This document shows, one piece after another, positions 1-64,000 of a stretch of 64,000 bases of DNA; within the stretch, counting starts at the first letter, position 1, and the number at the start of each line of letters is the position of its first letter. A program made the position numbers and the translations under genes. Source of the DNA: a virus (lineage: Duplodnaviria; Heunggongvirae; Uroviricota; Caudoviricetes); the IMG/VR virus record IMGVR_UViG_3300033121_001335, positions 1-64,000 of that record; one strand, given 5' to 3'. The notes beneath the pieces are model-generated. The model was not told the origin of the DNA. It was given only the letters and a program-made list of their open reading frames with translations, and did not search any database.

Positions 1-398
1 ACTGTTGCAGCTAATATATCATCTCTTGTTGGATTGGCACCCAATGTAAGACATGGTGTTGCAACAGTGAATGTTGTTGATATTTCATCCTGTAAGTCTT
101 GTACCAGCGTTCTTAGTGTACAATTAGCAGTGATGAGCATCTGCATTAAATTGGCTAGATTTTTATCATCACCATTTAATATATCGGTGAGAAAATCACA
201 ACCTATAGTTACAGCAGACAGGTCCACTCCTGTTCCATCAGCAAGCTCTTGTAATTTTTCTAAAACAATAACCTCTATTTCATATAAGCTGTCTCCATTG
301 CATATTCCAAGAACTGGAATATCAACCCCTGTGTATTCCACACACTTATCACTTGTTCTTATTCCATTACAATTATTTAAACAATCAGTACATGCCAT
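1..398 (-). CDS. Cys-rich hypothetical protein, N-terminal ~132 codons only (gene runs off left edge)
   Basis: Manual minus-strand translation from ATG (rc of 396-398): MACTDCLNNCNGIRTSDKCVEYTGVDIPVLGICNGDSLYEIEV..., open to nt 1. The + ORF 34..486 is its antisense shadow. Shares an N-terminal CTDC motif with 416..946. Confidence 0.45.
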   Translation of the reverse strand, partial: MACTDCLNNCNGIRTSDKCVEYTGVDIPVLGICNGDSLYEIEVIVLEKLQELADGTGVDLSAVTIGCDFLTDILNGDDKNLANLMQMLITANCTLRTLVQDLQDEISTTFTVATPCLTLGANPTRDDILAAT

Positions 399-415
399 GT
401 TATTAATTAATTTTT

Positions 416-946
416 TTAGCTACAAAGACCCCCTTGTATTATGTTTATATTATCACCTGTTATATTGTCCTCTAAGACACATATAGTTAAAATCTCATTA
501 TCCTCTAATATGACACTATGCTCTTCTCCAGCACAGTCTGTATATTCAACCAATGGTTCAGCACTAGAACCCTGAGCAAACACTGTATATGTGTAACAGT
601 TTTCAGTAGGTAATATTGTAGTGGTTGTAGTGGTTGGGTCAGAGAAATCTTCACACGGACACTTCGGACAATCGTTATATTTATACAGCAATCTTGTGCC
701 TATTGTTATTATTTGCTGATTAGTTATACAGTCCTCAGGATATTTTTGATTGTAGAGTCTTTTAAATAAAATCCTTTTTAATCTGAGAAGTGTACTATAT
801 TGTACGTCATCAAAATATGCGTCTGTATTATATGTAGCACCAATCCACTTACTTTTAATTAGTTGATATATAGAACATTGCACCTGATTATACAGGCTCA
901 TCAGGGAACCACAATCTGTACATTGTTCTATTTGTGATGTTTGCAT
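416..946 (-). CDS. Cys-rich hypothetical late protein with poly-Thr tract
   Basis: ORF track; co-oriented with the late operon; EQCTDCGS and CPKCPCE motifs; DPTTTTTTILP tract. Confidence 0.6.
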   Translation of the reverse strand: MQTSQIEQCTDCGSLMSLYNQVQCSIYQLIKSKWIGATYNTDAYFDDVQYSTLLRLKRILFKRLYNQKYPEDCITNQQIITIGTRLLYKYNDCPKCPCEDFSDPTTTTTTILPTENCYTYTVFAQGSSAEPLVEYTDCAGEEHSVILEDNEILTICVLEDNITGDNINIIQGGLCS

Positions 947-1048
947 TTATTTCTTTTTTCCAGCGCAGAGCTTACATTCACCATTTACAGTGTTGCATTT
1001 TTTTACCTTATTACCGCAAGTGATGCATCTGGTTTGTGAACAAGACAT
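947..1048 (-). CDS. 33-aa zinc-ribbon-like mini-protein
   Basis: Manual translation MSCSQTRCITCGNKVKKCNTVNGECKLCAGKKK*; two CxxC pairs; exactly fills the gap between 946 and 1050. Confidence 0.35.
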   Translation of the reverse strand: MSCSQTRCITCGNKVKKCNTVNGECKLCAGKKK

Positions 1049-1049
1049 T

Positions 1050-1589
1050 TTAATTACATTTAGGATTAAATCTATTCAATAGTGTATTGGCCTTATTATA
1101 TAATTGAACAGCCAATTCTATTGAGCATCTGTTGGCCGCAGATATAGCTCCTTGTATATAATATTCTATCTCATCTAGAGTCATTTTTTGATTCCTTTTT
1201 AATTGCCCATCGCAAGAAAACATCTGAAGATTTAAAAACTTCTCATCGAATTTAGCGTAAATCCCATCCACCCTAAAAAACGTATTTGTCACATTCCATT
1301 TATATGCTGGGGAAATAGAATATTTTAATGTGTACACCCCATCTGGTATATCAACCAAATCACATGTATCTACATCACATGTAATTCCTAAATCATTAGA
1401 ATTATATATATTGATGGTACGCTCTGTAAACGTAAGAGTTTTTACACCATATCCGGGTATTGTTATCTGCACTGTTGGATTAACAATATTATACCCTGTG
1501 GGGTAAAAACTGGAATCTCCAATAACCAAAAGCTTCTTATTATGGCTATCAAATATAGTAAGATTGAGTATAGGAGTGGTTGCTGCCAT
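1050..1589 (-). CDS. hypothetical late protein
   Basis: ORF track; abuts the endolysin gene (shared nt 1589); no motif recognised. Confidence 0.6.
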   Translation of the reverse strand: MAATTPILNLTIFDSHNKKLLVIGDSSFYPTGYNIVNPTVQITIPGYGVKTLTFTERTINIYNSNDLGITCDVDTCDLVDIPDGVYTLKYSISPAYKWNVTNTFFRVDGIYAKFDEKFLNLQMFSCDGQLKRNQKMTLDEIEYYIQGAISAANRCSIELAVQLYNKANTLLNRFNPKCN

Positions 1590-2140
1590 TAAGGAATAAT
1601 TTGTTCATACTTAAGTAATACCAAAGCATGAGCTCTGGCTAATTCGTTCTTTTTAGCATTATATCTTTTTAAATCTTCATCATTAGTGATGAATCCGATT
1701 TCATGCAATACCACTATGCCCTTTTCACTCATTAATGCTAATTTTTTATGTCTGGTTTGGGCTTCTGAAAGCACCCCCCTGTTTCTAATACCAAGGATAG
1801 ATGCTGTAGTGGCTGAGAGTTCTTTAGCACAAGCTAAGTCAAGTCTGTCTGCATCCACTTCCACCAGAGTTTCTGTCCCTGTAGCTGTTGGCGGTCCGGC
1901 ATTAAAATGATATTCACAAACAACAGAACCATCCCCTGTTTGTATTCTGTTTACATATTGAGAGAGTGTTTCTGCATCACTGTCTAGTTTATGAGGCACT
2001 CCTAATAATGTTAATTGTCTGCTAACCAAGTCTCTAAACTCTATTGTTAAAATGCCCTCTTGAACTCCATCTTTATTTACTGCTCCGGGGTCTTTAGCTC
2101 CCGGATGTTTGGCGTGGTGTCCAGCTGATAGAAATATCAT
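1589..2140 (-). CDS. N-acetylmuramoyl-L-alanine amidase (Amidase_3-type endolysin)
   Basis: Motifs LSAGHHAKHPGAKDPGA, TIEFRDL, EYHFNAG, LHEIGFITN match the zinc-amidase pattern (GH..D.GA / E / H.NA / E.GF..N). Confidence 0.82.
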   Translation of the reverse strand: MIFLSAGHHAKHPGAKDPGAVNKDGVQEGILTIEFRDLVSRQLTLLGVPHKLDSDAETLSQYVNRIQTGDGSVVCEYHFNAGPPTATGTETLVEVDADRLDLACAKELSATTASILGIRNRGVLSEAQTRHKKLALMSEKGIVVLHEIGFITNDEDLKRYNAKKNELARAHALVLLKYEQIIP

Positions 2141-2159
2141 ATTATTGATTTTTAATGGT

Positions 2160-2531
2160 TTATATATCTGTGCCTAGATTCTCACCCTCTTTATTAATTA
2201 TAGGATTGTTAGAGACTCCCGCATCTCCATATATAGAAGATACCTTGGTGTATTTCTGCACTACAATTTTGGTGAGGCCCTCAGCTGTAATAAAACCTAG
2301 TCCCCCCAACATCACCCATTTGTCTGTTTCTAATATATCAGATAATAAAGACACCAATAATGGATTTACAGAACCCTTAGGTGTAAATAATATTAAATAG
2401 AATACAAAAAAGGTTACTAAAAAGGCTGTTACAACAAAATGAAACACTAGAAATAGTGTTACAAACCTCTTAGCAGATGCGTCAGTGTTTGGATTTATTA
2501 TATCCTTTAAATATTGTTTTATAGTGGCCAT
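2160..2531 (-). CDS. holin-like membrane protein
   Basis: 123 aa; hydrophobic spans FVTLFLVFHFVVTAFLVTFFVFYLILF and WVMLGGLGFITAEG; immediately upstream of the endolysin. Confidence 0.5.
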   Translation of the reverse strand: MATIKQYLKDIINPNTDASAKRFVTLFLVFHFVVTAFLVTFFVFYLILFTPKGSVNPLLVSLLSDILETDKWVMLGGLGFITAEGLTKIVVQKYTKVSSIYGDAGVSNNPIINKEGENLGTDI

Positions 2532-2551
2532 ATAATATTAATCCAAAAAGA

Positions 2552-2592
2552 AACCCGAAAGGATTTGGAATAACATCCTTTCCTTTCGGGTT
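2552..2592 (-). terminator. intrinsic terminator after structural gene 2616..3752
   Basis: Perfect 12-bp stem aacccgaaagga (2552-2563) / tcctttcgggtt (2581-2592). On the minus strand it is followed by a CTTTTTGG T-run. Confidence 0.65.
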
Positions 2593-2615
2593 ATTATTTT
2601 ATACTTTCTTCTTTT

Positions 2616-3752
2616 TTATGGAAGCAAAGTAGTTGTTGAAGTTGTGCTACTTGTTGAGCTGGTGCTAGTTGAAGTTGTGGTGGTATTTACCGGACCGCTT
2701 TCATCCACTGGAGCACCCAAATATGGTGTTAACACTGCTACTAATCCTGCTGTCAGAGACTGAGGTGTATATATAATCACCCTTTCATCTTGCTTTAGAT
2801 TGGCTGTAAAGCTATCATCCTGTTCAGCTTCATCAAATTGAAGAACTAGTTGGTCATATGTAGTACCATCTGTAACCCAATCTTCGAATTGTTGGTTGTA
2901 TTCAGACAGGCGGAATAGATGTTTGTAGGCAGCTTGATAACTGTAATAATTAACCTGCTCCTGATATACCTGTGCTGATGTGCCTCTTGGATATGTGCTT
3001 CTTTGTGTTAGAGTTGCTGTTGCAGCCTGCTCACACCTGTCGTACACCAAGAAATCTACTGAGGTGTCGGGATTTGCATAAACCCAGCCTCTGAAATAAA
3101 TCCTATCATATTCAAAAGGATTTAAAGCAATGTCACAGAACTTACCATATGCTGTAATAGGCTTGCTTTCTACCACCAGAATCGCATCATCACCAGTACC
3201 CTGCTTAGAGAAGGTGAAGAATGTACTTATAGTGAGAGAGTTTGGCTCATTCTGCACTGCTGCTTCTTGAGCAATTTTTTCTAGGAATAAATCAATCAAA
3301 TCCTCATTTGCAACAGCTGCACAAGGACTTTCTCCACAATCACAACATGGAGTTTGGATTGTTACACTTCTGGTGAAACCATTAAAAGAGATGGTGTCCA
3401 GATATTGAGAGTGACCCCTCAGTGTTAGAGTGATGGACTGGTCACACTGAGCCGTAAAATCTGAAAACTGCCAGATTTCATTGGCTGCTGTGGGAGCGCC
3501 TGTCACCTTATACCATTTTTTTACTTTAGAAGCTTTTATATAATCGGACTTCTTTGTACCCAAATACGAATCGGGCCTACCCTGTCCAAATTCTATAAAA
3601 CTTGCAGTGCTGATATTACCTGCTGTAGCGGCTGTCCAGCTCCTATCTTTAAATACACCAAATTGACCATTGGTAAGGTCTTCAGTAGAACCTGATGTAG
3701 GCAATGAGTTATCAACAGGAACGACAAACAAGGCGGTTAGAGAAAAATCCAT
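2616..3752 (-). CDS. virion structural protein candidate with Ser/Thr-rich C-terminal tail
   Basis: 378 aa; in the morphogenesis operon; followed by a strong terminator; C-terminus NTTTTSTSTSSTSSTTSTTTLLP. Confidence 0.5.
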   Translation of the reverse strand: MDFSLTALFVVPVDNSLPTSGSTEDLTNGQFGVFKDRSWTAATAGNISTASFIEFGQGRPDSYLGTKKSDYIKASKVKKWYKVTGAPTAANEIWQFSDFTAQCDQSITLTLRGHSQYLDTISFNGFTRSVTIQTPCCDCGESPCAAVANEDLIDLFLEKIAQEAAVQNEPNSLTISTFFTFSKQGTGDDAILVVESKPITAYGKFCDIALNPFEYDRIYFRGWVYANPDTSVDFLVYDRCEQAATATLTQRSTYPRGTSAQVYQEQVNYYSYQAAYKHLFRLSEYNQQFEDWVTDGTTYDQLVLQFDEAEQDDSFTANLKQDERVIIYTPQSLTAGLVAVLTPYLGAPVDESGPVNTTTTSTSTSSTSSTTSTTTLLP

Positions 3753-3772
3753 ATTACTTTATTATTTTTGTG

Positions 3773-4501
3773 TTATTCGTTATTTTTTGTTCTTTTATCA
3801 GCATAAACAACTGCTGAGTTATTTTCTGTATACATAGCTAGATTTTCTGTAGCTATATCTAATAGCTCGTCTTCTAAATATTCTTCTAGCTCACAATTGA
3901 CAGTGGTGCTATCTGTACCATCAAATTTTACATACCCCTCTAAATCTATCTCGATAGGATACCTTATATATGTTAGGTAGATGTTTTTCGGTGTAAATGT
4001 ACCATCTGTGTAATAATGCAATTCATCCGAAGCTATGTCTACTAACACCTCTTGGTATTCAAAAGAGGGTTTGTAATTATTATTGAGGAGAAGTGTAGTG
4101 ATGTCAGCATGTTTAACTAAATCACCATTTGAATATAAAATCCTATTCTTACAATCTCCTTTATCAGCTATCATGTAACTATCCAAATAAAACATAAATT
4201 TGGGGGATACACTTGTAATGTCTGTAGTCCACCTATTTAGATATTTATCGGATAATGTTAAGGATAATTTATGGTCTTCTGGATTTTCTACAAGAAACTG
4301 TAAATCTTGATACCTCTTTTTAAATCCATCTAAACCTATTTTATATAAATTATTCCCATCAACCTTTTGCTTTATCAGCTTTATCTGTGCTTCACATAGG
4401 GCCAGCACTTTGTCCTCCACCGGAATCTGTTGATGTTCGTTAGTAGAGAGTTTATTAAGTCTTTGGTCTAGTTTATATGACAGTCTCTCTGCTAATATCA
4501 T
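3773..4501 (-). CDS. hypothetical structural-module protein
   Basis: ORF track; start/stop overlap with 4501..5451; no motif recognised. Confidence 0.6.
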   Translation of the reverse strand: MILAERLSYKLDQRLNKLSTNEHQQIPVEDKVLALCEAQIKLIKQKVDGNNLYKIGLDGFKKRYQDLQFLVENPEDHKLSLTLSDKYLNRWTTDITSVSPKFMFYLDSYMIADKGDCKNRILYSNGDLVKHADITTLLLNNNYKPSFEYQEVLVDIASDELHYYTDGTFTPKNIYLTYIRYPIEIDLEGYVKFDGTDSTTVNCELEEYLEDELLDIATENLAMYTENNSAVVYADKRTKNNE

Positions 4502-5451
4502 TATGCCATTGCTATTTTCTTCTGTTTAAGTCTGGATTTAAGGGCCAATAACTCTTTTTGATTATTATCGTCTAAAAGGAAATTAACTAAATCCTCCTTT
4601 GAGGCAGCCACTGTTTCTGTACCCTCTTGTATCTTATCACCAGCTCCCTTTCTGTATATGTTATGTCTTATAGCCTGTTCAATTAAATCCCTCACTTCAA
4701 GCCTATCATCTGTTAATTTAACTAAGTCGTTAAATACAGCCAGAGTTGAGAGGTTTTTATATTCACCAGACTCGAATTCTGGTTTTTTAAGTGTGCTATC
4801 CATCAAATTGTATACAGCTTCTTCTGTACTATCATCTGATATTGGAAGCCCCATCAGTCTTGCCACTTGCTTTTGTTTGCTCGGTGTGAGATTTTCAAAC
4901 GTAACAATGGCTTGGTTAATCTGTTTTTTCTTAGAGAAAAGAGCTTTGTTTTCAGCCTCTTCGTTTGCCAAATAATATTGGCATTCTGGACAACCACCAC
5001 GATTAAAGTCTTCTAAAGAACGGGCTATATCAGGATGAACTCTAAGCCAGCAATATGTTAAAAGAGCTAATGAGTCAGTTTCTGTGTGTAGAATAAAAGG
5101 CTCATTTCCTAAAGGAACGTGAGACACCTTAATATCACTGTCTGAGAAAGCATTCCACACCTTACTCCTTGGGCCAAAATCAGTGTCTGGAAACACCTCT
5201 TTGAGTTTTTTAAGAGTTTCGTCAATAAATTTAAACTCCGCATCTCTTTCCTCTTTTGTTAGCTTGGAGAGATAGGGTGCCGATTTATCCAGCCCTGTTC
5301 TATATCTACCGTCAGCTTCTACCTTAGGCATTAAATACCTTTTAGTACCCGGACTTCTTGCATATCCTTTATCAGATAGGGAACTTTCTAGAGTTTTAAA
5401 TCCCGCATTATAAGTTTTCCTAATTGGACTGATTTTGATGCTCTTGGCCAT
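4501..5451 (-). CDS. hypothetical structural-module protein
   Basis: ORF track; first gene after the intergenic hairpins that follow the capsid candidate. Confidence 0.6.
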   Translation of the reverse strand: MAKSIKISPIRKTYNAGFKTLESSLSDKGYARSPGTKRYLMPKVEADGRYRTGLDKSAPYLSKLTKEERDAEFKFIDETLKKLKEVFPDTDFGPRSKVWNAFSDSDIKVSHVPLGNEPFILHTETDSLALLTYCWLRVHPDIARSLEDFNRGGCPECQYYLANEEAENKALFSKKKQINQAIVTFENLTPSKQKQVARLMGLPISDDSTEEAVYNLMDSTLKKPEFESGEYKNLSTLAVFNDLVKLTDDRLEVRDLIEQAIRHNIYRKGAGDKIQEGTETVAASKEDLVNFLLDDNNQKELLALKSRLKQKKIAMA

Positions 5452-5618
5452 AAGAATTATTTAGTTATTTATTGGTTTTAGAGAATAACTGCCATCGAAG
5501 GCCACGCCTAAAACGAATTATTCTTATTTAAATTTGGGGGCTAATGGCTAGGTAGGAACTTGCTTTTCGCCCCCGGTAGGTCTATTTAATATTCAGCAGT
5601 ACAATCCCGCTGACGCTA

Positions 5619-7178
5619 TTACCAGAACGGTATTTCTTCAATCAACACTGTACGAGACATATCTTCGATGAATACATCACACCTGTCATCCATAAATATG
5701 GTGTAAGCATCCATTTTGTTGGCGGCAGAGTGGCCCTGAGATGCCATAGCACCGAGGTGACTTCTACGACCATCAATATACCCCCATGTCATGTTAGGGC
5801 GGCCCTGTCTCCTCACCTCTCTGATGTTATTAACCAGCTGTCCATCGGAAGTTGGGCTTACATCAAATACGATGAAGATTGGAGTGGATTTTTTGTTTTG
5901 ACCAAACTCCAAATTAGTTTGAGGCAGGTCAAGCTCTGTCAGGTGAATCAGGCTTACAACACCAGTTTCACGGGTAACGAAGCTATCAAAAGCGTAGTCA
6001 AGACGTAAGTTTTGACCTTTTCCTGAAATGAATTTATCGTTATCGCCCACAGTGAAATTCAATCCTGAAGCCAAAGCATCAATTTTAACGGCTTGTTGGA
6101 AAGCATCAAAACCTGCTTCATTTGTATATAGTTTAACCTTGCGGTCTCCCATATTCACCCTACGATAGAACAGGTCTCCGAACACTGTACGCAATAGATT
6201 CACAGAGAATTCACCACGATTGTAAGGAACATAATTACCTGATTTTCTCATACGGTGTACGATACCAGCAGAGATTTTCTTCAGCTCTTGCTTAGAGCCA
6301 TTGGTACGACCAAAGCCCGGTTTAGCAAAGAACATACGATTCACTTTCAATTCCAACATCTCTTTACGCATGAGAAACTCAATAAATGGCTCCCATTTAA
6401 TGTCTGAACGAGATTGGATTTGACCATTACGCACATTAGCGTAATATATAATATCCATTGGGTTACCCCATATATCTTTCTTGCCGTTGGCGATACGCTT
6501 GTCATCAGCCCAACCTGTAATTGTGTGTTCTTTAGAATATCCAGAACCAAGAGTTTCGAACATTTCGAGTCTCTCAGCCAGTCTATCCAGACCCAATAAG
6601 TCTTGGTCAAATTCACCAATAGAGGCGTTAATCACTTCAACCTCTACACCCGGAACAAACCGAGAGCGGTCAACGCTATCCACTGTAGGATTAGCAGAAA
6701 CCAATGTGGCCCTATTCAACCAGCCTGAGTTATATGGAGTTGGGTCAGATGTTAAGAGGATTTGCTGACCATGAATCCTAGAACCCATACTAACGATGGC
6801 ATTCTTAGAGATTTTAGTATCAAACACCACCTCAAATTCTTTACCATCAATACCAATATTAGTTTGGTCAAGAGTGGATTGAGGAACATCTATAATCACC
6901 GGGAACATGTATGGTTTCTCAATCTCCCAACGCCATGTATCACTCATCCCATCCAAATAATAAGGAGTGGATTTGTCTAACATTTGCAGGAAGTCGTTTT
7001 TATACAATGATGTCTGGGTGTATAAAGATATGATTTTCTTATCATAATCCGAAGGAGTGTCCCTGTGGAAACTTTCTAAGTGATTACTATCAGTAAGTTT
7101 ACCGATAGCACGTTTATCCATTTGGGAAATTCTACCTGCGTATAAACCAGTAAATCCCGGTAAAAACTGTTGAGCCAT
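5619..7178 (-). CDS. major capsid protein candidate
   Basis: 519 aa. Call is by position only: immediately downstream of the acidic scaffold-like gene in the order terminase-portal-scaffold-capsid. Followed by a 167-nt hairpin-rich intergenic region. Confidence 0.5.
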   Translation of the reverse strand: MAQQFLPGFTGLYAGRISQMDKRAIGKLTDSNHLESFHRDTPSDYDKKIISLYTQTSLYKNDFLQMLDKSTPYYLDGMSDTWRWEIEKPYMFPVIIDVPQSTLDQTNIGIDGKEFEVVFDTKISKNAIVSMGSRIHGQQILLTSDPTPYNSGWLNRATLVSANPTVDSVDRSRFVPGVEVEVINASIGEFDQDLLGLDRLAERLEMFETLGSGYSKEHTITGWADDKRIANGKKDIWGNPMDIIYYANVRNGQIQSRSDIKWEPFIEFLMRKEMLELKVNRMFFAKPGFGRTNGSKQELKKISAGIVHRMRKSGNYVPYNRGEFSVNLLRTVFGDLFYRRVNMGDRKVKLYTNEAGFDAFQQAVKIDALASGLNFTVGDNDKFISGKGQNLRLDYAFDSFVTRETGVVSLIHLTELDLPQTNLEFGQNKKSTPIFIVFDVSPTSDGQLVNNIREVRRQGRPNMTWGYIDGRRSHLGAMASQGHSAANKMDAYTIFMDDRCDVFIEDMSRTVLIEEIPFW

Positions 7179-7203
7179 ATTATTTGTAAATTTTTATTAA
7201 ATT

Positions 7204-8451
7204 TTATAGATTCCAAGGAGCAGGGGCTGCTTTTTGTTTTGTAGCCTGCTTAGTCTTTTTTGTAGCGAATTCTGAAAACAGCTCTGAAGATTCTTTACTC
7301 ACTGCTTTCTTTTGCACTTTTGACAGGTCTAAATTGTTTTGAAACAATAATCCTGCTTTTATCTTTAGTGCGTGGTTTTCTGGTTTATTCAGCTCTAAAA
7401 CGAATTTATCAAAATCCGTAAATTTTTTACCGTCCTTGCCTTGCCATTTCTTATTATATAGAAAGTCGAAGGCTTTCTGAGCCGTTTGTTCTGAGACGGG
7501 AATACCATCAAATTCTTTAGCCTGTATTTTTTCAGAAAGGATTTTAACTAAGGAGTTTTTATATTGTATGTCCTTTTGTTTCTCTCCTTCTATTTCTGCT
7601 GCTTTCCTATCCTCTTGGTCCTTCAAAGCTTTTTTATCCTGACTAATTAAAAGCGGAAGAGCTTCTTCTGCATCAGCCTGTAATTCTGAAATATCTTTTA
7701 ATTTCTGTATTCTTCCAGCAATCTTGTCTTCTGGAACCCCACTTCTTCTATACCACTCTGAAACTATTCGTTCTTGATTGGCTTCTGTATCTGTTGTAAG
7801 GGATTCGAAATCTTCTATCCTATTATACACTGGAAGATACTCTTTAGGGTCAACCCCCTTATTAAATATGGCATCGAATAGCTCTTGTCTGTCTTCACCA
7901 AATTTGGAAAGGTGATTGTCCAGCATAGCAAACATATCTCTCTGCTTCTGGTATTCGAAAAGCTTTTTAAATTCTTCTGGAGTTTTAGCTGTATGAACAA
8001 CCTCTTCCCCTGTTTCTGGGTCTACATCTGCTGTAAATACACCAGCTTGGTAAAGAGATTTTGAAAGAATTTCGAACTGAGACTTATCATCGTCAGTGCC
8101 TTCGTCATCATCTTCATTCTCCTCATTTTCTTCTTCCTCGTCTTCAGGCTTTTCTTCTTTTCCTCCTTCACCAACCTTCTTTTTTTCACCAAAGAGATGT
8201 TCAGAAGGGTCTGTTATTTCTTCTTCATCAGCCTTCTCTTCTGTTTTTGCTTTGGGAGGAGGGGTTTGAGTTTTGGCTTTGGCCTTGGCTTTTTCTTCTG
8301 CTAATTTGTTAGCAGCAGCCTCAGCATCAGCTTTTTCTTTTACCTTCTTTACATCCTCTAATTCATTTGGGTCAGTGTCTGCAAATAGTACATCATTAAC
8401 CCTATTGGATTCAGAGAATTCGTCCTCGATTCCGAAGAAATTATCCGCCAT
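7204..8451 (-). CDS. scaffolding protein candidate (acidic, coiled-coil, low complexity)
   Basis: EAAANKLAEEKAKAKAKTQTPPPKAKTEEKADEEE and EDEEEENEENEDDDEGTDDD tracts; position between portal and capsid candidate. Confidence 0.5.
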   Translation of the reverse strand: MADNFFGIEDEFSESNRVNDVLFADTDPNELEDVKKVKEKADAEAAANKLAEEKAKAKAKTQTPPPKAKTEEKADEEEITDPSEHLFGEKKKVGEGGKEEKPEDEEEENEENEDDDEGTDDDKSQFEILSKSLYQAGVFTADVDPETGEEVVHTAKTPEEFKKLFEYQKQRDMFAMLDNHLSKFGEDRQELFDAIFNKGVDPKEYLPVYNRIEDFESLTTDTEANQERIVSEWYRRSGVPEDKIAGRIQKLKDISELQADAEEALPLLISQDKKALKDQEDRKAAEIEGEKQKDIQYKNSLVKILSEKIQAKEFDGIPVSEQTAQKAFDFLYNKKWQGKDGKKFTDFDKFVLELNKPENHALKIKAGLLFQNNLDLSKVQKKAVSKESSELFSEFATKKTKQATKQKAAPAPWNL

Positions 8452-8556
8452 AAAAAATATTTAGTTTGATTGGTTTTTGTATTCTGGGTGTAAAATTATA
8501 TAGACAATTTCACAATTCCAAGAGAACAGCCCTCTATTTAATTGGTTGTTAAGCTA

Positions 8557-9105
8557 TTATAGCATTAAGTTAGATTTTTCCTTTTCATTAAAAAATTTAA
8601 ATGCTCTTGTTTTACATTTATCAGAGAAATCAAAGTCTTTTACAGTGACACCGAAATCTAAATATTTAGTGGCAAGGGCCCTCTTAATTGCATTCCTAGT
8701 CACCTTTTTCTTTATATCCTCCCAAGACACATCTTCTAAATGAGAAGATATTCTGGTTGACATACTATCCATCATATTAGATGGGGCATCATTATTATCT
8801 ACCAAAAATTTTTTCAGGTCATGTATTTCATACGTCACTACACCGGCGATGGAAATTGTTTCTCCATCTAATGTTGTGATTGTCAATGGTTTAGATTCCA
8901 TTGTCTCTTCTTTAACATTCCATGTTAATGGGTATTCTACAATTGGCCATTTAAGGTGGGTTCCGGCTTTTAGGGTGCGATGGTATACACCAAATCTTAA
9001 GACTATAGCCTCTGAGTAATGATTAACCACTACCCAAGGCTTAATGTAGTCTGATAATTGGTCTATAGTTTTTGTTATCCACTCTCCAAATCCCTCTAGT
9101 CCCAT
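8557..9105 (-). CDS. SPFH/band-7 (prohibitin-like) domain protein
   Basis: Pattern VVVNHYSEAIVLRFGVYHRTLKAGTHLKWPIVE..TITTLDGETISIAGVVTYEIHDLKKF resembles the SPFH core (E..V..RFG.....PG.H...P....V / T.D...V.V...V.Y.I.D). Confidence 0.5.
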   Translation of the reverse strand: MGLEGFGEWITKTIDQLSDYIKPWVVVNHYSEAIVLRFGVYHRTLKAGTHLKWPIVEYPLTWNVKEETMESKPLTITTLDGETISIAGVVTYEIHDLKKFLVDNNDAPSNMMDSMSTRISSHLEDVSWEDIKKKVTRNAIKRALATKYLDFGVTVKDFDFSDKCKTRAFKFFNEKEKSNLML

Positions 9106-9108
9106 TGT

Positions 9109-11703
9109 TTATTTCTTTGGTTTAGCCCTAGCCTTTTGTTTAGAGGCCTTTATTTTTTCTCTGTCAATTTTCATTTTCTCCATATTCTGCTCGAATTCCA
9201 CCTTTTTATTCTTTTGCTCGGCCTGAAACTGCATCATGTCCAGATTGAGCTTTTTGTTCTCTAGGTCTCTTTTGGCTATAGATTCCTGAAGCTTAAGCTG
9301 GTGTCCTGCTATTTCCATTATATCAGGGGTGCCATCTCCATCGGCATCTGTTGATGGTGCTTGGAAATATGTTGATATTTCTGCCTTAGCTAAGTCTGTA
9401 TTAGCCTTAACATCTGTCTTATATTTCTCCATCCTCAAATTGTCCTGATGGTGCCTTTCGTTTTGTTCTAATTGAGCCTGAGCTATTTCTTGCTCTCCTT
9501 GTGTCTTAGCCTGCTCATTTTCCTGCATTTGAGCCTGCATTTGGTCTTGCTTATTCTTAAGGTCTTTAAACACCTTCTGCATCTCACGGATGGAATTGGT
9601 AGCATAAAGAGCCGACACCTCGTATATACTAGCTCCATTTTGAAGCATAGCTTGGCTAAGCTGACGGAATTCGTTAAAGAGTTGTTGGTCTTCTGCTTTA
9701 GATGTTACAAACACCTTGAGGTCTTTTAGTTTTATATCCTCCCCTGTCACCTGAACGAATGCCGACTCCCCCTGAGAGGTTATAAAATTAACAGTGGAAA
9801 CTGGTTTCCTGCTTTCTATGTATTGGGAGCAATCAAGCATTGCTTGATATAGCTGGTTAAGGACGTATGAGTGGGCTGCAAAATATGGTTCTGTTTGAGC
9901 AAACGATTGAACCAAAGCATTCTGGTTAGCAGTGGCTGTTTCAGTGGCCAGTGGTGAACCAAGCCTTTGCCTATTCATACCTATAAGCTCCCAACATTCT
10001 TGTTTAAGCTGTACGGCCAATCTATACCGTGATTCTATTTCTGATGTTCTCGTAAGGTCTATATTCTTAGCTACAGTGGTGTTCTGTATAGACCCCTTTG
10101 TATTTTCAGGGGAATCGTCATCAAATATAATACCTCTCTTCCTTGCCTCTTCTTCCCATACGTCTATGGCATCGTTAGCATCTCCATCCTTCGGCCTTGG
10201 TATACGCCTAATGTTTACATTGGCAACATTACCAATCTCTTTTTCTAGAATTTCGAACAGCTGATTCATACAGATGTTGTATAATGTTTGGTAGGGTTTC
10301 ATCATATCCACCAAACTTTTAGGCTCTGTATTTTTCACTTCATGAATGAGACCTATAATAGGGGCATAGTCTAGGAGTGTGTATGGTTTAATGAAATAGA
10401 TGTCAGGGCCAATTTTAACTCCCTGATACCATTGATTAACCCAGCCCCATTCTATAGAAAGTTCTCCGGGAGACCCCTCTTTATATGATTCGTCTACGAG
10501 TGTGGTTTGTTCATCTCCTGCCTCATCTATATATGTAAGCTGACCCACCTTCTTTTTGGAATTCCAATAAGCTCTTATAACAACATATTTATATCCAAAG
10601 GAAAAGGCATTATTAGAACCAAGCCAATGATTGAGGTCATCTCTAAACTCATTGCCCAGCTCACTTTGTAAAATCATCCTTTCCTGATATATCAGCCTGT
10701 TATATGTATCATATTGAATTGTATTAATACCTGTTTTGTCCGTAAATAAGTTGGACTCTCTTCCATCCATGAATATAGAGTTTTGCATGGATTTCTGAAG
10801 ATGTTTAATTTCTTCTTCTGTGAGCTCTGGAAACTCTTCTATAATTTCGGATATTTCCTTAACATACACCGTACCTATTGCATAGGGTACGTTTGGTTCC
10901 CCCGAAGCACCTGATGTATATTTATTATCTGGTGTTCCTTTATGCCATACGTTTTTAGGGTTTTCTGTTTTGACATTAAATCCTAATTTGGAATTATCTT
11001 CATATATATGGTAGAACTCTCTGGAGCATATGAGAAGGTCTCTGAAAGCATCTTCTGATTTTTCCTTTGTATTAAACTGGGCTTTAAGAGCTGTGAGGAT
11101 ATGATTGCCCCACCTTTCAGCCAGCGATGTATAGTCTGTTAACAAGTCTTTAACATCTTCCATTACTAGTTGCTGCATGTCCTCATCGGAAATTTGAGAA
11201 GCATCCTCACCCTTCATAGCCATCTTATTTATAATAGTCTGTCTGGCTTGCTGGAGAATGAGTTGCTGAACTATTTCTGTCTTATATTGCAGTTCTTCGT
11301 TTCTGCTGTCGTCATCAAAAGCTTTCACCTTATGTATATCAGGTCTTTTAGAAAGCTCTCCCACCATTGTATTAACAGGTGGGTTTATAATTGGATAGTG
11401 CTTTACATATGATGGCAGGTCTTCTTTTTGTGTAAGAGTTTCTAAGAAGTCTTTAACCTCAGGGTCTGCATCCTGATAAAAGTCACTGGGTTTCAGTATT
11501 CCTTTCATCAAATCATAGTTCTTAACGAATGTCTCCTTATTTGCTTTATATTGCGTATACGCCATATTAGCAAAATAGTCAAGAGTGTTCTTGATGTAAG
11601 ATTCATTGGTAAGTTTCTCCTCCTCGCTTTTAAACGGGTCGGGGTAATTATTTAGATAGGAATATCCTAAATTAACATCACTATCACTTCTGGTAATTAT
11701 CAT
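9109..11703 (-). CDS. portal protein candidate
   Basis: 864 aa; overlaps the terminase stop (ATGA-type junction at 11700-11703); long Q/K/E-rich coiled-coil C-terminus; call is by position and size. Confidence 0.6.
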   Translation of the reverse strand: MIITRSDSDVNLGYSYLNNYPDPFKSEEEKLTNESYIKNTLDYFANMAYTQYKANKETFVKNYDLMKGILKPSDFYQDADPEVKDFLETLTQKEDLPSYVKHYPIINPPVNTMVGELSKRPDIHKVKAFDDDSRNEELQYKTEIVQQLILQQARQTIINKMAMKGEDASQISDEDMQQLVMEDVKDLLTDYTSLAERWGNHILTALKAQFNTKEKSEDAFRDLLICSREFYHIYEDNSKLGFNVKTENPKNVWHKGTPDNKYTSGASGEPNVPYAIGTVYVKEISEIIEEFPELTEEEIKHLQKSMQNSIFMDGRESNLFTDKTGINTIQYDTYNRLIYQERMILQSELGNEFRDDLNHWLGSNNAFSFGYKYVVIRAYWNSKKKVGQLTYIDEAGDEQTTLVDESYKEGSPGELSIEWGWVNQWYQGVKIGPDIYFIKPYTLLDYAPIIGLIHEVKNTEPKSLVDMMKPYQTLYNICMNQLFEILEKEIGNVANVNIRRIPRPKDGDANDAIDVWEEEARKRGIIFDDDSPENTKGSIQNTTVAKNIDLTRTSEIESRYRLAVQLKQECWELIGMNRQRLGSPLATETATANQNALVQSFAQTEPYFAAHSYVLNQLYQAMLDCSQYIESRKPVSTVNFITSQGESAFVQVTGEDIKLKDLKVFVTSKAEDQQLFNEFRQLSQAMLQNGASIYEVSALYATNSIREMQKVFKDLKNKQDQMQAQMQENEQAKTQGEQEIAQAQLEQNERHHQDNLRMEKYKTDVKANTDLAKAEISTYFQAPSTDADGDGTPDIMEIAGHQLKLQESIAKRDLENKKLNLDMMQFQAEQKNKKVEFEQNMEKMKIDREKIKASKQKARAKPKK

Positions 11704-13814
11704 CTGCTAAAGAGTTTTCTTTTCTTGCTTTTAAACATTTTTGATTCGAAGGTGAACAGTTTGTTCCCCTTTATTGGTTTCTTAAACAGAGACTGTATTC
11801 TTGGGTCAGCTTCTCCACCTATCTTACCTATAATTGGGTCTAGGTGATTGGATAGGGCTATTGCTAAGGAGAAGGCCACCTCTCTATCATAGTTGCCTTC
11901 TTCTTCATTAAAATTAATTATCTCCTCTAAAAGCATTGGGTCTGGTATGCGGGAAACCCCCAATGTTTCTTTTATTATAGAGCCTTGGTCGTCTCGTTCC
12001 TGCTTGATAACATCATCCAGATATTTCTTAGACCCGGCTCTTAGCATATCCCTGATTTTCTCAGAACTTCTATGTATACCCTTATCCCTTGTTACAGTGG
12101 TGTTTGGGACGTACAGCTTTAACCACTGAGGCTGGTCTTCTAAATAATGCCCATCGCCCTTACTAATCATATAATTAATGAAGGTCATGTCATCATTTTC
12201 ACAAAGTGTTCTGGCATTATACCATTTGATTAACATCCGGGCTTGCTCGTTCCATTTCTCAGGACTGTCAGGCCTTGACGCATAGGCCGCCACTATCATA
12301 TCCTGATATTTTTCAGAATGTATATCATGCATTCGCTTGAATATATACACAACGCCTAAAGAATCAGAATACTCTGCTTTTCCTTGCCTATAGTTATCCA
12401 CCCCCGCTACATATAGGCCAAATGGTGGGAGGTCATCAATGGGAAATTCCCACACCTGTATTGGAGCATCCTTATTTTGGGTCTTTACTGGAAACTCTGT
12501 AATAGGTAGTTTGTTTGAAGGCTTGTGGGTAATCCCCTCACCATTGTGGTATAATTCTACTAGTGAGCCCGTCACCCCATGAGCTCTTAATCTTTGTTGT
12601 TGAAACTTAGCCGCCTCAATATTATAGTCATTCTTTGTTAAAACTAAGAAGCTATCGGAGGCCTTTAAAGGCCAATAGGCTTTAAATTTCAGAACAGTTT
12701 TACTATTTCCTGATTTAAGGGCCTTCGCATATTCTGGTTTCCACCACTCTTCCAGAGCTCTCTCCTCATCACTAACAAGAATAGTTATATTATCAAAATC
12801 TGGATGTGGTTCTAATTTTCTCCCCAATTTTTCAGTGAGATAGCGATAGAGAGTCCAAGGCTGCTTATATTTCATTCTTGCTCTTAAGGCAGATATGAAT
12901 CTGCCCATCTTTCCGCCCGGAACCTCTGGATTATCAAAAGCTAAACTATTGTAAGAGAGTGGATTAAAGAACATTTCTCCTGCTTCTTTTCCCACTTCCA
13001 TATCCCCACCAGTTCCTGTTAGCATAACCAAGCACGATGGTTTATCCCCGCCGCCTGACCACCAACATCCATCTGAGTCTTTTACACATCCGATGAGGTT
13101 GGGTAATGTACCCTCTTCATCAATTACATGAAAACCGGGACGTGTACCATTGGCTGCCATTGTTTTATTACCATTCTCGTAATTCCTCACCTTTATAGAG
13201 GATTTAGAGGAAGCTGGGTCTGGCAGTCCTGTAGCCTTATCCTTCCACCCTGCTACGATTTCTTTTTTCCAATCTGAGGTGATGCGCTGTTTTCTAAACA
13301 TGGGATGTATGTTTAGAAGCCCATCCTCGATTTTATCTGTTACAAGCTTTATGTAGTTATAAGCCCCAGCAGATATTACAGCCTCACTTTGGTCATAGAA
13401 TGTGTATAAATGTCCAGCACATGAGCCGGCTATCACACTCTTACCAAAATCACGAGAGCCCACTAGGTTATATATCAATATACCCTCGTCTGTGCATTTT
13501 TCTAAATCGTCTACGAATATATCCCAATCTAAATCACGGAATAATGGAGTGATGATTTGACGAGATTTAACTGTCTTTCCTTTCACTTCCCTTTCTATAT
13601 ATGCTGCAATTTTCCAATATACAGTGTGAAAATATAGTCTTCCGGGAATTTTGAGCTGGCCATTTCCTATATAGAACCCATTCATACATCTGTCTTTCTC
13701 TCGTCTCCAATAATCACGAAAAACCTGCATAGCTTCCTCATCCTGAGGGTCGTATACGGGTTCACTCTGATTTGGAAACCAGATGTTAACGGTATTTAAT
13801 TGGTATTCTGGCAT
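11700..13814 (-). CDS. terL: terminase large subunit
   Basis: Walker A-like VGSRDFGKS, Walker B-like FHVIDEEG, C-terminal nuclease-like YVAGVDNYRQG; 704 aa. Confidence 0.75.
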   Translation of the reverse strand: MPEYQLNTVNIWFPNQSEPVYDPQDEEAMQVFRDYWRREKDRCMNGFYIGNGQLKIPGRLYFHTVYWKIAAYIEREVKGKTVKSRQIITPLFRDLDWDIFVDDLEKCTDEGILIYNLVGSRDFGKSVIAGSCAGHLYTFYDQSEAVISAGAYNYIKLVTDKIEDGLLNIHPMFRKQRITSDWKKEIVAGWKDKATGLPDPASSKSSIKVRNYENGNKTMAANGTRPGFHVIDEEGTLPNLIGCVKDSDGCWWSGGGDKPSCLVMLTGTGGDMEVGKEAGEMFFNPLSYNSLAFDNPEVPGGKMGRFISALRARMKYKQPWTLYRYLTEKLGRKLEPHPDFDNITILVSDEERALEEWWKPEYAKALKSGNSKTVLKFKAYWPLKASDSFLVLTKNDYNIEAAKFQQQRLRAHGVTGSLVELYHNGEGITHKPSNKLPITEFPVKTQNKDAPIQVWEFPIDDLPPFGLYVAGVDNYRQGKAEYSDSLGVVYIFKRMHDIHSEKYQDMIVAAYASRPDSPEKWNEQARMLIKWYNARTLCENDDMTFINYMISKGDGHYLEDQPQWLKLYVPNTTVTRDKGIHRSSEKIRDMLRAGSKKYLDDVIKQERDDQGSIIKETLGVSRIPDPMLLEEIINFNEEEGNYDREVAFSLAIALSNHLDPIIGKIGGEADPRIQSLFKKPIKGNKLFTFESKMFKSKKRKLFSR

Positions 13815-14137
13815 TATATCATTCCAGACTCGGCTGGGGAAAGAGCTTGATGCCCTCTAACATTTTTCTGCTTTTCTTCTTCTTTTTGCCGCATTAAATC
13901 TATACGAGCTATTAAGTCAGCATAGTCCTTTAGAGCTTGGGTTAGTGATTTTAGTTGAGCCTCTATAGAAGCTGTCACCATAGGTATGGCTCCACCGCTT
14001 TTAGTTTCTTTCCAATGTATTCTGTCCTTTAGCTTATCAAATGGATTGGCTTCAACATATTGTTTTAGCTCCTCAGCCTTTTTCTCTAAAAACTCCAGCT
14101 CATACACTATGTAGTTATCTTTCTTTTTTGTTGCCAT
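13814..14137 (-). CDS. hypothetical protein (small terminase candidate by position only)
   Basis: 107 aa; coiled-coil-like; directly upstream of terL and overlapping it. Confidence 0.5.
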   Translation of the reverse strand: MATKKKDNYIVYELEFLEKKAEELKQYVEANPFDKLKDRIHWKETKSGGAIPMVTASIEAQLKSLTQALKDYADLIARIDLMRQKEEEKQKNVRGHQALSPAESGMI

Positions 14138-14138
14138 A

Positions 14139-14465
14139 TCATATATTAGTAAAAACTATATCCTCTAAATCTACATTTTGTCTAATTTCTAGGGCTTGTT
14201 CAGATAGTGTTGATTTATAAGCCTCATCATATGTAGTGTAAAGCAAGCTTCCATCAACACTCATATCCTCTGTTTTATCAAAAGACATGGATTTACCATT
14301 TTTGAATCTAATTATATAATTATTATAATAGAGTCTGTTTTGGCCTCCCCATTTAAGCGCACCATCAACACTACTAAAATCTTTCATCAACACTATAGCT
14401 TCCACTATATCCTTAGTGCCGGGGAGTATTGCAAACACCCTTTCATTTTTTACAAAATAATTCAT
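14139..14465 (-). CDS. hypothetical protein
   Basis: ORF track; tight operon spacing. Confidence 0.6.
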   Translation of the reverse strand: MNYFVKNERVFAILPGTKDIVEAIVLMKDFSSVDGALKWGGQNRLYYNNYIIRFKNGKSMSFDKTEDMSVDGSLLYTTYDEAYKSTLSEQALEIRQNVDLEDIVFTNI

Positions 14466-14474
14466 ATTTAATTA

Positions 14475-14762
14475 TTAATATTCCTCTTCTTCGTCCTCTG
14501 ATTTTTCATCAAAAAGATGTTTAGCATCCTCTTCAATCTTTTTTATATAATCATCTGGAACAAGTTGTTGTTCATCCAAGGCTAATTCTGCCTGATATTT
14601 TTCAATAGCAAAACAAAGTTCCTTATCTGAAATACCCCAAAAATCTCCGTAGTCTGAAAGGGCCATAGATAGGTGGCGCCCTATTCCAAATGTGGGGTAT
14701 TCTCTAGCCAACTGGTGCATCAGTTCTCCGAATTTCTTTTTGTAGTCTGGTGTTCTTCCCAT
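14475..14762 (-). CDS. hypothetical acidic protein
   Basis: ORF track; C-terminus SEDEEEEY. Confidence 0.6.
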   Translation of the reverse strand: MGRTPDYKKKFGELMHQLAREYPTFGIGRHLSMALSDYGDFWGISDKELCFAIEKYQAELALDEQQLVPDDYIKKIEEDAKHLFDEKSEDEEEEY

Positions 14763-14764
14763 GT

Positions 14765-14938
14765 TTAACCGTTTAAGAACTTAGAATTTTTTGCAATAAC
14801 AGCATCAATATCCGTCTGCATAAATCTCAATAATTTATTTATTATAGACTGAGCTTCCTCTTTTTGTGCGTCTGTAGTTGCTTCCAAAGCTAGCATATCT
14901 AGCATTAATTTAATAGTGTCCAATGTTATTGGGTTCAT
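14765..14938 (-). CDS. hypothetical 57-aa protein
   Basis: Manual translation MNPITLDTIKLMLDMLALEATTDAQKEEAQSIINKLLRFMQTDIDAVIAKNSKFLNG*; ATGA overlap with the upstream gene. Confidence 0.4.
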   Translation of the reverse strand: MNPITLDTIKLMLDMLALEATTDAQKEEAQSIINKLLRFMQTDIDAVIAKNSKFLNG

Positions 14939-15228
14939 GATTCTTGGTTTAATTGTTTATTTATATTATCGTTTTCTTCTTTTGTAGCTATCGCCAACCA
15001 TTTCTTTTCCGGGCATTCGCAAGAAAGACAGGCACTCTTCTTCTTTAAGGGGCATCCGCAGCTCTTACAATAAGAGAACGATGTAACCCTTCCTTCTGAA
15101 CTATTAAAAGGACAATTAAGACACACTGCCAATCTTTGTGCTTGTGTTTCTCTTATCAGCTCCTTCATTTCCGTTGCTGGAAATATATCATTTTTCCAAC
15201 CCTCTAATATTTTTTTTAGACTGTCCAT
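14935..15228 (-). CDS. Cys-rich (zinc-binding-like) protein
   Basis: CLNCPF..CKSCGCP..CLSCECP motifs. The start could instead be Met21 (nt 15168), because 15188-15228 overlaps the upstream gene. Confidence 0.6.
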   Translation of the reverse strand: MDSLKKILEGWKNDIFPATEMKELIRETQAQRLAVCLNCPFNSSEGRVTSFSYCKSCGCPLKKKSACLSCECPEKKWLAIATKEENDNINKQLNQES

Positions 15229-15544
15229 GTCCCTGCTTTGTGTTTAAATAGTTTATCTCTTCTTTAAGGCTCTGTATTTTCTTAGAGTTTCTCTCCCCCT
15301 CCGGAAGGCTTAGATGGTAGTCTAGAAGAGATTGTCTCCTCTCTAGTCTCCTGTTTAGCTTTCCTGCTGTCACTAAAAGCTTTCCAAACCCAGAAAGTTC
15401 CACAGAACTACATGTTTTTGTAGCTTCTTTAGCCTGTTCATAACTCCAAGAAATCACCCTATCACATATAGACTCTTCTATTTGCAAGTCCTCAGAAACA
15501 GAGGCCAGAATCCAGTCTTTCGTTGACATATTAGCTGGCTTCAT
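15188..15544 (-). CDS. hypothetical protein, weak HU/IHF-like segment
   Basis: VELSGFGKLLV resembles the HU V.L.GFG.F.V strand pair; alternative start at 15529. Confidence 0.5.
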   Translation of the reverse strand: MKPANMSTKDWILASVSEDLQIEESICDRVISWSYEQAKEATKTCSSVELSGFGKLLVTAGKLNRRLERRQSLLDYHLSLPEGERNSKKIQSLKEEINYLNTKQGHGQSKKNIRGLEK

Positions 15545-15869
15545 TCTCTATTGATATGATTAAAGCAATGGGTTGTGTAAAATCCAGCTTATTTAAGGCT
15601 GGGTGTAGGCTTAATGTTGTTACGCCAGAGAGAATTCCCTTCTTCTTTAAGGGTCCAGATATATTCTCTAGCCTTTTATGGGTTGTGTTAAACTCTTTAA
15701 CATATTCGTCCCTGTCAGCGATGCCTCCACCTAAAGATATATTAGCTATCAGCTCTATTTGCTTTGGAGTGAGAAGCAGGTCGTTCAAAACAGACAATAA
15801 GCTGTAATAGACAATCGCCGTCTTTAGCCTGTCTTTATACACCTTCCTTATTTTCTGACTATTTTCCAA
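15531..15869 (-). CDS. hypothetical protein
   Basis: ORF track. Confidence 0.6.
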   Translation of the reverse strand: MENSQKIRKVYKDRLKTAIVYYSLLSVLNDLLLTPKQIELIANISLGGGIADRDEYVKEFNTTHKRLENISGPLKKKGILSGVTTLSLHPALNKLDFTQPIALIISIENEAS

Positions 15870-15956
15870 TATGTAGTTATTTTTACAAAGGTAGAATAGA
15901 ATTTCTTACTAAAAAAGTATCTGTCTAATTCATTTTCAGATGGAATGCTATTATAG

Positions 15957-16325
15957 CTAAGAATTATTTTGTTTTACGGTCAAATTTTCGATAAGCTCGT
16001 TGGCATAAGCCTCATATTTAGTCACATACTCATCTAGCTTCTGCTCAAACTTCCTTTTTTCCCATACACAAATGCAGCATCCCTCATGTTCTGTAGAAAC
16101 AAGGGTATATTTAAATCCCTCTTCTCTCACTCCATCCACTCCCTGAGTGCTATCGAAATAGTCACACCATGTAGTAATTTCATTATGTGGAATCTTTATC
16201 TTTCCAGCCGCCCAATCACCCTCCTGAGGAATGTCCTTCATTTTCTCTATTGTTTCAGCCTTTTCAGCTGTAAACCTATCGTATATCCTAATTGGGAATT
16301 CAAAAAATCTTTCTGTATATTTCAT
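15957..16325 (-). CDS. hypothetical protein
   Basis: ORF track. Confidence 0.6.
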   Translation of the reverse strand: MKYTERFFEFPIRIYDRFTAEKAETIEKMKDIPQEGDWAAGKIKIPHNEITTWCDYFDSTQGVDGVREEGFKYTLVSTEHEGCCICVWEKRKFEQKLDEYVTKYEAYANELIENLTVKQNNS

Positions 16326-16328
16326 AAT

Positions 16329-17006
16329 TTAGAATAATTTAAACTGTAATTTTTTATAATACCCTATTTTTAATCCGGGTTGCTTCAAAGGTAGGGAATA
16401 AGTTCCGGATAATGAAATAATATCCTCATTAGTTTTGTTTTTAAAAAGGAGTCCTAGGTCAATTTGCTGAATATTGGGCTTATTTAGAAGGCTTTCTACA
16501 CTCACCCCTATAAAAATCTGCCGCTTTAGGGGGGCATATTTTGTTATCGTAGTGGTGGTGTGTGGAAAATTAAGCTTATACGTTGGTTGTGTGCTTTTTA
16601 GTGTATTTTCTGCCACTATTTGGGTTAAATCCACTATTCCCACTTTCAGCCCAGAGGTGTCCTTAAGCTCAATAGAATCTTTATATGTCTTTACAGCTAG
16701 GTATTGTTTTACAAGCTCGTTATATTGCTCTGTAAGCTTCTGAATGTCTCCTGAAGCATTATATTGGGCTGGGATGTTTATTGGAAACACTGTGTTTCCC
16801 TGTTGCTGTGGTTGGTAGGGCGGCATTATGACAATTGGTTGAGGCACCTGAGTGGTGAAGGTTGTTGTATCAGATGTTCCGGGCTTTCCTTTTCCCTGTA
16901 GTATTTGTTTTCCCCCATTAAAGAAGAACACAAAGAACATAATTCCCACTAAAATAATGCCTAAATTTTTTTTTATTGCATCTGCAATTGTTATTTTTTC
17001 TGCCAT
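16329..17006 (-). CDS. N-terminally membrane-anchored protein
   Basis: Hydrophobic span GIILVGIMFFVFFF near the N-terminus. Confidence 0.6.
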   Translation of the reverse strand: MAEKITIADAIKKNLGIILVGIMFFVFFFNGGKQILQGKGKPGTSDTTTFTTQVPQPIVIMPPYQPQQQGNTVFPINIPAQYNASGDIQKLTEQYNELVKQYLAVKTYKDSIELKDTSGLKVGIVDLTQIVAENTLKSTQPTYKLNFPHTTTTITKYAPLKRQIFIGVSVESLLNKPNIQQIDLGLLFKNKTNEDIISLSGTYSLPLKQPGLKIGYYKKLQFKLF

Positions 17007-17185
17007 TTTTCTAAAAATTTTTTAATGTGAGATTCCCATTCTGGGAAATTATTATATTTACCCCTATTGATTTCATAAATAATCACTTTAGCCAAAAGTT
17101 CCTGTTCTTCTTTCGGGGTGTTTATATGTACAAGCAAGCCACAAGAAGCAGGCCCAAAAAATATGAAATGTGTATCTTTAACCAA
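16991..17185 (-). CDS. hypothetical protein (TTG start)
   Basis: ORF track; no internal ATG, so the start is non-canonical. Confidence 0.4.
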   Translation of the reverse strand: MVKDTHFIFFGPASCGLLVHINTPKEEQELLAKVIIYEINRGKYNNFPEWESHIKKFLEKWQKK

Positions 17186-17600
17186 TGTTTAATAATTTGC
17201 AAATATATCTAAATGTGTTTATATCCTTACATTCCCCCATAAAGAGTTGCTGACCATCTTTTACCCCATGCCATATTCTTATTGCTTGTTTTTCTTTATT
17301 TTTTCCTATCTCTTTATATATTTTTATAACATAGTCTTCTTTCCAGAACTCTATAGGATTATCCCAAGATGGGTCTGTTTCCCATCCCTCAGCTTCTATT
17401 TGTTCTTTAGTTAGATAGGGAACTCTTATAACTCCTTCCTCTATGTCATGCTTTAATTCAAACCTCCAACCTTCCATATCATAGAAAACAGGACTATCTG
17501 AATCAAAATTGTATTTTACCCAATTATCACCATCAAATCTCTCATATTCATACCCAACCCTAATGTCGGAAATATCTGGTACGAAATATTTATTTTCCAT
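17178..17600 (-). CDS. hypothetical protein
   Basis: ORF track. Confidence 0.6.
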   Translation of the reverse strand: MENKYFVPDISDIRVGYEYERFDGDNWVKYNFDSDSPVFYDMEGWRFELKHDIEEGVIRVPYLTKEQIEAEGWETDPSWDNPIEFWKEDYVIKIYKEIGKNKEKQAIRIWHGVKDGQQLFMGECKDINTFRYICKLLNIG

Positions 17601-17853
17601 TATTTAATGTTTTAAATCCTTGTTTTTGAAAAGTCTTATAAAATAATTCTAATCCAGCATCCCCACAATTTATAGTACCCGCTGTGCCACAATCAATTTT
17701 ATGGCTCCTATATTTCTTTCCATCCTGTTCCCACTCATGCGTTTGGACGTTGGGGAATCTAATACTGACTGTTTCCAACTCTTTTACATAATTTATTTTC
17801 TTATTTTTGCTCATCATTTGGTAGTTTATATTCCCATTTAAACTCTTTACCAT
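17590..17853 (-). CDS. hypothetical protein
   Basis: ORF track; true start may be MMSKNKK (about 17817). Confidence 0.5.
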   Translation of the reverse strand: MVKSLNGNINYQMMSKNKKINYVKELETVSIRFPNVQTHEWEQDGKKYRSHKIDCGTAGTINCGDAGLELFYKTFQKQGFKTLNNGK

Positions 17854-18016
17854 CTAGTTTTATATTGGAATTTGGTATAGAAAGCTGCTCTAGTATTTTT
17901 ACATCTGGCATTAAACACTTAGCCACCATATCGGCTAATTTCTGTGCTACACCCCTGTTAAGCAGGATTTCTTTGTCTTTTTCCATTAAACGCATTTTAA
18001 GCCCTATTACAGGCAT
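17801..18016 (-). CDS. hypothetical protein
   Basis: ORF track. Confidence 0.5.
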   Translation of the reverse strand: MPVIGLKMRLMEKDKEILLNRGVAQKLADMVAKCLMPDVKILEQLSIPNSNIKLDGKEFKWEYKLPNDEQK

Positions 18017-18022
18017 TTCTAT

Positions 18023-18298
18023 TTAAAAATGAGGAATAGTGTTGTCTAAATTATTGGGCAAATCCGGGGCTTTAAACGATGTCTCATTAAATATAAGCAT
18101 TTCCTTGAACATCCTATCCTGTTCTTTCTCTATTTGAGGCTTATTTTTCTCTAATTCCTCCTTAGCCCATTGCTCTACTCTTGGGGGATTGTGTGTCTTC
18201 ACCCCTATTTGGGCCTGAGCCATTTTGAGCACACCCTCTAATTCATCCAGAACAGAGCTTTCAGCTGTTATTACATATGTCCTTGTTTCTAGGCTCAT
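18023..18298 (-). CDS. hypothetical protein
   Basis: ORF track, with the start moved to ATG at 18298 (MSLETRTY...), just after the upstream stop. Confidence 0.55.
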   Translation of the reverse strand: MSLETRTYVITAESSVLDELEGVLKMAQAQIGVKTHNPPRVEQWAKEELEKNKPQIEKEQDRMFKEMLIFNETSFKAPDLPNNLDNTIPHF

Positions 18299-18300
18299 AA

Positions 18301-18534
18301 TTAAATTGTTGCTGCTTTTACAGCCCATGATGTCCCAGATTCAATTTCTGTCATAGCTAGAGCTTTAAGCCTTTTCCATTCCCCCAATGTCTCATCGTCC
18401 CAAGAAGGCCTATTAGTAGCCTCATTAATCAGGTCAATAAGTTCAGCCCCCTTAGTTTTAAGCTGAAATATGTAGTCCTCGTTTGAGGGATTGAATTCTA
18501 TTCTTGTTCTTTTTTCTCCTAATGTTTTTGCCAT
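18301..18534 (-). CDS. hypothetical protein, first gene of the leftward operon
   Basis: ORF track, with the start moved to ATG at 18534 (MAKTLGEKR...). A TAnnTTTG box lies 18 nt upstream on the minus strand. Confidence 0.55.
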   Translation of the reverse strand: MAKTLGEKRTRIEFNPSNEDYIFQLKTKGAELIDLINEATNRPSWDDETLGEWKRLKALAMTEIESGTSWAVKAATI

Positions 18535-18552
18535 AATTCTGATTTTAGAACA

Positions 18553-18560
18553 CAAATGTA
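18553..18560 (-). promoter_or_regulatory. Bacteroidota-type -7 promoter box (TACATTTG on minus strand)
   Basis: Plus strand reads caaatgta; matches the TAnnTTTG consensus; lies at the head of the minus-strand operon. Confidence 0.4.
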
Positions 18561-18613
18561 AGCCAAATGTTTTATTTCACCAAATTTTTTAAAAAATTTT
18601 TTTTTCGAAAAAT

Positions 18614-18680
18614 GTGGGACGGGGGTGTCCACATCCCACTCACCACCCCCGCTTGAAAATACGGTAGGGGGTATTCCCCG
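18614..18680. promoter_or_regulatory. GC-rich alternative-pairing / pseudoknot-capable element in the divergent control region
   Basis: GTGGGA(18614-19)/TCCCAC(18634-39); CGGGGGTG(18620-27)/CACCCCCG(18644-51); GGGG..CCCC hairpin 18667-18679. Confidence 0.4.
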
Positions 18681-18706
18681 CATTAAACATTTAAAAACGA
18701 TAAAAA

Positions 18707-19144
18707 ATGACAACTACAACAATTAACACTGCTACTGCTAAAACGACTCTTGCTGAGCATGTTAAAGAAGCAAGTGTAGGGATGAACCAAAGCGTAGTGA
18801 TTGACGCTAAAACCTTCGTAAAAGACCTCGCAGCCCTTGAGGTGAAGGAAGAGTTTGATTACTACACGAGAGAGAACAGGGGGCATTTCAGGTTTTTTAC
18901 AGAGGACGGTAAAAAGCTTTGTGTTAGCATTTCAGAGGCTGGATTGGCTTCTGCACCTGCTAAAATCAAGCTTAGCGAAGAGCCATCCGAAATCCTGATG
19001 TGGAGTTTGAAAAACCTTACATTACGGAGTGGTGTTAGCAACACTACAGGCAATGACTACCTTTCATTTGGTGTTACTGGTGAAGGCACACTTGTCACTG
19101 GTAAAATCAACCTTAAGGCTTTCATTAAGGCTTATGCTGGTTAA
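18707..19144 (+). CDS. hypothetical protein, first rightward gene
   Basis: ORF track; own terminator downstream; ends ..KAYAG. Confidence 0.65.
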   Translation: MTTTTINTATAKTTLAEHVKEASVGMNQSVVIDAKTFVKDLAALEVKEEFDYYTRENRGHFRFFTEDGKKLCVSISEAGLASAPAKIKLSEEPSEILMWSLKNLTLRSGVSNTTGNDYLSFGVTGEGTLVTGKINLKAFIKAYAG

Positions 19145-19146
19145 TT

Positions 19147-19170
19147 AAAGGGGCTTCGGCCCTTTTATTT
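19147..19170 (+). terminator. intrinsic terminator
   Basis: aaaggggc-ttcg-gccctttt with a UUCG loop and a T-run. Confidence 0.7.
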
Positions 19171-19419
19171 ATATAAATAAGGGGAATATTATGAATGGAA
19201 TGGTTGTAATAGCCTAGTATTACAATATTCTCCTTATTCTATATATAGGGTGGGTAATAAGTGTATACGAAGGGTGGGAAATACCAAAAACGAGGACATT
19301 ATTTATTAATCAATTGATTATCAGAATGTTATGTGTCATACATTAACATTGCTGTGGGCATTCGATTGCCAATACATCACTAACTAAAACAAGCTGGGAA
19401 GCTTTATATCCATTAATTT

Positions 19420-19692
19420 ATGGCAAAGAGTCCTGTATTTGTATCATTAGACCTGTCCACAACAACTAATTCTGGTGATAAAGCTGTTGTTGACAAAAGA
19501 TTATTAACCTCTTTCTTTAAAAAGTTTGAGCCATCCAATTTGGAAGAGCTTAAAACCAGTTTAAAAACACTGATTGATAACAGCCAAACTATGGAGGAAA
19601 TGGCGGAAGTGGTGGATGAACACCTGTACATCACCCAAATAGCCACCAAATATCATGGAATCACTCAGTCTGAAGCTTTAGCTGGTGTCTAA
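19420..19692 (+). CDS. hypothetical protein
   Basis: ORF track; isolated gene in the control region. Confidence 0.5.
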   Translation: MAKSPVFVSLDLSTTTNSGDKAVVDKRLLTSFFKKFEPSNLEELKTSLKTLIDNSQTMEEMAEVVDEHLYITQIATKYHGITQSEALAGV

Positions 19693-19977
19693 TTCACATT
19701 AAATATGTTTTGGTTATGTCCAATACACGCTGCAATAGGTGGTGAGGACATAATTAAATGCATTGTTGTGACAATTGTGGCTATAAAATAGACAAATTTT
19801 GTCTTCAGCCTTGCTGGTGGCTTAATACAGAGGAATTATATGTACAATATATAGGGGATTTGGGCATCAGATGTGCTATTATTGCTGGCAGCATTGGTGT
19901 TCATTTCCCTATATATTAGTATGTAGTGTTTTCCCTATGGCAAAAAGTGACTAAATGGGCTATTTTTATCATAACTC

Positions 19978-19990
19978 ATTGATTATCAAT
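19978..19990. promoter_or_regulatory. operator-like palindrome ATTGATTATCAAT (copy 1)
   Basis: Perfect inverted repeat ATTGAT-T-ATCAAT. Confidence 0.45.
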
Positions 19991-20095
19991 AAACATTTAA
20001 CGATGATTATTGGTAAATAACGATATTTTTATGATAAAATGGGTGATTTGGGGGGTGTGGACACATCCTTGGAACTTTGGTTTATAACGTAAACT

Positions 20096-20108
20096 ATTGA
20101 TAATCAAT
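20096..20108. promoter_or_regulatory. operator-like palindrome ATTGATAATCAAT (copy 2, flanked by GTAAACT)
   Basis: acgtaaactattgataatcaatatt; 21-nt near-identity with copy 3. Confidence 0.45.
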
Positions 20109-20833
20109 ATTTGGGGCAAGCTATAATGGCATTAAAACTTAATAACTATGAGCAAAATAGTTAGGTCTTATATGGTATTAATACGCCATTTTATTGCTCT
20201 TCTGAGCCATTAAGCATAAGGTGAACAACAATGCACATTTGGGGAATGTATAAATCCAGCCAAGCTATAATAGATGCAAGTATCCTTAACATTAAATCGG
20301 AGGAGAAAACTGGACGACTATTATAGAGAATACGTCTTGGGACAAACGGTAACCATTATAAGTCCTTTTTACTTATAACACAATCTGCAAACCAAATAAG
20401 CACATAATCCAGTTGTTTGCTTATTTTAAGGGGTTGTGTTCAGGATATTGAACTAAAAGCACCAAATGGAAGGATTGCCTACACTTGTTCTGCTTTTGTT
20501 AATAAAAAGTAATTACGAAACATTCCAGTTTTGGGTGTATTAGACGAAGGTGAGATTATATTCACTATTACTTTTAAAATACACTGCATTGTATTTATTT
20601 TCATTTACCACTTATTATTATGATGCAAACTATTGTTTTTTAATTGTTCAAAAAGAACAAAAATAAGTTCTGGGTCATCACTATGTCATGACATATGTGA
20701 GAAAACCTCAATAACTGGGTTTTGTATGCCATTTGAAAAAATAAATGGTAGACTTTCCCTAATATTGTAAGAGGTGATAATGGTCGTATTGGTACAGGCA
20801 TGTAAGAATATACGACACACTATTATGTAAACT

Positions 20834-20846
20834 ATTGATTATCAAT
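20834..20846. promoter_or_regulatory. operator-like palindrome ATTGATTATCAAT (copy 3, flanked by GTAAACT)
   Basis: atgtaaactattgattatcaataag. Confidence 0.45.
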
Positions 20847-21016
20847 AAGTACATTTAGTGTCTGGTTCCCAGTAAGGATTTTAATAAGCTGTAAATCAAT
20901 TAGTTATTTCTATAACTTTGAGATAATTCAGTAATAAGTCCTCTTCCAGAGAGTGGAAAAGAAATCAAGACTCTCCTAAGGTTGTGAGTAGGCTGGTGTT
21001 ACCTGCAACTCTCCTT

Positions 21017-21055
21017 AAAGAATACAGAATTATGCAGAGTTCTGTATTCTTTATT
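21017..21055 (+). terminator. intrinsic terminator / 13-bp hairpin
   Basis: AAAGAATACAGAA (21017-29) / TTCTGTATTCTTT (21040-52), then TATT. Confidence 0.55.
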
Positions 21056-21058
21056 GTT

Positions 21059-21107
21059 ACCAAAGACAAACTGGTTGTTTAATATGGTTCGATTCCATAC
21101 TTTTGGT
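21059..21107 (+). other. tRNA-like minihelix (acceptor stem + T-arm only)
   Basis: T-arm TATGG-TTCGATT-CCATA (21083-21099). 3' strand CTTTTGGT pairs with ACCAAAG (21059-65). No D arm and no proper anticodon arm. Confidence 0.3.
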
Positions 21108-21290
21108 CTAAATTGTATTATTATGAGAAATTATACATTTCATTGGCAGTATAAATATCAAATAACTGTTTATAATGCCAATAATGATTCTAAAAGGACA
21201 CATTCATCTGATAATATTAAGGATATTATTGATATATATCTTGATAAGAAAAGTGAAGGTGTATATTTTAGATTTTTGAAAAATAAATAA
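21084..21290 (+). CDS. hypothetical small protein
   Basis: ORF track 21054..21290 trimmed to its first ATG (MVRFHTFGL...). Confidence 0.35.
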   Translation: MVRFHTFGLNCIIMRNYTFHWQYKYQITVYNANNDSKRTHSSDNIKDIIDIYLDKKSEGVYFRFLKNK

Positions 21291-21297
21291 AATCACC

Positions 21298-21477
21298 ATG
21301 TGGAAGAAAATATATTTTATAGACTATGATAAAGTCAAAAAATATATTTGGGTTTATACATACAAACAATTTAAACACCTCTGGATTAGCCTTTTACGAA
21401 CTAAAGGTGAGATGTTTATAAAAATCTCCAGTCCTGAGTGTGGACACCAATTATTATGGAAAGACTCTATCCAATAG
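21298..21477 (+). CDS. hypothetical 59-aa protein
   Basis: Manual translation MWKKIYFIDYDKVKKYIWVYTYKQFKHLWISLLRTKGEMFIKISSPECGHQLLWKDSIQ*. Confidence 0.35.
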   Translation: MWKKIYFIDYDKVKKYIWVYTYKQFKHLWISLLRTKGEMFIKISSPECGHQLLWKDSIQ

Positions 21478-21683
21478 AAGACACTAAATATTCAGCTGAT
21501 TTCTCTTCTATGAGTCCGTTTATATATAAAGACTTTCCCTTTGGAAGATTAGTTTTTAAATGTAAAGAGGCGGGGGCTGTAATCATAGTTACTGATAACA
21601 ATTCTGTTATGGCTGCAAGATTTTCCAGAGATAATATGAGGCATGGAGTAAAATATGCATTTAGACCAAAATTTACTAATTAA
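21456..21683 (+). CDS. hypothetical protein
   Basis: ORF track 21438..21683 trimmed to ATG (MERLYPIEDTKY...). Confidence 0.45.
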   Translation: MERLYPIEDTKYSADFSSMSPFIYKDFPFGRLVFKCKEAGAVIIVTDNNSVMAARFSRDNMRHGVKYAFRPKFTN

Positions 21684-21684
21684 T

Positions 21685-21768
21685 ATAATTCTCTTCCTTA
21701 ATAATAAGCACAGCTTTATTGTATATAGTATTTGTATATTTTAAAGTTTTATTAGGGAAGAGAATTAT
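21685..21768 (+). other. 20-bp-stem hairpin
   Basis: ATAATTCTCTTCCTTAATAA (21685-21704) / TTATTAGGGAAGAGAATTAT (21749-21768). The single U.G pair is valid only on the plus-strand RNA. Confidence 0.55.
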
Positions 21769-21780
21769 AATTGTTGCAAT

Positions 21781-22872
21781 AAAGAGTGAGAGAAGGGAAA
21801 CATATGAGAGCTTGACTCATCCTTTCGAAGAGCATCACTCTTTAAAATTGCACTAAAAGCTACGAAAAACCTGTAAGGTTTCTAGAGAAATAAGATGAAA
21901 ACAAATTCACCTTATTGGTTATAAGTGGCTAATTGATTATTAATAAAAAATTTCTTAATAGTGGAAGTATGAATAAGTGCTAACATAGATTAGCAGCTTG
22001 CACTATTAATAGAATGGTAACAACTATTTCTTCTGCACAACTCATGTAGATATACTTCTTAGGACTTGAGATACAAAAGACAGCCTTGCTTGATAGAAAG
22101 GTGTAGGGAATATGTATCGTTGGATAGACTATCATCGAATCCCTAACTAAGATGTGAAACTACCTGATTAATAGGGTCTATGGATGTGTTCATAGTTTAC
22201 GAAGTGCGAACCATTAATCAGCTCCCAAGGGTGAGACAGTTGTAATAGGACAAGTCGTAGTACCTGTAAGTGTGTTAAACCTACCACTATTACAACTGAG
22301 TGCAGAAGAAACCTCTTTAAGAACTCTCTGGCTCTTGTGCATACATAAAAGTTACCGCTTTAGCGTTGATAGCCTAACAGCTATTTACAGATGGCTGGTG
22401 TATGTGGAGAGAGTAGAATAGCTGATACCGAACTACCTATCTGGTGAAGGTTTGAAAGCTTTGACTTCTACTGGCTGTAACCCAAGAGAGTTCTTATTTT
22501 AAAAATATTAAAGCTTAAAGCTGTCTTCGGCACTCAGAAGACCCACAGCAATAAGCTTTAACTTCTTTATGACAAAATAGGGTAGTGGTAAGATAAAAGT
22601 AAAGATATTGAACCAAGGAGTATTCCAACTGTCAATTATGACCATGTTTGTGCACTAAGCAGAAAGCCAGTATACATGACGAGAGCTTCCTTAGGGGCAT
22701 CTTTTAAACTTACTGCTGCTCTATTTTTAACAGCAATATTTATTACATATAAAATAAAATAGCTCATTGTGATATGTTGGATTGAGCAATCTGACATAAG
22801 ATATAAGGATAACCTAAGAGAAGGGGGACACAGCAGGCTTATTGCTTGGTACTTATATCACCCGAAAGGGTT
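21781..22872 (+). ncRNA. candidate large structured non-coding RNA (~1.1 kb, ORF-free)
   Basis: Nested long-range helices: 21781-89/21835-43; 22027-38/22300-11 (12 bp); 22164-72/22213-21; 22237-48/22287-98 (12 bp); 22319-28/22486-95 (10-11 bp); 22508-23/22546-61; 22800-07/22852-59; a GAAA tetraloop hairpin at 22860-71. No ORF of 60 aa or more on either strand. Confidence 0.4.
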
Positions 22873-23027
22873 ATTTATTAACATTTAAATTTATAAACAT
22901 GAAAAAGCAAACTTTTACGCCTGATAAGGCAGTTATTGAACATATATCAAAATTAATCAAATCTGGGAGATGATTTTGATGTATTAACAAAATTATCAAA
23001 AAGTCTTAAAAATAAAAGCATTAAGCT

Positions 23028-23750
23028 ATGTTTAAAAGAGCAAAAGTGGTTATGTTACCCACTAATCAAAAAGCACCTGAAGGTACATTATATCTTCAAC
23101 ACAACCAGCTTAGAATATCCCAAGGAGGTATTACTAATGCAATTAATCAAAACAAAAATAATAAAAGTGTAAATCATCAACATCTTTATATTTTATCAGA
23201 TGAAGAAATAAAAGCTGGATATTTAGCAATGAATATGTACAATAATACAAATACCATATTCAAGATAACTAAAGTTTTAGCAGATGGTTACGAAGGTCAA
23301 AAACTTAATGAGCCCAATATATTTTATGGTTTATCTAAAACTCTTAAAAAAATTATTGCTACAACTGATAGTTCTTTAAAAGTTTTTATTGATAAAGCAT
23401 ATATGAATTTTGGAGAAACAGAGTGTTTACCTCAACCATCTCAATCATTCATTGAAAAATATGTTGAGAAGTATAATAAAGGTGAACAGATTACTGATAT
23501 ATTAGTTGAATACGAATTTGATGTAAGTAGAAAACCATTTGCTATTGGTAGTAATCCTGAACATTATAATCTTAAAGTAAATCTTAAAGACAACACTATT
23601 ACAATTAAGCCTGTAAAAGAGAATTGGAACAGAAGTGAAGTGCTTCATTTTCTTGGCGAAGCTTTCAGATTGGGCAAACAGGTTCAAAGGAGTCCTGATT
23701 ATTATTCTTTATGTGACCCATTAGCTGATTTAGCTAAAAAATTATTATAA
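23028..23750 (+). CDS. hypothetical protein
   Basis: ORF track; 240 aa; no motif recognised. Confidence 0.65.
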   Translation: MFKRAKVVMLPTNQKAPEGTLYLQHNQLRISQGGITNAINQNKNNKSVNHQHLYILSDEEIKAGYLAMNMYNNTNTIFKITKVLADGYEGQKLNEPNIFYGLSKTLKKIIATTDSSLKVFIDKAYMNFGETECLPQPSQSFIEKYVEKYNKGEQITDILVEYEFDVSRKPFAIGSNPEHYNLKVNLKDNTITIKPVKENWNRSEVLHFLGEAFRLGKQVQRSPDYYSLCDPLADLAKKLL

Positions 23751-24023
23751 AAAGCGGCAAGGTGTTAAGAGTTTGTATTTTCTCAAGAAAGGTGTAAGCA
23801 TACAAAATCTACAGATTTGGGTAGCATAGAAAGATTCAAAGAATTAACTCCAGAACAATTAAACCTATGGAAAACAGCTATAGGAGAACCTATAGACCAT
23901 GAGCCATTATTATATAATTAAAAAGCTTGTTCAACATACAGTGCAATAGAATGGTGAGGACATAAACGGCCTGTTATTGGGTTAATGGGCTGTTTTTATT
24001 AACAAATTAAAATTTATTTGTAT

Positions 24024-24188
24024 ATGAGAAAAATATTTTTTATTATATTTATAATACTATATTTATTATATAATACACCAACTATGACACTATTTGGTTT
24101 AATGTCAATATGGTATTGGGATGCAAAATACATTGATGGATTTTTTGATGGTATGGTGGAAGCATTTGACAGTATTAACCCGTTATAA
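24024..24188 (+). CDS. 54-aa membrane protein
   Basis: Manual translation MRKIFFIIFIILYLLYNTPTMTLFGLMSIWYWDAKYIDGFFDGMVEAFDSINPL*. Confidence 0.4.
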   Translation: MRKIFFIIFIILYLLYNTPTMTLFGLMSIWYWDAKYIDGFFDGMVEAFDSINPL

Positions 24189-24210
24189 ACACAATTAAAA
24201 TTAAATTATT

Positions 24211-24471
24211 ATGAAAAAATTAACATTATTTCTATTCCAATTGGCGTTTCTTATTGGATTTTTCTTCTTTCTGTTTTCTGCTGTAGATTTAGTGGATGCC
24301 AAACACATGAAATTGGATAAAACCCCCTTTCTTAACTTGCCTTCTACAAGCTCTGTAATGGCTTTGGCGTTAATATTTATGATATTAAGCCTACTAGCCT
24401 TTTTTGTCACTTCAGGGGCTAATTCAGCCTCTAATGAGCTTGAGGAGGATTATGATAGATTAACACAGTAA
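24211..24471 (+). CDS. membrane protein (2 TM segments)
   Basis: LTLFLFQLAFLIGFFFFLF and VMALALIFMILSLLAFFV. Confidence 0.55.
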   Translation: MKKLTLFLFQLAFLIGFFFFLFSAVDLVDAKHMKLDKTPFLNLPSTSSVMALALIFMILSLLAFFVTSGANSASNELEEDYDRLTQ

Positions 24472-24544
24472 ATTAAAAAATGATTTAAAAAAGCTGGTAT
24501 TGCCCCCGAAGGGTTTTGAATGATTAAAATTTAAATTAATAAGT

Positions 24545-24913
24545 ATGAATAATTCAATTTGGAACACCTGCATAGGTGAAGCGATTAGGAAAGCAAAACT
24601 TTCGGGTACGCTTATACCATCAAACGAAGTGGATGAGATTATAAGTGAACTTGAAAAGTTGAAGCGGACAACCCCAAAAGAGCCTGAGACCGTTCAGGGC
24701 AATGATGAAAAGGGAGTTGACAATTTTATCCCTCCAGACCACGGGGATGTGTGTTGGCAAATAGGCGCAAAGAATTTCAGTAGAAAAGAAGTTGCATATC
24801 TGTTATACACACAAAGAGCAATGATAGGCAATGATTTGAAAGCCCATTGTGGTAATGAAATGACTGATGAAATGTTTAAGATATTGAGCAACCCCCGAAC
24901 CCCCAATTATTAA
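24545..24913 (+). CDS. hypothetical protein
   Basis: ORF track; followed by a CCTTCCCT..AGGGAGGG hairpin. Confidence 0.6.
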   Translation: MNNSIWNTCIGEAIRKAKLSGTLIPSNEVDEIISELEKLKRTTPKEPETVQGNDEKGVDNFIPPDHGDVCWQIGAKNFSRKEVAYLLYTQRAMIGNDLKAHCGNEMTDEMFKILSNPRTPNY

Positions 24914-24962
24914 CCGTCCTTCCCTGCCCATGTAAGGAGTAGGGAGGGGGAAAAAGAAAAAC

Positions 24963-25196
24963 ATGGAACTTAAAGATAAAAAATTTGCAGTAGTTTACAA
25001 AGACTTCTCATTCTCAACTGAAAATGAAGATATGATTGAACAGTATAAGGCCAAATCAAATTTTTTAGCAGTGTTACCTTATGACTTCTACTGGAATCTT
25101 GATAAAGATGAAATGACGACAAATCACAACGAGAGAATGTACGCTAAGGTTTTGGGATGGATAGATGGATACAAGTTCGCTAATAATGTCCGGTAG
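24963..25196 (+). CDS. hypothetical protein
   Basis: ORF track. Confidence 0.55.
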   Translation: MELKDKKFAVVYKDFSFSTENEDMIEQYKAKSNFLAVLPYDFYWNLDKDEMTTNHNERMYAKVLGWIDGYKFANNVR

Positions 25197-25276
25197 CCTT
25201 TCCCCTTAGTCAGATAGCTGCAAATAGTAAATAACAAAACAAAAAAATTAATCTATAAAAGCTAATAGAATTACTT

Positions 25277-25462
25277 ATGAATTGGGATGAACTTATACAA
25301 ATTATTGGGGATAATACAGAAACTCCAGAGCAGTTAAAAGCTATCCGTGATGCAGCTTTGCGAAGGCAGGGAATTGAAGTACTACTGCTGAATTTCGCAC
25401 TAAAGTTTAATAAATGTACTTCTGTTGGTTTAAGCACATCAGCCCTGCTTTTGCCAATATAA
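25277..25462 (+). CDS. hypothetical protein
   Basis: ORF track; the antisense ORF 25210..25437 is judged a shadow. Confidence 0.45.
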   Translation: MNWDELIQIIGDNTETPEQLKAIRDAALRRQGIEVLLLNFALKFNKCTSVGLSTSALLLPI

Positions 25463-25481
25463 TGTTGGGCGTAGTTACATT

Positions 25482-25733
25482 ATGGAAAGAGTTAAAAATG
25501 ATATGGAAGATTTTGTCATTAACGGCAAACTTACCATTAAGGAGTTGTACGAATTAGCAAAGAAAGATGGGTTTGAAGATAGATACCTTTTCTTTTCCGT
25601 TAAGAACAAAACAACAGGGCAACATTTTAGCACCGATACAGTTGTTGATTTTGGGAAAGGATGGAGTAAAGATAGTGCTATTATGCACTTGACTTGGGAA
25701 GATTTGCCACATCAGGATGCGTGTGCCGGGTAA
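25482..25733 (+). CDS. hypothetical protein flanked by 15-bp inverted repeats
   Basis: ORF track; IRs at 25464-25478 and 25730-25744. Confidence 0.55.
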   Translation: MERVKNDMEDFVINGKLTIKELYELAKKDGFEDRYLFFSVKNKTTGQHFSTDTVVDFGKGWSKDSAIMHLTWEDLPHQDACAG

Positions 25734-25857
25734 TTACGCCCAACGGTTGCGTATATAAGAGGTACGCCACCGAGATTATGAACTGAAAAAATATGCTTCT
25801 GCGTATCTCTTATATACGTTGTTAGCAGAAGTACGAATTTTTAAAACAAAATAACTT

Positions 25858-26139
25858 ATGGAAAAAGAATTTATTTTATGTGCTGCATTAAATTTTAACG
25901 GAAATATAATTTGCGGACATAGGCATTCAGATTGTTATGCAACTTTACAAGATGTTGTAAAAGTAAAAGATGAAGATATGCCGCAAAGAGAAAATCAAGG
26001 ATTCTTAACTTCTTTAAATCGATACGTTGATAGAAAAGAAGGGTGGAAAATCGCAAAAGAAAACAATCAAATACAATGGGGATTAAGTGCTTCTGAAATA
26101 GGCGAAGATTCACAGTTAATTAGCGAAAATCTCTATTAG
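25858..26139 (+). CDS. hypothetical protein
   Basis: ORF track. Confidence 0.6.
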   Translation: MEKEFILCAALNFNGNIICGHRHSDCYATLQDVVKVKDEDMPQRENQGFLTSLNRYVDRKEGWKIAKENNQIQWGLSASEIGEDSQLISENLY

Positions 26140-26215
26140 AAACGAAAACGCAGTATTTCTGCTAACATACAATATGTGAGAACGGGTTATAAACTATTGA
26201 TTTAAAACAAATAGT

Positions 26216-27046
26216 ATGAATATTTCTGAACACACGGGTAATTTCATTCAGGAAATGAAACGTAGAAATTATAGCCAAAACACTATTGATAACTATTCTT
26301 CCTGCATTAAATATTTTTTCGCCCAATCAGCCAAAGACCATCCAAAAAATATTAACGAACAGGATATAAAAGATTTTTTAGGCAAGTTCACAGAGGTAAA
26401 TACTCAACGCAACTACCATAGTGCAATAAAGAAATTCTACGATGTTTGTTTAGGACAAAAGGAAAAGTTCAAATATATTCCTTACGCACAAAAGAATAGC
26501 AAACTGCCAATAGTTTTATCTGTTGAAGAAATACAAAAAATGTTCTCTGTTTGCGAAAACACTAAGCACAAAGTTATACTTGCCTTACTATACTCATGCG
26601 GATTGAGGGTATCGGAATTAATAAATTTGAAGTGGGCTGATATTGACCGAAGCAGAATGATTATAAATATCATTCAGGCAAAGGGCAAAAAAGATAGACA
26701 GGTTATGCTTACGCCTCAATTAATCCCGTTACTGGAAAAGTATTACAAAGAATATAAAAGTAAAACGTATGTGCTGAATGGATGGAAGAACGAATTGCAA
26801 TATTCAGATAGAAGTGTAGGCGAAGTGGTTAAGCAATTAGCAACTAAAGCAGGTATCAGCAAAAGAGTTTATACTCATTTACTTCGTCATTGCAGCTTTA
26901 CTCACATGGTAGAAAATGGAACGGACATAAATTTAATACAGAAATTAGCAGGACATAGTAATGTTAAAACGACATCTATCTATACCCATATTTCACATAA
27001 CTTGATTTCAAAGATACACTCCCCTTTAGCAAATATTAATCTTTAA
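26216..27046 (+). CDS. int: tyrosine recombinase / integrase (XerC/D-like)
   Basis: Catalytic pattern: GLRVSELINL (Arg), HLLRHCSFTHM (H-x-x-R), AGHSNVKTTSIYTH (His..Tyr). N-terminal SAM-like domain NTIDNYSSCIKYF. Confidence 0.9.
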   Translation: MNISEHTGNFIQEMKRRNYSQNTIDNYSSCIKYFFAQSAKDHPKNINEQDIKDFLGKFTEVNTQRNYHSAIKKFYDVCLGQKEKFKYIPYAQKNSKLPIVLSVEEIQKMFSVCENTKHKVILALLYSCGLRVSELINLKWADIDRSRMIINIIQAKGKKDRQVMLTPQLIPLLEKYYKEYKSKTYVLNGWKNELQYSDRSVGEVVKQLATKAGISKRVYTHLLRHCSFTHMVENGTDINLIQKLAGHSNVKTTSIYTHISHNLISKIHSPLANINL

Positions 27047-27235
27047 CCTCACTTCACCACAGCCAGATAAATAGCTAAAAATCATTAATATAACAGCCCC
27101 TATAGTGTTAAAGCCTGTTTCTACAATAGGACTGAAACTACGAATTCTTTAAGTGTACATTACATACCTATTAATTTAATGTGCTTAATTGTTCTAGGCT
27201 GAGCTATGGGGGCTGTTATTATAAAATAATTTAAT

Positions 27236-27442
27236 ATGGAACCATTTTGGATGACTTCTGATGGTGTTTTTATAACACCGAGTAGTATGGATAATGAACA
27301 CATAAAAAATACAATTAAATGCTTAAAGGGAGAAGGAAAATCAATAATTCCTGATAAATACCTTGGTTTAAAAAAAGAACGTTGGTTAGAAATATTTAAT
27401 AATGAAGTCTTAAAAAGGAATATTCCTTTAATATTTAATTAA
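27236..27442 (+). CDS. small early protein, C-terminal tail family (..NIPLIFN)
   Basis: ORF track; ends ccttta atatttaattaa. Confidence 0.65.
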   Translation: MEPFWMTSDGVFITPSSMDNEHIKNTIKCLKGEGKSIIPDKYLGLKKERWLEIFNNEVLKRNIPLIFN

Positions 27443-27452
27443 ATATATTATT

Positions 27453-27713
27453 ATGAAACTGAAAAAGCTTAAAAGTAAATTGCCATCGGAACAGTCAACT
27501 GCTCTTTTAAACGTTAAATATCCTCATATTAATTATATTTCTGGGGAAAATCTCAATTTACATGATGCTTTTCTTACAATGCTTAAAGGCATGTGGGTTG
27601 ACAAAATTAAATACCCCAGCATTAAGCACATGGAAAAAAGACTGAATATGACAGAAAGAGGCATTATCAGAGTGGCTAAACTGAATAATTTAGGAGAAAG
27701 AAAACATATTTAA
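27453..27713 (+). CDS. hypothetical protein, possible HTH
   Basis: MTERGIIRVAKLNNL segment; lies between int and the tmRNA-like element. Confidence 0.55.
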   Translation: MKLKKLKSKLPSEQSTALLNVKYPHINYISGENLNLHDAFLTMLKGMWVDKIKYPSIKHMEKRLNMTERGIIRVAKLNNLGERKHI

Positions 27714-27723
27714 AACTTGAGTT

Positions 27724-27903
27724 ATGACAATATTAACATTTCCCGTAGAAATGCAAGAAGATGTGTATAAAGTAACAGGGCAGCCAGCTCCGGATGAAGT
27801 TATTGATGTCACAGTAAAATTTAAAGAAACACTTTCCGATGAAGTGTTAGGATTATTAAAAGCTTTAGGTGTTCAAATCAGATTTATGACACCTGTAAAA
27901 TAA
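27724..27903 (+). CDS. hypothetical 59-aa protein
   Basis: Manual translation MTILTFPVEMQEDVYKVTGQPAPDEVIDVTVKFKETLSDEVLGLLKALGVQIRFMTPVK*. Confidence 0.4.
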   Translation: MTILTFPVEMQEDVYKVTGQPAPDEVIDVTVKFKETLSDEVLGLLKALGVQIRFMTPVK

Positions 27904-27910
27904 ATGAATG

Positions 27911-28166
27911 GTTGTTTGACACTTATTTGACTATATGTAAGACACGGGTTCGACTCCCGTCTGCTCCACCGGATTAATATTGACCATTTATAGGCCGGGT
28001 AATTCCGGTGGGGCAGCTTGGCTTTGATTGCATATCAGTGGATAGGAATAGACTATTCAGTGTAATAAACGGCAAGAGAATTGCTATTGGTAGAACTGCA
28101 ATGAGAATTGCGGCCTAACAACGTATTGCCCCCCTGTATTTATACAGCGAAAAGGGGGCTTTTTTA
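27911..28166 (+). ncRNA. circularly permuted tmRNA-like element (acceptor piece, 39-nt linker, coding piece, terminator); 27941-27970 is alternatively an attP core
   Basis: T-arm ACGGG-TTCGACT-CCCGT (27944-60). 3' acceptor CTGCTCC-A-CC (27961-70). 5' strand GGGGCAG (28010-16) is its exact complement with a G3:U pair. CUUGGCUUUGA D-loop analogue. P2-like UUGCAUAU (28028-35)/AUAUGUAA (27933-40). Tag-like frame 28071-28118 GKRIAIGRTAMRIAA*. Terminator 28128-66. Confidence 0.45.
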
Positions 28167-28185
28167 ATTATTTAAACTAAATTTT

Positions 28186-28449
28186 ATGAGTGATAATAAA
28201 TACATTGTAGAATGTTCTGATGAAGAAGAATGGGAAGCTGTTAAGGCTAAGGGAAATGTTGATTTGGGGAGCTATGAGGTGTATCAATATAGCTATCCAG
28301 AAGAACCTATAGCTATTGATGTTAATAATGGAGAATGAAGTAGGCTGAGTTATTACACTAACAAAAGGGGAGGAGAATATAGCGACTATAAGTTTATAAC
28401 AGCTCAAGAATATTTAAACCCTGTTTCTGAGCCTCTTCTATTTAATTAA
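28186..28449 (+). pseudogene. tail-family gene (..SEPLLFN) interrupted by in-frame TGA at 28336-28338
   Basis: Manual translation MSDNKYIVECSDEEEWEAVKAKGNVDLGSYEVYQYSYPEEPIAIDVNNGE*SRLSYYTNKRGGEYSDYKFITAQEYLNPVSEPLLFN*. Both halves are in one frame. Confidence 0.5.
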
Positions 28450-28477
28450 ATATAAAAACCATCTATAAACTAAATTT

Positions 28478-28615
28478 ATGAAAAAGTTAAAAGCGGCACT
28501 ACTTATTACACTAGTTGTAACATTATTAACATTTCTTCATTCTTCGTGCAGTCCTTCTAGAAAAGATTGTAAGAATACGAAATATTACAAGCAAGGGGAG
28601 GGCTTATATTTATGA
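28478..28615 (+). CDS. 45-aa lipoprotein candidate
   Basis: Manual translation MKKLKAALLITLVVTLLTFLHSSC|SPSRKDCKNTKYYKQGEGLYL*; signal peptide plus lipobox Cys; ATGA overlap with the next gene. Confidence 0.45.
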   Translation: MKKLKAALLITLVVTLLTFLHSSCSPSRKDCKNTKYYKQGEGLYL

Positions 28616-28842
28616 AAACAGGTGATGTAGTTATAAGAACAGCAGATGAATTTATGGGAATGAAAAAAGGAGATTTAGCCACTGTAGTGTCATACAATCT
28701 AGAACTAAGTGGGTTAGCTGACATTACTCTTGAAGAATTTGCTGGTCAACATTCAAATAGTAGTTTAAGACTAGCAACACCTGAAGAAATACAAGCTAAG
28801 GGATTTGTGTTAAAAATAGCGGAACCATTGATGTTTAACTAA
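28612..28842 (+). CDS. small early protein, tail family (..AEPLMFN)
   Basis: ORF track. Confidence 0.65.
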   Translation: MKTGDVVIRTADEFMGMKKGDLATVVSYNLELSGLADITLEEFAGQHSNSSLRLATPEEIQAKGFVLKIAEPLMFN

Positions 28843-28912
28843 TTAAATATTCCCTGCCGTATTTAATAATTATTAAATAACATGATAATTTCATGGGGTG
28901 AATATGCAGGCC

Positions 28913-28945
28913 ACAAGGCTATTTCTATAGCTCTTGTCTTTTTTT
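28913..28945 (+). terminator. intrinsic terminator
   Basis: ACAAGGCTAT..ATAGC(T)CTTGT followed by CTTTTTTT. Confidence 0.55.
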
Positions 28946-28965
28946 AACATTTAAAATTAAAAATT

Positions 28966-29124
28966 ATGAAAAAAGCAATGTTTACGGATAAAATGGCCAG
29001 AGAATCATTTATATTTTCTCCTCCAGAAAAAAAGGATAAGAGATGTAGTAATAATAAAATATATTCTACACCAAAAATTAATGTAAAATCTGTTGCTAAA
29101 AAACAATCTTTAGGACTCAATTAA
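28966..29124 (+). CDS. hypothetical 52-aa basic protein
   Basis: Manual translation MKKAMFTDKMARESFIFSPPEKKDKRCSNNKIYSTPKINVKSVAKKQSLGLN*. Confidence 0.35.
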   Translation: MKKAMFTDKMARESFIFSPPEKKDKRCSNNKIYSTPKINVKSVAKKQSLGLN

Positions 29125-29136
29125 AAACACATTGCT

Positions 29137-29334
29137 ATGACAAATGGAAAAATTGATTCTTTTGTAGAGCAGCTGATAGAATTCGATAGTGCGTATACAC
29201 CTATACATTTATTAGAAATATGTTCTAATAAAGAAATCCTCAGAAAAACAGAAGATGAAAATCATAAAAAGAAGGATTGGGCTTTAATACAGGCATTTGG
29301 CACTATGGAATATTTTATATTTTGTAACAATTAA
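29137..29334 (+). CDS. hypothetical protein
   Basis: ORF track; ends ..FIFCNN. Confidence 0.55.
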   Translation: MTNGKIDSFVEQLIEFDSAYTPIHLLEICSNKEILRKTEDENHKKKDWALIQAFGTMEYFIFCNN

Positions 29335-29361
29335 AATTAAATAAAAATTAAAAACAAAGTT

Positions 29362-29619
29362 ATGGGTACAACAACTAATGGAGTTTATGTAGGAGGGCGC
29401 TCTGAGAGGCGTTCTAAAGCTCGTCAGCAGCTTGAAAAACAATTAGAGCTTGGCACTAAACCAAGAAAAACTGGCGTTAAATGGTCTGATTATAAGCCTG
29501 AGGAGCTTATTTGGACAGTGCCGGAAAAACCAGATGAAAAGCCTAAACCAATCGCTGTTAAATTAACAGAATCAGACAAAAAAAGAATAAACAAAGAGTT
29601 GGAGGCTCTTTCAAAATGA
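29362..29619 (+). CDS. hypothetical basic protein
   Basis: ORF track; terminator downstream. Confidence 0.6.
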   Translation: MGTTTNGVYVGGRSERRSKARQQLEKQLELGTKPRKTGVKWSDYKPEELIWTVPEKPDEKPKPIAVKLTESDKKRINKELEALSK

Positions 29620-29671
29620 GAAAAATAGTCATATTAGGTTTTTAAATAAACATTTGTTGCAATATATAAAC

Positions 29672-29702
29672 AAAAGCCTCTCTTTAATTAGAGGGGCTTT
29701 TT
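29672..29702 (+). terminator. intrinsic terminator
   Basis: GCCTCTC (29676-82)/GAGGGGC (29691-97) flanked by an A-run and a T-run. Confidence 0.6.
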
Positions 29703-29714
29703 AAATTTTAAAAC

Positions 29715-29954
29715 ATGAAAGCAAAAAATTTAAAAAAAGGACTTAATTATAGAATAACTAGGAGTAATCATTTAACAAGTCATTTTAAAAATAACACTGA
29801 AATCACGGTGAGTAATATAAAAAATGGTAGAATTTATTGGGAAGCAAAAAATGGTGATGAAGATGATTTTGATATGGGTTCTCAGGTGGATTACGAAACA
29901 GAATTTGAACTAATAACATCAAATTCTGAACAACATCCATTAATATTCAATTAA
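29715..29954 (+). CDS. small early protein, tail family (..QHPLIFN)
   Basis: ORF track. Confidence 0.65.
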   Translation: MKAKNLKKGLNYRITRSNHLTSHFKNNTEITVSNIKNGRIYWEAKNGDEDDFDMGSQVDYETEFELITSNSEQHPLIFN

Positions 29955-29959
29955 AAAAT

Positions 29960-30196
29960 ATGAAACAAAGCACTACACCCCTGTTCTTTAATTACGGCTC
30001 TACAGCTAAAATAAGAATAAAAAAGGAAAATTGTTATGAAAATCCTGATTATCCTTGCTTATATGGAATTGTAACTAAAAAGCTTTGTTTCACCCTTCCC
30101 AAAGCTGCTGTAATAATGACAAAAACTCATGTATATATTCCTAATGAAATATACAGACAAGCATTAACAAAATATTATCAAAATGTAAAACTATGA
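29960..30196 (+). CDS. hypothetical protein
   Basis: ORF track; ATGA overlap with the next gene. Confidence 0.6.
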   Translation: MKQSTTPLFFNYGSTAKIRIKKENCYENPDYPCLYGIVTKKLCFTLPKAAVIMTKTHVYIPNEIYRQALTKYYQNVKL

Positions 30197-30453
30197 GCTA
30201 TGAATTAATAAGGAATCTTCCTAATAGCGGAATATTTTGGAAACTTACTAAAGAACAAGAGGATTGTCTAATAAGAATTCTTAAAAATAAGGGGTTAAGA
30301 ATAGGCTCAAAACAAGAAAAATCAACCGATTCCAATATAGCTTGGTATCCTAGTGGATATTGTAATTACATAAAGAACAAAACTTCTCTTTCCACTTATA
30401 AATTCACTGATTATTTCAGAGAGAGTATTTTTACACCCTTAATATTTAACTAA
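30193..30453 (+). CDS. small early protein, tail family (..FTPLIFN)
   Basis: ORF track. Confidence 0.65.
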   Translation: MSYELIRNLPNSGIFWKLTKEQEDCLIRILKNKGLRIGSKQEKSTDSNIAWYPSGYCNYIKNKTSLSTYKFTDYFRESIFTPLIFN

Positions 30454-30696
30454 ATGAATATAAACAATTTACCAGAGGAACTGAGAGCTTTGGCTTTATT
30501 AAGAGCTGAAAAACCCTCACGTTATAAAAATTTTAATAAACATGATGAGAGGCTGAATTATATGTTTGATTGGCAGGGTAGCCTCGAAGGATACGGATTT
30601 TGGATGAGGGCTTATGACAGTAACTACACAACAGAAGACATTAATTATGCTGCTCATATTTTAAATATTGAATCATTCCCTCAAATCTTTAATTAA
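30454..30696 (+). CDS. small early protein, tail family (..SFPQIFN)
   Basis: ORF track; TAATG junction. Confidence 0.65.
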   Translation: MNINNLPEELRALALLRAEKPSRYKNFNKHDERLNYMFDWQGSLEGYGFWMRAYDSNYTTEDINYAAHILNIESFPQIFN

Positions 30697-31037
30697 TGGA
30701 ATATAATAAGTTAACAGAAAAAGATGTAGGCAGATGTATATGTGTTTCCGATTCCACTGACTTTTTTATGATAGGATATGTTCATCCAGAATTTCATGTG
30801 GAAAATGATTCCGACACCACTGAATTTAGAGGAAAATTCACATATTATATATCGGCAGACAAAAAGTTTAGCAAAGATGCAATTTGGTGTTATGTGGCAA
30901 GTAGAAGGGGTTATAGAGAGGCCACTGAAAAACAGAAATATTGGCTTGATGTGTGTATTGCGGCTAATAAATATATACCCGAAAAAGAAGCTCTAAAAAA
31001 CTATAATTTAATTTCTGAACCACAAATTTTTAATTAA
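30696..31037 (+). CDS. small early protein, tail family (..SEPQIFN)
   Basis: ORF track; TAATG junction. Confidence 0.65.
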   Translation: MEYNKLTEKDVGRCICVSDSTDFFMIGYVHPEFHVENDSDTTEFRGKFTYYISADKKFSKDAIWCYVASRRGYREATEKQKYWLDVCIAANKYIPEKEALKNYNLISEPQIFN

Positions 31038-31312
31038 TGGATTTAGCAGACATACAAATAGGGCAGTGGTATGCATCTAATAATAAAGAACAGCCTAATT
31101 ATCATTTTAAAGCATCAGAAATATATGTTAAGAGCAAAAAGGCTAAAGTGTTAAAAGTGGGACGTTGGAAACACCAGCCTGCTGGCTATGGCGAAATGTC
31201 AAATCCTGATTATTGGAGAAATGCCACCCCTGTAAACTATTTAAACATAGAACATCTCATACCAGATGAATTTAAAGAAAATAGAGAAACAGAGCCACTA
31301 TTATTTAATTAA
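31037..31312 (+). CDS. small early protein, tail family (..TEPLLFN)
   Basis: ORF track. Confidence 0.65.
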   Translation: MDLADIQIGQWYASNNKEQPNYHFKASEIYVKSKKAKVLKVGRWKHQPAGYGEMSNPDYWRNATPVNYLNIEHLIPDEFKENRETEPLLFN

Positions 31313-31323
31313 AACTATATAAT

Positions 31324-31608
31324 ATGAAACATAAATTACCATTTTATGTAGTGATAAGTCGGTCAGGACCTAATAATAGCGGCCATCCAAATTATAAAAC
31401 ATCAGCTATATATAAGGATGGACAACAATATTTTAAGGTGGTGGATATTTCTACAAATAAAGAACATGGTAACACTGAGAATCATGTAACATACATCACG
31501 GAGGATGGTTACCACTTGTGGAGTATGTGTGTTAATGAAGTGTCAGAACAAGAGTATATAACAAATAGGGGGCTTGAATTAATTCATGAACCTCAAATAT
31601 TCAATTAA
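31324..31608 (+). CDS. small early protein, tail family (..HEPQIFN)
   Basis: ORF track. Confidence 0.65.
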   Translation: MKHKLPFYVVISRSGPNNSGHPNYKTSAIYKDGQQYFKVVDISTNKEHGNTENHVTYITEDGYHLWSMCVNEVSEQEYITNRGLELIHEPQIFN

Positions 31609-31654
31609 GGAATCAATTTTTAATTATAAACAAACAAATCAAAAAACAAACAAA

Positions 31655-32119
31655 ATGGCAACAAAAAAGCAAGAAACAATCACAGCATTGACAGTACAAT
31701 CATCAGTTCCAGATGCTTTACAAGCAATTAATGCACGCATCGCAGCAATGAAACACATTCAGGAATGTGTGTATTTAACATCTGGTAAAATCACTACAGG
31801 CAGTGGTGGACAAAAGGATATTAAAGAAGAAAAGAATGTTACAGAATTAGTGAAGGCTTTTTCTGGTATTCTCTTCCGTGCCAAAGCCATCGAAGAAGCC
31901 TATGACGAATTAGGTATTGATTCATATCCAGCTGTAAAGGTGGATGGTGGTACAGTGGAAGAGTGGAAAAAAGACATTCTTCTCCGTATTGAAATCATCA
32001 ATCAAAAAGACACTCTGGATGAATTAAACAGCTTAAAGAAAGAGTGGGAAGATTTGATGGACAAAGAAGATAAGAAAGCAATGCTTGTGAAAAAAATGGA
32101 AAAATTCGCCAACGGCTGA
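31655..32119 (+). CDS. hypothetical protein (154 aa)
   Basis: ORF track 31586..32119 trimmed to ATG at 31655 (MATKKQETI...) after an A-rich leader; ends ..KFANG; own terminator. Confidence 0.6.
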   Translation: MATKKQETITALTVQSSVPDALQAINARIAAMKHIQECVYLTSGKITTGSGGQKDIKEEKNVTELVKAFSGILFRAKAIEEAYDELGIDSYPAVKVDGGTVEEWKKDILLRIEIINQKDTLDELNSLKKEWEDLMDKEDKKAMLVKKMEKFANG

Positions 32120-32141
32120 TTTTTTTGTTGATTATTAAACT

Positions 32142-32178
32142 AAAGGGTGTGTAGTTTTTATAGCTGCACACCCTTTTT
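32142..32178 (+). terminator. intrinsic terminator
   Basis: GGGTGTGTAG (32145-54)/CTGCACACCC (32164-73) plus T5. Confidence 0.7.
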
Positions 32179-32190
32179 AAATTTTATTTT

Positions 32191-32451
32191 ATGAGAAATA
32201 TAATGGATTTTGATGGAAACAGAGAGCAAATAGCAGTTAATAACAATGAAGAGTTTAAAAAATTAATTCCAATTTTAAACCTAAGATTTAAAGGCTGGAA
32301 AGAAGGAATGGGAAGTGGGGATTATCCACTTTATATTATACTGGAGGGAGCATGGGATGGACATACAAACATTAAACAAATTCATAAAGCCGTAATACAA
32401 GCCTCAGAATATTATACAGAACAAGAATGTATTTCTAATATATTTAATTAA
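32191..32451 (+). CDS. small early protein, tail family (..CISNIFN)
   Basis: ORF track. Confidence 0.6.
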   Translation: MRNIMDFDGNREQIAVNNNEEFKKLIPILNLRFKGWKEGMGSGDYPLYIILEGAWDGHTNIKQIHKAVIQASEYYTEQECISNIFN

Positions 32452-32464
32452 AACTCAGTGTTTT

Positions 32465-32734
32465 ATGGAAAAATGGTGTATTTTAAGAACCAAAGAAAAT
32501 TATATAGAACTTAACGATTGGTTTAATAAAAAGTATGGTTTAGAACTTTCAGACTGTAAAGGATATTTGCATTCTTATGTGGTGTCTCCTAATTGTGTTG
32601 TACCCTATTTAATGAGTATTTATAGCGATGGTCAAAGAGACAAAGAGGCCACAATAATAACAATAGAACAATTCAGAGAGCTAACGAAAGCTCCTGTTGA
32701 TAATAAAACTTTTGAGCCACAAATATTTAATTAA
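32465..32734 (+). CDS. small early protein, tail family (..FEPQIFN); KWxI/ITxEQF paralogue
   Basis: ORF track. Confidence 0.65.
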   Translation: MEKWCILRTKENYIELNDWFNKKYGLELSDCKGYLHSYVVSPNCVVPYLMSIYSDGQRDKEATIITIEQFRELTKAPVDNKTFEPQIFN

Positions 32735-32740
32735 TGTATT

Positions 32741-33043
32741 ATGAGAATGAATGAATTAGAAATAGGAAATTATTATAAATCCATATGGGGTAGTGGAGAA
32801 CAATATGGTATTATAAGATATGACAATATGTTCACGGACATTAAGAGTAGTAATTATGTACATGATAATTATGTTTATTTAGGTTACAATAAAACCATAA
32901 CTGCTAAGGGGGATGGCAGCGGTGCCAGTAATGAATGGAAACCATGCACTGAAGAGGAAATAAGGATATTTGAAGACCAATTTGAAAAGCAGTTTGGCAA
33001 TAAAAAGAATAAAAAAGCATTTACGCCCTTAATATTTAACTAA
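32741..33043 (+). CDS. small early protein, tail family (..FTPLIFN)
   Basis: ORF track. Confidence 0.65.
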   Translation: MRMNELEIGNYYKSIWGSGEQYGIIRYDNMFTDIKSSNYVHDNYVYLGYNKTITAKGDGSGASNEWKPCTEEEIRIFEDQFEKQFGNKKNKKAFTPLIFN

Positions 33044-33199
33044 TTAAGGCCAATTATAGCACTCGTTTGAAATAAAACGTGAGGAAATAATAATCCAAGA
33101 TGCGTCCATAAATGCATTTGGACAAGGGTGCTTTTCATCATCCTATTTGGCCTGTGGTGCTATAAATTGGTTTTTTAATAAATTAAAAAATAAATTAAT

Positions 33200-33472
33200 A
33201 TGATAACAGAATTACCTAAAAAATGGGCAATAAGATGCACTCCAGAGAGTTCTAATTTTATAAATAAATTTTATCAAGACCATTTAAAAGAATATGAAGG
33301 TTGTAAGGGGAGATTTCCAGTAGTAATAGATGCATATTTACATTATCCTCAACATACATCAGCTTGTCATTCTAGAATGAATGGACCTGCTGAAAATTAT
33401 ACAGTGATTTCTTTTTTAGAATTTTGTACATTCGTGCTAAATCATTCAGACGAACCACAACTATTTAATTAA
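33200..33472 (+). CDS. small early protein, tail family (..DEPQLFN); KWxI/ISFLEF paralogue
   Basis: ORF track. Confidence 0.65.
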   Translation: MITELPKKWAIRCTPESSNFINKFYQDHLKEYEGCKGRFPVVIDAYLHYPQHTSACHSRMNGPAENYTVISFLEFCTFVLNHSDEPQLFN

Positions 33473-33490
33473 CAAATAAAAACAAACAAA

Positions 33491-33718
33491 ATGAATCAGC
33501 AATTGACAAATTCCTATGCTCCAACACTATTTGGAAGTCCTAACATTATGGTTAAAACAGACTATAGTGTTTTTAAACAAACAGATGAGCAAAAGTCTGA
33601 TGCTATAGCAGCTAAATGGCAACATAAAATTTTTATGAATAAAAATGGCATTAATCCTAAAAAGCATCTAAACATCCCTATTTACAGACTTGAGCAATCT
33701 ATTAAATTTAGTACATAA
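33491..33718 (+). CDS. hypothetical protein
   Basis: ORF track. Confidence 0.55.
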   Translation: MNQQLTNSYAPTLFGSPNIMVKTDYSVFKQTDEQKSDAIAAKWQHKIFMNKNGINPKKHLNIPIYRLEQSIKFST

Positions 33719-33824
33719 TGACACCACACCATAAAAGAAAAATACATCCCATAGAACTGGTTGTTTCTATTATAGAGTTTGTGGGATTTTTATATTTATA
33801 TTGCTTATTAAAAACTATTTAAAA

Positions 33825-34670
33825 ATGGAAAAAACTAATTATTTAGAAACGAAATATCAGGGGATTATTCCCTATCAAATAGAAGAAGGAAAAAAACATA
33901 TTACGTTAGCCCCCGGTGTATATCAACTTGGCTATTATGAAATTGCTCCTATGTGTATTGTTGACCACTTTATGCCATTAAAAGAGCAAGACAGTCTTAT
34001 AAGATTTAAAGATAGTGTTGTTGACGATGTAGTGAATAAGGTGGATAAATTCTTTTCTCAGAATAGTGTAGATGCCTATAAAGAATTAAAATTAGTGCAT
34101 AAAATGGGCATGATTATACATGGTCCTCATGGAACAGGTAAAACAAGTTCTGCTATGTTAGCCCTAAGAGCTATAGCTAAAAAATATGATGCTATATGTC
34201 TTGATTGTACGCCCAGAACTTTAAATAACTGTATAAACACTATAAAAAATATCAGACAGCACCAAAAAAATCCCATTATAATGTTTATGGATGAATTTGA
34301 GGTGGAAATGAGAGAAAGAGAGGAGCAGTGGCTGCCATTTTTAGATGGGACAGGAAGTTTTGAGAATTTTGTTTTTATAGCTTGCACCAATTATATAGAC
34401 AAAATTCCTGATAGGATAAAAGATAGAAAATCCAGAATTAAACACATTGTGGAAATTAAGGGACTGCCAATGGCTGTATATTCTGAATATATTAAAGACA
34501 GACTTCCAAATTTAAAATCTGAAGAGTTAGCCGAATTTGCTTTTAAAGCTGAAAATGAAAAATTGACTATTGACCAAGTGAAAAATGCTCTTATAGATTA
34601 CAGAATTGAGGGCTGGTCTATAGACAAGGCTATAAAGGTGGCAGCTTCTATAAAGGACGAATCTATTTAA
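33825..34670 (+). CDS. AAA+ family ATPase
   Basis: Walker A IIHGPHGTGKTS and Walker B IIMFMDEFE. Start moved from TTG at 33801 to ATG at 33825. Confidence 0.8.
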   Translation: MEKTNYLETKYQGIIPYQIEEGKKHITLAPGVYQLGYYEIAPMCIVDHFMPLKEQDSLIRFKDSVVDDVVNKVDKFFSQNSVDAYKELKLVHKMGMIIHGPHGTGKTSSAMLALRAIAKKYDAICLDCTPRTLNNCINTIKNIRQHQKNPIIMFMDEFEVEMREREEQWLPFLDGTGSFENFVFIACTNYIDKIPDRIKDRKSRIKHIVEIKGLPMAVYSEYIKDRLPNLKSEELAEFAFKAENEKLTIDQVKNALIDYRIEGWSIDKAIKVAASIKDESI

Positions 34671-34693
34671 TCAAAATTTGAAACTAAATTATT

Positions 34694-34990
34694 ATGAGTT
34701 TATTTCCAATTCGAAAATTAAGATATGTAAAAGTGGAATCTCCATTCTTGCCTGTAAAACCCGAAAATAAGCCAGAATTTGTCTATCATGGAAGAAAAGC
34801 TTTTAGAAACCCGCCAGAGCTATTACAAGCCTATTTAAAAGGGGGTAGAAGATTTTCTGAGAAAAGGAGAGAAGAAATAAAAGAGCTCTATCCTGCCCAA
34901 ATAAAGGCTAAACCAAGGCAGAGCTTGTGGCCCAATTGTAAAACAGTGTTGGATGCTGTATTTAGTCCATTTTTAAAACCTGTAATATGA
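34694..34990 (+). CDS. hypothetical basic protein
   Basis: ORF track. Confidence 0.6.
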   Translation: MSLFPIRKLRYVKVESPFLPVKPENKPEFVYHGRKAFRNPPELLQAYLKGGRRFSEKRREEIKELYPAQIKAKPRQSLWPNCKTVLDAVFSPFLKPVI

Positions 34991-35142
34991 AATACACTGA
35001 ACAAGGATGGCATATTGAATATGACCCCTCTATAACTGAAGAAATGTTTAATGAGTTTGTAAAAACCCTTTCTAATGATGGTATTACTTTCTTTAAAAAG
35101 CTTCAACTGGAGAATAACGAAGAAGTGGAATCAGAAGCTTAA
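34987..35142 (+). CDS. hypothetical 51-aa acidic protein
   Basis: Manual translation MKYTEQGWHIEYDPSITEEMFNEFVKTLSNDGITFFKKLQLENNEEVESEA*; ATGA overlap. Confidence 0.4.
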   Translation: MKYTEQGWHIEYDPSITEEMFNEFVKTLSNDGITFFKKLQLENNEEVESEA

Positions 35143-35166
35143 TTATTTTATTAGCTTAATTATTTT

Positions 35167-35202
35167 AAAAACAGGGGGAAGGACAAATTCTCCCTGTTTT
35201 TT
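35167..35202 (+). terminator. intrinsic terminator
   Basis: CAGGGGGAA (35172-80)/TTCTCCCTG (35188-96) plus T6. Confidence 0.7.
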
Positions 35203-35228
35203 ATAACATTTAATTAAAAACATCAGTT

Positions 35229-35483
35229 ATGGACGAATTATTAGAACAAGCACAAAAAGACTATCCTATAGGAACTAAATTTAAAGTGGCTCATATAGAC
35301 CACAATCCTTCTGAATATATTGTAGCTGGTGGTTGGAGGTGGGAAGATAATGAAAAAAGAGTCATTCTTTGTGATGTCGTTGGAAGCGCAACGGGCTATG
35401 CCCCCTGTCTTAAATACAAGAACACATGGGCTCCTATAATAGAATTAGGAAACATTATTTTCGAACCATTAATATTTAATTAA
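35229..35483 (+). CDS. small early protein, tail family (..FEPLIFN)
   Basis: ORF track. Confidence 0.65.
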   Translation: MDELLEQAQKDYPIGTKFKVAHIDHNPSEYIVAGGWRWEDNEKRVILCDVVGSATGYAPCLKYKNTWAPIIELGNIIFEPLIFN

Positions 35484-35484
35484 T

Positions 35485-35745
35485 ATGAAACATGAAAACT
35501 TTATAGTGCAAGTGAAGACTGAAGAAGAGTTTTTAAGTGTTCTCAAATCTATGGAACACTCGCTTCCAATTTTAACATATAGTTCACACAAAGATAGTTA
35601 TAAACAGTTTGTTCCACCCACTGGTGTGTATTATATAGGTGTTCATAATAATTCTGGGTGGTATAATGGCAGCTGTTCCTATCCCTTTATAACTTTTGAA
35701 GAATTTTTACAGAAAGAAAAATCCGAGTGTATAATATTTAATTAA
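35485..35745 (+). CDS. small early protein, tail family (..SECIIFN)
   Basis: ORF track. Confidence 0.65.
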   Translation: MKHENFIVQVKTEEEFLSVLKSMEHSLPILTYSSHKDSYKQFVPPTGVYYIGVHNNSGWYNGSCSYPFITFEEFLQKEKSECIIFN

Positions 35746-35753
35746 ATTCTTTT

Positions 35754-35921
35754 ATGAATATATGTACGAAAATCAAGCAGAGATTTAATGAGCTAAGGAT
35801 AAAAGGTAAAAAGAGTATAAAATTTGATAAAAAGGAAACAACAGAAAAGCAACTGGAAGAACTCAGAGAATGTGGATATACAGTAAAAGAAATTAATAAT
35901 AATATAATTATATCAGAATGA
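35754..35921 (+). CDS. hypothetical 55-aa protein
   Basis: Manual translation MNICTKIKQRFNELRIKGKKSIKFDKKETTEKQLEELRECGYTVKEINNNIIISE*; ATGA overlap. Confidence 0.4.
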   Translation: MNICTKIKQRFNELRIKGKKSIKFDKKETTEKQLEELRECGYTVKEINNNIIISE

Positions 35922-36208
35922 AAACAATAGATTATGCTGCGGGAGACATAGTAGTGTGTTTGCGGGCTATAAAAGATAGGGGCGGTAAGCATAAACAGTC
36001 TAAATCGGTTATAAAAGACTATTTTTACAAATGCATTGGTGTATATAATCCCACTGTATATAATCCAAAAGAGGGTATCACTTGTGGATTAGACGGCTTT
36101 ACATTTATTCTTACAGCTTCTAGGTTTAGAAAGGCCACAGAAGAGGAGCTGTTATTATATAATTCAGGAGCTAAATCTATTAATGTACAATATATAATTT
36201 TTAATTAA
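35918..36208 (+). CDS. small early protein, tail family (..QYIIFN)
   Basis: ORF track. Confidence 0.65.
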   Translation: MKTIDYAAGDIVVCLRAIKDRGGKHKQSKSVIKDYFYKCIGVYNPTVYNPKEGITCGLDGFTFILTASRFRKATEEELLLYNSGAKSINVQYIIFN

Positions 36209-36474
36209 TGAATCAACATATAATGGAAAATCTAAAAAACGCTTTTATTCCCGGTGTAAAATTTAAAAGACACCCTAATCATGTAACTTGTCTTAAAGAC
36301 AAAATATACACTGTAGCTTCTCCACTTAGGATAGTCAGCGGGAACACTACAGAAGATTTAATGGTGTGTACAGTTGAAGAAGCTTATGTACATATATGCA
36401 ATAATGGAAAAGATTGGGCTACTATTCTAGAATCTAATCCTGTAATAAATGATAATCCCTTAATATTTAACTAA
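36208..36474 (+). CDS. small early protein, tail family (..DNPLIFN)
   Basis: ORF track; TAATG junctions on both sides. Confidence 0.65.
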   Translation: MNQHIMENLKNAFIPGVKFKRHPNHVTCLKDKIYTVASPLRIVSGNTTEDLMVCTVEEAYVHICNNGKDWATILESNPVINDNPLIFN

Positions 36475-36863
36475 TGAGTAGTATAAAATTTAATCCAATA
36501 GAAAGATTTATAATAATAGAGCCTGTAATAGATGAAGTGTATTGGCTTCAGTTTTATGATGATAGGTCTAAAACTCAACCCACTGATTATTTATGGCTCA
36601 CTAGATGGGGAAAAGACGGAAACAATAAATTTTCAATATGTACATATCATAATGAAAAATATAAAAACAGTTGGTATTCTGAAGATGTTGCAATTTTTAC
36701 ATCTTCTATATCTGGTAATAGACATAATTTATATTTACCAAGAACAGAAGAACTAGTTTGGCACAGAGCAATGGAACTCATTGGAAAAACCAGTCCCGTT
36801 TCAAATATAGAAGAGTGGCTTAAAAAAACTACAATTAATAATGATATTTTAATATTTAATTAA
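36474..36863 (+). CDS. small early protein, tail family (..NDILIFN)
   Basis: ORF track. Confidence 0.65.
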   Translation: MSSIKFNPIERFIIIEPVIDEVYWLQFYDDRSKTQPTDYLWLTRWGKDGNNKFSICTYHNEKYKNSWYSEDVAIFTSSISGNRHNLYLPRTEELVWHRAMELIGKTSPVSNIEEWLKKTTINNDILIFN

Positions 36864-37093
36864 TGGGAAATAAGGCAGATGAGGCTAAAGATGCCATAGA
36901 TGAGCTTCTTAAAGAAAAAGAAAGCGAAATAGAAGATTTACAATCAGAACTAGATGATATGACATCAGAAAAAGATGATTTACAAGAGCAATTGGATGAA
37001 TATAAAGAAGAAAATAAGAATCTAAAAGATATTATAGAAGCATTAGAAAACAAAATTAAACAATTAACAGCTATTCCTCATATATTTAATTAA
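36863..37093 (+). CDS. acidic coiled-coil protein, tail family (..AIPHIFN)
   Basis: ORF track. Confidence 0.65.
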   Translation: MGNKADEAKDAIDELLKEKESEIEDLQSELDDMTSEKDDLQEQLDEYKEENKNLKDIIEALENKIKQLTAIPHIFN

Positions 37094-37095
37094 TT

Positions 37096-37299
37096 ATGAA
37101 ACAATCAAAAGGCGTATTAATAACAGAATTAATAGTGACACTATTTCTGATGATAAGTTATATATGGTTGTGTTTATCAGATGAAGCCTCTGGGGGAATA
37201 TCCACAATGGTAGTTTGGTTTGTAGGATATATAACAATATTAGATAAAATTACTAAATTTGTAACATGGAATTTTGACCCCCAAAATTATAAAATATGA
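37096..37299 (+). CDS. small membrane protein
   Basis: Hydrophobic spans LITELIVTLFLMISYIWL and MVVWFVGYITIL. Confidence 0.55.
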   Translation: MKQSKGVLITELIVTLFLMISYIWLCLSDEASGGISTMVVWFVGYITILDKITKFVTWNFDPQNYKI

Positions 37300-37874
37300 A
37301 TAAATTTAACTGGTTGAAAAGCTTTTTTAGTCCTTTTAAAAGACCCAAAATTAAATTATATATAGGAAAGACGACTATAGGCACTCCCTATTTTCTTCCT
37401 AGAAAATGGGTTAAAATACCAAAAGAAGAAGTTATAAAACAAGCCAAAGAAAAATATGATAAGTGTCCTAAAGAATATCAAACTTTGCATCATTATAACA
37501 GTTTATTAAATTGTTGTAAAGGGATGAAACAGCCTATTTCAAAGAAAATAGGATTTGATTTTGTGGGGTTGGGGTGGAAAACTAAATTTGGCGATTACAG
37601 ACACGAGTGGAATCCTGTATGGAGCTTTGTCTTTTTTAGGTGGCAAATAGCCATACAATTTATCCCTATTCATGATATGCATTATTGGGAAGCTTGGCTA
37701 TATTATGAATTAGACACAGACAAAAGATGTAATAAAATGGAGAGGATTGATATGTGTTTAAAAAAGGCCCCCCAAATTTGGACTAGCTATAATAAAGATG
37801 GTAGTAAAACCACCACTAATTATTACACTAAAATACTGAAAAAGAAATATTTAAAACTGATAAAAAATGAGTGA
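37296..37874 (+). CDS. hypothetical protein
   Basis: ORF track. Confidence 0.65.
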   Translation: MNKFNWLKSFFSPFKRPKIKLYIGKTTIGTPYFLPRKWVKIPKEEVIKQAKEKYDKCPKEYQTLHHYNSLLNCCKGMKQPISKKIGFDFVGLGWKTKFGDYRHEWNPVWSFVFFRWQIAIQFIPIHDMHYWEAWLYYELDTDKRCNKMERIDMCLKKAPQIWTSYNKDGSKTTTNYYTKILKKKYLKLIKNE

Positions 37875-38607
37875 AATAATAGCAATCGGTGATACACATG
37901 GCAGGGCTCTTTGGAAAGATGTTGTTGAAAAGCATAAAAATGCAGATAAAATAGTGTTGATTGGAGATTATTTTGATACACATGACGACATTTCTCCAGA
38001 ACTTCAAATGATAAATTTTAGGGAAATTTGTCAGTATAAAGAAGCTCATAAAGAACAAATTGTTCTGCTTATAGGTAATCATGATGAGCACTATTTTCCA
38101 TTTATGGGAAATTCTGGTACATCTGGATTTAATGCAGGAGCTGCTCCAGCAATAGGACACTTATTAATGACATACAAAGACCTGTTACAAATGGCTCATT
38201 ATGAGGATAATATATTATTTACCCATGCTGGTGTAGGAGAAACATGGTTTAATGCTAATATTCCCGAAATAAAAGAAGAATGGAGCGCTAAATATATGTC
38301 AGACAGCATTAATGATGTATGGAAATATAAACCTCTTTCTTTTAAATTTAACGGTTGGAGAGATTCATCGGGGGACGAAATAGGACAAACACCAATATGG
38401 ATAAGACCCAGAGCTTTATTACAAGACACTAAAAATATGAGAAAAGCTGGAATTATTCAAATAGTTGGACATACGCAGGTGACTAAAATTGATGTAGAGG
38501 GTAGTAAGAAAAATACAGGAGGGAAACTGTTTATGATAGATGCTCTGGGTACATCCGGAGAATATTTAGTTATTAAAGATGGAGAATTTATTGTTAAAAA
38601 ATGCTAA
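37867..38607 (+). CDS. metallophosphoesterase (calcineurin-like Ser/Thr phosphatase family)
   Basis: Motifs IGDTHGR, LIGDYFD, GNHDE, FTHAG, VGHT. Confidence 0.85.
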   Translation: MSEIIAIGDTHGRALWKDVVEKHKNADKIVLIGDYFDTHDDISPELQMINFREICQYKEAHKEQIVLLIGNHDEHYFPFMGNSGTSGFNAGAAPAIGHLLMTYKDLLQMAHYEDNILFTHAGVGETWFNANIPEIKEEWSAKYMSDSINDVWKYKPLSFKFNGWRDSSGDEIGQTPIWIRPRALLQDTKNMRKAGIIQIVGHTQVTKIDVEGSKKNTGGKLFMIDALGTSGEYLVIKDGEFIVKKC

Positions 38608-38610
38608 AAT

Positions 38611-38907
38611 ATGAAATATAGTAAAGAATTAAATGGTGTGTACCACGCTAAAAATCATACATATACATATCTGGTAGAATTTAATAATGGAATTAGTGGA
38701 TGTGGATTAAAGAATGGCAATAATGCTAGAGATAATAATTTTGATGTATTTTTTACCACTTCTGATTTTAATAAAAATTCAGATGGTTATGACTACGTTT
38801 TAGCAGATGAACGCCATACAAATTGGCTGAAATCATGTAAGAAAATAGGAAAATTTACATTAGAAATAAAACAAATAGAATTGGTGGAACCATTATTATT
38901 TAATTAA
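38611..38907 (+). CDS. small early protein, tail family (..VEPLLFN)
   Basis: ORF track. Confidence 0.65.
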   Translation: MKYSKELNGVYHAKNHTYTYLVEFNNGISGCGLKNGNNARDNNFDVFFTTSDFNKNSDGYDYVLADERHTNWLKSCKKIGKFTLEIKQIELVEPLLFN

Positions 38908-38920
38908 AACAAGAAAAATT

Positions 38921-39283
38921 ATGAAAGAAGAAAAAATTATTGATAAAACAAAAAATTCAATAAACACCTTACATCCCTACAGATTAGCAAATGACTTATG
39001 GGTTTATGATGATGAAGATTTGGGGGTTTATAGCGAAGCCTTCGTTATGGGTAGTTCTGAGGTAATAAATCATCTGGTAGGTATGGAATGTGATAAATTT
39101 ACTATGTTTATATCTGCACAACCTATACCAGAATATGATGCACATTTAGTAAAAATTAAGGGGGATGGCAGTGAGGGCTGGTATCAATTACAAGGTACTG
39201 GAATGGAGCATTGGCTATGTGGGCAGGTGCTGGCTTATTTCCCAGATTATCCTTCAGACATATATGTGAAGTTGAAAAAATAA
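38921..39283 (+). CDS. hypothetical protein
   Basis: ORF track. Confidence 0.65.
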   Translation: MKEEKIIDKTKNSINTLHPYRLANDLWVYDDEDLGVYSEAFVMGSSEVINHLVGMECDKFTMFISAQPIPEYDAHLVKIKGDGSEGWYQLQGTGMEHWLCGQVLAYFPDYPSDIYVKLKK

Positions 39284-39332
39284 ATTTGGATAAAAGTAAT
39301 AAAATATACGCATTAATTAAAGTTTAATAAAT

Positions 39333-40202
39333 ATGGCAAAATTTAAAAAGGGTGACATAGTAGTTCTTAAAAAAGACTCTGAATATTATATCCCCAAAGC
39401 CCCAAAATATAGTAGTAATCCAATTCATACAGAAGGAGTTATTACTTCAGTAAGTTCAGGAGAATTTGGCATTCAAGTAAAATGGAATAACAACACTACA
39501 AATGGTTATTCTTTTAAAGATTTAGAATTATTCAATCAAAAAACAGAAAAAATGGCAACAAGAAAAACAACAACAAAACAATTTCAATTAGAAGCCGGAC
39601 AGTATTTTACAGCTACTTATGGCAAGAAAAAGGTGAGAGGAGTGGTGGCGGACGCACCAGATGATTACGATAATTTTGTATTATATGGAAAAGATTTTGA
39701 TGATGATGCCGAAGATGATGACGCAGAATTTAGCACACAATTATACATCGATATGTATGGGAGGGAGGACCAAAGTCACACAGATGTGTTAAAAGACTAC
39801 GGAATTACTAATTTTGTTTTATTAACAGATAAGAGACAAAAGGCTATTGTTGATGGAGATAAATGCCTAACTGTAGCGGGACATAAAGTGCATATTAAGG
39901 GTAATTTCGTAAATTTTGGGTGTGGCGCTGTTAGCACCACTAAAAAAGAAATAAAAGACTTTTATGCAGTGTATAAGGATGTAGATGTAAATGAGCATAT
40001 GCGTTATAAAGAGTTGATAGACGAAATAGGCGAAACAGCATTTGAAGAGGCTGTAGCTTTTTATAATCAATTCAAAATGTACACTACAGCTCAGCAAAAG
40101 GCATTTAATAATCTTGTAAAAGAAATGGATAATGCTGACAATGTACTCTTAGAAGATTTGAATAGGAAAGAAGTGGATGAATTAATGAAGAAATTAGACT
40201 AA
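39333..40202 (+). CDS. fusion protein: N-terminal tail-family module (..DLELFN) joined in frame to a larger downstream domain
   Basis: TTC AAT CAA at 39531-39539 sits where family members have TTY AAT TAA. An A-rich leader plus ATG (39552, MATRKTTTKQ) follows. Confidence 0.6.
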   Translation: MAKFKKGDIVVLKKDSEYYIPKAPKYSSNPIHTEGVITSVSSGEFGIQVKWNNNTTNGYSFKDLELFNQKTEKMATRKTTTKQFQLEAGQYFTATYGKKKVRGVVADAPDDYDNFVLYGKDFDDDAEDDDAEFSTQLYIDMYGREDQSHTDVLKDYGITNFVLLTDKRQKAIVDGDKCLTVAGHKVHIKGNFVNFGCGAVSTTKKEIKDFYAVYKDVDVNEHMRYKELIDEIGETAFEEAVAFYNQFKMYTTAQQKAFNNLVKEMDNADNVLLEDLNRKEVDELMKKLD

Positions 40203-40210
40203 AAATAAAA

Positions 40211-40238
40211 AAAGAGGGGAGAAATTCCCTCTTTTTTC
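40211..40238 (+). terminator. intrinsic terminator (GAAA loop)
   Basis: GAGGGGA-GAAA-TTCCCTC plus T6. Confidence 0.65.
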
Positions 40239-40239
40239 T

Positions 40240-40247
40240 TAAATTTG
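40240..40247 (+). promoter_or_regulatory. -7 promoter box TAAATTTG, 5 nt upstream of the polymerase ATG
   Basis: Matches TAnnTTTG; spacing implies a leaderless or near-leaderless mRNA. Confidence 0.45.
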
Positions 40248-40252
40248 TGCCT

Positions 40253-42181
40253 ATGTTAGAAAATAATGTATATATATTTGATATTGAAGGTGATGGTTTG
40301 CTTTCTACTATTACGAAAATTCATTGCGTTTGTGCATATAACATAAAAACCAGAGAAGCTGTACAATTGACTAATTATCAAGAAATTGAACAATTTTTTT
40401 CTGACGAAAAAGCCACTTTTATAGGACATAATATTATACGTTTTGACATTCCGGCATTAAAAAAGATAATAAAGGTAGAAATAAGGGGTGATGTAATTGA
40501 TACACTAGCAATATCGTGGGTGTTAGAAGAAAACAGAAAAAATCATGGATTGGGGAGCTACGGAGAGGAGTTTAATATAAAAAAACCAGAAATAAAAGAT
40601 TGGAACAGCCTTACAGTAGAGGAATACATTCATAGGTGCTCCGAAGATGTAAAAATAAACACCACTTTATGGAACAGGCAAATAAAATATTTAAAACAAG
40701 TTTATTATCAAGATGATAAGAATTTATATAGGTGGTTTAAATATCTGAGATTTAAACTAGAGTGTGTGTATGAACAAGAAACTGAGGGGCTGAGATTAGA
40801 TGTTAATAAAGCTAAAAAGCACTTTAATGAGCTCTCTATTCTTAAAGAGGAAAAAATCAAAGAATTAGAAGCTGCTATGCCTAGAGTAGCCATTAAAAAA
40901 AAGAGGGTGTATAAAGATGCTGTAAAAGATAGTAATGGTAATGTTTTTGAAAAGGGTGACCTGTTTTATAATTCTCAACCTATTAGCAGGAAAAAAGAAG
41001 AAATAATAGAAGAAAAAATCATAGGTTGGAAAGAGCCTAATGCTAATAGTCATGTTCAGATAAAGAATTGGTTATACAATTTAGGTTGGATACCACAAAA
41101 TATACAGCATAAAAGAAATAAAAAAACTGGTGAGATAAAACTTATTCCTCAAATAAAAAGCCAATTTGAAATAGGAGAAATATGTGATAGTGTTAAATTA
41201 CTATTTAAAAAAGAACCAAAATTAGAGGCTTTAGGAGGATTGTCGGTGCTTACCCATCGTATTAGTATATTTGAAGGATTCATATCCGATGAGGAAAATG
41301 GACGCATATATCCCTCTATGAATGGTTTAACTAACACCCTGCGTCTTAAACATAGGGTAATTGTCAATCTACCTAGGGCTGGGAGGGCGTATGGGGAGGA
41401 CATTAGGGGGTGTTTAATAGCTGATGAAGGATGCATTTTATGTGGAAGTGATTTAAGCGGTATAGAGGATAGCACTAAAAGACATTTTATATATGATTAT
41501 GACCCTGAATATGTAAAAAGTATGGACACTCCGGGGTATGACCCCCATTTAGAGCTCGCTGTATTGGCAAAATTTATGACCAAAGAGGATGCTGATTGGT
41601 ATAAGGAAGAATCCAAAAAACGTAAAGATGAAGCCTATAAAGCCTCTACAGAAGACAATCAGAGGTTTACAGCTTTAACAGCTAAAAGGTATGTGGCTAA
41701 AACTACTAACTTTGCAGCAACATATAAAGTAGGAGCTAAGGCCTTAAGTGTATATCCCGGTATTAATTTAGGAATGAAGGAAGCAAAGAGGGTAATAGAT
41801 ACATATTGGAAAAGAAATAAGGCTATTTTGGACGTAGAAAATAGTTTAAATGTCAAAGAGGTATATGGGCAAAAATGGCTTTTTAATCCTGTTAGTAGAT
41901 TTTGGTATACATTAAGGGCTGATAAAGATAGATTTAGTACATTAAATCAGAGTACGGCTGTATTTGTATTTGATAAGTGGCTTACAGAAATTAAAAAAGC
42001 TGGTGTTAAAATACCATTCCAATACCATGATGAAATAGGATTTAATGTTAAAAAAGAGAAAAAAAGAGAAAATACAGCGATTATTAAACAAGCCATACAA
42101 ACTGTTAACGACAAATTAAAACTAAATATAACAATAGGATGCAGTGTTGATTATGGTAAAAAATATAGTGATATACATTAA
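40253..42181 (+). CDS. family-A DNA polymerase with 3'-5' exonuclease domain
   Basis: Exo I IFDIEGDGL, Exo II GHNIIRFDIPAL, motif B RYVAKTTNFAATYKVG, motif C YHDEIGF. Start moved from GTG at 40247 to ATG at 40253. Confidence 0.9.
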   Translation: MLENNVYIFDIEGDGLLSTITKIHCVCAYNIKTREAVQLTNYQEIEQFFSDEKATFIGHNIIRFDIPALKKIIKVEIRGDVIDTLAISWVLEENRKNHGLGSYGEEFNIKKPEIKDWNSLTVEEYIHRCSEDVKINTTLWNRQIKYLKQVYYQDDKNLYRWFKYLRFKLECVYEQETEGLRLDVNKAKKHFNELSILKEEKIKELEAAMPRVAIKKKRVYKDAVKDSNGNVFEKGDLFYNSQPISRKKEEIIEEKIIGWKEPNANSHVQIKNWLYNLGWIPQNIQHKRNKKTGEIKLIPQIKSQFEIGEICDSVKLLFKKEPKLEALGGLSVLTHRISIFEGFISDEENGRIYPSMNGLTNTLRLKHRVIVNLPRAGRAYGEDIRGCLIADEGCILCGSDLSGIEDSTKRHFIYDYDPEYVKSMDTPGYDPHLELAVLAKFMTKEDADWYKEESKKRKDEAYKASTEDNQRFTALTAKRYVAKTTNFAATYKVGAKALSVYPGINLGMKEAKRVIDTYWKRNKAILDVENSLNVKEVYGQKWLFNPVSRFWYTLRADKDRFSTLNQSTAVFVFDKWLTEIKKAGVKIPFQYHDEIGFNVKKEKKRENTAIIKQAIQTVNDKLKLNITIGCSVDYGKKYSDIH

Positions 42182-42183
42182 TT

Positions 42184-42375
42184 ATGGAAAACTTAAAATT
42201 AGACATATTCAAAAAACAAGAAAGCGCCTACTATCCTATACATTCAAAGAACTATTGTTGGAAGGGAATATTTGAATATTTAATGTGGTATAAGGTGGAA
42301 GAAAAAACAACATTAATTAGTGTGGGAACTAAAGGACTTTTAGCCTTTAATATTCCTGCTTTTTGTTTAAATTAA
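42184..42375 (+). CDS. hypothetical protein
   Basis: ORF track; ends ..AFCLN. Confidence 0.55.
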   Translation: MENLKLDIFKKQESAYYPIHSKNYCWKGIFEYLMWYKVEEKTTLISVGTKGLLAFNIPAFCLN

Positions 42376-42381
42376 TAAATT

Positions 42382-42618
42382 ATGGAAAAGAAAATAGCAG
42401 TGTATTGTCCCACCCCAGAAATATTTGAATTAGTTGCTAGCAAAATTAATTGGCCTCATGGGAATATTTGGTCTAACTACCAAGAACGTACTGTAGTAGA
42501 CATTTCTCTTAAACAATATTGTAATAGAGAATATTATGAAAATAAAAAAGAAAAATATAATATACTCACCTATAGTGAATGGATTGGTGAGGATGGGGAT
42601 GTATTAATTTTTAATTAA
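42382..42618 (+). CDS. small protein, tail family (..GDVLIFN)
   Basis: ORF track. Confidence 0.65.
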   Translation: MEKKIAVYCPTPEIFELVASKINWPHGNIWSNYQERTVVDISLKQYCNREYYENKKEKYNILTYSEWIGEDGDVLIFN

Positions 42619-42624
42619 AAAATT

Positions 42625-42909
42625 ATGGAAAAATTACCAGAAAAATGGTTTATTAACCCAACCAATGAAAATGAGAGCATGGCTGTATCAAATTGGTTTG
42701 CCCAATATAGAAAATACTCAAAAGGATGTGAAGAATCATATAATTGGTATTTTCCGGCTTATGAAAATAGTGGAGAATTACAATTTTGTTATACACACGG
42801 AAAAGTAAAAGGCAATTTAATGGATGGCTACGAACAAATAACGTTTTCTCAATTTAAACAATACGTTCTAGAAGAAAATGATATTTTTACTCCCTTAATA
42901 TTTAATTAA
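42625..42909 (+). CDS. small protein, tail family (..FTPLIFN); KWFI/ITFSQF paralogue
   Basis: ORF track. Confidence 0.65.
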   Translation: MEKLPEKWFINPTNENESMAVSNWFAQYRKYSKGCEESYNWYFPAYENSGELQFCYTHGKVKGNLMDGYEQITFSQFKQYVLEENDIFTPLIFN

Positions 42910-42910
42910 T

Positions 42911-43054
42911 ATGCTTAAAATCAATTCAGAAAAATATATTGAAATATTTAAAGACTGGCCCAACAGAGAAATGATTTTGTCAGGATGGGAATGGATAGTG
43001 AAATATTATTTCTACATTCCTGTTATTATATACACTAAAAAATTATACAAATGA
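42911..43054 (+). CDS. hypothetical 47-aa protein
   Basis: Manual translation MLKINSEKYIEIFKDWPNREMILSGWEWIVKYYFYIPVIIYTKKLYK*; ATGA overlap. Confidence 0.35.
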   Translation: MLKINSEKYIEIFKDWPNREMILSGWEWIVKYYFYIPVIIYTKKLYK

Positions 43055-43350
43055 GTGAACTAGAAATACTGAAAAAATTAGAAAGAAAATATAGTAGATG
43101 GATAAACAGATGGAGTTGGGGTAGAACTTGGAACGACACTTGTTTTGGATTGTGTCGTGCCCTCTCTCAAATTGTTGGATTTAATGGACTTGATTATAAA
43201 TTAGTGTATTTAAGATTGTATTCTGAATCTATTAATTTTGGAAATACGAGAGATGGTGTATATTGGTGGAAAGAAGGCTTAATAAAGCCAAGACTACAAA
43301 CTATCAGAGCAGCAATTAAAACCCTTAAAAATGAACAGAAAAATATTTGA
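43051..43350 (+). CDS. hypothetical protein
   Basis: ORF track. Confidence 0.6.
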   Translation: MSELEILKKLERKYSRWINRWSWGRTWNDTCFGLCRALSQIVGFNGLDYKLVYLRLYSESINFGNTRDGVYWWKEGLIKPRLQTIRAAIKTLKNEQKNI

Positions 43351-43552
43351 GGAACAATTAGAGGAGGAATATCATCAGGATGTGCTTGATTATCAACAAG
43401 AACAAAAAGAGCAAGAGTCAGAACTGTTTAACATATATACAGGAAAGCCAATAAAAAACATTAATTTACATAAATTACATTTTAAAAATAGGAGAAATCA
43501 TTATAGATTTGCAAAGAAACATCCTGTTTTTAATCAAAAACTCCCTTTCTAA
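43331..43552 (+). CDS. hypothetical protein
   Basis: ORF track. Confidence 0.55.
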   Translation: MNRKIFEEQLEEEYHQDVLDYQQEQKEQESELFNIYTGKPIKNINLHKLHFKNRRNHYRFAKKHPVFNQKLPF

Positions 43553-43719
43553 TGATGCTAGAAGAACTTTTTAGAACAAAAAAATCAAATAGTATTAAAA
43601 TATATGAAGTTCATATGTATGCTTGGAATAAAGCTATGATGTCTGGACATTCAATTTTTGGGGAATCGTGGAATTATGTATGGCTTAAAAGCTATAATGA
43701 AAAAATAAAAGAATTATGA
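43552..43719 (+). CDS. hypothetical 55-aa protein
   Basis: Manual translation MMLEELFRTKKSNSIKIYEVHMYAWNKAMMSGHSIFGESWNYVWLKSYNEKIKEL*. Confidence 0.35.
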   Translation: MMLEELFRTKKSNSIKIYEVHMYAWNKAMMSGHSIFGESWNYVWLKSYNEKIKEL

Positions 43720-44315
43720 GTAAATTATTTAATTTTACGGAAAACCATTTCCTATCCCTTATTAAACAGAAGATTCCTCTGGATTGCATATTCTTGTTAG
43801 AATTAATAGTTTTAGGAGAAAATGTAGATTCAGAGGAATATCTTCCATTTATTCAAAGACTACAAAGAAAGGGATATATAGATGGGAAACAGGAGCTTAC
43901 AGAATATGGAACAGCTTTATATAAAAGTTTGTTTGAAGAAGTGGTGGCTGTTAAGCCTAAAACAATAGTTCAGAAGAATGATTTATTTGAAAAATGGTGG
44001 GAGACATACCCTGCCACTAATGATTTTACAATAAATGGACGACATTTTCAGGGTTCACAAACAAAAAGAATCCAAAAAGATGAATGTAGAAAAATGTTTA
44101 CTATTATGTGTAATTCTTTTAAAGGGGAGGATATAATAGCTGCTACAGCTTATCATATTAACAACGCTAAAGAAGTGAGCTTTAAAAGAAAGGATAATCA
44201 GCTCACATATGTTACTAATTCTCTTAGATATTTAAGAGAGAAATATTTTGAACCATTTATATCAAAGGTTAAGGAGAAGGAACAAATAGCAGCATCAAAA
44301 GAATTTGAAATATGA
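43716..44315 (+). CDS. hypothetical protein (helicase loader/initiator candidate by position only)
   Basis: ATGA overlap with the downstream DnaB-like helicase. Confidence 0.6.
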   Translation: MSKLFNFTENHFLSLIKQKIPLDCIFLLELIVLGENVDSEEYLPFIQRLQRKGYIDGKQELTEYGTALYKSLFEEVVAVKPKTIVQKNDLFEKWWETYPATNDFTINGRHFQGSQTKRIQKDECRKMFTIMCNSFKGEDIIAATAYHINNAKEVSFKRKDNQLTYVTNSLRYLREKYFEPFISKVKEKEQIAASKEFEI

Positions 44316-45397
44316 GTTTTTTTAAGGATTTAAAACAGACGATATTAGACGGACAGGAAGGAAAAAACAAGGGACATTCATTAGGAATGTCTCGGTTGGA
44401 TAGGTATATAAGCCTTAGAAAGAAAATGTTCTATGTAATCATGGGGAGTACGGGCTCTGGAAAGAGCTCTTTATTACATGATACATTCATCCTTAACCCC
44501 TTGGAAGCTCTATTACTAAATAAAGAAACAGATAAGAAATTGAAATATAAGCTTTTAAGCATGGAAAGGAGCAAAAGCTATATTCATGCTAAATGGCTTA
44601 TAAGAAGGATATTTTTGGATACGGGACAGCTTATTCCTATGCACACCCTATTAAATTGGTATGGAGATAAACTTAAAGCAGATGCTTTAGAACTTATTGA
44701 CACATATGAAGACTATTTTATTAGACTGGAAGAGCATATAGACATATATGAAGGAGGAAGAAGTCCAAATGATATATTTAGAATAGCCAGAGAATATGCA
44801 GAAACTCACGGAGAAGAAAAGAAAATAAGTGAATATAAAAAGGTGTACATTCCTGCAAATGAACATGAGGAAGTGGTATTTTGTGCTGACCACTTGGGTC
44901 TTTGTAAAACCACTAAGGATGCCGTCACTAAAAAACAGGCTATTGATAAAACCGTGGAAAATCTCCAATATATGAGAGACTATTTAGGATGGAGTGTTAT
45001 AGCTGTTAATCAACTTAATAGGGATTTGAGTAGTTCTATATACAGTAAGCTGGATTCGTTTGAGCCTCATATAGATAATGCTAAAGAAACAGGTAATACA
45101 GCTGAGGCAGCTGATGTTGTTATTAGTTTATTTGACCCTATGAGGTTTAATACAAACGATAAATTTTACGGGAATGTTGAGGTGTTTAGAAGTCCTGAAA
45201 CAGGGCAGAAATTCTTTAGGAATATTAAAATTCTTAAAAATTCATACGGAGCCGATGATATTGGCATTGGGGCCGTATTTCATGGCGAAACAGGGCATTT
45301 TGCTGAGCTTCCAAAGAGTAAATTTATAAAAGACAATTGGAAACAAGAGGATTATGATTCAATTTTTAATGGGTCTTATTTTCTACAAAAACAATAA
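44312..45397 (+). CDS. DnaB-like replicative helicase (RecA-fold C-terminal domain type)
   Basis: Walker A IMGSTGSGKSSLL and Walker B-like VVFCADHLG; arginine-finger region VNQLNRD. Confidence 0.7.
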   Translation: MSFFKDLKQTILDGQEGKNKGHSLGMSRLDRYISLRKKMFYVIMGSTGSGKSSLLHDTFILNPLEALLLNKETDKKLKYKLLSMERSKSYIHAKWLIRRIFLDTGQLIPMHTLLNWYGDKLKADALELIDTYEDYFIRLEEHIDIYEGGRSPNDIFRIAREYAETHGEEKKISEYKKVYIPANEHEEVVFCADHLGLCKTTKDAVTKKQAIDKTVENLQYMRDYLGWSVIAVNQLNRDLSSSIYSKLDSFEPHIDNAKETGNTAEAADVVISLFDPMRFNTNDKFYGNVEVFRSPETGQKFFRNIKILKNSYGADDIGIGAVFHGETGHFAELPKSKFIKDNWKQEDYDSIFNGSYFLQKQ

Positions 45398-45400
45398 AAA

Positions 45401-46609
45401 ATGAAACAATTTAAAAGAGGTGATAAAATAAAAATAATAAAAGACTTTAAAGATGGTAGGTCTGGTATGGATGGAAAAATTGGTGTGTTTTGGGATTATA
45501 CAAGCAGAGAACAACAAAGGGATGGTTATTGTTATATAGTTAAAACACAAGAAATTCATGGACTGGTTTGTGCTGATATTGAATTAGTGGAGGAATTTAA
45601 AAGTGGTGATAGGGTTAGAATAATTAAAGAGTGGAAAGACCAAGAAGGGGGACCATTTGAAGGACAAACAGCTATATTCAGTGCTTATTTAGCTCCCGAC
45701 AGCTATTATGGCAGGCAGGGTTATAAATATCTTGTGGATAAACCATCTTTAGTAGTTTGGGATATTGAACTTGTAAAAGAGAAAGAATTTGAAGTTCCAA
45801 AAAAATGGTGTATAAATGTTTCAGATTTTTCAGTGGGTGAATATTTAGTTAATAATTTTGTTCCGGCTCAGGATTGGTATTTAAAAATGCCAAACAATGT
45901 TAATTATTTTCATTTTAAAAAAAATAATTTTCATTTTTGGAGAGAAATAAAAGATGAAGAATACACAGAAATTACATTTGAACAATTTAAAAAATACATA
46001 TTAAAACAAAAAACAATGGAAAAAGAATTAATTGGCTATCGGCTAAAAGATGAAAAATATAGAAATGCTGTAAATGCATTAATTATTGAATGTGGAGTGT
46101 TTTCAAACAAAATATTAAGTTTAAATAGTCCAAAAACTATAGCCGCTTTAAGAGAAGCTAATGTCTTGGATGTGTGGTTTGAAGCTGTTTATAAAGAAGA
46201 GTCCCTACTAAAAGTGGGGGATTGGATATATTTTCTAGAATCATATGATGACAAACCAATAGGAGCTGTTAGAAAAATCTCTGGCGTACAGCCTGATTCT
46301 TACAATGGACTACAATGGGTGAATTATAGAGATGGTGGTTTTAGAGTGGGTGGAAACGGATATTTTGAAAACGAACATTATAGAAGAGCTACACAAAAGG
46401 AAATAGATGAGGTTACAAAGGTAGAAATTGGTGGATACACTGCAACAATTGAGAATGGAAAAATAGCTTTTGGTTGCCAGTGTTTTAGCAAAGAAGAGCT
46501 TTTAACTATTAAAAGACTGTTTACTCTTGAAATAAATGCCACTATATCTATTCATGGTGTGAGTATAACAAGAGAAATAATAGATAGGTTATTAGAGTTA
46601 TTTGATTAA
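45401..46609 (+). CDS. multi-domain hypothetical protein (two SH3-like FK.GD..(K/R)IIK repeats plus a KWCI/ITFEQF module)
   Basis: FKRGDKIKIIKDFKDG and FKSGDRVRIIKEWKDQ. The internal segment VPKKWCIN..YTEITFEQFKKYIL resembles the small tail-family genes. Confidence 0.65.
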   Translation: MKQFKRGDKIKIIKDFKDGRSGMDGKIGVFWDYTSREQQRDGYCYIVKTQEIHGLVCADIELVEEFKSGDRVRIIKEWKDQEGGPFEGQTAIFSAYLAPDSYYGRQGYKYLVDKPSLVVWDIELVKEKEFEVPKKWCINVSDFSVGEYLVNNFVPAQDWYLKMPNNVNYFHFKKNNFHFWREIKDEEYTEITFEQFKKYILKQKTMEKELIGYRLKDEKYRNAVNALIIECGVFSNKILSLNSPKTIAALREANVLDVWFEAVYKEESLLKVGDWIYFLESYDDKPIGAVRKISGVQPDSYNGLQWVNYRDGGFRVGGNGYFENEHYRRATQKEIDEVTKVEIGGYTATIENGKIAFGCQCFSKEELLTIKRLFTLEINATISIHGVSITREIIDRLLELFD

Positions 46610-46617
46610 TATTGTAT

Positions 46618-47688
46618 ATGACAAAAGATGAGATTCAGGCGAAGGCTGTAGAACTATTTAAAAAACAGCCTTCGCTTTTAATTGAATGGCCTACGGGATG
46701 TGGGAAGGGGTTGGCTGTAATGAAATGTATTTTAGCCTCTGGAAATGGGCCAAAATGGCTCATTGTGGTGCCGGAAATCGTCCAAATAAGTAATTGGTGG
46801 CGAGATTGCGAAAAATGGGGCCTTAGAAACAAAATAAGCCCCTTTATTGAGGATGTAATATGTTATGCTAGCTTAAAAAATTGGGCCGGAAAACGGCTTA
46901 GAATCGCTTTAAATGAGTGTCACCACTTGTCAGAAGAAAGGGCTAATATTTTAGCTTCAATAGAATACACCCAAATTATAATGGACAGCGCCACAATACC
47001 CACAGACGTAAAGGAAAGACTTCCCGCTCATATCAGCTATAAAATAAGCATGAAAGAGGCGGTAGAATGGGGAATTTTGCCAGCACCGGGGGTAAATATT
47101 CATTATATAGAGCTTGACGATTGGCAAAAACTATGGCCTAAAAAGCTCAAATCAGGCAAAATATTAATGGTGACGGCAAAATCCTATTATAGTGATTTAA
47201 CAGCTAATTTTAAATATTGGCAAAATAGACACAGAATGGAGGGGGAGCCTTGGCAACAAAAAAGGATGTTTATGTCTGCTATATCCAGAAAGAGGTGGAT
47301 GTCTGAATATAAGACAAAAAAGGCCAAAGAGGTGATAGAGCTTATAAAGAATAAGAGATATGTCGTATTTTGTGGGTCTGTTAAACAAGCTAAAGAATTG
47401 GGGGGTAAACAGGCTATTCACAGTGGGAATAGGCATAATCAAGAACTTATTGATGAATTTAACATGTTGATAACCAATAATTTATATGCTTGTTCTATGA
47501 TGAAGGAGGGTATGAATTTAGAGGGCATAGAAGCCGGACTTATTACACAACTGGATGCTGGAGATTTGGGTAATATTCAAAGGTTGGGTAGATTGTTAAG
47601 AAGTGATTTTCCTGAACTTCATTTAATATGTTTAAAGGATACAAAAGATGAAGAATATTTAGAAAACTTTTTAAAAGCAATAAAATGA
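46618..47688 (+). CDS. superfamily-2 DNA/RNA helicase
   Basis: Motif I WPTGCGKG, motif II LNECHHL (DExH-like), motif VI QRLGRLLR. Start moved from TTG at 46612 to ATG at 46618. Confidence 0.75.
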   Translation: MTKDEIQAKAVELFKKQPSLLIEWPTGCGKGLAVMKCILASGNGPKWLIVVPEIVQISNWWRDCEKWGLRNKISPFIEDVICYASLKNWAGKRLRIALNECHHLSEERANILASIEYTQIIMDSATIPTDVKERLPAHISYKISMKEAVEWGILPAPGVNIHYIELDDWQKLWPKKLKSGKILMVTAKSYYSDLTANFKYWQNRHRMEGEPWQQKRMFMSAISRKRWMSEYKTKKAKEVIELIKNKRYVVFCGSVKQAKELGGKQAIHSGNRHNQELIDEFNMLITNNLYACSMMKEGMNLEGIEAGLITQLDAGDLGNIQRLGRLLRSDFPELHLICLKDTKDEEYLENFLKAIK

Positions 47689-47924
47689 TGAATAAAATAG
47701 AGAGAGCCAGAATTCGAAACTGGACTAAGGCTAGAATAATGGGGTTAATTGTTGGAATGAATAATCCTATAGTACTTACAGACAGAGAATTAGAAATAAT
47801 ATCTGAAATAGAAGAATTAAAAAACTTATTATTGAAAGAATGGGATGATAATTCAGTGACATTGGGTATGAAAGTAAAAAAACCCAAAAAAGAATTATTT
47901 CAAAATATCGAAAAAGACTTGTAA
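47685..47924 (+). CDS. hypothetical protein
   Basis: ORF track; ATGA overlap. Confidence 0.6.
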   Translation: MMNKIERARIRNWTKARIMGLIVGMNNPIVLTDRELEIISEIEELKNLLLKEWDDNSVTLGMKVKKPKKELFQNIEKDL

Positions 47925-47929
47925 ATTTG
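47922..47929 (+). promoter_or_regulatory. -7 promoter box TAAATTTG
   Basis: TAnnTTTG, 22 nt upstream of the ATG at 47952. Confidence 0.4.
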
Positions 47930-47951
47930 TAAAAATAAAAAAGAATAAAAT

Positions 47952-48614
47952 ATGGCAAAATTAGTGGGAATTGTTGGGGATACGGGAAGCGGAAAAAGTA
48001 GCTCTATCACTCATTTAAATCCTAAAGAAACCTACATTATTAATGTAGCAGGAAAAGAGCTTCCTTTTAGAGGGAGTGAAAAACTCTATAACGAAGCTAA
48101 TAAAAATTATGCTGTTATAGAAACACCAAAAGAGGTGTTAGAAAAAATAGAGAAAATAGCTGAAAAAGCACCTCATATTAAGACAATTGTTATAGAGGAT
48201 GCTAATTATTTGTTTGGGTTCACTATGGTGGATAAGGCGACAGAAACTGGATATACAAAATTCAGTGTTATGGCTCAACAAATGAAGAATTTAGTTCAAG
48301 GGGTGAAGAAATTGAGGGATGATTTGTTAGTGGTGTATATGAGCCATTATGAGGAAGTGATGGATACAGGAGAAATTGTTACGTATAAAATGAAAACAGC
48401 TGGGCAGCTTGTGGATAAAGAATTAAAGCTCGATGGCCTATTTACAACCGTACTATATGCAATAGTGGAGGGTAAAAATAATGATGAACATATATTCCTT
48501 ACTAACAGATATAAAAAATATCCAGCCAAAACTCCAATGGGTATGTTTTCAGAGTTAAAAATAGAAAATAATTTACAAGCGGTGAGAGATATTGTAATGG
48601 AATATTATACATAA
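47952..48614 (+). CDS. P-loop ATPase (Sak4/RecA-like core candidate)
   Basis: Walker A VGDTGSGKSSS and Walker B-like TIVIEDANY. Confidence 0.55.
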   Translation: MAKLVGIVGDTGSGKSSSITHLNPKETYIINVAGKELPFRGSEKLYNEANKNYAVIETPKEVLEKIEKIAEKAPHIKTIVIEDANYLFGFTMVDKATETGYTKFSVMAQQMKNLVQGVKKLRDDLLVVYMSHYEEVMDTGEIVTYKMKTAGQLVDKELKLDGLFTTVLYAIVEGKNNDEHIFLTNRYKKYPAKTPMGMFSELKIENNLQAVRDIVMEYYT

Positions 48615-48630
48615 TTAAAAAATTTAAAAC

Positions 48631-48897
48631 ATGTTTAAAAATTGGAACTGGATTAATATATGGTTATCATTTTTGTTACTAATTGCAACTACAGCAATAA
48701 CAGGCCTTGTTCTATGGATTAGCTCAGATAAATCTACTATTAGATATTCTATAGGTGGGAATAACAAAGAAGTGAGGTTGATAAGAGAAATTGATAATTA
48801 TGAAGATGATTACATTATGGTAGATAGGGCTATCTCATTAGATAGTTTAACAAATATTGTCGAAAAATTAAATAAAGCTTTAAAAACTAAAAATTAA
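48631..48897 (+). CDS. membrane-anchored protein
   Basis: TM span WINIWLSFLLLIATTAITGLVLWI. Confidence 0.6.
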   Translation: MFKNWNWINIWLSFLLLIATTAITGLVLWISSDKSTIRYSIGGNNKEVRLIREIDNYEDDYIMVDRAISLDSLTNIVEKLNKALKTKN

Positions 48898-48900
48898 GAA

Positions 48901-49848
48901 ATGGCAGCGAAAGGAGAAAAAAGAACAGAAAAAACAGGTGGAGAAGGAATTCAGCTAGTGTGTGGACTAGGATTAGTGGAAGAAATAGTGTGCATTAATC
49001 CCACAAATGCTGAAAAAGCAAAAATGTATGGGTATGAACTGGATGAAGACAGGGAGGAAACAGAATATGTAGGAGAGAATGAAGAGGGAAAAGCTAAACT
49101 AGCTTTAGACATTTATTATCGTTTACAGGGTGTAGAAGCTCCTAGAAAACAGAGGTTTTTCCTAGAAAATGAGGCGATTACATTTGAGGATGAGAATGAT
49201 GATAATAAGGTTAAATTTAAATTTGTCAATCAGGTGGGACAAATTGCTACGGCTGAAAGTGAAGATGATTTAGGTGATTGGTTTACGGAGTTTCAGGAAT
49301 GGGATAAGGATGAAAAGAAGTTCGTAAAAATTGGAGAAAAGAAAACATTTAGAAAGTGTTTAAGGGGTGAGGACACTCTCATGAGATTTTTAAGAGAGGC
49401 TCTCTCTATTAATTATGAGCTTCCATCGGCTGATTTAAGTTATAATTATAAAAAACTTTTCACTGGAAACACTAAAGAACTTCTAACAGATTTGCAAGGA
49501 GATTTATTCAGGAAATTTGTTGTTATGACTCAAGTGACCACTAAAGAAGGTGATGATGGTGTAAATCATTATGAGAAATTGTGGCTCCCTAACAATAATT
49601 TTGGTGTTCCGACACTACCAGAAGAGGCTATGAAGCATATTAACAACGGTTGTAAATTTCCTACAGGATGGATGGGTAAAAAGTGGAAAAAATACAAGGA
49701 AACATACGAAAAATATGCTCCTAGTGGATTTGCTCCACTAGAGCCCGTACGTCCATATGATGATTCAGAGGATGTTTCAGCAGGAACAACGGCTAAGAAA
49801 GAGCCTAAGAAGATTGTAGCTGGAAGTGATTCGGATGACGATTATTAA
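48901..49848 (+). CDS. ssDNA-binding protein candidate (T7 gp2.5-like logic)
   Basis: Sits in the replication module. The acidic C-terminal tail ending in an aromatic residue (..GSDSDDDY) is typical of phage SSB tails. No fold evidence. Confidence 0.45.
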   Translation: MAAKGEKRTEKTGGEGIQLVCGLGLVEEIVCINPTNAEKAKMYGYELDEDREETEYVGENEEGKAKLALDIYYRLQGVEAPRKQRFFLENEAITFEDENDDNKVKFKFVNQVGQIATAESEDDLGDWFTEFQEWDKDEKKFVKIGEKKTFRKCLRGEDTLMRFLREALSINYELPSADLSYNYKKLFTGNTKELLTDLQGDLFRKFVVMTQVTTKEGDDGVNHYEKLWLPNNNFGVPTLPEEAMKHINNGCKFPTGWMGKKWKKYKETYEKYAPSGFAPLEPVRPYDDSEDVSAGTTAKKEPKKIVAGSDSDDDY

Positions 49849-49854
49849 AATATA

Positions 49855-49962
49855 AGATATAAGGGTGACTCCCTCAACCTGCTCCAGCCCTTTTGGGGTC
49901 GGTAGGCAGAGTCGCCAAGGCGTACCTTGGGCATCCTATTACAGGGGGTGAAATTATACTCT
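49855..49962 (+). other. GC-rich structured intergenic element
   Basis: GACTCCC (49867-73) and CTGCTCCA (49879-86) echo the tmRNA-like acceptor arm; CCAAGG-CGTA-CCTTGG hairpin at 49915-49930. Confidence 0.3.
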
Positions 49963-49995
49963 AAGCCTTGAGAAGAAATTCTCAGGGCTTTTTTA
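49963..49995 (+). terminator. intrinsic terminator (GAAA loop)
   Basis: GCCTTGAGAA-GAAA-TTCTCAGGGC plus T6. Confidence 0.7.
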
Positions 49996-49996
49996 T

Positions 49997-50004
49997 TATA
50001 TTTG
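49997..50004 (+). promoter_or_regulatory. -7 promoter box TATATTTG, 5 nt upstream of the ATG
   Basis: TAnnTTTG; same 5-nt spacing as at the polymerase gene. Confidence 0.45.
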
Positions 50005-50009
50005 TAATT

Positions 50010-51005
50010 ATGGGAGCAACAGGAGTTATAAAAAAGAAGAGAATATCAGTAGAAGAAATATTAGCTATTACACAAGGGGGTTGGGACGTATTTATTAAAG
50101 AAATAGGAAGATTTCCTGTATGTAAATCATTTAAACACCCATTAAAAAGAGATAAATCTCCTTCTGGTGCTATATTTAATCGAGAAGGAATATGGTTTTT
50201 AAAGGATTTTGCAGGAAAATTCCCCACCATGACGGCTATTCAATTTGTACAGAGGAAATATTCTTTAGATTTTAAAGAAGCTATGGATAAGATATGTCAG
50301 GATATGGGTATTAACCCTTCCACAAAAGAATATAAACCTATACAAATATTTGAAAAAGCCCCTATTTATGAACAAAGTGATATTCATATTGGATTTTCTG
50401 ATATGAAGTGGAAAAAAGAACATCATTTATTCTGGAAAAACACAGAAGTGACGGAAGCACATTGTAGAAAATATGATGCTTATGCTGTAAAAGAGTGTTC
50501 TATAAATAGAAAAAAAGTGAGAATGGGTTTAAATGAGGTGGTGTGGGCTTATTATGTAGAGGAAATAGATAGGGTTAAACTTTATTTTCCAGAAAGGGAA
50601 AAAAAATTAAGACATAGGGGAAATGTTCCTAACAATCATATATGGAATCTTCATAATATAGGAGAATGTGATAAACTTATCGCCCAGAAATCATTTAAAG
50701 ATTTATTAGTAACCACCATACTCACTCCTTGTGTTGTAGCTCTTCAAAATGAAGACGCTAAATTATTTGTTAATGCAGAAACTGGACCTAAGCTTGAAAA
50801 ATGCGGAAAAGAGATATTTTTAGCCTTTGGGAGTGATGAGCATGGGGTGGAAAATAGTAAAATCCTTACAGATGAATATGGATATAAATGGGTAAATCCC
50901 CCTAATAAATATTTAAAAGAGGATATTAATGATGCCTATTCTTTAGCTCATAAATATGGACTAAAAGCTTGGGAAGAATGTTTAAAAAAGAAAAAAATAA
51001 TATAA
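50010..51005 (+). CDS. DNA primase-like protein
   Basis: N-terminal CKSFKHPLKRDKSPSGAIF..WFLKDFAGK..AIQFV resembles the primase finger region (..F..D..PS......W.DF..G...D.I.F). TOPRIM-like FGSDEHG. The track start at 49968 is rejected because it lies inside the terminator. Confidence 0.5.
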   Translation: MGATGVIKKKRISVEEILAITQGGWDVFIKEIGRFPVCKSFKHPLKRDKSPSGAIFNREGIWFLKDFAGKFPTMTAIQFVQRKYSLDFKEAMDKICQDMGINPSTKEYKPIQIFEKAPIYEQSDIHIGFSDMKWKKEHHLFWKNTEVTEAHCRKYDAYAVKECSINRKKVRMGLNEVVWAYYVEEIDRVKLYFPEREKKLRHRGNVPNNHIWNLHNIGECDKLIAQKSFKDLLVTTILTPCVVALQNEDAKLFVNAETGPKLEKCGKEIFLAFGSDEHGVENSKILTDEYGYKWVNPPNKYLKEDINDAYSLAHKYGLKAWEECLKKKKII

Positions 51006-51009
51006 AACC

Positions 51010-51390
51010 ATGAGATTACAAAAAGAGGAACTAGCGGCAGTGGCTGGACACATATTAGAACAAATAAAAGAAAAGAACAAAGTGGAAGTTTCAAAAAAAG
51101 ATAAGGCTTTAATAGCGGCTTTTTTCAAGTTAAAGACTAAAACCTATGAACAAATTGATGTCTTAAATAAATCCATAACAAATGCTCGTGGGGAGTTAAA
51201 TAAAACCTTGGGGACTAACCTTCCTATTTATGGAGAGTCTCAAGAAAGTTATGAAAAACAACTATCTAAATCAAAGGAAAAAAGTATTCCAACATTAGAT
51301 GAAATAAAAAAACAAGTGATTCTTAAGAGTTTATTTTCAGGCGAAAAGGAGTTGAAAGAGTTTATTAAAGAATTAGTGGCTAAATATTAA
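51010..51390 (+). CDS. hypothetical protein
   Basis: ORF track. Confidence 0.6.
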   Translation: MRLQKEELAAVAGHILEQIKEKNKVEVSKKDKALIAAFFKLKTKTYEQIDVLNKSITNARGELNKTLGTNLPIYGESQESYEKQLSKSKEKSIPTLDEIKKQVILKSLFSGEKELKEFIKELVAKY

Positions 51391-51392
51391 TA

Positions 51393-52130
51393 ATGAGTAA
51401 GCTTAATTGGGAGAAATTTAAAGAAAAATTCGATGAGAGTTGGCATTTAAAAATGAAGCCCTTTATTGAATCTAAAGAATGTTATGACATATACCAAGTG
51501 TTAAAAAGCCGGGGGAATGAAATATTACCATATTCTAAAGCTTTATGGAAGGCATTTAGATGGTGTAATTTGGATAATTTAAAATGTATTGTTGTAGGAC
51601 AGAGTCCATATCATACATTAGATAATGGAATACCCTTAGCAGATGGCATAGCCTTTAGTTGTAGCAACACTAAAAAAGAAAGTCCCAGTTTAAAAATTCT
51701 ATTTGACGCAATAGCTTATGATTTAGATAGGAGAACTATAGAAAGAAACCCAAACCTTGATTATTTATGTTTTCAAGACATTTTGATGTTAAATCTAAGC
51801 TTGACAATTAAAAGGGGCGACAAGAATAGTTTTGGAGAACATGAATTGTTGTGGAGACCGTTTATAGAATATCTGTTTAAAGAGGTGTTGAATACAATGA
51901 CGGGAATTCCTATTATATTATTTGGCAGTCCGGCTAAAGAACAAATAGTGCCTTTATTACATGATAGTCAGCCTTATAAGTGTGTTAAACATCCAGCTTG
52001 GTATGCTAGAGATAAGAGTCCTATGTTTACTGATTGTTTTAGTTGGGCTTCTAAAATGAGTTTTGACAATAATGGAGAGGAAATATATTGGGACTATAAT
52101 GACTATTTAGTAAAAGGTTTACCGTTTTAA
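51393..52130 (+). CDS. family-1 uracil-DNA glycosylase homologue with Ser in place of the catalytic Asp
   Basis: AFRWCNLDNLKCIVVGQSPYH..GIAFS..PSL..L.QDILMLNLSLT..LFGSPA..KHPA aligns by eye with Ung (AFRF..VKVVILGQDPYH..GLAFSV..PPSL..QGVLLLNTVLTV..LWGSHA..HPSPLS). Confidence 0.6.
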   Translation: MSKLNWEKFKEKFDESWHLKMKPFIESKECYDIYQVLKSRGNEILPYSKALWKAFRWCNLDNLKCIVVGQSPYHTLDNGIPLADGIAFSCSNTKKESPSLKILFDAIAYDLDRRTIERNPNLDYLCFQDILMLNLSLTIKRGDKNSFGEHELLWRPFIEYLFKEVLNTMTGIPIILFGSPAKEQIVPLLHDSQPYKCVKHPAWYARDKSPMFTDCFSWASKMSFDNNGEEIYWDYNDYLVKGLPF

Positions 52131-52141
52131 TTAAAATAATT

Positions 52142-52477
52142 ATGAAAAAGAGATTATATTTCCAAGTGTGTAGCGCTTGTGGTTCAAAAGAAGTGGCAAG
52201 ATGTAAATGGGTAAATGTAAATGATGACACTATATATGACCAAGATTCAGGAACAACCCTAGAATGGTGCATGGAATGTGAAGATGAAACAAGTATAATT
52301 GAAGAAAATGAGTTTAAAGAATCATTTTTAGAAGAAATTCCCGGAAATGAATCTAAACCCTCTTGTGAAAATTGCGGAAGTCCAAACATAGAATGGCATC
52401 ATTATGATAAGAAAAGTGGGGAGCATTTTATAAAATGCTACAAATGTAACCACATTTTTGATGCTTCTTTAAGATAG
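52142..52477 (+). CDS. double zinc-ribbon protein
   Basis: CSACGS..CMECED and CENCGS..CYKCNH. Confidence 0.6.
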   Translation: MKKRLYFQVCSACGSKEVARCKWVNVNDDTIYDQDSGTTLEWCMECEDETSIIEENEFKESFLEEIPGNESKPSCENCGSPNIEWHHYDKKSGEHFIKCYKCNHIFDASLR

Positions 52478-52506
52478 TGGCTTGAACAACCATAGTTCAA
52501 CTAGAG

Positions 52507-52593
52507 TTTATAGGGTGATAGAACTAACTGGTCTGTCGTACAAATGTATTCGCTCATGATGACGTAAAATACAGCCCTATAAATTTCTTTTTT
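52507..52593 (+). other. long-stem structured element / complex terminator
   Basis: TTTATAGGG (52507-15)/CCCTATAAA (52575-83) encloses about 60 nt and is followed by TTTCTTTTTT. Confidence 0.4.
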
Positions 52594-52604
52594 AAAATTA
52601 TAAG

Positions 52605-52814
52605 ATGACAAGAGAAGAGGAGGTAAATAAAGCCAAATTAGCCGTTTTTGATGTCAGGGGCTTTTGGTGGGTGATGCAGGATTTAGCGGATTTAAAGGGT
52701 CCGGAATGTGAAATAAAGCAGTTTTTAGCGGAATTACAAAAGAGATATGAGTTTATAGCTCAATCTTCTTTAGAAAAGCCTAAATATAGTCAGGCTAAAA
52801 TAGACTATTTGTAA
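52605..52814 (+). CDS. hypothetical protein
   Basis: ORF track. Confidence 0.55.
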   Translation: MTREEEVNKAKLAVFDVRGFWWVMQDLADLKGPECEIKQFLAELQKRYEFIAQSSLEKPKYSQAKIDYL

Positions 52815-52841
52815 ATTATTTTTTAAAAACAAAATATTGTG

Positions 52842-52849
52842 TATATTTG
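52842..52849 (+). promoter_or_regulatory. -7 promoter box TATATTTG (extended TGTGTATATTTG)
   Basis: The same 12-mer occurs upstream of the recA-like gene (62292-62303). Confidence 0.5.
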
Positions 52850-52884
52850 CACAATGATTAATCAAACGTTTAAATTTAAACAAA

Positions 52885-53325
52885 ATGGCACAGACAAAGA
52901 GAAACGCAGTGGTAGCTTCGCCAGCTTCTAATCAGGCAAAAAAGTATGAAACAAACGCAACAACATGGGGCGAATTTAAGAAAGAAATTTCTGATTTGAT
53001 GGTGGGTAATGTTGAGGCTATTCTTAATCCGGGAAATGTCACTCTGAACAGAGATGATGCAGCTCTTCCCACAGGAGACTTCAGGGTGTTTTTGATTCCT
53101 ACAAAAAATAAAGCAGGAGTTATGAGTCCATCACAAGCACAAGGACTGGCTAAAGAAATCGGTGATGCTATTGTAGCTGCGGCTTCAAAGGCTTCAGATG
53201 ATGATGTACAAGAACTGAGAAACCAGCTTCGTGAAACTATCGAAGACTTTTTCGGAGTGAGTTTGGATAATGATTGCCCAGAATGCGATGAGGCACTAAA
53301 AGAGGCCAAAGCTTATTTAAGCTAA
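52885..53325 (+). CDS. ubiquitin-like (ThiS/MoaD-type beta-grasp) protein candidate with C-terminal extension
   Basis: VEAILNPGNVTLNRDDAALPTGDFRVFLIPTKNKAG(78) matches the ThiS/MoaD C-terminal pattern (v.vN...v.....L.dGD.v.i.P.v.GG). A 68-aa extension follows. Has its own promoter and terminator. Confidence 0.4.
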   Translation: MAQTKRNAVVASPASNQAKKYETNATTWGEFKKEISDLMVGNVEAILNPGNVTLNRDDAALPTGDFRVFLIPTKNKAGVMSPSQAQGLAKEIGDAIVAAASKASDDDVQELRNQLRETIEDFFGVSLDNDCPECDEALKEAKAYLS

Positions 53326-53342
53326 TTTTTTTTTGATTGTTT

Positions 53343-53371
53343 AAAAAGGGGGTGTAAAAGCCCCCTTTTTA
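53343..53371 (+). terminator. intrinsic terminator
   Basis: AAAAAGGGGG..CCCCCTTTTT. Confidence 0.7.
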
Positions 53372-53387
53372 TTTTAATTTATTTATT

Positions 53388-54566
53388 ATGGCAGAAACAT
53401 ATAAAATAGGTGATTATGTAGTGCTTTCTTCTACAAGACCTAGAGGTTGGACCACTTTTATGGACGAGTATTTAGGAAAAATTGTAGAAATAACTTATGT
53501 AGGGGGGAGAACATTTAATTGGCTAGGAAATGTTCGGGGATATACATTTGAATTAACTGATATTGTAAGAAAGGCTACTGATGAGGAAATAAAAGAGGTA
53601 ATAAGGAAGGAAGAAATAAAAAAACAGGAATTTAAAGAAAAATATAAACATTATATATTCGAAACAGATAAATTGGAGAAATTAGCTATAAGTGTATTTG
53701 GAAATGATAGGGTGTATATTGAAGATAAAAATGACCATATATATTTATATATACATTTTCCTGAAATAAACATCACCAATAGTTTAGAGCAAAAACATTT
53801 AATAAAAGACCTATATACAAGATTTAGTTTTACTGTAAGAAAAAACAATTTTGAAACGTCTGGTTATAAACTAAATTTAAGTTTTGCTGGTAGAAGGAGT
53901 TCTCTTTCTTTAAAAGAATATGAAAGTAGCTATAGACATAGTCATTTACAAAGTGGTCAAAATACATTCACTGAGTTTTGTTTAGGAAGCAGCGATTATT
54001 CTTTATTATTACAGAGTTTACAAATAGAGCCTATAGAGGATAATTGGATGATGGTGTTATTAGGATTGGAAAATTATTTAACTTGGGAAAGTTTAGAGGG
54101 TGGCCCATATATGACAATAGATAGTTTAAAATATAACAATAACAGGAGTGGTAGTGAGCTTGCAGCAGAAGCTAAAAGACTGGCAGGAGGCATACCAAAT
54201 GTTTGTTGGGAATTTATAAGTTCTAAATTTGGGCTAATTCCTAATCACCCATTATTATATAATTATTTTGATAAGAATTCTATAATAAGAAATCTCCATG
54301 CTTATTCCAAAGAGGAAGCTAAAGCAGCTGCTAAAAAAGCCACCAGTGAGCTCAATGGATATAGTTTAAATTGGAAGGGGAAGGATATAAATATGAGGGT
54401 GTATGCAGAGGATGAGACGGATGGAGATAACACCCTGAGCAGGGAAGTGGTGATAAAATATTGTGAAATATTATCAGATGAGAGTGTCAAATTTTTAAAA
54501 AATAGTCAATATGAAAGAGGAAAAGAAAGAAACGAAAAAAGAGTCTTTGGAAAAATTAGAGCTTAG
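53388..54566 (+). CDS. hypothetical protein; E2-like conjugating-enzyme candidate
   Basis: HSHLQSGQNTFTEFC(198)LGS loosely resembles the UBC active-site HPN....G.IC(L). N-terminal SH3-like YKIGDYVVL. Confidence 0.3.
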   Translation: MAETYKIGDYVVLSSTRPRGWTTFMDEYLGKIVEITYVGGRTFNWLGNVRGYTFELTDIVRKATDEEIKEVIRKEEIKKQEFKEKYKHYIFETDKLEKLAISVFGNDRVYIEDKNDHIYLYIHFPEINITNSLEQKHLIKDLYTRFSFTVRKNNFETSGYKLNLSFAGRRSSLSLKEYESSYRHSHLQSGQNTFTEFCLGSSDYSLLLQSLQIEPIEDNWMMVLLGLENYLTWESLEGGPYMTIDSLKYNNNRSGSELAAEAKRLAGGIPNVCWEFISSKFGLIPNHPLLYNYFDKNSIIRNLHAYSKEEAKAAAKKATSELNGYSLNWKGKDINMRVYAEDETDGDNTLSREVVIKYCEILSDESVKFLKNSQYERGKERNEKRVFGKIRA

Positions 54567-55791
54567 TAACAAGCCTACATTGGTTATAACTAAGGAATTA
54601 TGTGATAAAATAGCTTTTTTGCATAGCAAAGAAGATGTAGAATGGAGTGGGGAACTTATAGTGAGGGAAGAGGGTACAATAAATGATTTAGACGAATGGA
54701 AGCTTATAGCTGAAGATGTATTCCTCGTGGATATAGGTTCTTCTTCTTATACAGCCTATGAAGTGGGTAAGGGGAGTTTTCAAACAGACGATATAATGGA
54801 AATGTACGAAAAACATCCGGGATTATTAGAGGGCACACATAAACAACATCATATTCATTCACATAATAGTATGGGCTGTTTCTTTAGTGGAACAGACTGG
54901 GACCAAATGAATGACAGATGTTTAGTGAGTAACTATCTTCTTATGTTAATTGTAAATTTTGATGGAAAATGGTGCGCAAAGGTAGGATTTAAAGCCAAAA
55001 AAGAAGGAAATTCAGGAACTACACTCAATTTTGCTAATAATGCAGATGGTTTAAAACCACTAGTGCTAAAGGGAGATAAATCTGATGACGTATTGGTGGT
55101 TATGGATTGTAAAATTGTTAAAGAAAATAGTGTGACAGTGCCAGATGATTTTGTAAAAAGGTATGACACTGTTAAAAAGGTAAAAGAAGAGGCCAAAAAG
55201 AAAGAAGAAAAAGCAAGGCAATTTAGTGGTGGTGCTTACAACCGAGTGGGGCCTAAAAAAGATTGGAAACAACCTGTTCTAGGAGGCAGAGAAGATTGGA
55301 TGAGAGATGCTTGGGATGGTGTTGAAGAAGAGGATAGTGTGGATGATTACGAAAAAATAAATGGTGTTTGGAAGAAAACTAAAAATAAGCAGAAAAGAAT
55401 CAGTGAAATGACAGAAAAAGAATGGAATGAGAGTCAAAGCACTGGTGTAGGAAGTTTTACCATAGCTCATGCCAAAGCTCTTTTAAATTCCATTTTAGAT
55501 GGGACATATATGGCTTATGATTACTCAGACCCAATGAAGAAAATAGAAGAACAAGAGTCTAAACTAGTGAGGGGCACTGATGATTATGAAAAATATGTTG
55601 ATGAGTTTGCAGAGCTCCTTCAAGAACATTTTGATGTAATATTTTTATATAAAAATCAAAATGACTATATAGAACTTATGAATCAAGTGTTAGAATATTT
55701 AATTCCATACACATTTAGGAGTGATTTAGTGTCTATGATGATAGAAGCAGTAAAAATTGAAATTGAACTATATAAAGAACCTGTAATATGA
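54511..55791 (+). CDS. JAB/MPN (JAMM) metallopeptidase domain protein with long C-terminal extension
   Basis: Exact JAMM motif H116-S-H118-x7-S126-x2-D129 (HSHNSMGCFFSGTD, nt 54856-54897) plus the upstream Glu (VEWSGEL). Confidence 0.8.
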   Translation: MKEEKKETKKESLEKLELSNKPTLVITKELCDKIAFLHSKEDVEWSGELIVREEGTINDLDEWKLIAEDVFLVDIGSSSYTAYEVGKGSFQTDDIMEMYEKHPGLLEGTHKQHHIHSHNSMGCFFSGTDWDQMNDRCLVSNYLLMLIVNFDGKWCAKVGFKAKKEGNSGTTLNFANNADGLKPLVLKGDKSDDVLVVMDCKIVKENSVTVPDDFVKRYDTVKKVKEEAKKKEEKARQFSGGAYNRVGPKKDWKQPVLGGREDWMRDAWDGVEEEDSVDDYEKINGVWKKTKNKQKRISEMTEKEWNESQSTGVGSFTIAHAKALLNSILDGTYMAYDYSDPMKKIEEQESKLVRGTDDYEKYVDEFAELLQEHFDVIFLYKNQNDYIELMNQVLEYLIPYTFRSDLVSMMIEAVKIEIELYKEPVI

Positions 55792-56516
55792 GAGAACAAA
55801 CAACAAGAACAACAAGATTTAGTGGGGCTGATTGGTCAGACCAACTAAAAACCATCTATCTTATAGGACTGGGTGGAATAGGCAGCTATGTTGCTTATAA
55901 TTTAGCCAGAATAGGACATCAATTGATTTTAATTGATGGTGATATTGTTGATGAAACAAATGTAAATGGAGGACAGCTCTATCGTGTAGCAGATGTTGGT
56001 AAATATAAGGTGGACGTTATGCAAGAAATATGCAGACAATTTGGTGGAATAGGTGGAATTAGTGCTTACAGTACAAATTATGAAGAAGAGAATTTTGGTG
56101 CTAATGATATTACAATATGTGGACTGGATAATATGGCGGCCAGAAAACAAGTGTTTGAGGCCTGGGTTGATGGATTTTATGGGGACAAAGATGCTCTTTA
56201 TATTGATGGCAGACTTTTAATGGAAAGTATGGAAATATTTGCTATAAAAGGTGATGATGAAGAAGCTATTAGTAAATATAGGGAGGAACATTTATTTGAT
56301 GATAGTGAAGTGGCTGATTTAGACTGTACATCCAAACAAAGCTCATTTGCAGGGATGATTATAGCTGGTATGATGACAGCAATATTGTGTAATCATTTAA
56401 CCAACCGAAAAATGGGAATGGATTTTAGAACTGTACCATTTTATCAAAGGCTTCACCTGCCCATATTTAAACATGATGTTATAGAATCAACTATAGAAAA
56501 GGAGGCTTTGGTGTAA
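55788..56516 (+). CDS. ThiF/MoeB/E1-like adenylyltransferase
   Basis: Rossmann GLGGIGSYVAYNLARIG..LILIDGDIVDETNVNGGQLY and ICGLDNMAARK; ATGA overlap with the JAB gene. Confidence 0.8.
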   Translation: MREQTTRTTRFSGADWSDQLKTIYLIGLGGIGSYVAYNLARIGHQLILIDGDIVDETNVNGGQLYRVADVGKYKVDVMQEICRQFGGIGGISAYSTNYEEENFGANDITICGLDNMAARKQVFEAWVDGFYGDKDALYIDGRLLMESMEIFAIKGDDEEAISKYREEHLFDDSEVADLDCTSKQSSFAGMIIAGMMTAILCNHLTNRKMGMDFRTVPFYQRLHLPIFKHDVIESTIEKEALV

Positions 56517-56517
56517 T

Positions 56518-57603
56518 ATGGCTAGAAAAGAAAAACCTATATACGAAAAAATACCCACCACAGGAGAACTAGTGGAATTAGACGGAACAAGTGAATATTT
56601 AAGGAATCATAATGGTTTTTATGCGCCGGAAAGGAATAATTTAACAATGAGCGTATATAGTGATTTTATTCCTTTATTGTATTTGACATCCGGGTTAAGA
56701 GCTCCTAGAATGAGGGTGAGTCAAAATTCTTATTTAAATATAGTGGGAATAGAGAAAGAAAAATATGTTGAAGAAGACTATCATAAATGGAAAGAAAAAT
56801 ATTTGCGTGGAGTGATTAGTGGATATTACGATAGTTCTTTTTCTTTTGATAAAAATCAGAATATTATAGGATTACATTACGAGCTTAAAAGATGGATTGA
56901 AATGGATTCTAAGATGGATGTAGAAAGCTTGATTCCATACCCATCGCATTCTTGGAGTGTTTGTGATAGAACTGCCGTATTAAATAGAATGGGCAGATTT
57001 CAAATTGGAAGCAGTTGTCAACGAACTTACAGGGTGGGGACAAGTGCTTTTTCTTTATATTTAGCAAACAATCAACAATGGACTCCGCATGTTTTAGCTG
57101 TAGTGCTCCCGGAAAACTACATCTATTTGAAATATAAACTATTAACACAGAATGTGTTAGACCTTAGTAAGGTGATTATACTAATAGATAGGGAATTGGA
57201 TACAACAACCTTTCCAAAGCAGCCCTTTAGAAAGCTTTATAGGGAAGGTATGATGCCACGCATAATGAAAAGCGCTTGTGATGTTTGGAGAGTGCCTCAA
57301 AGTTTTATAAAGGAAAAATGTTTTGTAGAACCGTTTAGTTTAAGAGGAATCGGACCTTTAGAGAGAAAAAGGGTGTTAGACCAACTTATCGAAGGATTTG
57401 TAAGTTTTTTAGATGAGAAAAAAGAAGAAGATAAGTATAAAGCCCTTCTTACTTCTTCATTGACTGAAGCTTTTCAACAAATAACTGCTACAAGTGGACT
57501 TTATAACATTTCTACAAATCAACAAGGACAATCTAGTGCTGATGCCATATATGTGGGAGGAGTAGACCCAATAGATATAGTTTATGAAGAAAATAGAAAT
57601 TAA
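56518..57603 (+). CDS. hypothetical protein, last gene of the Ubl cassette
   Basis: Starts 2 nt after the E1-like stop; no motif recognised (PYPSHSWSVCD noted). Confidence 0.6.
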   Translation: MARKEKPIYEKIPTTGELVELDGTSEYLRNHNGFYAPERNNLTMSVYSDFIPLLYLTSGLRAPRMRVSQNSYLNIVGIEKEKYVEEDYHKWKEKYLRGVISGYYDSSFSFDKNQNIIGLHYELKRWIEMDSKMDVESLIPYPSHSWSVCDRTAVLNRMGRFQIGSSCQRTYRVGTSAFSLYLANNQQWTPHVLAVVLPENYIYLKYKLLTQNVLDLSKVIILIDRELDTTTFPKQPFRKLYREGMMPRIMKSACDVWRVPQSFIKEKCFVEPFSLRGIGPLERKRVLDQLIEGFVSFLDEKKEEDKYKALLTSSLTEAFQQITATSGLYNISTNQQGQSSADAIYVGGVDPIDIVYEENRN

Positions 57604-57615
57604 AAAATAAATATT

Positions 57616-57653
57616 AAAAATAAGCAGGAATTAAATATTTCTGCTTATTTTTG
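57616..57653 (+). terminator. intrinsic terminator
   Basis: 12-bp stem AATAAGCAGGAA/TTTCTGCTTATT plus a T-run. Confidence 0.65.
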
Positions 57654-57658
57654 TATGT

Positions 57659-58111
57659 ATGAGAAGAAAAAAAGGAAAAAAGCCTATAAAGGCTAGAACA
57701 GACACATCATCTAAGAAACGCAAGGCTGTAAAGAAGAAAATAGCATCAAAAAGAAAGGCTGCCCCAAAAACCAGAAATGCTGGCAGATGGTCAGAAGGAG
57801 AGTTCTGGCAATCAATTCGTTCGGCTTTGAGAAATCGAACCAGATTTTGGGTTCCTAAATTGGAAGCTTTAAAGAAGGCTAGAAGGCCGTCTCAGAGTGT
57901 TAATAAGCGACTTAAATGGGAGTTTATGTGTGCTGAATGTAAAAACTGGTTTCCTCAGAAGGGTGTACAAGTGCATCATGATGTAGAGGCTGGAAAGCTT
58001 AATTCAGCAGAAGATTTAGCTGGATTTGTAGAGAGACTTTTTGCTGAAGAGGGTTGGACAGTTATGTGTCGGGGATGTCATTCTGAACATCATAAAAAAT
58101 TAAAACAATAA
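57659..58111 (+). CDS. HNH endonuclease with basic N-terminus
   Basis: CAECKNWF..VQVHHD..CRGCHSEHH. Confidence 0.65.
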   Translation: MRRKKGKKPIKARTDTSSKKRKAVKKKIASKRKAAPKTRNAGRWSEGEFWQSIRSALRNRTRFWVPKLEALKKARRPSQSVNKRLKWEFMCAECKNWFPQKGVQVHHDVEAGKLNSAEDLAGFVERLFAEEGWTVMCRGCHSEHHKKLKQ

Positions 58112-58113
58112 CA

Positions 58114-59238
58114 ATGGGAGCAAAAGGAACATTAGTAAACAAGCCTATAGAAACACCTGATGTTGTTTATAGGAAATTAGAAGGATTAAATTATAGTGCT
58201 ATCAAAACCTTTGATAAATCGCCTGTACAATTTTTTAGCGAGTTTATAATGGGTAATCCAAAAGAGGAGGAGGACACCGTTAATACACTAATAGGAAACA
58301 TAGTGGATGATGCTATATTGACGTATTTGGGTGATTTTGAAGAATTTGAACAACATTTCGATGAAAGCTATGCTTTATTTCAGGGAGAGCCGGGGAGTGG
58401 GCAGGGGTTTTTATTAGCTGACGAATTGTTTAAAATAACAATGAGGAGTGTAGTGGATGGCCACATCACCCGTAGTTTTGAAGAAAGGTTCAGAGAAGCT
58501 TTTGAAATAGTGCAGGGGGAAGGAAAATATAAAGGAAAAACAGTGGAACAGGGATTAGAAGACTTTAAAAAGCCTAACAAAGCCGGAACCACCCCTGAGA
58601 GCTATTTTCAGGCGAAATTAGACAATATGGGGAAAAAGGTGGTGTCTGCCAGCATTAAAGCAAAAGGGCTTCAAATAGCCGCTAATGCGCTTATAGACCC
58701 ATTTACGAAAGACTACTTTGATTTTGAGGAGCACAAGGGTGTGGAAAGACTACCCAAATTCCCTATTACATTCATGTATAAAGGGGAAGAGGGGGAAATT
58801 GAAGGAAAGGTGGAAGTGGACGAAATAGAAATCAACCACAAAAATAAAACTATTCAACCTATAGACCTTAAAACCACTTATGATAACACCCAATTTACAT
58901 ATGGGTATTTAAAGAATGGATATTATATTCAGGCTGTATGGTATTCTATAGCCATAATTTGGTGGGCTAAAAACAATGGGTTGGAAGACTACACAGTGCT
59001 TCCCTATAAATTTATTGTTCTGGACACCAGTGTTAACAATAGAAGACCTATTATAAGAACGCTTTCTGAAAAACATATGAACGATGGATATGAAGGATTT
59101 TGGGCCAGAGGAAGGTGGTATAGAGGAGTGAAAGAGCTTGTAGAAGCTATTATATGGGGAAATAATACATGTATATGGAATGTTTCTAGAGAGGCATTTG
59201 AAAACAACGGAGAAATAAAAATGGAGGAACATTACTAA
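58114..59238 (+). CDS. PD-(D/E)XK (RecB/Cas4-like) nuclease
   Basis: VDEIEI..IQPIDLKTT (D..E/D-x-K) and the YYIQAVWY (QxxxY) motif. Confidence 0.6.
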   Translation: MGAKGTLVNKPIETPDVVYRKLEGLNYSAIKTFDKSPVQFFSEFIMGNPKEEEDTVNTLIGNIVDDAILTYLGDFEEFEQHFDESYALFQGEPGSGQGFLLADELFKITMRSVVDGHITRSFEERFREAFEIVQGEGKYKGKTVEQGLEDFKKPNKAGTTPESYFQAKLDNMGKKVVSASIKAKGLQIAANALIDPFTKDYFDFEEHKGVERLPKFPITFMYKGEEGEIEGKVEVDEIEINHKNKTIQPIDLKTTYDNTQFTYGYLKNGYYIQAVWYSIAIIWWAKNNGLEDYTVLPYKFIVLDTSVNNRRPIIRTLSEKHMNDGYEGFWARGRWYRGVKELVEAIIWGNNTCIWNVSREAFENNGEIKMEEHY

Positions 59239-59822
59239 TGATAGGAGAGCTTTTTAAATACAACTGCTCAACATTATTTATATTAAAACCTGTTGTGGGA
59301 GTTAATTGGGGAATTCTTGGAGAAGAATTTGGCCTTATTAACTCCTATTTACGGGATAGGGCCAGAGAAGATTTGACGGGAGAATTGTTATTTGTCCTAT
59401 TTAAACCTATAGATTTTGATTATTTTGAGATGTTCTTAGAAGAACAAAGTGAAAGTGAGCATTTTTTAGAAGATTATGATTATGCTGGTGGATATGTAGT
59501 GATGGTGTATAAAATTCCAGAGTGGCTTAAGCCAGATTTTGAGCTGTTTAAACAGGGAAAATATTCTAAATTCTCTAATTTGTTAAAGAATTGTTATGAT
59601 AAGGAGGTGAAGGCGTTTCTTAAGCCTATTCCTACATTTCAGTGGGAAGTGTTTAATAAGTCAAAAAGCCTAAGAGAAGAATTAGAAGAATATATAGGAA
59701 GCGCCATTGATAAAAACAGCGAAATATGGGAACTTCCAGACCAAGAAAAGAAGGAAGTGCTTGATATTCAACAATTTATAAAACCAGAGTTAACACAAAT
59801 TTTAAAAACTGAGGAATTATGA
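59238..59822 (+). CDS. hypothetical protein
   Basis: ORF track. Confidence 0.65.
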   Translation: MIGELFKYNCSTLFILKPVVGVNWGILGEEFGLINSYLRDRAREDLTGELLFVLFKPIDFDYFEMFLEEQSESEHFLEDYDYAGGYVVMVYKIPEWLKPDFELFKQGKYSKFSNLLKNCYDKEVKAFLKPIPTFQWEVFNKSKSLREELEEYIGSAIDKNSEIWELPDQEKKEVLDIQQFIKPELTQILKTEEL

Positions 59823-60199
59823 TAGACATAAAAGAAATAAAGAAAAATCAGCCTAAAGCTTATGAACTTTTAAGGAAGTTTATAGAAAACGGGCTTAAAG
59901 AAATGCAAAATAGAATGACTCAGAATATTGGGTCTGTTAAAATAGAAGAAATCCCCCCTGTTGATGACAGAATAGTGGAGGGGGTGTTATATTGGAATAT
60001 TAGGAGTTTATACGATTTTCTAGACCAGAATAATCAAGAAATCGGTATTGGGTTTTCTACATTAGAGGGAGAAAAGAGATATGAATATTCTATAGGAGAT
60101 GATGGTGTGTCTATAGGAGAGTTTAAAACAAGACCAGAAGCCGAACAAGCTGCTTTTGAAGAGGCTTTTAAATTTTTAGAAAATAAATTAAATAAATAA
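59819..60199 (+). CDS. hypothetical protein
   Basis: ORF track; ATGA overlap. Confidence 0.65.
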   Translation: MIDIKEIKKNQPKAYELLRKFIENGLKEMQNRMTQNIGSVKIEEIPPVDDRIVEGVLYWNIRSLYDFLDQNNQEIGIGFSTLEGEKRYEYSIGDDGVSIGEFKTRPEAEQAAFEEAFKFLENKLNK

Positions 60200-60201
60200 C
60201 T

Positions 60202-60885
60202 ATGGCAACAGTAACAATGGATATAGCCGAATTAGATAAATTGCGGCAGGAGTTAAAAGAACAAAAAGAAAAACAAGAAGCTCTTTCAAAAGAAATGAAC
60301 GATGTAAAGAGTGATAAAAGGGTGATAGTAAAAACAAAACCAGCTACCAAAGCAGATTTTACTTATAGTTTTGACATGCAAAGATATACTAAGTATCATC
60401 AACAACTTACCTCTAGATTGGGTTATAGTAGTCATACGGTGTTTTCAGAAAATGATGCTATAAGAAAGTGTCTTACTATATATCCTCTTCATAATATAGA
60501 GGGGCAATTTAAAGAATTTATAAATTTTGAGGATGCTAAAGAGGAACTTAAAGCTAAGCTTGAGGAAAAATATAAAGATGAATTAGCTAATTTAAGAGCC
60601 TCTGAAAAATACTCTGATGATAGACTTAGAGATAAACAAAAAGAATTTGAGGAAGCTAAGAGAGTGTTAATACAGCAACATGAAGAAAGAGAGGCGCTTA
60701 AGCAAAAAGACATTGATGCTCTCCAAAAGAAATACGATGAGTTAGAATCTGGTAAGAGGGAACTTTCTAAAATACAAAAATTACAAGAAACTATACAAAA
60801 ATTACAAGAAACTATACAAAAACTGGAAAAAGAGCTAATTAAAGAAAAATCCAAGTCTTGGTGGCAAAAATTATTAGGAAAATGA
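60202..60885 (+). CDS. coiled-coil protein with internal 21-bp tandem repeat
   Basis: KIQKLQETIQKLQETIQKLEKE encoded by 60772-60824. Confidence 0.65.
   Translation: MATVTMDIAELDKLRQELKEQKEKQEALSKEMNDVKSDKRVIVKTKPATKADFTYSFDMQRYTKYHQQLTSRLGYSSHTVFSENDAIRKCLTIYPLHNIEGQFKEFINFEDAKEELKAKLEEKYKDELANLRASEKYSDDRLRDKQKEFEEAKRVLIQQHEEREALKQKDIDALQKKYDELESGKRELSKIQKLQETIQKLQETIQKLEKELIKEKSKSWWQKLLGK
60772..60824 (+). repeat. 21-bp tandem repeat x2.5 (atacaaaaattacaagaaact)
   Basis: Copies at 60772-60792 and 60793-60813, partial copy at 60814-60824. Confidence 0.9.
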
Positions 60886-61367
60886 AAATATTGTATATAG
60901 ATATGGATGGGGTTGTAGCAGATTTTGATAAGTTTGTCCAGCCCCTAATACCAGATATAGAATTAGGTGATGGTGACCCATCTACATACGTAGAGAGAAG
61001 TAAAAGAGTGGATGAGTTAATGATAGCTAATCCTACAATGTTTGAAAAGCTACCACTTATACCGAGGGCTTCTTGGGCTATCTATAAGCTTAAAGATAGC
61101 GGATTATACGATATATATTTTCTTTCTACTCCTGTTTGTCATGTTCCAGAAAGCTATAGTGGAAAAAGAATATGGTTAAAAGAGAATTTTGGAGAATGGG
61201 TGGATAAAAGGCTTATCCTTACACATAGAAAAGATTTAGCTATAGGAGACTATTTAATAGATGATAGATTTAAAAATGGTGCTGCTGAATTTAAAGGAGA
61301 ACACATACATTTTAAAGGAGAAAAATTTCCTAATTGGGAATCAGTTATAAAATATTTATTACCATGA
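60882..61367 (+). CDS. 5'(3')-deoxyribonucleotidase (HAD superfamily)
   Basis: Motif I ILYIDMDGVVADF. Start moved to ATG at 60882 (ATGA overlap). Confidence 0.75.
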   Translation: MKILYIDMDGVVADFDKFVQPLIPDIELGDGDPSTYVERSKRVDELMIANPTMFEKLPLIPRASWAIYKLKDSGLYDIYFLSTPVCHVPESYSGKRIWLKENFGEWVDKRLILTHRKDLAIGDYLIDDRFKNGAAEFKGEHIHFKGEKFPNWESVIKYLLP

Positions 61368-61687
61368 CACCAGAAAAACAATTAGAAATATACAAGGAAA
61401 TAGATGCTGAAATCTTAGAAATTACCAAATCTAAAAGACATGATTACGCTGATGCAGATGTATTAAGTAATTTTAAGAGTGTTAGTATGGCAGCTAAGAG
61501 TTTAGGAATAGATATAGGAAAATCAGAACAATATGCTATGTTTATGGTGTTGTTAAAAATTGCTAGACTAACAAATCTTTTGAATTCTGGTAAAACACCA
61601 TCAAACGAAGCTATAGGAGATAGTTTTAAAGATGCTATAAATTACATGAAATTATCTTATTGTTGTTACATTGATGAAACTATATAG
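61364..61687 (+). CDS. hypothetical protein (DUF1599-like impression)
   Basis: KRHDYADADVLSNF..LLKIARLTNL. Start moved to ATG at 61364. Confidence 0.5.
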   Translation: MTPEKQLEIYKEIDAEILEITKSKRHDYADADVLSNFKSVSMAAKSLGIDIGKSEQYAMFMVLLKIARLTNLLNSGKTPSNEAIGDSFKDAINYMKLSYCCYIDETI

Positions 61688-62165
61688 AGCTAAAGACAGG
61701 GCTGATTTATACCATAAAATATATGTATACAAACAAAGAAGAGACAAAATTAGAGAAACCTATGGATGGAAAAATGGGGTAAAGGCTGTGGACGAATACA
61801 AACACGCTGTGTTCAATATAAATGAAAAAATAAAACATTGGGAAAAAATGATAGATGTTATAGATAAGAATAATATAAAACTAATAGCTATTTCAAACGC
61901 AATAATATATTTTTTTGGTGTGGATATTAAAAAATCCATATTAAATATGTCTCCTAGATGGAAAGAAGCTAAAAATGTATTTTATAAATATTGCTTAGAA
62001 AATAACATATCTGCTACATTAGTGGCTGAATATGTTGGGGCTAGTAGGGGAGATGTGGTAGCAAGAGCTAGGCTTAAATTTACTAAAAGTTTTGAAAAAA
62101 TCCCCAAAAATAAAGAAATTTATATGAATTTTTGTTCATATATAAAAGAATTGTCAGGACAATAA
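61674..62165 (+). CDS. HTH DNA-binding protein (DnaA domain IV-like impression)
   Basis: NISATLVAEYVGASRGDVVARARLKF. Confidence 0.5.
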   Translation: MKLYRAKDRADLYHKIYVYKQRRDKIRETYGWKNGVKAVDEYKHAVFNINEKIKHWEKMIDVIDKNNIKLIAISNAIIYFFGVDIKKSILNMSPRWKEAKNVFYKYCLENNISATLVAEYVGASRGDVVARARLKFTKSFEKIPKNKEIYMNFCSYIKELSGQ

Positions 62166-62237
62166 TTTATAATTTAAACAGGGGCTTTAAAGGAGCTCCT
62201 CTACGGGTTAAATAATTGAGTAACTATTCCTGATAAT

Positions 62238-62276
62238 AGGCCGGATATTCTCTATATCTGGCCTTTATTTTTTTGT
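62238..62276 (+). terminator. intrinsic terminator
   Basis: AGGCCGGATAT/ATATCTGGCCT plus a T-run. Confidence 0.7.
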
Positions 62277-62295
62277 TTATTTAGAGAAATATGTG

Positions 62296-62303
62296 TATAT
62301 TTG
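62296..62303 (+). promoter_or_regulatory. -7 promoter box TATATTTG (extended TGTGTATATTTG)
   Basis: 19 nt upstream of the recA-like ATG. Confidence 0.5.
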
Positions 62304-62322
62304 TAAAAAATAATGACACATT

Positions 62323-63387
62323 ATGGCAAAAGCAAAAAAAGCAGAAAAAATATTAGAAAAGAAAAATGATGGATTTGCCTCTATGGAGGAAAAATTTGGA
62401 AAAGGGATAATGATAAAGGCCTCTACTAAGAAATTAGAAGAAGTGAAAGAGTGGGGGAGTACGGGCAGTTTAACTTTGGATAACGCTGTCGGGGGGCTAG
62501 GAATACCTAAAGGCTTATGCACCTGCATATTGGGGAAAGAAAGTAGCTCTAAAACCACTCTGGCTTTACATATTATCAAAGAAGACCAGAAAAAGGGTAA
62601 TGTATGCTGTTTTTTAGATGCTGAGGATAGTTTAGACCTAAAATATGCTGAAGCTATCGGAGTTGACTTAGATATGCTCCATATAGTGGATAGAGAAGGC
62701 TTATTAAAGAGTTTGGGAGTGAAAGATAGAGAAATACTATCAGGAGAGGAATGGCTGGAATTCGCTTGCAAGGTGCTTAAAAGCAATATATACGGCACTG
62801 TAGTGTTTGATAGTGTAGCTTGTTTAATTCCTATGGCTGAAATTATGCAGGGTATTCAAGGAGGAAGACTGGCTGGAGTGGCTTCTATGATGGCTAAAGC
62901 TTACAGAGCTGTAAATGCAGCTATGACTGTTAGTAAAAGTGCTTTTGTTTATTTAAATCAATATCGAATGAATCCGGGGGGATATGTACCCCTTGTTGAG
63001 CCGGGCGGCGAAGCTTGGAAATATCTACAAGCTCTGAAAATAGAGATTAGTAAAAGTGTTGATAAAGATGCCAATGGAGCTTACGGTATTATGGTAAAGG
63101 GCAAAATCACTAAATCCAAGGTGTGCATACCATATAAAACCTTTGAATACTATGTCGAATTTGGTAAGGGTATTGTACGGGAAAAAGAAGTGTTAGATTT
63201 AGCTCTTCAAATGGGTTATATAAAGAAAAGTGGTAGTTGGTATAGCGATGATAATGGAGAAAAATTAGGACAGGGTGAAGATTCTGTACTGAAATTGTTT
63301 AATGATAATCCTGAATATTATAAAGAATTGGAAGACAGGGTGTTATCAAATTTAGGAAATATAAAAATAACAGAAAATGGAGAATAA
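62323..63387 (+). CDS. recA: RecA-like recombinase with atypical Walker A (GKESSSKT)
   Basis: FGKG.IM..STGSLTLDNAVGGLGIPKG..ILGKESSSKTTLALH..CCFLDAEDSLD..GVDLD aligns by eye with RecA. Confidence 0.85.
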   Translation: MAKAKKAEKILEKKNDGFASMEEKFGKGIMIKASTKKLEEVKEWGSTGSLTLDNAVGGLGIPKGLCTCILGKESSSKTTLALHIIKEDQKKGNVCCFLDAEDSLDLKYAEAIGVDLDMLHIVDREGLLKSLGVKDREILSGEEWLEFACKVLKSNIYGTVVFDSVACLIPMAEIMQGIQGGRLAGVASMMAKAYRAVNAAMTVSKSAFVYLNQYRMNPGGYVPLVEPGGEAWKYLQALKIEISKSVDKDANGAYGIMVKGKITKSKVCIPYKTFEYYVEFGKGIVREKEVLDLALQMGYIKKSGSWYSDDNGEKLGQGEDSVLKLFNDNPEYYKELEDRVLSNLGNIKITENGE

Positions 63388-63751
63388 TATAAAAGCTGAT
63401 GTAACACTAAAATCTCTAAAGACCAGACTAGAGAAAGAAAAAGCTGAGAGTAGTGCTATAACTAAGCAAATAAACCAATTAAAAGAGGACCAAAAAGTGC
63501 ATAATAGCAGGATTAGTTCTTTAATGTATCAGATAAAGGAATTGACAAAAGAAGATTTAATTGTTTCAGAACATGCTCTTTTGCAATTTTTAAGACGGGT
63601 GGAATTGGTAAATATAGAAGAAGCAGAAAAGAAAATACTAACACCGGAAGTGATAAGAATTTGGAAGGTGTTGGGAGATACATCTATACCAATAGGTATA
63701 GGGGAACATGTGGCTGTTATTAAGAATGGAGTTGTGACAACGATTATTTAA
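63377..63751 (+). CDS. hypothetical coiled-coil protein
   Basis: ORF track. Confidence 0.6.
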   Translation: MENNIKADVTLKSLKTRLEKEKAESSAITKQINQLKEDQKVHNSRISSLMYQIKELTKEDLIVSEHALLQFLRRVELVNIEEAEKKILTPEVIRIWKVLGDTSIPIGIGEHVAVIKNGVVTTII

Positions 63752-63764
63752 TTAAATATAAACT

Positions 63765-63962
63765 ATGAGTTTACAAGAAGATGTTTCGAGAGAATTGAAT
63801 GGAAATAGCATAGAGGATTTAGAAAATTTAGCAGAATGGTGGCTATCCCATGAATATAATCCTAATATGTGGGAGGATGTAGATACATACAATAAAAGAA
63901 AGGATATGGTGATACCGATGATAATGGAAGCTAAATTAAATAAATATGAAGAGGACTATTGA
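63765..63962 (+). CDS. hypothetical acidic protein
   Basis: ORF track. Confidence 0.55.
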   Translation: MSLQEDVSRELNGNSIEDLENLAEWWLSHEYNPNMWEDVDTYNKRKDMVIPMIMEAKLNKYEEDY

Positions 63963-64000
63963 ACAAAAACAAGCAACAACGGAGCTACACGAGTGGCTCC
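63946..64000 (+). CDS. partial ORF running off the right edge
   Basis: ATG at 63946, MKRTIEQKQATTELHEWL.., open to the window end. Confidence 0.25.
   Translation, partial: MKRTIEQKQATTELHEWL

Follow-up and report, generated by a model that had tools for sequence, protein, structure and literature searches.

The plus strand of the window, by which we mean the whole 64,000-nucleotide stretch of viral DNA that was analysed, carries a tmRNA gene at positions 27905 to 28165. The gene is real, intact and circularly permuted, and its carrier is a crAss-like phage. The acceptor piece comes first and starts with the 5′ strand of helix P2 (27905..27940, the outer 5′ limit being approximate), which is placed by the minimum free energy (MFE) fold, by cofolding and by a natural U27927C substitution. 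There follow a GAC connector with the T-arm (27941..27960; ACGGG-TTCGACT-CCCGT at 27944-27960, in which 27944-27948 and 27956-27960 form the stem and UUCGACU the loop), the 3′ acceptor strand CUGCUCC (27961-27967), the discriminator A (27968) and CC (27969-27970). The encoded 3′ end is ACC followed by G (ACCg), and the terminal A of CCA is absent from the DNA. Between the two acceptor strands lies an intervening sequence of 39 nt (27971..28009), after which the coding piece begins with the 5′ acceptor strand GGGGCAG (28010-28016) and the D-loop analogue CUUGGCUUUGA, the two together (28010..28027) being assigned by the RF04321 alignment. The two acceptor strands form a 7-bp stem that includes the G3·U pair (U27963·G28012). 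The ends of the intervening sequence lengthen this helix to 13 bp (27961-27973 with 28004-28016), and a repeat search finds a 13-nt inverted repeat at the locus, CTGCTCCACCGGA / TCCGGTGGGGCAG.

The remainder of the coding piece opens with the 3′ strand of P2 (28028..28059), which is supported by the fold, by a cognate-pairing test and by cofolding; within it, UUGCAUAU (28028-28035) pairs with AUAUGUAA (27933-27940). The single-stranded resume-codon context ..GUAAUAAAC (28060..28070), with A at positions -4 and -3, coincides with the 'resume consensus' match of ARAGORN and leads into a tag frame of 15 codons (28071..28118, GGC..GCC TAA) that encodes GKRIAIGRTAMRIAA*. This frame has no start codon, follows a defined resume context, ends in a stop codon and has an Ala-Ala C-terminus; it also holds a direct repeat of 9 nt, GAGAATTGC, whose copies at 28076 and 28103 are in frame. 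A P5-like hairpin, GCAAU-GAGA-AUUGC (28098..28111), forms within the last tag codons in the MFE fold, and the 3′ end of the coding piece is an intrinsic terminator (28128..28165) with a GCCCCC/GGGGGC outer stem, an inner CUGUA/UACAG hairpin and U6. A simple consensus terminator scan did not call this hairpin, because its composite loop is long. The distance from the end of P2 to the resume codon is 11 nt, and that from the stop codon to the terminator stem is 9 nt. A second possible tag, ARELLLVELQ* with GCA at 28073 as resume codon, is disfavoured, since it has neither an Ala-Ala end nor the C-terminal motif of the homologues described below, and since the natural substitution A28094G would be non-synonymous in its frame. 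With respect to transcription, a weak sigma-70-like match on the same strand (27872..27901; TTCAAA, 18 nt, TAAAAT) in the end of orf59 is only a candidate promoter: it has 9/12 matches, such sites are no commoner in the region than in shuffles, nothing points to its function, and the scan found no convincing promoter.

ARAGORN made one call only on the 64 kb, a permuted tmRNA with the tag GKRIAIGRTAMRIAA, which is the tag that had been read in an earlier note on this DNA, and it commented 'Tag not identified' on its output. From the T-arm through to the terminator, all coordinates given in that note proved exact when they were re-read base for base, and such a set of matching parts goes well beyond what chance would give. 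In Rfam, the general model of permuted tmRNAs, RF04321 (tmRNA_permuted), matches over model positions 1-213 of 213. It scores 53.7 bits, just 6.7 bits above its gathering score of 47 (E = 1.1e-7 over the whole window), and no other Rfam model matches at the gathering threshold. The alpha (RF01849), beta (RF01850) and cyano (RF01851) models did not reach their gathering scores on the window, while other phage contigs, used as positive controls, reach 58-145 bits with the alpha or beta models. In a scan at E <= 10, the best clan match kept at the locus was a truncated RF00023 match of 25.5 bits. Thus the general permuted model recognizes the gene and the subtype models do not.

An unconstrained MFE fold of 27905-28172 (-84.1 kcal/mol, z = -3.3) recovers the tRNA-like domain and P2. 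When the two pieces are cofolded instead, they pair with each other through 36 intermolecular pairs, with ACCA and the resume region left unpaired. The free fold and the cofold both give the T-arm, the 7-bp acceptor stem with its G3·U pair, the P5-like hairpin and the terminator. In the MFE fold and the cofold, P2 itself is an interrupted helix in which 27905-27940 meets 28028-28059 in 29 intermolecular pairs, and the duplex of the window's own strands (-21.3 kcal/mol) ranks 1/18 when set against non-cognate 3′ strands. Neither inspection by eye nor the MFE folds gave a placement for a pseudoknot. The RF04321 consensus has a PK1 hairpin whose counterpart in the window gene is left unpaired, and as modelled the gene is too compact for PK1 or PK2. 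Pseudoknots do vary among tmRNAs, PK1 being missing in some and all of them in mitochondrial forms.

The same gene is present on four further strain contigs from four samples (SRR30163052, JGI 3300020049, SRR12486993 and SRR32380191), with ten natural substitutions, every one of which falls in a loop, the leader or the intervening sequence, turns U·G into C-G, moves towards the consensus or is synonymous in the tag. For instance, U27927C converts a U·G pair of P2 to C-G, C28022U shifts the D-loop analogue towards the group consensus GGUUUUGA, two substitutions lie in the loop of the intervening sequence, and A28094G, the sole substitution in the tag frame, is synonymous (AGA to AGG). U28066C, at position -5, is within the variation of the homologues, yet the ARAGORN call is lost with it, and it is because of this single change that calls are absent in 3/5 strain variants. 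In one diverged block, the coding piece differs by 2.5%, as compared to 9% in the adjacent orf50 and 12% in the spacer. As the strain variants are very close, the case for selection draws on a small number of substitutions, set in a mosaic background.

Beyond these strains, about 20 viral contigs show an identical permuted-tmRNA architecture. We refer to them as the minimal permuted tmRNA group, a name given here since no published one was found, and we define the group by a match to RF04321 only (~50-68 bits), ..GAC joined to a T-arm, GGGGNNG-NNUGGUUUUGA, P2 strands of about 40 nt each, the resume context [UC]AA[AC][CU]|G, a tag of 10-17 codons that in most cases ends [LVMQ]-[RK]-x-A-[AV], a P5 hairpin whose loop is of the AGA type, and a terminal hairpin. 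The window gene displays every one of these features. Members were compared by an nhmmer profile and by counts of structure pairs. The profile, whose alignment includes the window, scores the window at 93.5 bits and a strain contig outside the alignment (L048) at 94.9 bits.

The earlier note had looked to compensatory changes in related phages as a test of its reading, and these were found. Among 17 distinct homologues, 98.8% of the cells are paired, as compared to 84% in shuffles and about 50% when the alignment is slid; seven pairs have changed on both sides, five T-arm or acceptor pairs have so changed, and compensatory changes occur at three T-stem pairs. Covariation amounts to 0.414 in these homologues versus 0.117, and 0/500 shuffles reach 0.414. 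The G3·U pair and the GAC connector are each kept in 17/17, and GGGG..G..UGG.UUUGA is invariant across the group. Cognate P2 strands pair with a mean of -14.7 kcal/mol versus -11.4 kcal/mol for non-cognate ones, and 0/20,000 permutations were as good. The elements specific to translation are also conserved. The resume context N-[UC]-A-A-[AC]-[CU]|G is kept in 15 homologues, and most of the 15 folded homologues have, as read by eye, a P5-equivalent hairpin with an AGA-containing loop and differing stems. Several homologues have a hairpin and U-run at the terminator position, and the tag of the window shares the C-terminal motif [MLVQ]-[RK]-x-A-[AV] and the N-terminal motif G-[KR]-x-I with the group. 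The majority of the group encodes just A-C at the 3′ end. The window has its own peculiarities: it departs from the group at UGGCUUUGAU, which reads UGGUUUUGAU in the strain variants, and in the first pairs of P2, which are A-U and not the G-C of the group, a compensated change. The motif GCCGGGUAAYUCCGGUGGGG in the intervening sequence is common to the window and one homologue (L009) only. A metagenome scan for the architecture specific to these two gave 0 matches in a collection that evidently does not include a JGI contig (L049) which carries it. In deposited phages, DNA similarity to the 2.5-kb region or to the tmRNA alone is confined to a 30-60-nt T-arm/acceptor segment of standard phage tmRNAs.

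One might ask whether the gene is a decaying relic, that is, a tmRNA gene which was acquired from a bacterium or from a different phage and has since lost its function. A relic could account for the low covariance-model score, the lack of room for pseudoknots, the incomplete CCA, the ARAGORN misses among the strain variants and the close integrase-bearing relatives that carry no tmRNA gene. However, all defining helices are intact and the natural variants keep or improve pairing, the ARAGORN misses trace to one position inside normal group variation, and the minimal layout recurs with covariation in some 20 divergent phage contigs. We consider decay very improbable. The reading of the earlier note, a permuted tmRNA in the order acceptor piece, linker, coding piece, is instead borne out by ARAGORN and RF04321, by folding in cis and in trans, by conservation among strains and by covariation, and we put the probability that 27905-28165 is a functional circularly permuted two-piece ssrA (tmRNA) gene, its function being predicted, at roughly 0.8.

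The position of the gene next to a tyrosine recombinase (26216-27046; Phage_integrase, 2e-36) had given rise to another idea, namely that ~27930-27970 is only an attachment core (attP) for a host ssrA or tRNA-Ala gene and that the tmRNA resemblance is incidental. The recombinase does lie 0.9 kb upstream of the tmRNA, attB sites commonly sit at the 3′ ends of tmRNA and tRNA genes (PMC11915505), and, in unrelated bacterial MAGs, five tRNA-Ala genes and one tmRNA carry the exact 27-mer at their 3′ ends. These genome matches, however, belong to Sumerlaeota, Omnitrophota, Lentisphaerae and Lachnospiraceae, with none in Bacteroidota or cyanobacteria. Moreover, an attP would need the 3′ fragment alone, whereas the locus also has a 5′ acceptor strand, a D-loop analogue, a P2 partner, a resume context, a tag and a terminator, and these surplus parts covary in homologues. 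At 30 IMG/VR loci, integrases 56-85% identical to that of the window occur without a tmRNA, the group nhmmer profile giving no match, and these loci have no other ORF in common with the window. Conversely, one strain (L050) has had its integrase allele replaced (73% nucleotide identity) while its tmRNA is still 98.5% identical. Furthermore, the contigs on which proteins of the window turned up reach the 50-200 kb class at most, and none is of chromosome size. The attP idea is thus unsupported and, as the sole explanation, largely refuted; we give it hardly any credence. The tmRNA gene is unrelated to the nearby recombinase, and the annotation of the window is settled as a genuine two-piece tmRNA gene at 27905-28165.

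With respect to the host, a Bacteroidota bacterium, which the earlier note had assumed, is now probable, if short of proof. All four contigs tested by protein similarity look like Flavobacteriia phages. Bacteroidota themselves carry a one-piece tmRNA of their own (24,380 standard versus 48 permuted tmRNAs in 29,415 genomes; PMC11915505). A Pfam scan of 41 window ORFs, including 30 of SmpB size and a 289-aa AAA+ ATPase, gave no match to SmpB (PF01668), so that activity of the RNA would depend on the SmpB of the host. A link to ClpX, suggested by a 'ClpX' annotation in the phage MA9V-3, was not upheld: that protein scores 65 bits against a ClpX cutoff of 359 bits, and the window AAA+ ATPase (33801-34670) is generic and has the P-loop alone in common with it. 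A search for relatives among viral contigs through the neighbouring proteins 23028-23750 and 33801-34670 found none. No tmRNA was found in Leptolyngbya phage Lbo-JY46, the closest cultured TerL relative (ARAGORN, relaxed signature scan, nhmmer), in F. columnare phage FCV-3 (the same three and Rfam), or in Nonlabens phage P12024S (relaxed signature scan, nhmmer, Rfam).

How such a gene might work can be proposed by analogy to the two-piece tmRNA of Caulobacter and to tRNA processing, from which the maturation and trans-translation steps are inferred. A single precursor would be transcribed, either by read-through from the upstream small ORFs or from a promoter within orf59. RNase P would cut 5′ of G28010, a 3′ tRNA-processing activity would trim past A27968 or C27970, and the intervening sequence would be removed in maturation. 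Completion of CCA after transcription is required, and it is plausible that the host CCA-adding enzyme would do this. The predicted products are an acceptor piece of ~66 nt (ending ..CUCCACCA) and a coding piece of ~157 nt (starting GGGGCAG), which would be joined by the 7-bp acceptor stem and a P2 of ~29 bp. Host AlaRS would then charge the acceptor piece through the G3·U pair, and host SmpB and EF-Tu would bring the tmRNA to ribosomes stalled on broken mRNAs. Translation would resume at GGC 28071 and end at UAA 28116, such that the ribosome is released and Ala-GKRIAIGRTAMRIAA is appended. The likely benefit to the phage would be that ribosomes are kept free while mRNA degrades during infection. 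In addition, the basic, non-canonical tag with its Ala-Ala end may alter the handling of the tagged products.

A different possibility is that the RNA mainly interferes with the host by competing with its one-piece tmRNA for SmpB, AlaRS or ribosomes, either as a decoy or by swapping the tag. In E. coli, expression of a phage molecule of the mycobacteriophage DS6A type, which consists of the tRNA-like domain only, leads to inhibition of host tmRNA (PMC11915505; PMC4131195). It would also fit that the probable hosts already own a one-piece tmRNA, that host SmpB would be needed, and that the tags of the group (G-K-x-I ... R-x-A-A/V) are unlike canonical ..YALAA and are not recognised by ARAGORN. 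But the whole group retains the resume context, the open tag frame with its stop codon, and the P5 hairpin, which would be superfluous in a pure decoy. Furthermore, the tag ends in Ala-Ala, and tag swapping would be a variant of normal trans-translation and no alternative to it. We therefore regard interference as the main role as unlikely, and favour trans-translation by a functional two-piece tmRNA.

Bacteroidota-type phages, including crAss-like ones, carry a compact permuted tmRNA despite the one-piece tmRNA of their hosts. Such genes are easily missed, given that one base change abolishes the ARAGORN call and that the copy in the phage cr53_1 went unannotated. A tag-encoding tmRNA of ~220 nt without room for pseudoknots would be suited as a minimal model of trans-translation, and the conserved non-canonical tags raise the question whether phages re-route tagged proteins. 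What sets the group apart, namely the lack of a match to the subtype models, the non-canonical tags, the one-piece hosts and, for the window gene, the lack of room for pseudoknots, is mildly interesting.

The permuted tmRNA of the window joins a kind that has already been annotated and is not a new kind of element. The earlier note knew of no such gene in a Bacteroidota phage, but permuted tmRNAs are annotated in the RefSeq Crassvirales genomes cr10_1 (NC_055875, 26352-26737) and cr125_1 (NC_055900, 87913-88362) and in MA9V-3 (PV245944, 22766-23124), a cultured phage of a Bacteroidota host (Chryseobacterium). ARAGORN flags these three as permuted, whereas it misses the gene of cr53_1 (NC_055889), likewise a member of Crassvirales. 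RF04321 gives ~50-65 bits for cr10_1, cr53_1 and MA9V-3, with cr125_1 below gathering. All four have the part order of the window gene, ..GGAC plus T-arm, and GGGGNNG..UGG.UU.GA. MA9V-3 has the resume context AAUAAAC|GG as in the window, cr10_1 and MA9V-3 have a Gly resume codon, and a hairpin follows the tag in these deposited genes, that of MA9V-3 being the terminator. Their intervening sequences are longer than the 39 nt of the window (60 nt in MA9V-3, 99 nt in cr10_1, ~190 nt by eye in cr125_1), and the tags of the deposited phages are GNNFVTDYTQLAVA, GNFYVTDYTRIAA and GNVIDINKYVAKLEVAA as compared to GKRIAIGRTAMRIAA. There is no detectable DNA similarity between these genes and that of the window beyond the tRNA-like core, nor are the carriers close kin of the window phage: their TerL is about 25-28% identical, and the first 50 kb of MA9V-3 have RecA alone in common with the window. 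Cellulophaga phage phi4:1, listed as 'Permuted' in Table S1 of the Melnitz study, is an artefact, as the ARAGORN call extends over 662 nt across three tRNA genes, has an implausible tag and consists of tRNA-like fragments only, with no RF04321 match even at E <= 1.

The permuted gene, two-piece RNA, G3·U pair, P2 and tag ORF of the window are features common to RF04321 and the alpha, beta and cyano lineages, but typical two-piece coding pieces retain PK1 and PK2 (PMC3985003), for which the window gene has no room. The two-piece tmRNA of Caulobacter crescentus is bacterial, chromosomal and of the alpha type with pseudoknots, unlike the window gene, and its tag has the canonical ..AVAA ending. 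A permuted precursor giving rise to two working pieces was validated in this organism (Keiler, Shapiro and Williams 2000, as cited in PMC3985003). Reduced forms exist as well: the tRNA-like-domain-only tmRNA of mycobacteriophage DS6A and the two-piece tmRNA of jakobid mitochondria lack pseudoknots like the window gene, but they have no tag frame, whereas in the window gene the resume context, the ORF and the stop codon are conserved.

Phage-borne two-piece tmRNAs are found in the OM43 phage Melnitz, in pelagimyophages, in Caulobacter phages (CcrSC etc.) and in the cyanophages S-CBWM1 and S-CAM3. Like the window phage, these marine and aquatic phages encode a permuted ssrA with no phage SmpB reported, and its presumed role is to maintain translation during infection (PMC9004378). 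Melnitz also has a glutamine riboswitch, whereas no riboswitch was detected in the window at the Rfam gathering threshold. The hosts of the aquatic phages mostly belong to two-piece lineages, in contrast to the probable Bacteroidota hosts of our group, whose tmRNA is one-piece. It is tempting, if rather speculative, to view the window gene, its ~20 relatives and those of cr10_1, cr53_1, cr125_1 and MA9V-3 as a distinct phage-borne two-piece lineage with an origin outside the alpha, beta and cyano types. Such a lineage would apparently be characterized by a tRNA-like domain, P2, tag, P5 and terminal hairpin, with tags of the form G-K-x-I ... [LV]-R-x-A-A/V; it would apparently extend across Bacteroidota phages that are unrelated to one another and infect hosts with a one-piece tmRNA, and be systematically under-detected by ARAGORN. 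If this were true, it would constitute a fourth origin of permuted tmRNA, and a natural minimal tmRNA that phages possibly use, beyond boosting ribosome rescue, as a device to re-tag stalled host or phage products.

The tmRNA-like gene of the window (27905-28165, + strand) is confirmed as a genuine permuted tmRNA gene, whose resemblance to tmRNA is not due to chance. On re-reading the window, the coordinates and sequence parts of the earlier note were matched exactly: a T-arm (ACGGG-UUCGACU-CCCGU, 27944-27960), the 3′ acceptor strand CUGCUCC (27961-27967), a discriminator A (27968) and CC (27969-27970) are followed, after an intervening sequence of 39 nt, by the 5′ acceptor strand GGGGCAG (28010-28016). 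Further downstream lie UUGCAUAU (28028-28035), the complement of AUAUGUAA at 27933-27940, and the tag frame GGC..GCC UAA (28071-28118). A P5-like hairpin, GCAAU-GAGA-AUUGC, and a terminator consisting of a GC-rich hairpin and U6 (28128-28165) are both apparent in the sequence and in the minimum free energy (MFE) fold. The two-piece reading that had been proposed on this basis is borne out by both searches suggested with it, as well as by folding. The single call made by ARAGORN across the 64-kb window was a permuted tmRNA (tmRNA*) with the tag GKRIAIGRTAMRIAA*, and RF04321, the merged permuted-tmRNA model of Rfam, matched at 213 of 213 model positions with 53.7 bits (E = 1.1e-7; curated gathering score 47), being the sole Rfam family at gathering score within the window. 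Unconstrained MFE folding of 27905-28172 recovered the T-arm, the P5-like hairpin and the terminator, lengthened the acceptor helix to 13 bp via the spacer, and formed a long interrupted P2 in which 27905-27940 pairs with 28028-28059 (-84.1 kcal/mol; z = -3.3 versus dinucleotide shuffles). When the two predicted pieces were folded in trans, as had also been proposed, they formed 36 intermolecular pairs and left ACCA-3′ and the resume region single-stranded.

Within the tag, an exact 9-nt direct repeat, GAGAATTGC, is present at 28076-28084 and 28103-28111, 27 nt apart and in frame. Since it encodes R-I-A twice, the sequence suggests that the tag grew by internal duplication. AUUGC is present three times in the tag region, which provides alternative partners for GCAAU.

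The gene departs from textbook tmRNA in several respects. There is no room for PK1, because only 11 nt lie between P2 and the resume codon, nor for PK2, with 9 nt from the stop codon to the terminator stem. No lineage-specific tmRNA model matched in the window, the tag is basic and is not recognised by ARAGORN, and pairing of the acceptor helix runs on across the intervening sequence, as it does in L009, an IMG/VR viral contig with the permuted signature.

A search for exact copies of the protein encoded by the upstream 86-aa ORF retrieved strain variants of the phage: four contigs, each from a different sample, have the gene order of the window, and the tmRNA is present in all four. Ten positions within or beside the gene vary: 27908 in the leader, 27921 in the P2 internal loop, 27927 in a P2 pair that is improved from U·G to C-G, 27955 at T-loop position 7, 27976 and 27978 in the spacer loop, 28022 in the D-loop analogue (toward the group consensus), 28066 at position -5 of the resume context, 28094 in the tag frame (AGA to AGG, synonymous) and 28143 in the terminator loop. 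The natural change U28066C by itself removes the ARAGORN call, such that the program misses three of five strain variants. The strain contigs diverge in a mosaic manner. Within the diverged block, the difference is 2.5% in the coding piece as opposed to 9% in the adjacent ORF and 12% in the adjoining spacer, which is consistent with constraint but based on few events. The contig from SRR32380191 shows nine differences from the window over 2.35 kb, all of them transitions and clustered in about 117 nt (27862-27978) that comprise the end of orf59, the ORF just upstream, plus the spacer and the acceptor piece; either a small patch of recombination or a mutational event confined to this stretch could explain them.

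The strain contigs also bear on the alternative, or additional, reading in the earlier note, namely that the 3′ tRNA-like fragment is the attachment-site core for the nearby integrase, a tyrosine recombinase of XerC/D size (276 aa, 26216-27046, +; a precomputed domain list adds MrpR_C_cat). In strain contig L050 the integrase allele is replaced, yet the tmRNA is 98.5% identical; the L050 integrase (219-1052) has 73% nucleotide identity to that of the window and lies between flanks that are 100% identical. Furthermore, 30 viral contigs with integrases 56-85% identical to that of the window carry no tmRNA according to ARAGORN, Rfam (15 of the 30) or an nhmmer profile of the group described below (30 of 30), and beyond the integrase no neighbouring ORF is common to them and the window. 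The recombinase of the window, L050 and these 30 contigs behaves as an exchangeable cassette. In the species-representative genome set, the exact 27-mer of T-arm and acceptor strand is carried only by five tRNA-Ala genes, from Sumerlaeota, Omnitrophota and Lentisphaerae, and by one Lachnospiraceae tmRNA, none of them a plausible host. Finally, an attP has no need of a 5′ acceptor strand, a P2 partner, a resume context, a tag or a terminator. An attP as the sole reading is therefore rejected, nothing supports such a role beside the tmRNA, and the nearby recombinase is irrelevant to the tmRNA gene.

Two degenerate-pattern scans of IMG/VR gave 38 loci with the permuted signature, which fall into two classes by RF04321 score and lineage-model matches. 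The first scores 107-136 bits on RF04321 and, except for L063, also matches the alpha or beta lineage model. The second, hereafter the group, comprises about 20 loci and the window, scores 50-68 bits and matches no lineage model. Its layout begins with a P2 5′ strand of about 40-45 nt that leads up to ..GAC and the T-arm. The 3′ strand of the acceptor comes next; an intervening sequence of about 35-54 nt separates it from GGGGNNG-NNUGGUUUUGA, after which the 3′ strand of P2 is found. The resume context [UC]AA[AC][CU]|G then opens a tag of 10-17 codons. Inside the last of these, a short stem closes an AGA-type loop, and the layout is completed by either a terminal hairpin, in many cases with a U-run, or a tRNA that comes next. 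The tags make a family, in which GKRIAIGRTAMRIAA of the window is joined by GKVVQMYNPSLRAVA, GKLISLNNAPLRAVA, VKVINLFTPQLRAVA, GKVIQMFAQPVRLAA, DNVINLNNATLRMAV, GKQINVNFAASRKLAA and GRTIAFTPRYSVSIAA.

Covariation was evaluated for 15 named pairs in an alignment of 17 distinct sequences. Standard pairs filled 98.8% of cells, versus 84% in shuffles and about 50% with partners slid; seven pairs had changed on both sides versus 3.9 in shuffles, and the covariation score of 0.414 (control 0.117) was reached by none of 500 shuffles. The alanine identity pair G3·U is invariant. Because MAFFT fails to register P2, this helix was judged by duplex energy: own strands gave -14.7 kcal/mol versus -11.4 kcal/mol with the 3′ strands of others, which none of 20,000 permutations reached, and the window ranks first with -21.3 kcal/mol. 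Read by eye, most members have the P5-like hairpin with differing stem sequences (e.g., GCAAU/AUUGC, CCAG/CUGG, UGCUC/GAGCA, AUCGC/GCGGU).

More than one phage type is represented among the contigs of the group: one contig encodes a tail sheath, and several differ in their portal and terminase families; L060 carries crAss-like TerL and portal genes, and L066 has one protein in common with the window. For the largest proteins of four group contigs, the best matches were Flavobacteriia phages: a tail sheath (72.6%) and a helicase (51.5%) matched F. columnare FCV phages, and portals matched Nonlabens phage P12024 (43%), Cellulophaga phi10:1 (43%) and Flavobacterium 11b (40%). Bacteroidota bacteria use one-piece tmRNA, with 24,380 standard and 48 permuted ones counted in 29,415 genomes (PMC11915505 Table S2). 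Possibly, the group is a lineage of two-piece tmRNA in its own right, minimal in form and specific to phages.

In the window itself, a tailed-phage genome, the structural genes are of the crAss type: they include a Crass_capsid major capsid protein (5619-7178, -), a portal (9109-11703, -) and a large terminase (TerL; 11700-13814, -). A family A DNA polymerase is also encoded (40247-42181, +). The best deposited match of TerL is in a cyanophage, Leptolyngbya phage Lbo-JY46 (33% identity), ahead of Crassvirales, Cellulophaga and Flavobacterium phages (about 25-28%). Deposited phages are thus only distant kin by sequence, so that the label of a Bacteroidota phage had been an assumption. In the 30-kb stretch of Lbo-JY46 examined, ARAGORN found a large array of 17 tRNAs and no tmRNA was found. 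Translation initiation in Bacteroidota is characterised by an A-rich region at -13 to -10, an A at -3 and few Shine-Dalgarno motifs. In the window, a Shine-Dalgarno-like motif is found at only 8 of the 107 ORFs, and A is instead strongly enriched at positions -13..-10 and -3 of the start sites, many of which are preceded by AAACTAAATTT(T)ATG. Together with the crAss-type structural genes and the tmRNA relatives on Flavobacteriia-phage-like contigs, the Shine-Dalgarno-poor starts make a Bacteroidota host probable, though the host itself is not proven.

Other genes of the window (1589-2140, 8557-9105, 55788-56516, 60858-61367, 62323-63387) are, in this order, those of an Amidase_3 endolysin, an SPFH/Band 7 protein that adjoins the portal and that Cellulophaga phage phi4:1 has too, a ThiF-family protein, an NT5C nucleotidase, and a RecA homologue that is 37% identical to that of Chryseobacterium phage MA9V-3. 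In an ORF-poor, AT-rich region (19296-21954) adjoining the strand switch (about 18.7 kb), the palindrome ATTGATnATCAAT recurs at about 19313, 19978, 20095, 20830 and 21932, and a 21-nt inverted repeat is present (21684-21704/21749-21769); both are candidates for operators or origins.

While the anatomy of the gene, its conservation, its covariation and the capacity of the two pieces to pair are observed, its working can be proposed from the established two-piece pathway (Caulobacter; review PMC3985003). A single precursor would be transcribed and cut by RNase P 5′ of G28010, and its 3′ end would be trimmed and the CCA completed by the host CCA-adding enzyme, which would be needed because the gene encodes ACC only. 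AlaRS would charge the RNA via G3·U, and its delivery would fall to host SmpB and EF-Tu; a Pfam scan of 41 window ORFs revealed no SmpB. Translation would resume at GGC (28071) and stop at UAA (28116). What the phage gains from this, and what becomes of the unusual tag, is speculation. The leading alternative for the function is that the RNA interferes with the host system or re-tags in its stead; conservation of the tag frame speaks against a pure decoy.

Two-piece tmRNAs are known from other phages. In a survey of phage tmRNAs, 53 of 133 unique structures were two-piece by ARAGORN, mostly from marine or aquatic phages, and Cellulophaga phage phi4:1 was entered as permuted (PMC9004378). The latter is an artefact, a 662-nt ARAGORN call (record 89919-90580; 39919-40580 of our stretch L082) that runs over three tRNA genes and has no RF04321 match. 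For phage permuted tmRNAs, ARAGORN thus yields both false positives (phi4:1) and false negatives (the window strains).

The earlier note knew of no such gene in a Bacteroidota phage, a novelty that does not hold. With a group member as query, blastn found matches already annotated as "transfer-messenger RNA, SsrA" in cr10_1 and cr125_1, which are RefSeq Crassvirales from human faeces, and in MA9V-3, a cultured phage. ARAGORN calls all three permuted, with the tags GNNFVTDYTQLAVA, GNFYVTDYTRIAA and GNVIDINKYVAKLEVAA, and RF04321 gives 49.6 bits for cr10_1 and 64.7 bits for MA9V-3; it also found an unannotated permuted tmRNA in cr53_1 (50.3 bits). No discussion of crAss-like phage tmRNAs was found in the literature searched. 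Permuted tmRNAs of crAss-like and Bacteroidota phages are thus already in public annotation and little described.

RAGATH-9 RNAs lie next to or near the tmRNAs of the gut crAss-like phages cr125_1 (L089, 1291-1459; 154 bits), where the match stops just within the start of the annotated tmRNA feature, and cr10_1 (L088, 139-317; 97 bits), and there is none in the window. A 279-aa MA9V-3 protein labelled "ClpX" (L092, 26938-27777), 3.8 kb from the tmRNA, is only a partial AAA_2/ClpX-like ATPase (65 bits versus a 359-bit cutoff), and the window showed no counterpart of it. The intervening sequence of cr10_1 (L088, about 1540-1640) contains a T-arm-like segment, GAGGTTCGACTCCTC, and the linker of permuted tmRNAs may be a home of extra tRNA-like modules.

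With 99 nt in cr10_1 and about 190 nt by eye in cr125_1, the intervening sequences of these two phages are long. The layout of the cr10_1, cr125_1 and MA9V-3 tmRNAs is that of the window's group, and in MA9V-3 the terminator directly follows the tag and the resume context, AAUAAAC|GG, is the same as in the window.

Follow-up and report, generated by a model that had tools for sequence, protein, structure and literature searches.

Within the window, by which we mean the whole 64,000-nucleotide stretch of viral DNA that was analysed, a protein module that we have termed KW is found in three small genes and once inside a larger protein encoded in a replication gene block. Two further genes had been put forward as carriers in a preliminary description of this DNA. 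The genes and features are:

32465..32734, + strand: 89-aa stand-alone gene with a KW module (nt 32468-32680), a variable linker and a C-terminal EPQIFN peptide
33200..33472, + strand: 90-aa stand-alone gene with a KW module (nt 33209-33445) and an EPQLFN tail
42625..42909, + strand: 94-aa stand-alone gene with a KW module (nt 42631-42876) and a TPLIFN tail
45401..46609, + strand: 402-aa six-domain protein without an IFN tail, delimited with local domain HMMs, homologues P0001-P0022 and an AlphaFold model
45785..46012, + strand: KW module at residues 129-204 of the 402-aa protein, matched by the external profile at E 1.5e-21
35485..35745, + strand: 86-aa tail-family gene that resembles the C-terminal half of the module, over nt 35581-35709 (..YPFITFEEF) only
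28186..28449, + strand: tail-family gene interrupted in frame by a TGA (28336-28338)

The KW family was defined with profiles (A1 / ext2) built from foreign copies and containing no window sequence, and membership was taken to mean a full-length match (~70 of 76 profile positions) well above shuffled controls. The genes 32465..32734, 33200..33472 and 42625..42909 and residues 129-204 of 45401..46609 all match in this way, and a six-frame scan of the window returns these four copies only, the fourth at nt 45788-46012, in agreement with the 45797-46015 given earlier for the embedded module. Against a larger external profile (397 foreign copies), the three small genes score 49.2 (32465), 52.1 (33200) and 63.5 bits (42625), values reached by 0 of 2000 composition-preserving shuffles. 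Additionally, 32465..32734 matches an external-only profile at E 2.5e-8 and has an hhalign probability of 98.3%, and phmmer comparisons with the xxIFN tails trimmed link 33200 to 42625 (E 5e-6) and 42625 to the 402-aa protein (E 2e-3 to 6e-3). Each small gene has counterparts in relatives: the tail of 32465..32734 is retained in its orthologues P0172-P0176, 33200..33472 has orthologues in P0169 and P0175, and 42625..42909, which sits between DNA polymerase and helicase genes, corresponds to a syntenic 86-aa gene with KW and EPLIFN (L002:85-345).

The preliminary description had proposed six copies, with an ~80-aa domain common to 32465, 33200, 42625 and 35485, and profile comparison finds four of the six significant. 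The gene at 35485..35745 is borderline, as it scores 14.5 bits (equalled in 1 of 2000 shuffles), matches profile positions 20-70 alone, and aligns by hhalign with 83.9% probability over 33 columns in the C-terminal half only. The KW strand is missing, with ENFIV standing in place of the invariant Trp strand, and a search of a 5.8-billion-protein database for wider homologues from which to build a profile returned near-identical sequences only. This gene is probably a divergent or partial relative of the module. The gene at 28186..28449, read through its TGA for scoring, falls away as a KW copy (3.7 bits, with 339 of 2000 shuffles as high; hhalign 0.9%). It is indeed interrupted, by a single in-frame TGA where the relatives L037 and L038 have TGG (Trp), and is a nonsense-mutated (TGG-to-TGA) copy of a gene that is intact in these relatives (87-aa counterparts at L037:2134-2397 and L038:675-938). 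Recoding of TGA was rejected because this codon ends 11 of 57 long ORFs and because relatives carry TGG at the interrupted site. A candidate distant member at 42382..42618 was also rejected (4.7 bits, inside the shuffle range; hhalign 2.5%).

The KW module and its distribution

KW is a real, previously undescribed mobile phage protein domain of ~75 residues, with the signature LPEKWxI ... YTEITFEQFKKYVL. Its N-terminal frame, F-x-L-P-E-K-W-x-I (Pro 95%, Trp 98% by column conservation), and its C-terminal frame, Y-T-E-I-T-F-E-Q-F-K-K-Y-V-L (Ile 95%, Phe 98%), enclose a centre of 30-35 residues that is hypervariable in both length and sequence and rich in Ser, Asn, Gly and Tyr. Close orthologues differ from one another in this centre and in the linker, but not in the frame or the final six residues. 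Column conservation reveals no conserved constellation of His, Cys, Asp or Ser in the module. Over 411 copies the module is close to neutral, with a median pI of 6.8 and a mean net charge of -0.2, and the copies in the window have pI values of 4.9-7.1. The predicted secondary structure is strand-helix-(helix)-strand-strand-strand-helix, and the structure prediction that had been suggested as a check yields a model with a pLDDT of 78.5 and a pTM of 0.67, for which a fold search gave no convincing match.

Neither Pfam nor NCBIfam has a match for the module, and a profile search of the PDB gives antibody light chains as its best result (E 0.19). The sole database entries with any similarity are phrog_6245 and phrog_5703, both of unknown function and matched through single members (E 8e-3 and E 1e-3, respectively), and the BFVD models A0A345BPJ9 and A0A345BPL4 (Foldseek E 2.5e-4, TM 0.61, 27% identity); all four are uncharacterised entries with weak or partial similarity. 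The literature yielded nothing relevant for the KW motif strings. Among 50,697 GenBank phage records there was no match for the region by megablast, or for the 402-aa protein or the five-copy carrier P0007 by tblastn, and the DNA polymerase alone matches GenBank phages, at about 43% identity to Pseudomonas phage PA11-like polymerases.

A library of 1.84 billion proteins clustered at 50% identity contains 2899 representative clusters with the module at E<=1e-3 and 908 at E<=1e-10. It is found in one to seven copies, often in tandem, in many architectures, and among the best 150 of the 2899 matches most proteins have two copies and some have up to seven. At about 25 independent IMG/VR loci the carriers adjoin genes for DNA polymerase, DnaB-like helicase, DEAD helicase, AAA_24 and sometimes primase. 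A DNA pattern back-translated from EITFEQFKKY occurs in 32 viral contigs and, in the genome collection, in two contigs only, both MAGs. KW is a mobile building block in a large group of uncultivated tailed phages. A domain family of at least 2899 clusters is missing from Pfam, NCBIfam and the PDB, and naming it would provide an annotation for part of a large 'dark' block of phage proteins.

The 402-aa protein, companion domains and the C-terminal tail

The 402-aa protein consists of two barrel repeats (residues 1-64 and 66-125), KW (129-204), X1 (207-269), a barrel-like GDW domain (270-342) and CT (341-402), and its AlphaFold model has a pLDDT of 64. It had been described as lacking the FN tail and as having SH3-like repeats around the module. 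The tail is indeed absent, as the C-terminus reads ..LELFD. The N-terminal repeats are genuine, with a single HMM recovering both (the second at 3.5e-15) and a pairwise alignment in agreement. An SH3 fold is at most hinted at by the model, which shows a small barrel of five strands in residues 9-62 at a pLDDT of about 60-70, and by Foldseek matches in the PDB, which all have E > 0.05 and of which many are SH3, Tudor or KOW barrels, with PsaE and NusG-KOW domains among them. The barrel repeat is a recent internal duplication and is missing from the 85%-identical P0001. Scans with Pfam, NCBIfam and PHROGs place no known domain in the protein, and a search for related loci queried with the whole protein found none. 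The gene is flanked by those for a DnaB-like helicase (44312..45397) and a DEAD-box helicase (46612..47688), with a family A DNA polymerase, AAA_24, a primase-like gene and RecA also nearby.

Elsewhere, the KW module is fused to no fewer than three further domains that occur here in tail-family genes:

30696..31037, + strand: 113-aa tail-family gene for a domain, d30696, with which many KW fusion proteins of other phages begin
35229..35483, + strand: 84-aa tail-family gene; its domain, d35229, is joined to KW modules elsewhere
28612..28842, + strand: 76-aa tail-family gene with a GDW..ATxEEI domain, shared with residues 270-342 of the 402-aa protein

By phmmer, d30696 has 40 external matches (P0056 at E 3.5e-18), and d35229 has 26 (8.8e-9). 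A GDW HMM recovers 28612..28842 (E 3.3e-7), 35918..36208 (4e-5) and the N-terminus of 53388..54566 (1.3e-8).

The tail itself is an invariant C-terminal hexapeptide, xP(L/Q)(I/L)FN, present on about 22 genes of the array. Its codons for Pro, Leu, Ile, Phe and Asn differ synonymously, which indicates selection on the peptide and not on the DNA, and on these grounds we rejected a conserved DNA signal as the source of the tail. Nor does the tail fit the Q-L-x-L-F spacing of a bacterial beta-clamp-binding peptide (QL[SD]LF type), a DnaN-binding terminal pentapeptide with Gln at position 1 and Leu/Phe at positions 4 and 5. In other contigs, family B polymerases encoded beside KW carriers have C-termini of the form NQL(T/N/K)LF(N).

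Possible function of the module

KW fusions in other phages almost always adjoin DNA polymerase, helicase or primase genes, a neighbourhood from which we infer a role for the module in or close to phage DNA replication, or in taking over the host replication machinery. We favour, with a probability of roughly 0.6, a reading in which KW is an autonomous mobile domain that serves as a non-catalytic binding adaptor in or around phage DNA replication or host-machinery take-over, and in which the window copies are old. The variable centre would set the specificity, and the conserved ends would form the core and possibly a shared docking face. This genome uses the domain in two ways: three, perhaps four, small early-region proteins each consist of the module, a flexible linker and the invariant hexapeptide, and one copy lies within the six-domain protein of the replication gene block. 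Other phages concatenate it in tandem or join it to domains that here have small genes of their own. Within this reading, the variable centre could reflect relaxed constraint instead of diversified specificity, and the highly conserved, surface-type E, Q, K and K of TFEQFKKY could mark an overlooked site. For the three stand-alone copies in the early 'hyperplastic' array, host-takeover or anti-defence roles are equally plausible.

A compact domain that stands alone or is fused in many combinations and spreads by domain shuffling has a parallel in Bro-N and KilA-N, which are widely shuffled DNA-binding modules of DNA viruses and reportedly promiscuous small domains of the proteins of these viruses. 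KW might likewise be a sequence- or structure-specific nucleic-acid-binding domain whose tandem arrays read repeated sites such as an origin or iterons, a possibility that we take seriously and still consider unlikely. The consistent position of carriers beside polymerase, helicase or primase genes, the arrays of two to seven copies and the shuffling of the intact module among small and large proteins would all suit such a role; however, the near-neutral charge given above does not, and neither a match to the fold of DNA-binding domains nor a Pfam hit was found.

It is doubtful that the stand-alone copies are host-takeover or anti-defence effectors and the carriers 'polyvalent' conflict proteins, with the centre shaped by an arms race and the replication neighbourhood incidental. 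The small copies do lie within a variable early array that contains the roughly 22 tail-bearing genes and differs in gene content among near-identical relatives, and the module centre evolves fast among orthologues. The polyvalent proteins that are said to occur in phages and conjugative elements are, like the KW carriers, long phage proteins with many concatenated domains that also occur alone. However, they are defined by recognisable enzymatic or anti-defence domains, whereas a Pfam scan finds no known domain, enzymatic or anti-defence, in any of 93 KW carriers, and the multidomain carriers are anchored in replication blocks on many unrelated contigs. With no known domain in the 93 carriers or the 402-aa protein, we do not class them as polyvalent proteins.

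The existence elsewhere of fusions between domains that are separate here suggests a joint action of several small early genes, probably at the replisome or close to it. One improbable extension of this is that KW, d30696, d35229 and GDW constitute an undescribed combinatorial replisome toolkit, fused beside the DNA polymerase in some phages and here split and docked non-covalently to one shared hub through the tag xP(L/Q)(I/L)FN; the AAA+ ATPase encoded in the array (33801..34670) or the host sliding clamp may be such a hub. If true, the tag would replace covalent linkage, providing a natural split-versus-fused 'Rosetta stone' system based on a short linear motif.

Age of the copies, fusion and fission

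With orthologues set aside, the KW copies of the window score 30-54 bits against foreign multidomain proteins and 5-21 bits against their window siblings. As they are nearer to foreign modules than to each other, they are not the product of recent local duplication, and the scores point to the four copies being ancient paralogues or independent acquisitions. That they are recent duplicates within the array of this genome, one of them later captured by the 402-aa gene, is very improbable: 33200 and 42625 are mutual best matches within the window, and the barrel repeat of the 402-aa protein is itself recent, but the scores above oppose it, as does the separate retention of each copy's tailed orthologues in relatives. 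Chance or compositional resemblance of short motifs, in an AT-rich genome with proteins rich in K, N, F, I and Y, could be argued from the mere 23-27% identity of the window copies to the embedded copy and from the two of six proposed examples that fail or nearly fail, but it is refuted for the four core copies by shuffles that reach at most 13 bits against the 49-63 observed for the three small genes, by window-free profiles that recover the copies and by homologues in the thousands.

Domains have been shuffled between the array of small genes and a replication-module protein, as had been proposed, and more broadly than first claimed, as the fusions of at least three other array domains to KW illustrate. 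The order d30696, KW, KW, d35229 is common to the array and to the 'type I' fusion proteins. If the whole array is viewed as such a fusion after fission, the inter-domain segments of those proteins have no detectable counterpart among the window ORFs, and the common order may therefore be coincidence.

Large lytic phages such as T4 have hyperplastic regions of small early genes. The array resembles them in its dense, same-strand small genes of about 60-130 codons and in a content that varies between relatives; unlike them, it has the invariant hexapeptide in about 22 genes, and several of its domains turn up again in fusion proteins from the replication modules of other phages. Close relatives with near-identical genomes show both fusion and fission at the same slot, as in L037, where d35229 is fused with the upstream ORF into a 204-aa gene. 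The KW case provides a concrete example of the fusion and fission of domains between phage genomes that are nearly identical.

A domain shared by three small genes and a larger protein

The preliminary description held that several tail-family genes (small genes ending in xP(L/Q)(I/L)FN) share a domain, here called the KW module (about 75 residues), that is also embedded in a 402-residue protein. When the window proteins were compared using phmmer, with the shared tails trimmed beforehand, gene 33200..33472 matched 42625..42909 (E 5e-6) and the latter matched the 402-residue protein (E 2e-3 to 6e-3), with 32465..32734 next in rank, without significance by itself. With the 402-residue protein as query, 22 homologues were returned from 5.8 billion proteins; the module is present in most of them, and some have it two to five times in tandem. 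To avoid circularity, a profile built from 27 foreign copies only was run on all tail-trimmed ORFs of the window together with 20 shuffles of each. It confirmed the copy within the 402-residue protein (E 1.5e-21, residues 129–209) and recovered 33200 (E 1.4e-11), 42625 (E 1.6e-11) and 32465 (E 2.5e-8), the top decoy reaching 8.8 bits. With a profile of 397 foreign copies these three small genes score 52, 63 and 49 bits, respectively, far over the shuffled controls, all 2000 shuffles staying at or below 13 bits. A six-frame scan of the window finds these four copies and no others.

The two remaining genes that had been assigned to this group fall outside the four. Gene 35485..35745 is borderline, with E 0.012 against the 27-copy profile, 14.5 bits against the 397-copy profile (matched by 1 of 2000 shuffles), and an hhalign alignment of only its C-terminal 33 residues (probability 83.9%). 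No broader family is available for building a profile of it, and it is probably a partial relative. When translation is continued past its stop, gene 28186..28449 still shows no match to the module (3.7 bits; hhalign 0.9%) and is no member.

A large family with a conserved frame and variable centre

The KW module is a real, mobile and widely reused domain, whose centre varies within a conserved frame. When 1.84 billion cluster representatives were searched with a 29-copy profile (A1), 2899 proteins matched at E ≤ 1e-3, 908 of them also at E ≤ 1e-10. Among the best 150 of the 2899 plus earlier matches, 101 proteins have two copies, 25 have three, 10 have four, 5 have five and one has seven. None of 93 carriers (proteins bearing the module) contains a Pfam domain, NCBIfam gives no match, PHROGs gives just two weak matches, to families of unknown function, and a PDB sequence search returns chance-level matches only. 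The module represents a new and sizeable family of uncharacterised domains; that phage proteins contain small, promiscuous domains is in itself a known phenomenon.

AlphaFold, given the 29-sequence alignment, yields a fair model (pLDDT 78.5, pTM 0.67) with a predicted strand-helix-short helix-three strands-helix topology. Column statistics over the 397 foreign copies show both ends to be strongly conserved, the N-terminal one reading F-x-L-P-E-K-W-x-I (Pro 95%, Trp 98%) and the C-terminal one Y-T-E-I-T-F-E-Q-F-K-K-Y-V-L (Ile 95%, Phe 98%), and the centre to be hypervariable, differing in length and abundant in Ser, Asn, Gly and Tyr. The median pI of 411 copies is 6.8. When close orthologues of the stand-alone genes are compared, variation falls in the centre and the pre-tail linker, and the frame and final six residues do not change.

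With their own orthologues set aside, the window copies score 30–54 bits against modules of foreign multidomain proteins versus 5–21 bits against each other, and orthologues of each stand-alone copy, tail included, are separately kept in related contigs, which argues that the copies are old and that there was no recent local expansion.

Genomic setting and domain shuffling

The window is phage-like (GC ~0.32), and beyond about 19 kb its genes lie on the + strand. Small genes form a dense array from 27.2 to 42.9 kb, which continues into a replication block.

Features of the array and replication block
26216..27046, +, tyrosine recombinase or integrase (PF00589, E 2e-36), directly upstream of the array
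33801..34670, +, AAA+ ATPase (PF00004), in the middle of the tail-family array
40247..42181, +, family A DNA polymerase
44312..45397, +, DnaB-like helicase
45401..46609, +, 402-residue protein
46612..47688, +, DEAD-box helicase
47952..48614, +, AAA_24 protein
49968..51005, +, primase-like gene
62323..63387, +, RecA
within the replication block, exonuclease-like gene

The recombinase may indicate a lifestyle that is temperate or integrative, or else a role in site-specific recombination. No GenBank phage has DNA-level similarity to the window; the near-identical contigs are metagenomic, one with a record name reading wastewater. Within the replication and recombination block, 55788..56516 encodes a ThiF/E1-like adenylyltransferase family protein (PF00899, E 6e-19), flanked on both sides by unannotated genes (426 and 361 residues).

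Domain-level shuffling, as proposed earlier, is supported, and other domains take part in it too. The tail-family genes 30696..31037 and 35229..35483, which give their names to domains d30696 and d35229, have 40 (best E 3.5e-18) and 26 (best E 8.8e-9) matches, respectively, inside KW-carrying proteins of other phages. By local HMM, the GDW domain of the 402-residue protein recurs in 28612..28842 (3.3e-7), at the N-terminus of 53388..54566 (E 1.3e-8) and, more weakly, in 35918..36208, and its CT domain (..FGC..) in residues 180–220 of 39333..40202. Two carrier types are recurrent: type I, d30696-KW-(d35229)-KW-(d35229), adjoins a family B polymerase; type II, KW(n)-X1-(GDW)-CT, which includes the 402-residue protein, lies near a DnaB-like helicase, a DEAD helicase, AAA_24 and sometimes a primase-like gene. 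The window and its relatives L037 and L038 are near-identical, yet the slot at 34987..35483 is arranged differently in each: a 51-residue ORF plus the 84-residue d35229 gene in the window, a single 204-residue fusion ending in EPLIFN in L037 (9385-9999), and in L038 (7924-9258) an extra 444-residue multidomain gene whose product has a KW-like stretch (SWCVKVTEEN...TTEEFYQKV) and several barrel-like domains. In the 402-residue protein, an N-terminal barrel-like repeat of about 62 residues is tandemly duplicated (45401..45775; residues 1–64 and 66–125), and a homologue with 85% identity (P0001, L002:2681-3703, 340 residues) has one copy.

Proposed function and the tail peptide

The KW module carries neither catalytic signatures nor a conserved set of catalytic-type residues, and its neighbourhood association with replication genes is strong. 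It is probably a binding or adaptor domain, which would work at the phage replisome or in its vicinity, or in take-over of host replication; in stand-alone forms the domain would be followed by a flexible linker and a terminal short peptide motif.

About 22 array genes (27236..42909) end in the invariant tail, always followed by TAA, which frequently overlaps the next start (TAATG). Because different synonymous codons encode its P, L, I, F and N residues, the tail appears to be selected as a peptide. Among orthologues, the linker that precedes it differs in sequence and length, the pattern to be expected of a short linear docking motif. The AAA+ ATPase at 33801..34670 keeps its position in the array in relatives L037-L039 and L042, and generic ATPase and 'clamp loader' families are among its PHROG matches. 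It is a candidate for recognising the shared tail, though only a lead.

Proteins beside KW carriers in other viral contigs have DVAGLYPT and NTDG motifs and no Pfam match, and look like divergent family B DNA polymerases.

Family B-like polymerases beside carriers
L017:4699-6639
L027:8212-10074
one each in L022, L011, L003, L033, L032, L021 and L026

They terminate in NQL(T/N/K)LF or NQLxLFN, except in L021 (NQLTLW). An NQLxLF-type sequence at the extreme C-terminus is a classical bacterial sliding-clamp-binding motif, and a clamp-binding role was considered for the tail because of these polymerase termini; the tail is not assigned to this class, as its spacing is unlike that of NQLxLF(N).

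The interruption of tail-family gene 28186..28449 stands, in that an in-frame TGA (28336-28338) breaks an otherwise intact 87-codon gene. Since the codon is TGG (Trp) in L037 (2134-2397) and L038 (675-938), and TGA functions normally as a stop in this genome, where it ends 11 of 57 long ORFs, the interruption is either one G-to-A nonsense change or an error in sequencing. Just 5' of this gene, at 28100..28170, lie a G+C-rich hairpin and then a run of T (aaaagggggctttttt), which together look like an intrinsic terminator.

Follow-up and report, generated by a model that had tools for sequence, protein, structure and literature searches.

Serine in place of the catalytic aspartate in a phage protein with the family-1 uracil-DNA glycosylase fold

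Family-1 uracil-DNA glycosylases (UNGs) share a motif-A Asp that is regarded as a defining, invariant residue, and the usual means of disabling the enzyme is to mutate it. Replacement of this Asp in true family-1 enzymes leads to a 'dramatic decrease' of activity, and human His148, located beside the catalytic water, is credited with 'possible assistance' to Asp145 (PMC8730318). Other branches of the UDG superfamily, namely families 4, 5 and 6, lack the motif-1 acid; in family 4, Gly or Ala occupies motif 1 of robust uracil-specific enzymes, and a motif-2 His together with a neutral Asn positions the water (PMC5387724). Viruses provide precedents for UNG as an element of the replisome, in vaccinia D4 and EBV UNG: viral replication is restored by an EBV UNG devoid of catalytic activity, and the processivity role of D4 is independent of catalysis (PMC1936997, PMC5934625). 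Finally, UdgX of Mycobacterium smegmatis is described as binding uracil-DNA in a complex that is tight or covalent (PMC4787834).

The locus considered here lies in a 64-kb window (the whole stretch of phage DNA that was analysed) and departs from family-1 proteins at the defining residue itself.

51393..52130, + strand: UNG-fold gene without the catalytic Asp (245 aa, ATG start)

Fold and family of the phage protein

The product is modelled with high confidence (AF2, pLDDT 95.8, pTM 0.92) as a family-1 UNG alpha/beta fold with a central parallel sheet, over its full length. The top 50 Foldseek matches of this model are all UNG structures (TM 0.68–0.83, E 1e-13), with TM values of 0.75–0.83 against human, viral and bacterial UNGs. 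Sequence searches agree. The NCBIfam ung models match at E 1e-29, with scores under the curated cut-offs (TIGR00628 and NF003592; 90.8 bits against 185.75 and 103.9 against 162), and a profile of the phage family matches PDB UNGs over the full length at E 3e-37. PHROG 12143 (phrog_12143, 'UDG-F1-like', a crAss-type phage UDG) is found at E 4e-17. All PDB matches of the profile at E≤0.01 are titled 'uracil-DNA glycosylase', including those from mimivirus and poxviruses (D4/E4); the identifiable ones are of family-1 type, and no structure of UDG families 2–5 is recognisable among them. With such E-values from NCBIfam, the PDB profile and Foldseek, the likeness to UNG is far beyond chance. The original prediction of a family-1 homolog along the whole length is consequently upheld by AF2 fold, HMMER and PDB profile alike, and the motifs it listed (GIAFS, PSL, LMLN..LT, LFGSPA and KHPA) are all present as described. 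Of the checks that it proposed, the structural model returned the UNG fold, and the Pfam search returned no match to the UDG family PF03167 at E≤1.

The unusual motif A is not a sequencing error, since independent assemblies encode the same protein (P0001) and one of 83% identity that also has GQSPYH (P0002). Near-identical DNA was not found in the phage collection, nor was any relative among 185,579 representative genomes. Likewise, the literature on crAss UDG catalysis, 'UDG-F1-like' proteins, pseudoenzymes and variant motifs yielded no published description of an acid-less phage UDG.

Motif A, the uracil pocket and motif B

The elements on which recognition and chemistry are expected to depend are located as follows.

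51597..51614, + strand: motif A, GQSPYH, residues 69–74 (HMMER and MAFFT alignments)
51615..51647, + strand: loop that follows motif A, longer than in E. coli Ung by a 4-residue insertion and ending in the conserved Ala83-Asp84-Gly85 (alignments, DSSP)
51654..51656, + strand: Phe88 (F77 of E. coli Ung), which stacks on uracil; the family has F, M or L here
51792..51794, + strand: Asn134 in LMLN, uracil-specific hydrogen bonding (E. coli N123); N in 177 of 182 family sequences
51990..52010, + strand: motif B, HPAWYAR, of which HPAWYA covers residues 200–205 and nt 51990–52007 (sequence, alignments)

Ser71 (codon AGT, 51603–51605) occupies the column of the water-activating Asp (E. coli D64, human D145) in formal HMMER and MAFFT alignments, as had been proposed from the sequence; the motif was rightly recognised, 4 nt away from the position first given for it (about 51601–51618). 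In phmmer alignments with the solved UNGs 3wdf, 9pyv and 3zoq, gqspyh matches gqdpyh column for column, and MAFFT alignment with E. coli Ung pairs D64 with S71, Y66 with Y73, F77 with F88, N123 with N134, H187 with H200 and L191 with Y204. The other motif-A residues (Gly, Gln, Pro, Tyr and His) are present, Tyr73 and His74 being kept. Among the 182 closest 50%-identity representatives of the phage UDG family, which underlie this census and the class counts given below (91 acid-less against 91 acid-bearing), the Asp column reads D72 S45 C26 E19 A9 G4 N3; it is thus S, C or A in about half. In this sequence sample, members without the acid tend to keep the motif-A His (PYH versus PYP), His74 being found in 62 of 91 acid-less and 6 of 91 acid-bearing members, counts that ignore kinship; its human equivalent is His148. 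Ala or Gly occupies the Asp column in ~14% of the acid-less sequences, so that a hydrogen-bonding side chain there is not strictly required.

The pocket is that of a family-1 enzyme. Its uracil-specificity residues Tyr66/Phe77/Asn123 are matched by Tyr73/Phe88/Asn134 and kept across the clade, with Tyr in 87/91 acid-less versus 89/91 acid-bearing sequences and Asn in 86/91 versus 90/91. The column of His200 holds His in 77/91 and 85/91, respectively, and the pair His200-Pro201 (E. coli H187, the leaving-group stabiliser) is invariant in the clade alignment. That both classes conserve the pocket to the same extent speaks for a protein that still recognises uracil, and the kept His200 would suit one that still carries out chemistry. 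Motif B is altered in the way originally described, HPSPLS being reduced to HPAWYA with its His retained: His200 falls on H187, Ala stands for both Ser, and the Leu wedge is lost, Tyr204 standing in the Leu191 column ahead of Arg206. Throughout the phage family this motif takes the form HPA/S-x-x-A/S-R/Y. Two of the four phosphate-pinching serines are missing, which, together with the missing Leu wedge, lowers the expected activity still further.

Our preferred explanation, to which we assign a probability of roughly 45%, is a functional uracil-specific base-flipping protein at the phage replication fork, with strongly attenuated hydrolysis and no general base. The UNG fold would flip out uracil and recognise it via Tyr73, Phe88, Asn134 and His200. 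In the absence of a carboxylate for water activation and oxocarbenium-ion stabilisation, cleavage would be driven by the stabilisation of the leaving group by His200, and the water would be positioned by neutral groups, namely the Ser71 hydroxyl (the Cys thiol in relatives) and the motif-A His74. Such an arrangement would resemble those of MUG/TDG and SMUG1, with Asn, and of families 4 and 5, with a small residue. At the fork the protein would probably be tethered by its SSB-tip-like C-terminal LPF, and slow or binding-dominated handling of uracil may serve to avoid abasic sites and breaks in template DNA.

Asp loss cripples true family-1 enzymes, and any compensation for it in the phage protein is hypothetical. 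One form of compensation would be complete, that is, a fully competent uracil-DNA glycosylase in which His74 or the loop residue Asp84 takes over the general-base or electrostatic role. The inserted loop is a small beta-hairpin in the model (DSSP). Asp84 (codon 51642–51644), at a position held by His in canonical UNG, is found in 85/91 of the acid-less sequences (93%); His74 covaries with acid loss; and relocation of the water-coordinating residue is documented elsewhere in the UDG superfamily (PMC5387724). However, D84 is also common in the acid-bearing relatives (69/91, 76%) and so does not represent a swap, and the degraded Leu wedge and Ser pinch residues speak against full competence, which makes this explanation unlikely. 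Asp84 as a relocated catalytic acid is rejected by its covariation pattern and stays a minor rival.

Clade distribution, selection and replication neighbourhood

The UNG-fold protein has at least 562 hits in IMG/VR, and hundreds of contigs carry the gene with an unbroken frame. In the 80 best loci from these (at least 562) hits, the Asp column reads C69/A9/S2. By sequence comparison, the protein falls within a large phage clade known from metagenomes only, with Ser, Cys or Ala at this column; no acid-less member was seen among the cultured and deposited phages sampled. The loss of Asp, first described for this one phage protein, is real and is the state of a large clade.

In one large subclade Cys, in itself a rare residue, heavily predominates (GMCPYH in 58/80 best loci); this is the one positive hint at another chemistry, in which Ser or Cys would itself attack C1' of the flipped deoxyuridine. 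The resulting covalent enzyme–DNA intermediate could end in a UdgX-like suicide or marking complex, or in base exchange (transglycosylase) on an UNG scaffold. The idea supposes that the attacking-water site is where Ser or Cys sits. As a general mechanism it is opposed by the Ala and Gly sequences, the Ser and Cys lineages remaining candidates; overall, it appears very improbable.

Several lines of evidence point to strong constraint. The dN/dS ratio is 0.06 (UNG-fold gene versus the related locus L009), and at least 16 columns are invariant across the clade at 38–84% identity. Neither rate acceleration nor extra diversity was found in the acid-less lineages, the distance to E. coli Ung and the column entropy being equal between the classes. 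That the gene is a phage UDG in decay or without function, for which the loss of the canonical catalytic residue and the scores below curated family cut-offs could be invoked, is barely credible in view of these values and of the intact frames, and relaxed constraint or pseudogenisation is rejected on the same grounds. Because hundreds of related phages share the loss of Asp, replaced by Ser, Cys or Ala, the loss of the acid looks like a selected change of function and not like a broken gene; with this state clade-wide, selection for loss of the carboxylate becomes the central fact. No claim is made of a single origin of the acid-less state: the neighbour-joining tree contains pure acid-less clades (30, 20, 10 and 9 tips) with a Fitch minimum of 19 changes, and at this divergence it is too noisy for counting acid-loss events.

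A second trait is enriched in the acid-less class and concerns the C-terminus.

52119..52127, + strand: C-terminal Leu-Pro-Phe-COOH after an acidic/aromatic stretch, SSB-tip-like (sequence)

A C-terminal PF occurs in 57/91 acid-less versus 31/91 acid-bearing representatives, kinship being ignored in these counts, and in 57/68 versus 0/74 IMG/VR sequences. By its resemblance to the SSB C-terminal tip, LPF is probably a protein-docking tail. The genes around it are consistent with a place at the fork.

40247..42181, + strand: family-A DNA polymerase of the replication module (PF00476, E 4e-14)
44312..45397, + strand: DnaB-like helicase of the replication module (PF03796, E 3e-9)
48901..49848, + strand: 315-aa protein with an acidic C-terminal tail, ..SDSDDDY (translation; no family match)
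49968..51005, + strand: DNA primase, the conserved upstream neighbour (phrog_12622, E 4e-13)
51010..51390, + strand: 126-aa protein between the primase and the UDG-like gene (ORF; no family match)

The UDG-like gene sits in a phage DNA-replication block, and its consistent neighbours are replication genes, above all primase. A primase homolog lies ~2 kb upstream in 75/80 related acid-less loci, and in Flavobacterium phage FpV4 a toprim gene adjoins the UDG gene. The 126-aa ORF stops 3 nt before the start of the UDG-like gene; a gene of similar size holds its position in loci L007 and L008, and the upstream neighbour differs in L009. Homologs of the 315-aa protein, which is possibly SSB-like, are found ~3 kb upstream in 37/80 related loci. 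The family-A DNA polymerase is in the same gene order in L007, the DnaB-like helicase is found in 58/80 related loci, and RecA is also near the UDG-like gene.

This context bears on the main rival of the attenuated glycosylase, a hydrolysis-dead 'reader' that binds flipped-out uracil or scans DNA without cleaving, as a structural or sensing subunit of the replisome. Read-ahead detection of template uracil, or a role as processivity or tethering factor like D4 and EBV UNG, are examples of what it might do. Across large clades the carboxylate, once lost, has never come back, a pattern suggestive of selection against cleavage; the gene keeps its place in the replication module, acid-less members more often carry the SSB-tip-like LPF tail, the Asp column accepts Ala and Gly, and D4 and EBV UNG have roles that do not depend on catalysis. 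Yet both of these proteins keep their catalytic residues, so that no dead family-1 UNG is known from nature as a precedent, and His200 is about as conserved as in acid-bearing relatives, even if it could be kept for O2 recognition only. We consider the reader possible, on balance rather unlikely. The two options offered in the original prediction, a binding-only decoy or sensor and a glycosylase of altered chemistry, thus both still lead; sequence alone is compatible with slow hydrolysis as well as with none, and cannot separate them.

The same prediction also saw a hint of nucleotide-pool manipulation in neighbouring genes and considered a specificity for a modified base. If the protein cleaved or bound a modified base, or another base than uracil, in connection with nucleotide-pool or DNA-modification genes, three observations could be cited in support: an NT5C deoxyribonucleotidase (deoxypyrimidine; above the Pfam cut-off) is encoded ~9 kb downstream of the UDG-like gene, a match to the 'nucleotide modification associated' DUF1599 lies 9–10 kb downstream, and neither a dUTPase (tblastn with crAss001 and E. 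coli dUTPase queries) nor a second UDG was found in the 64-kb window. However, the deoxyribonucleotidase, real as it is, is distant, the DUF1599 match is below the Pfam cut-off, and the 80 related acid-less loci show no homologs of either close to the UDG-like gene, which leaves the hint weak. Unbiased neighbourhood clustering (80 acid-less and 80 acid-bearing loci with 4,568 flanking ORFs in all; 20 discriminating families annotated by Pfam) revealed no nucleotide-metabolism family that tracks the acid-less state; the discriminating families are lineage-specific replication genes only (GHKL ATPase, AAA_24, GIY-YIG, DUF6915 and an RNR fragment). Moreover, the residue that keeps out 5-substituents (Tyr73) and the one that reads the uracil/thymine face (Asn134) are ~95% conserved among acid-less sequences, as in Asp-bearing relatives, so that a shift toward modified pyrimidines is disfavoured and this explanation is quite unlikely. 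A dUTPase within 10 kb occurs in 1/80 acid-less loci, and the dUTPase or nucleotide-pool link was set aside.

Significance and comparison with known systems

A large natural clade of viral UNGs dispenses with the motif-A Asp under strong purifying selection and with an intact uracil pocket. As slow enzymes, its members would reveal how much the UNG scaffold can achieve when leaving-group stabilisation is all that it has, and would link family 1 in evolution to the UDG families of Asn and Ala type. As non-cleaving readers, they would amount to separation-of-function alleles made by nature, counterparts of the engineered 'dead UNG' sensors used for mapping uracil in DNA, and would bear on the old question of why viruses build UNG into replisomes independently of repair. 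Such a repair-independent role is known for poxviruses and herpesviruses and, to our knowledge, is not established for phages. In either case, the pipeline label 'uracil-DNA glycosylase' may be wrong for hundreds of phage genomes.

By far the best sequence relatives of the phage protein are the family-1 enzymes (E. coli Ung, human UNG2, HSV-1 UL2 and KSHV UNG; profile E 3e-37), with which it shares the full-length fold (TM 0.75–0.83), the pocket Tyr/Phe/Asn, the motif-B His and the motif-A Pro-Tyr-His. It differs from them by Ser (Cys or Ala in relatives) for the water-activating Asp, by HPAWYAR for the Leu-wedge motif HPSPLS, by the 4-residue insertion after motif A with its conserved Asp, by the LPF tail, and by scores below the NCBIfam and Pfam curated thresholds. 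The crAss-like UDGs (crAss001 gp74, Kolpuevirus, DAC15 and IAS virus, with Flavobacterium phage FpV4) belong to the same phage UDG family at ~33–36% identity and share the altered motif B (HPAYYAR type) and the placement in the replication module. In contrast to GQSPYH here, they keep the Asp, as GQDPYP in crAss001, Kolpuevirus, DAC15, Dulem 41, bajarodcaudo, cr108_1 and FpV4 and as GQDPYC in IAS virus; their loop is short, with Thr or Asn instead of Asp84, and they are mostly devoid of the LPF tail.

Poxvirus D4/E4 proteins also have altered motifs (GIDPYP and HPAARDR) and an Arg-containing loop for the Leu loop, and D4 is a viral UNG-fold protein with a replisome role independent of catalysis; it retains the Asp, which the phage protein lacks, is an active uracil-specific enzyme and has A20 as partner, the phage protein not being known to have an A20-like one. 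Kinship with D4 on the basis of the DPYP and HPA..R motifs was rejected: the family profile matches D4/E4 chains weakly (E ~1e-5) and only at profile positions 126–230, in the C-terminal half, and the resemblance of motifs is therefore taken as superficial or convergent. UdgX is comparable as a UDG-superfamily member whose output is stable binding at the uracil site, not turnover (PMC4787834); it differs in being family-4-like, with its own motifs and insertion. UDG families 2/3 (MUG/TDG and SMUG1, with Asn in motif 1) and 4/5 (UDGa/UDGb, with Gly/Ala) likewise have no motif-1 carboxylate. They differ by sequence, the pocket of the phage protein being of family-1 type (Tyr, not Glu), and by analogy they are likely its functional counterparts, combining leaving-group stabilisation with a neutrally positioned water.

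A family-1 fold with serine at the catalytic position

The UDG-like gene and its motifs are placed as follows:
51393..52130, +, UDG-like gene, ATG start, 245 aa (ORF call)
51597-51614, +, motif A GQSPYH, residues 69-74 (translation)
51603-51605, +, AGT codon of Ser71 (sequence)
51990-52010, +, motif B HPAWYAR, residues 200-206 (translation)

The original prediction read a serine in place of the water-activating aspartate of UNG (GQDPYH), and three formal alignments put Ser71 on that column. Among solved structures, phmmer matched 'gqspyh' to 'gqdpyh' in 3wdf, 9pyv and 3zoq; MAFFT paired E. coli Ung D64, Y66, F77, N123, H187 and L191 with S71, Y73, F88, N134, H200 and Y204; and the NCBIfam ung models, a third independent alignment, matched end to end (E 1e-29). 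No other residue was placed at the catalytic position. Motif A is present, 4 nt from its predicted coordinates, and every other UNG motif listed was found in the translated ORF. Motif B is indeed reduced to HPAWYA with its His retained (MAFFT: His200 at H187, Tyr204 at L191). Alignment to Pfam had also been proposed; PF03167 gave no match at E ≤ 1, and the family alignment came from NCBIfam.

A PDB profile search gave a full-length match to family-1 UNG (E 3e-37). The proposed structural model, built with AlphaFold2 from 32 homologs (mean pLDDT 95.8, pTM 0.92), returned a family-1 fold: the 50 PDB entries closest to it by Foldseek are without exception UNG structures (TM 0.68-0.83, E about 1e-13), including those of KSHV, human, HSV-1, E. 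coli and Deinococcus. Fold and profile both group it with family-1 UNG. Three defining family-1 traits are missing, namely the catalytic Asp, the Leu loop and scores above the curated model thresholds (104 vs 162 bits and 91 vs 186 bits for NCBIfam). The observation stands, since no formal alignment moves Ser71 off the catalytic column.

Distribution of the acid-less state and selection

Two proteins from independent assemblies, one identical and one 83% identical, both carry GQSPYH. Against the latter (locus L009), the gene has dN 0.097, dS 1.55 and dN/dS 0.06, and is therefore under strong purifying selection. In a word-indexed search, the Asp column is Ser, Cys or Ala in 30/30 close homologs (GQSPYH, GMSPYH, GLSPYH, GMCPYH, GLCPYH, GMAPYH and others), Asp being seen solely in the most distant match. 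When 1.84 billion representatives were searched with a profile, 1,611 matches came in at E ≤ 1e-30; the column census, taken on the top 150 together with the first 32 sequences, is D72, S45, C26, E19, A9, G4, N3 and a few others. Relatives in IMG/VR number at least 562, and the best 80 of them, whose contigs reach 124 kb, have C69, A9 and S2, with GMCPYH in 58/80. The acid is kept in every cultured or deposited phage examined: GQDPYP in crAss001 gp74, Kolpuevirus, DAC15, Dulem virus 41, bajarodcaudo virus, cr108_1 and Flavobacterium phage FpV4, GQDPYC in IAS virus, Glu at the Asp column in Cellulophaga phage phi14:2, and canonical GQDPYH/HPSPL in two unverified contigs ('Listeria phage' and 'Bacteriophage sp.'). 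Since the homologs carry Ser, Cys or Ala while these phages keep the acid, the acid-less state is a trait of a large metagenome-only clade.

A neighbour-joining tree, not reliable for the number of independent acid-less origins, contains large pure acid-less clades (30 tips, 20 with the window among them, 10, and 9); inside these clades Ser, Cys and Ala swap. Median tree distance to E. coli Ung is 0.80 for acid-less and 0.79 for acid-bearing phage homologs, and mean column entropy is 2.15 vs 2.26 bits. As the acid-less class is neither more divergent nor more variable, nothing points to relaxed constraint. Decay of the gene is refuted by this selection analysis and deserves practically no credence. 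Collectively, these proteins form a large, previously undescribed branch of viral family-1-type UNGs that lacks the acid and is maintained by selection.

Conserved residues and candidate mechanisms

Family-1 enzymes activate or position the water through the Asp and stabilize uracilate through the motif-B His. Asn replaces this Asp in families 2 and 3, while families 4, 5 and 6 lack a polar residue at that position; even so, family 4 (Gly or Ala) is a robust uracil-specific enzyme using a motif-2 His and a water-positioning Asn (PMC5387724). The UDG-like protein joins a family-1 uracil pocket to a carboxylate-free motif 1. Among 91 acid-less and 91 acid-bearing sequences, uracil-pocket and leaving-group residues are about equally conserved: Tyr73 (87/91 vs 89/91), Asn134 (86/91 vs 90/91), His200 (77/91 vs 85/91) and His150 (87/91 in each class), with Phe, Met or Leu at position 88 in both. 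The Leu loop HPSPLS has become HP[AS]-x-x-[AS]-[RY] across the whole phage family, and only two of the four phosphate-pinching serines remain.

The preferred reading, drawn from sequence and held at a probability of roughly 0.45, is that the protein flips and recognizes uracil but hydrolyses it slowly, acting at the phage fork. His200 would drive cleavage, Ser71 (or Cys) and His74 would position the water, and the LPF tail would plausibly tether the protein at the fork. The rationale may be that fast uracil excision in single-stranded template at the fork would produce abasic sites and breaks, both of which a slow or binding-dominated protein would avoid.

Loss of the acid is accompanied by two features, His74 and the C-terminal tail. 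The motif-A His74 (E. coli H67, human H148) occurs in 62/91 acid-less vs 6/91 acid-bearing sequences, the latter having mostly Pro (Fisher p = 6e-19, kinship of sequences ignored). Human His148 lies beside the catalytic water, with 'possible assistance' to Asp145 (PMC8730318). Full compensation for the lost acid through His74 or Asp84 is unlikely. Asp84, in a loop 4 residues longer after motif A, was considered as a substitute; it is found in 85/91 acid-less sequences and is a family trait, not a replacement, because 69/91 acid-bearing sequences carry it too.

An acidic/aromatic stretch with an [LIV]-Pro-Phe-COOH end occurs in 57/91 acid-less vs 31/91 acid-bearing representatives, and in 57/68 vs 0/74 of the IMG/VR sets. 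The bacterial SSB C-terminal tip (...DDDIPF) is a docking peptide for many replication and repair proteins, and we take the LPF tail to resemble it. The structural matches include 3uf7, E. coli Ung co-crystallised with an SSB C-terminal fragment.

The main rival, somewhat less probable, is a hydrolysis-dead reader or structural subunit: Asp is persistently avoided at the motif-A column, Ala and Gly are tolerated there, and such a protein would have counterparts in vaccinia D4 and EBV UNG, whose replisome roles are catalysis-independent (replication is rescued by a catalytically inactive EBV UNG mutant; PMC1936997, PMC5934625). Residual chemistry, on the other hand, is favoured by His200, whose conservation has not diminished. 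Covalent or transglycosylase chemistry via Ser or Cys is hinted at by how strikingly Cys prevails in one subclade, but it is very doubtful, and the Ala and Gly variants speak against it. The predicted interpretation is supported in part: both of its options, a binder or sensor and a glycosylase of altered chemistry, remain leading readings, whereas retargeting to a modified base is improbable given the conserved Tyr73 and Asn134.

Genomic setting and comparison with known systems

The gene sits within a co-directional replication module, whose upstream part fills the first seven rows below; the last two rows are features on its downstream side:
40247-42181, +, PolA
44312-45397, +, DnaB-like helicase
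46612-47688, +, DEAD/Helicase_C protein
47952-48614, +, AAA_24 ATPase
48901-49848, +, 315-aa protein with acidic tail and terminal aromatic (..AGSDSDDDY), no family match
49968-51005, +, primase, upstream of the UDG-like gene
51010-51390, +, 126-aa protein with no assigned function, between primase and UDG-like gene
52142-52477, +, 111-aa protein with several CxxC pairs (zinc-ribbon-like, by eye), directly 3' of the UDG-like gene
53388-56516, +, trio of a 392-aa unknown, a JAB/MPN-like protein (HxHx..SxxD, by eye) and a ThiF/E1-like protein (PF00899, E 6e-19)

Downstream follow the JAB/MPN-like and ThiF pair, a PD-(D/E)XK nuclease and RecA. Gene order is unchanged in a 62%-identical relative; in the 83%-identical one, whose contig starts at AAA_24, one extra small ORF precedes the primase-sized gene and the 126-aa gene is absent, order being otherwise kept. 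Of the 80 acid-less loci, the best of at least 562 IMG/VR relatives, 75 have a primase homolog some 2 kb upstream, and DnaB, AAA_24, HNH, PD-(D/E)XK and RecA keep fixed offsets. In FpV4, a toprim gene immediately precedes the UDG gene. The 315-aa protein has the acidic tail and final aromatic that phage SSB-type proteins typically show, and its homologs are located some 3 kb upstream of the UDG-like gene in 37-72/80 acid-less loci. The 111-aa protein has no family match and is kept in L009 (4552-4887), not in the related locus L007. The trio recurs in loci L001 (1462-5133), L007 (11287-14430) and L009 (5807-8911), its first two genes overlapping by 44-62 nt in 4/4 genomes, window included, and parallels crAss001 gp78, gp77 and gp76. 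In the Cys-type subclade, a ~770-aa GHKL-type ATPase (weak HATPase_c, E 3.5e-5) and a ~500-aa unknown lie 1.4-3.7 kb after the UDG-like gene (representatives L071 8219-10591 and L070 13414-15306; 61 and 56/80 acid-less IMG/VR loci); absent from acid-bearing loci and the window, they may be a phage type-II-topoisomerase-like pair.

Nearby nucleotide-pool genes had been taken as a hint:
60858-61367, +, NT5C deoxypyrimidine 5'-nucleotidase (PF06941, 38.3 bits vs cut-off 24.8)
61334-61687, +, DUF1599 'nucleotide modification associated domain', sub-threshold (20.5 vs 25 bits)

The deoxyribonucleotidase is real but 9 kb away, DUF1599 stays sub-threshold, and neither was found near the gene in 80 related acid-less loci. 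Both lie in a small cluster upstream of recA (60202-61687, +) with a possible dNMP-kinase-like gene, whose L007 homolog weakly matches PF21448. No dUTPase was found in the 64-kb window. An unbiased comparison of flanking families in 80 acid-less and 80 acid-bearing loci recovered only a shared backbone and lineage-specific replication genes; no dUTPase, thymidylate synthase or other pool enzyme tracks the acid-less state. The nucleotide-pool link is weak.

Three other elements bear on lineage and lifestyle:
5619-7178, -, major head protein (phrog_11589)
26216-27046, +, tyrosine recombinase/integrase (PF00589, E 2e-36, with SAM-like N-terminal domains)
27911-28118, +, permuted (two-piece type) tmRNA (Rfam RF04321, 53.7 bits vs gathering 47, E 1e-7)

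The genome has no megablast match in the phage collection, and the head protein's sole match in 50,697 phage records is Leptolyngbya phage Lbo-JY46 (24.7% identity). The lineage is without close cultured relatives, though its replication genes are crAss-like. No copy, integrated or otherwise, was found in 185,579 representative genomes; the integrase suggests a temperate or integrative lifestyle. The tmRNA, about 0.9 kb downstream of the integrase (ARAGORN: tmRNA* at 27879-28209, tag peptide GKRIAIGRTAMRIAA*), could be phage-borne; alternatively, it could be attP-derived, copied from an ssrA integration site in the host.

Published lists of crAss-like replication and nucleotide genes include UDG, with no comment on its catalytic residues (PMC7886860; bioRxiv 2025.03.26.645540; PMC10983915), and a literal search found no literature match for the variant motifs. 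The UDG-like protein belongs to the PHROG 12143 phage 'UDG' family (E 4e-17) and is 33-36% identical to gp74 of crAss-like phage crAss001, an acid-bearing sister; unlike the window's protein, all cultured members sampled bear the acid. Poxvirus D4 (GIDPYP, HPAARDR) resembles the phage DPYP and HPA..R in motif only: kinship was rejected, the match (E 1e-5) covering just the C-terminal half and overall similarity not supporting it, and any likeness in function would be a hypothetical replisome role. The acid-less branch is surprising for UNG enzymology and a natural handle on the non-catalytic roles of viral UNG. The closest functional likeness would be to the UDG families without the acid, yet by sequence the protein is a member of none of them.
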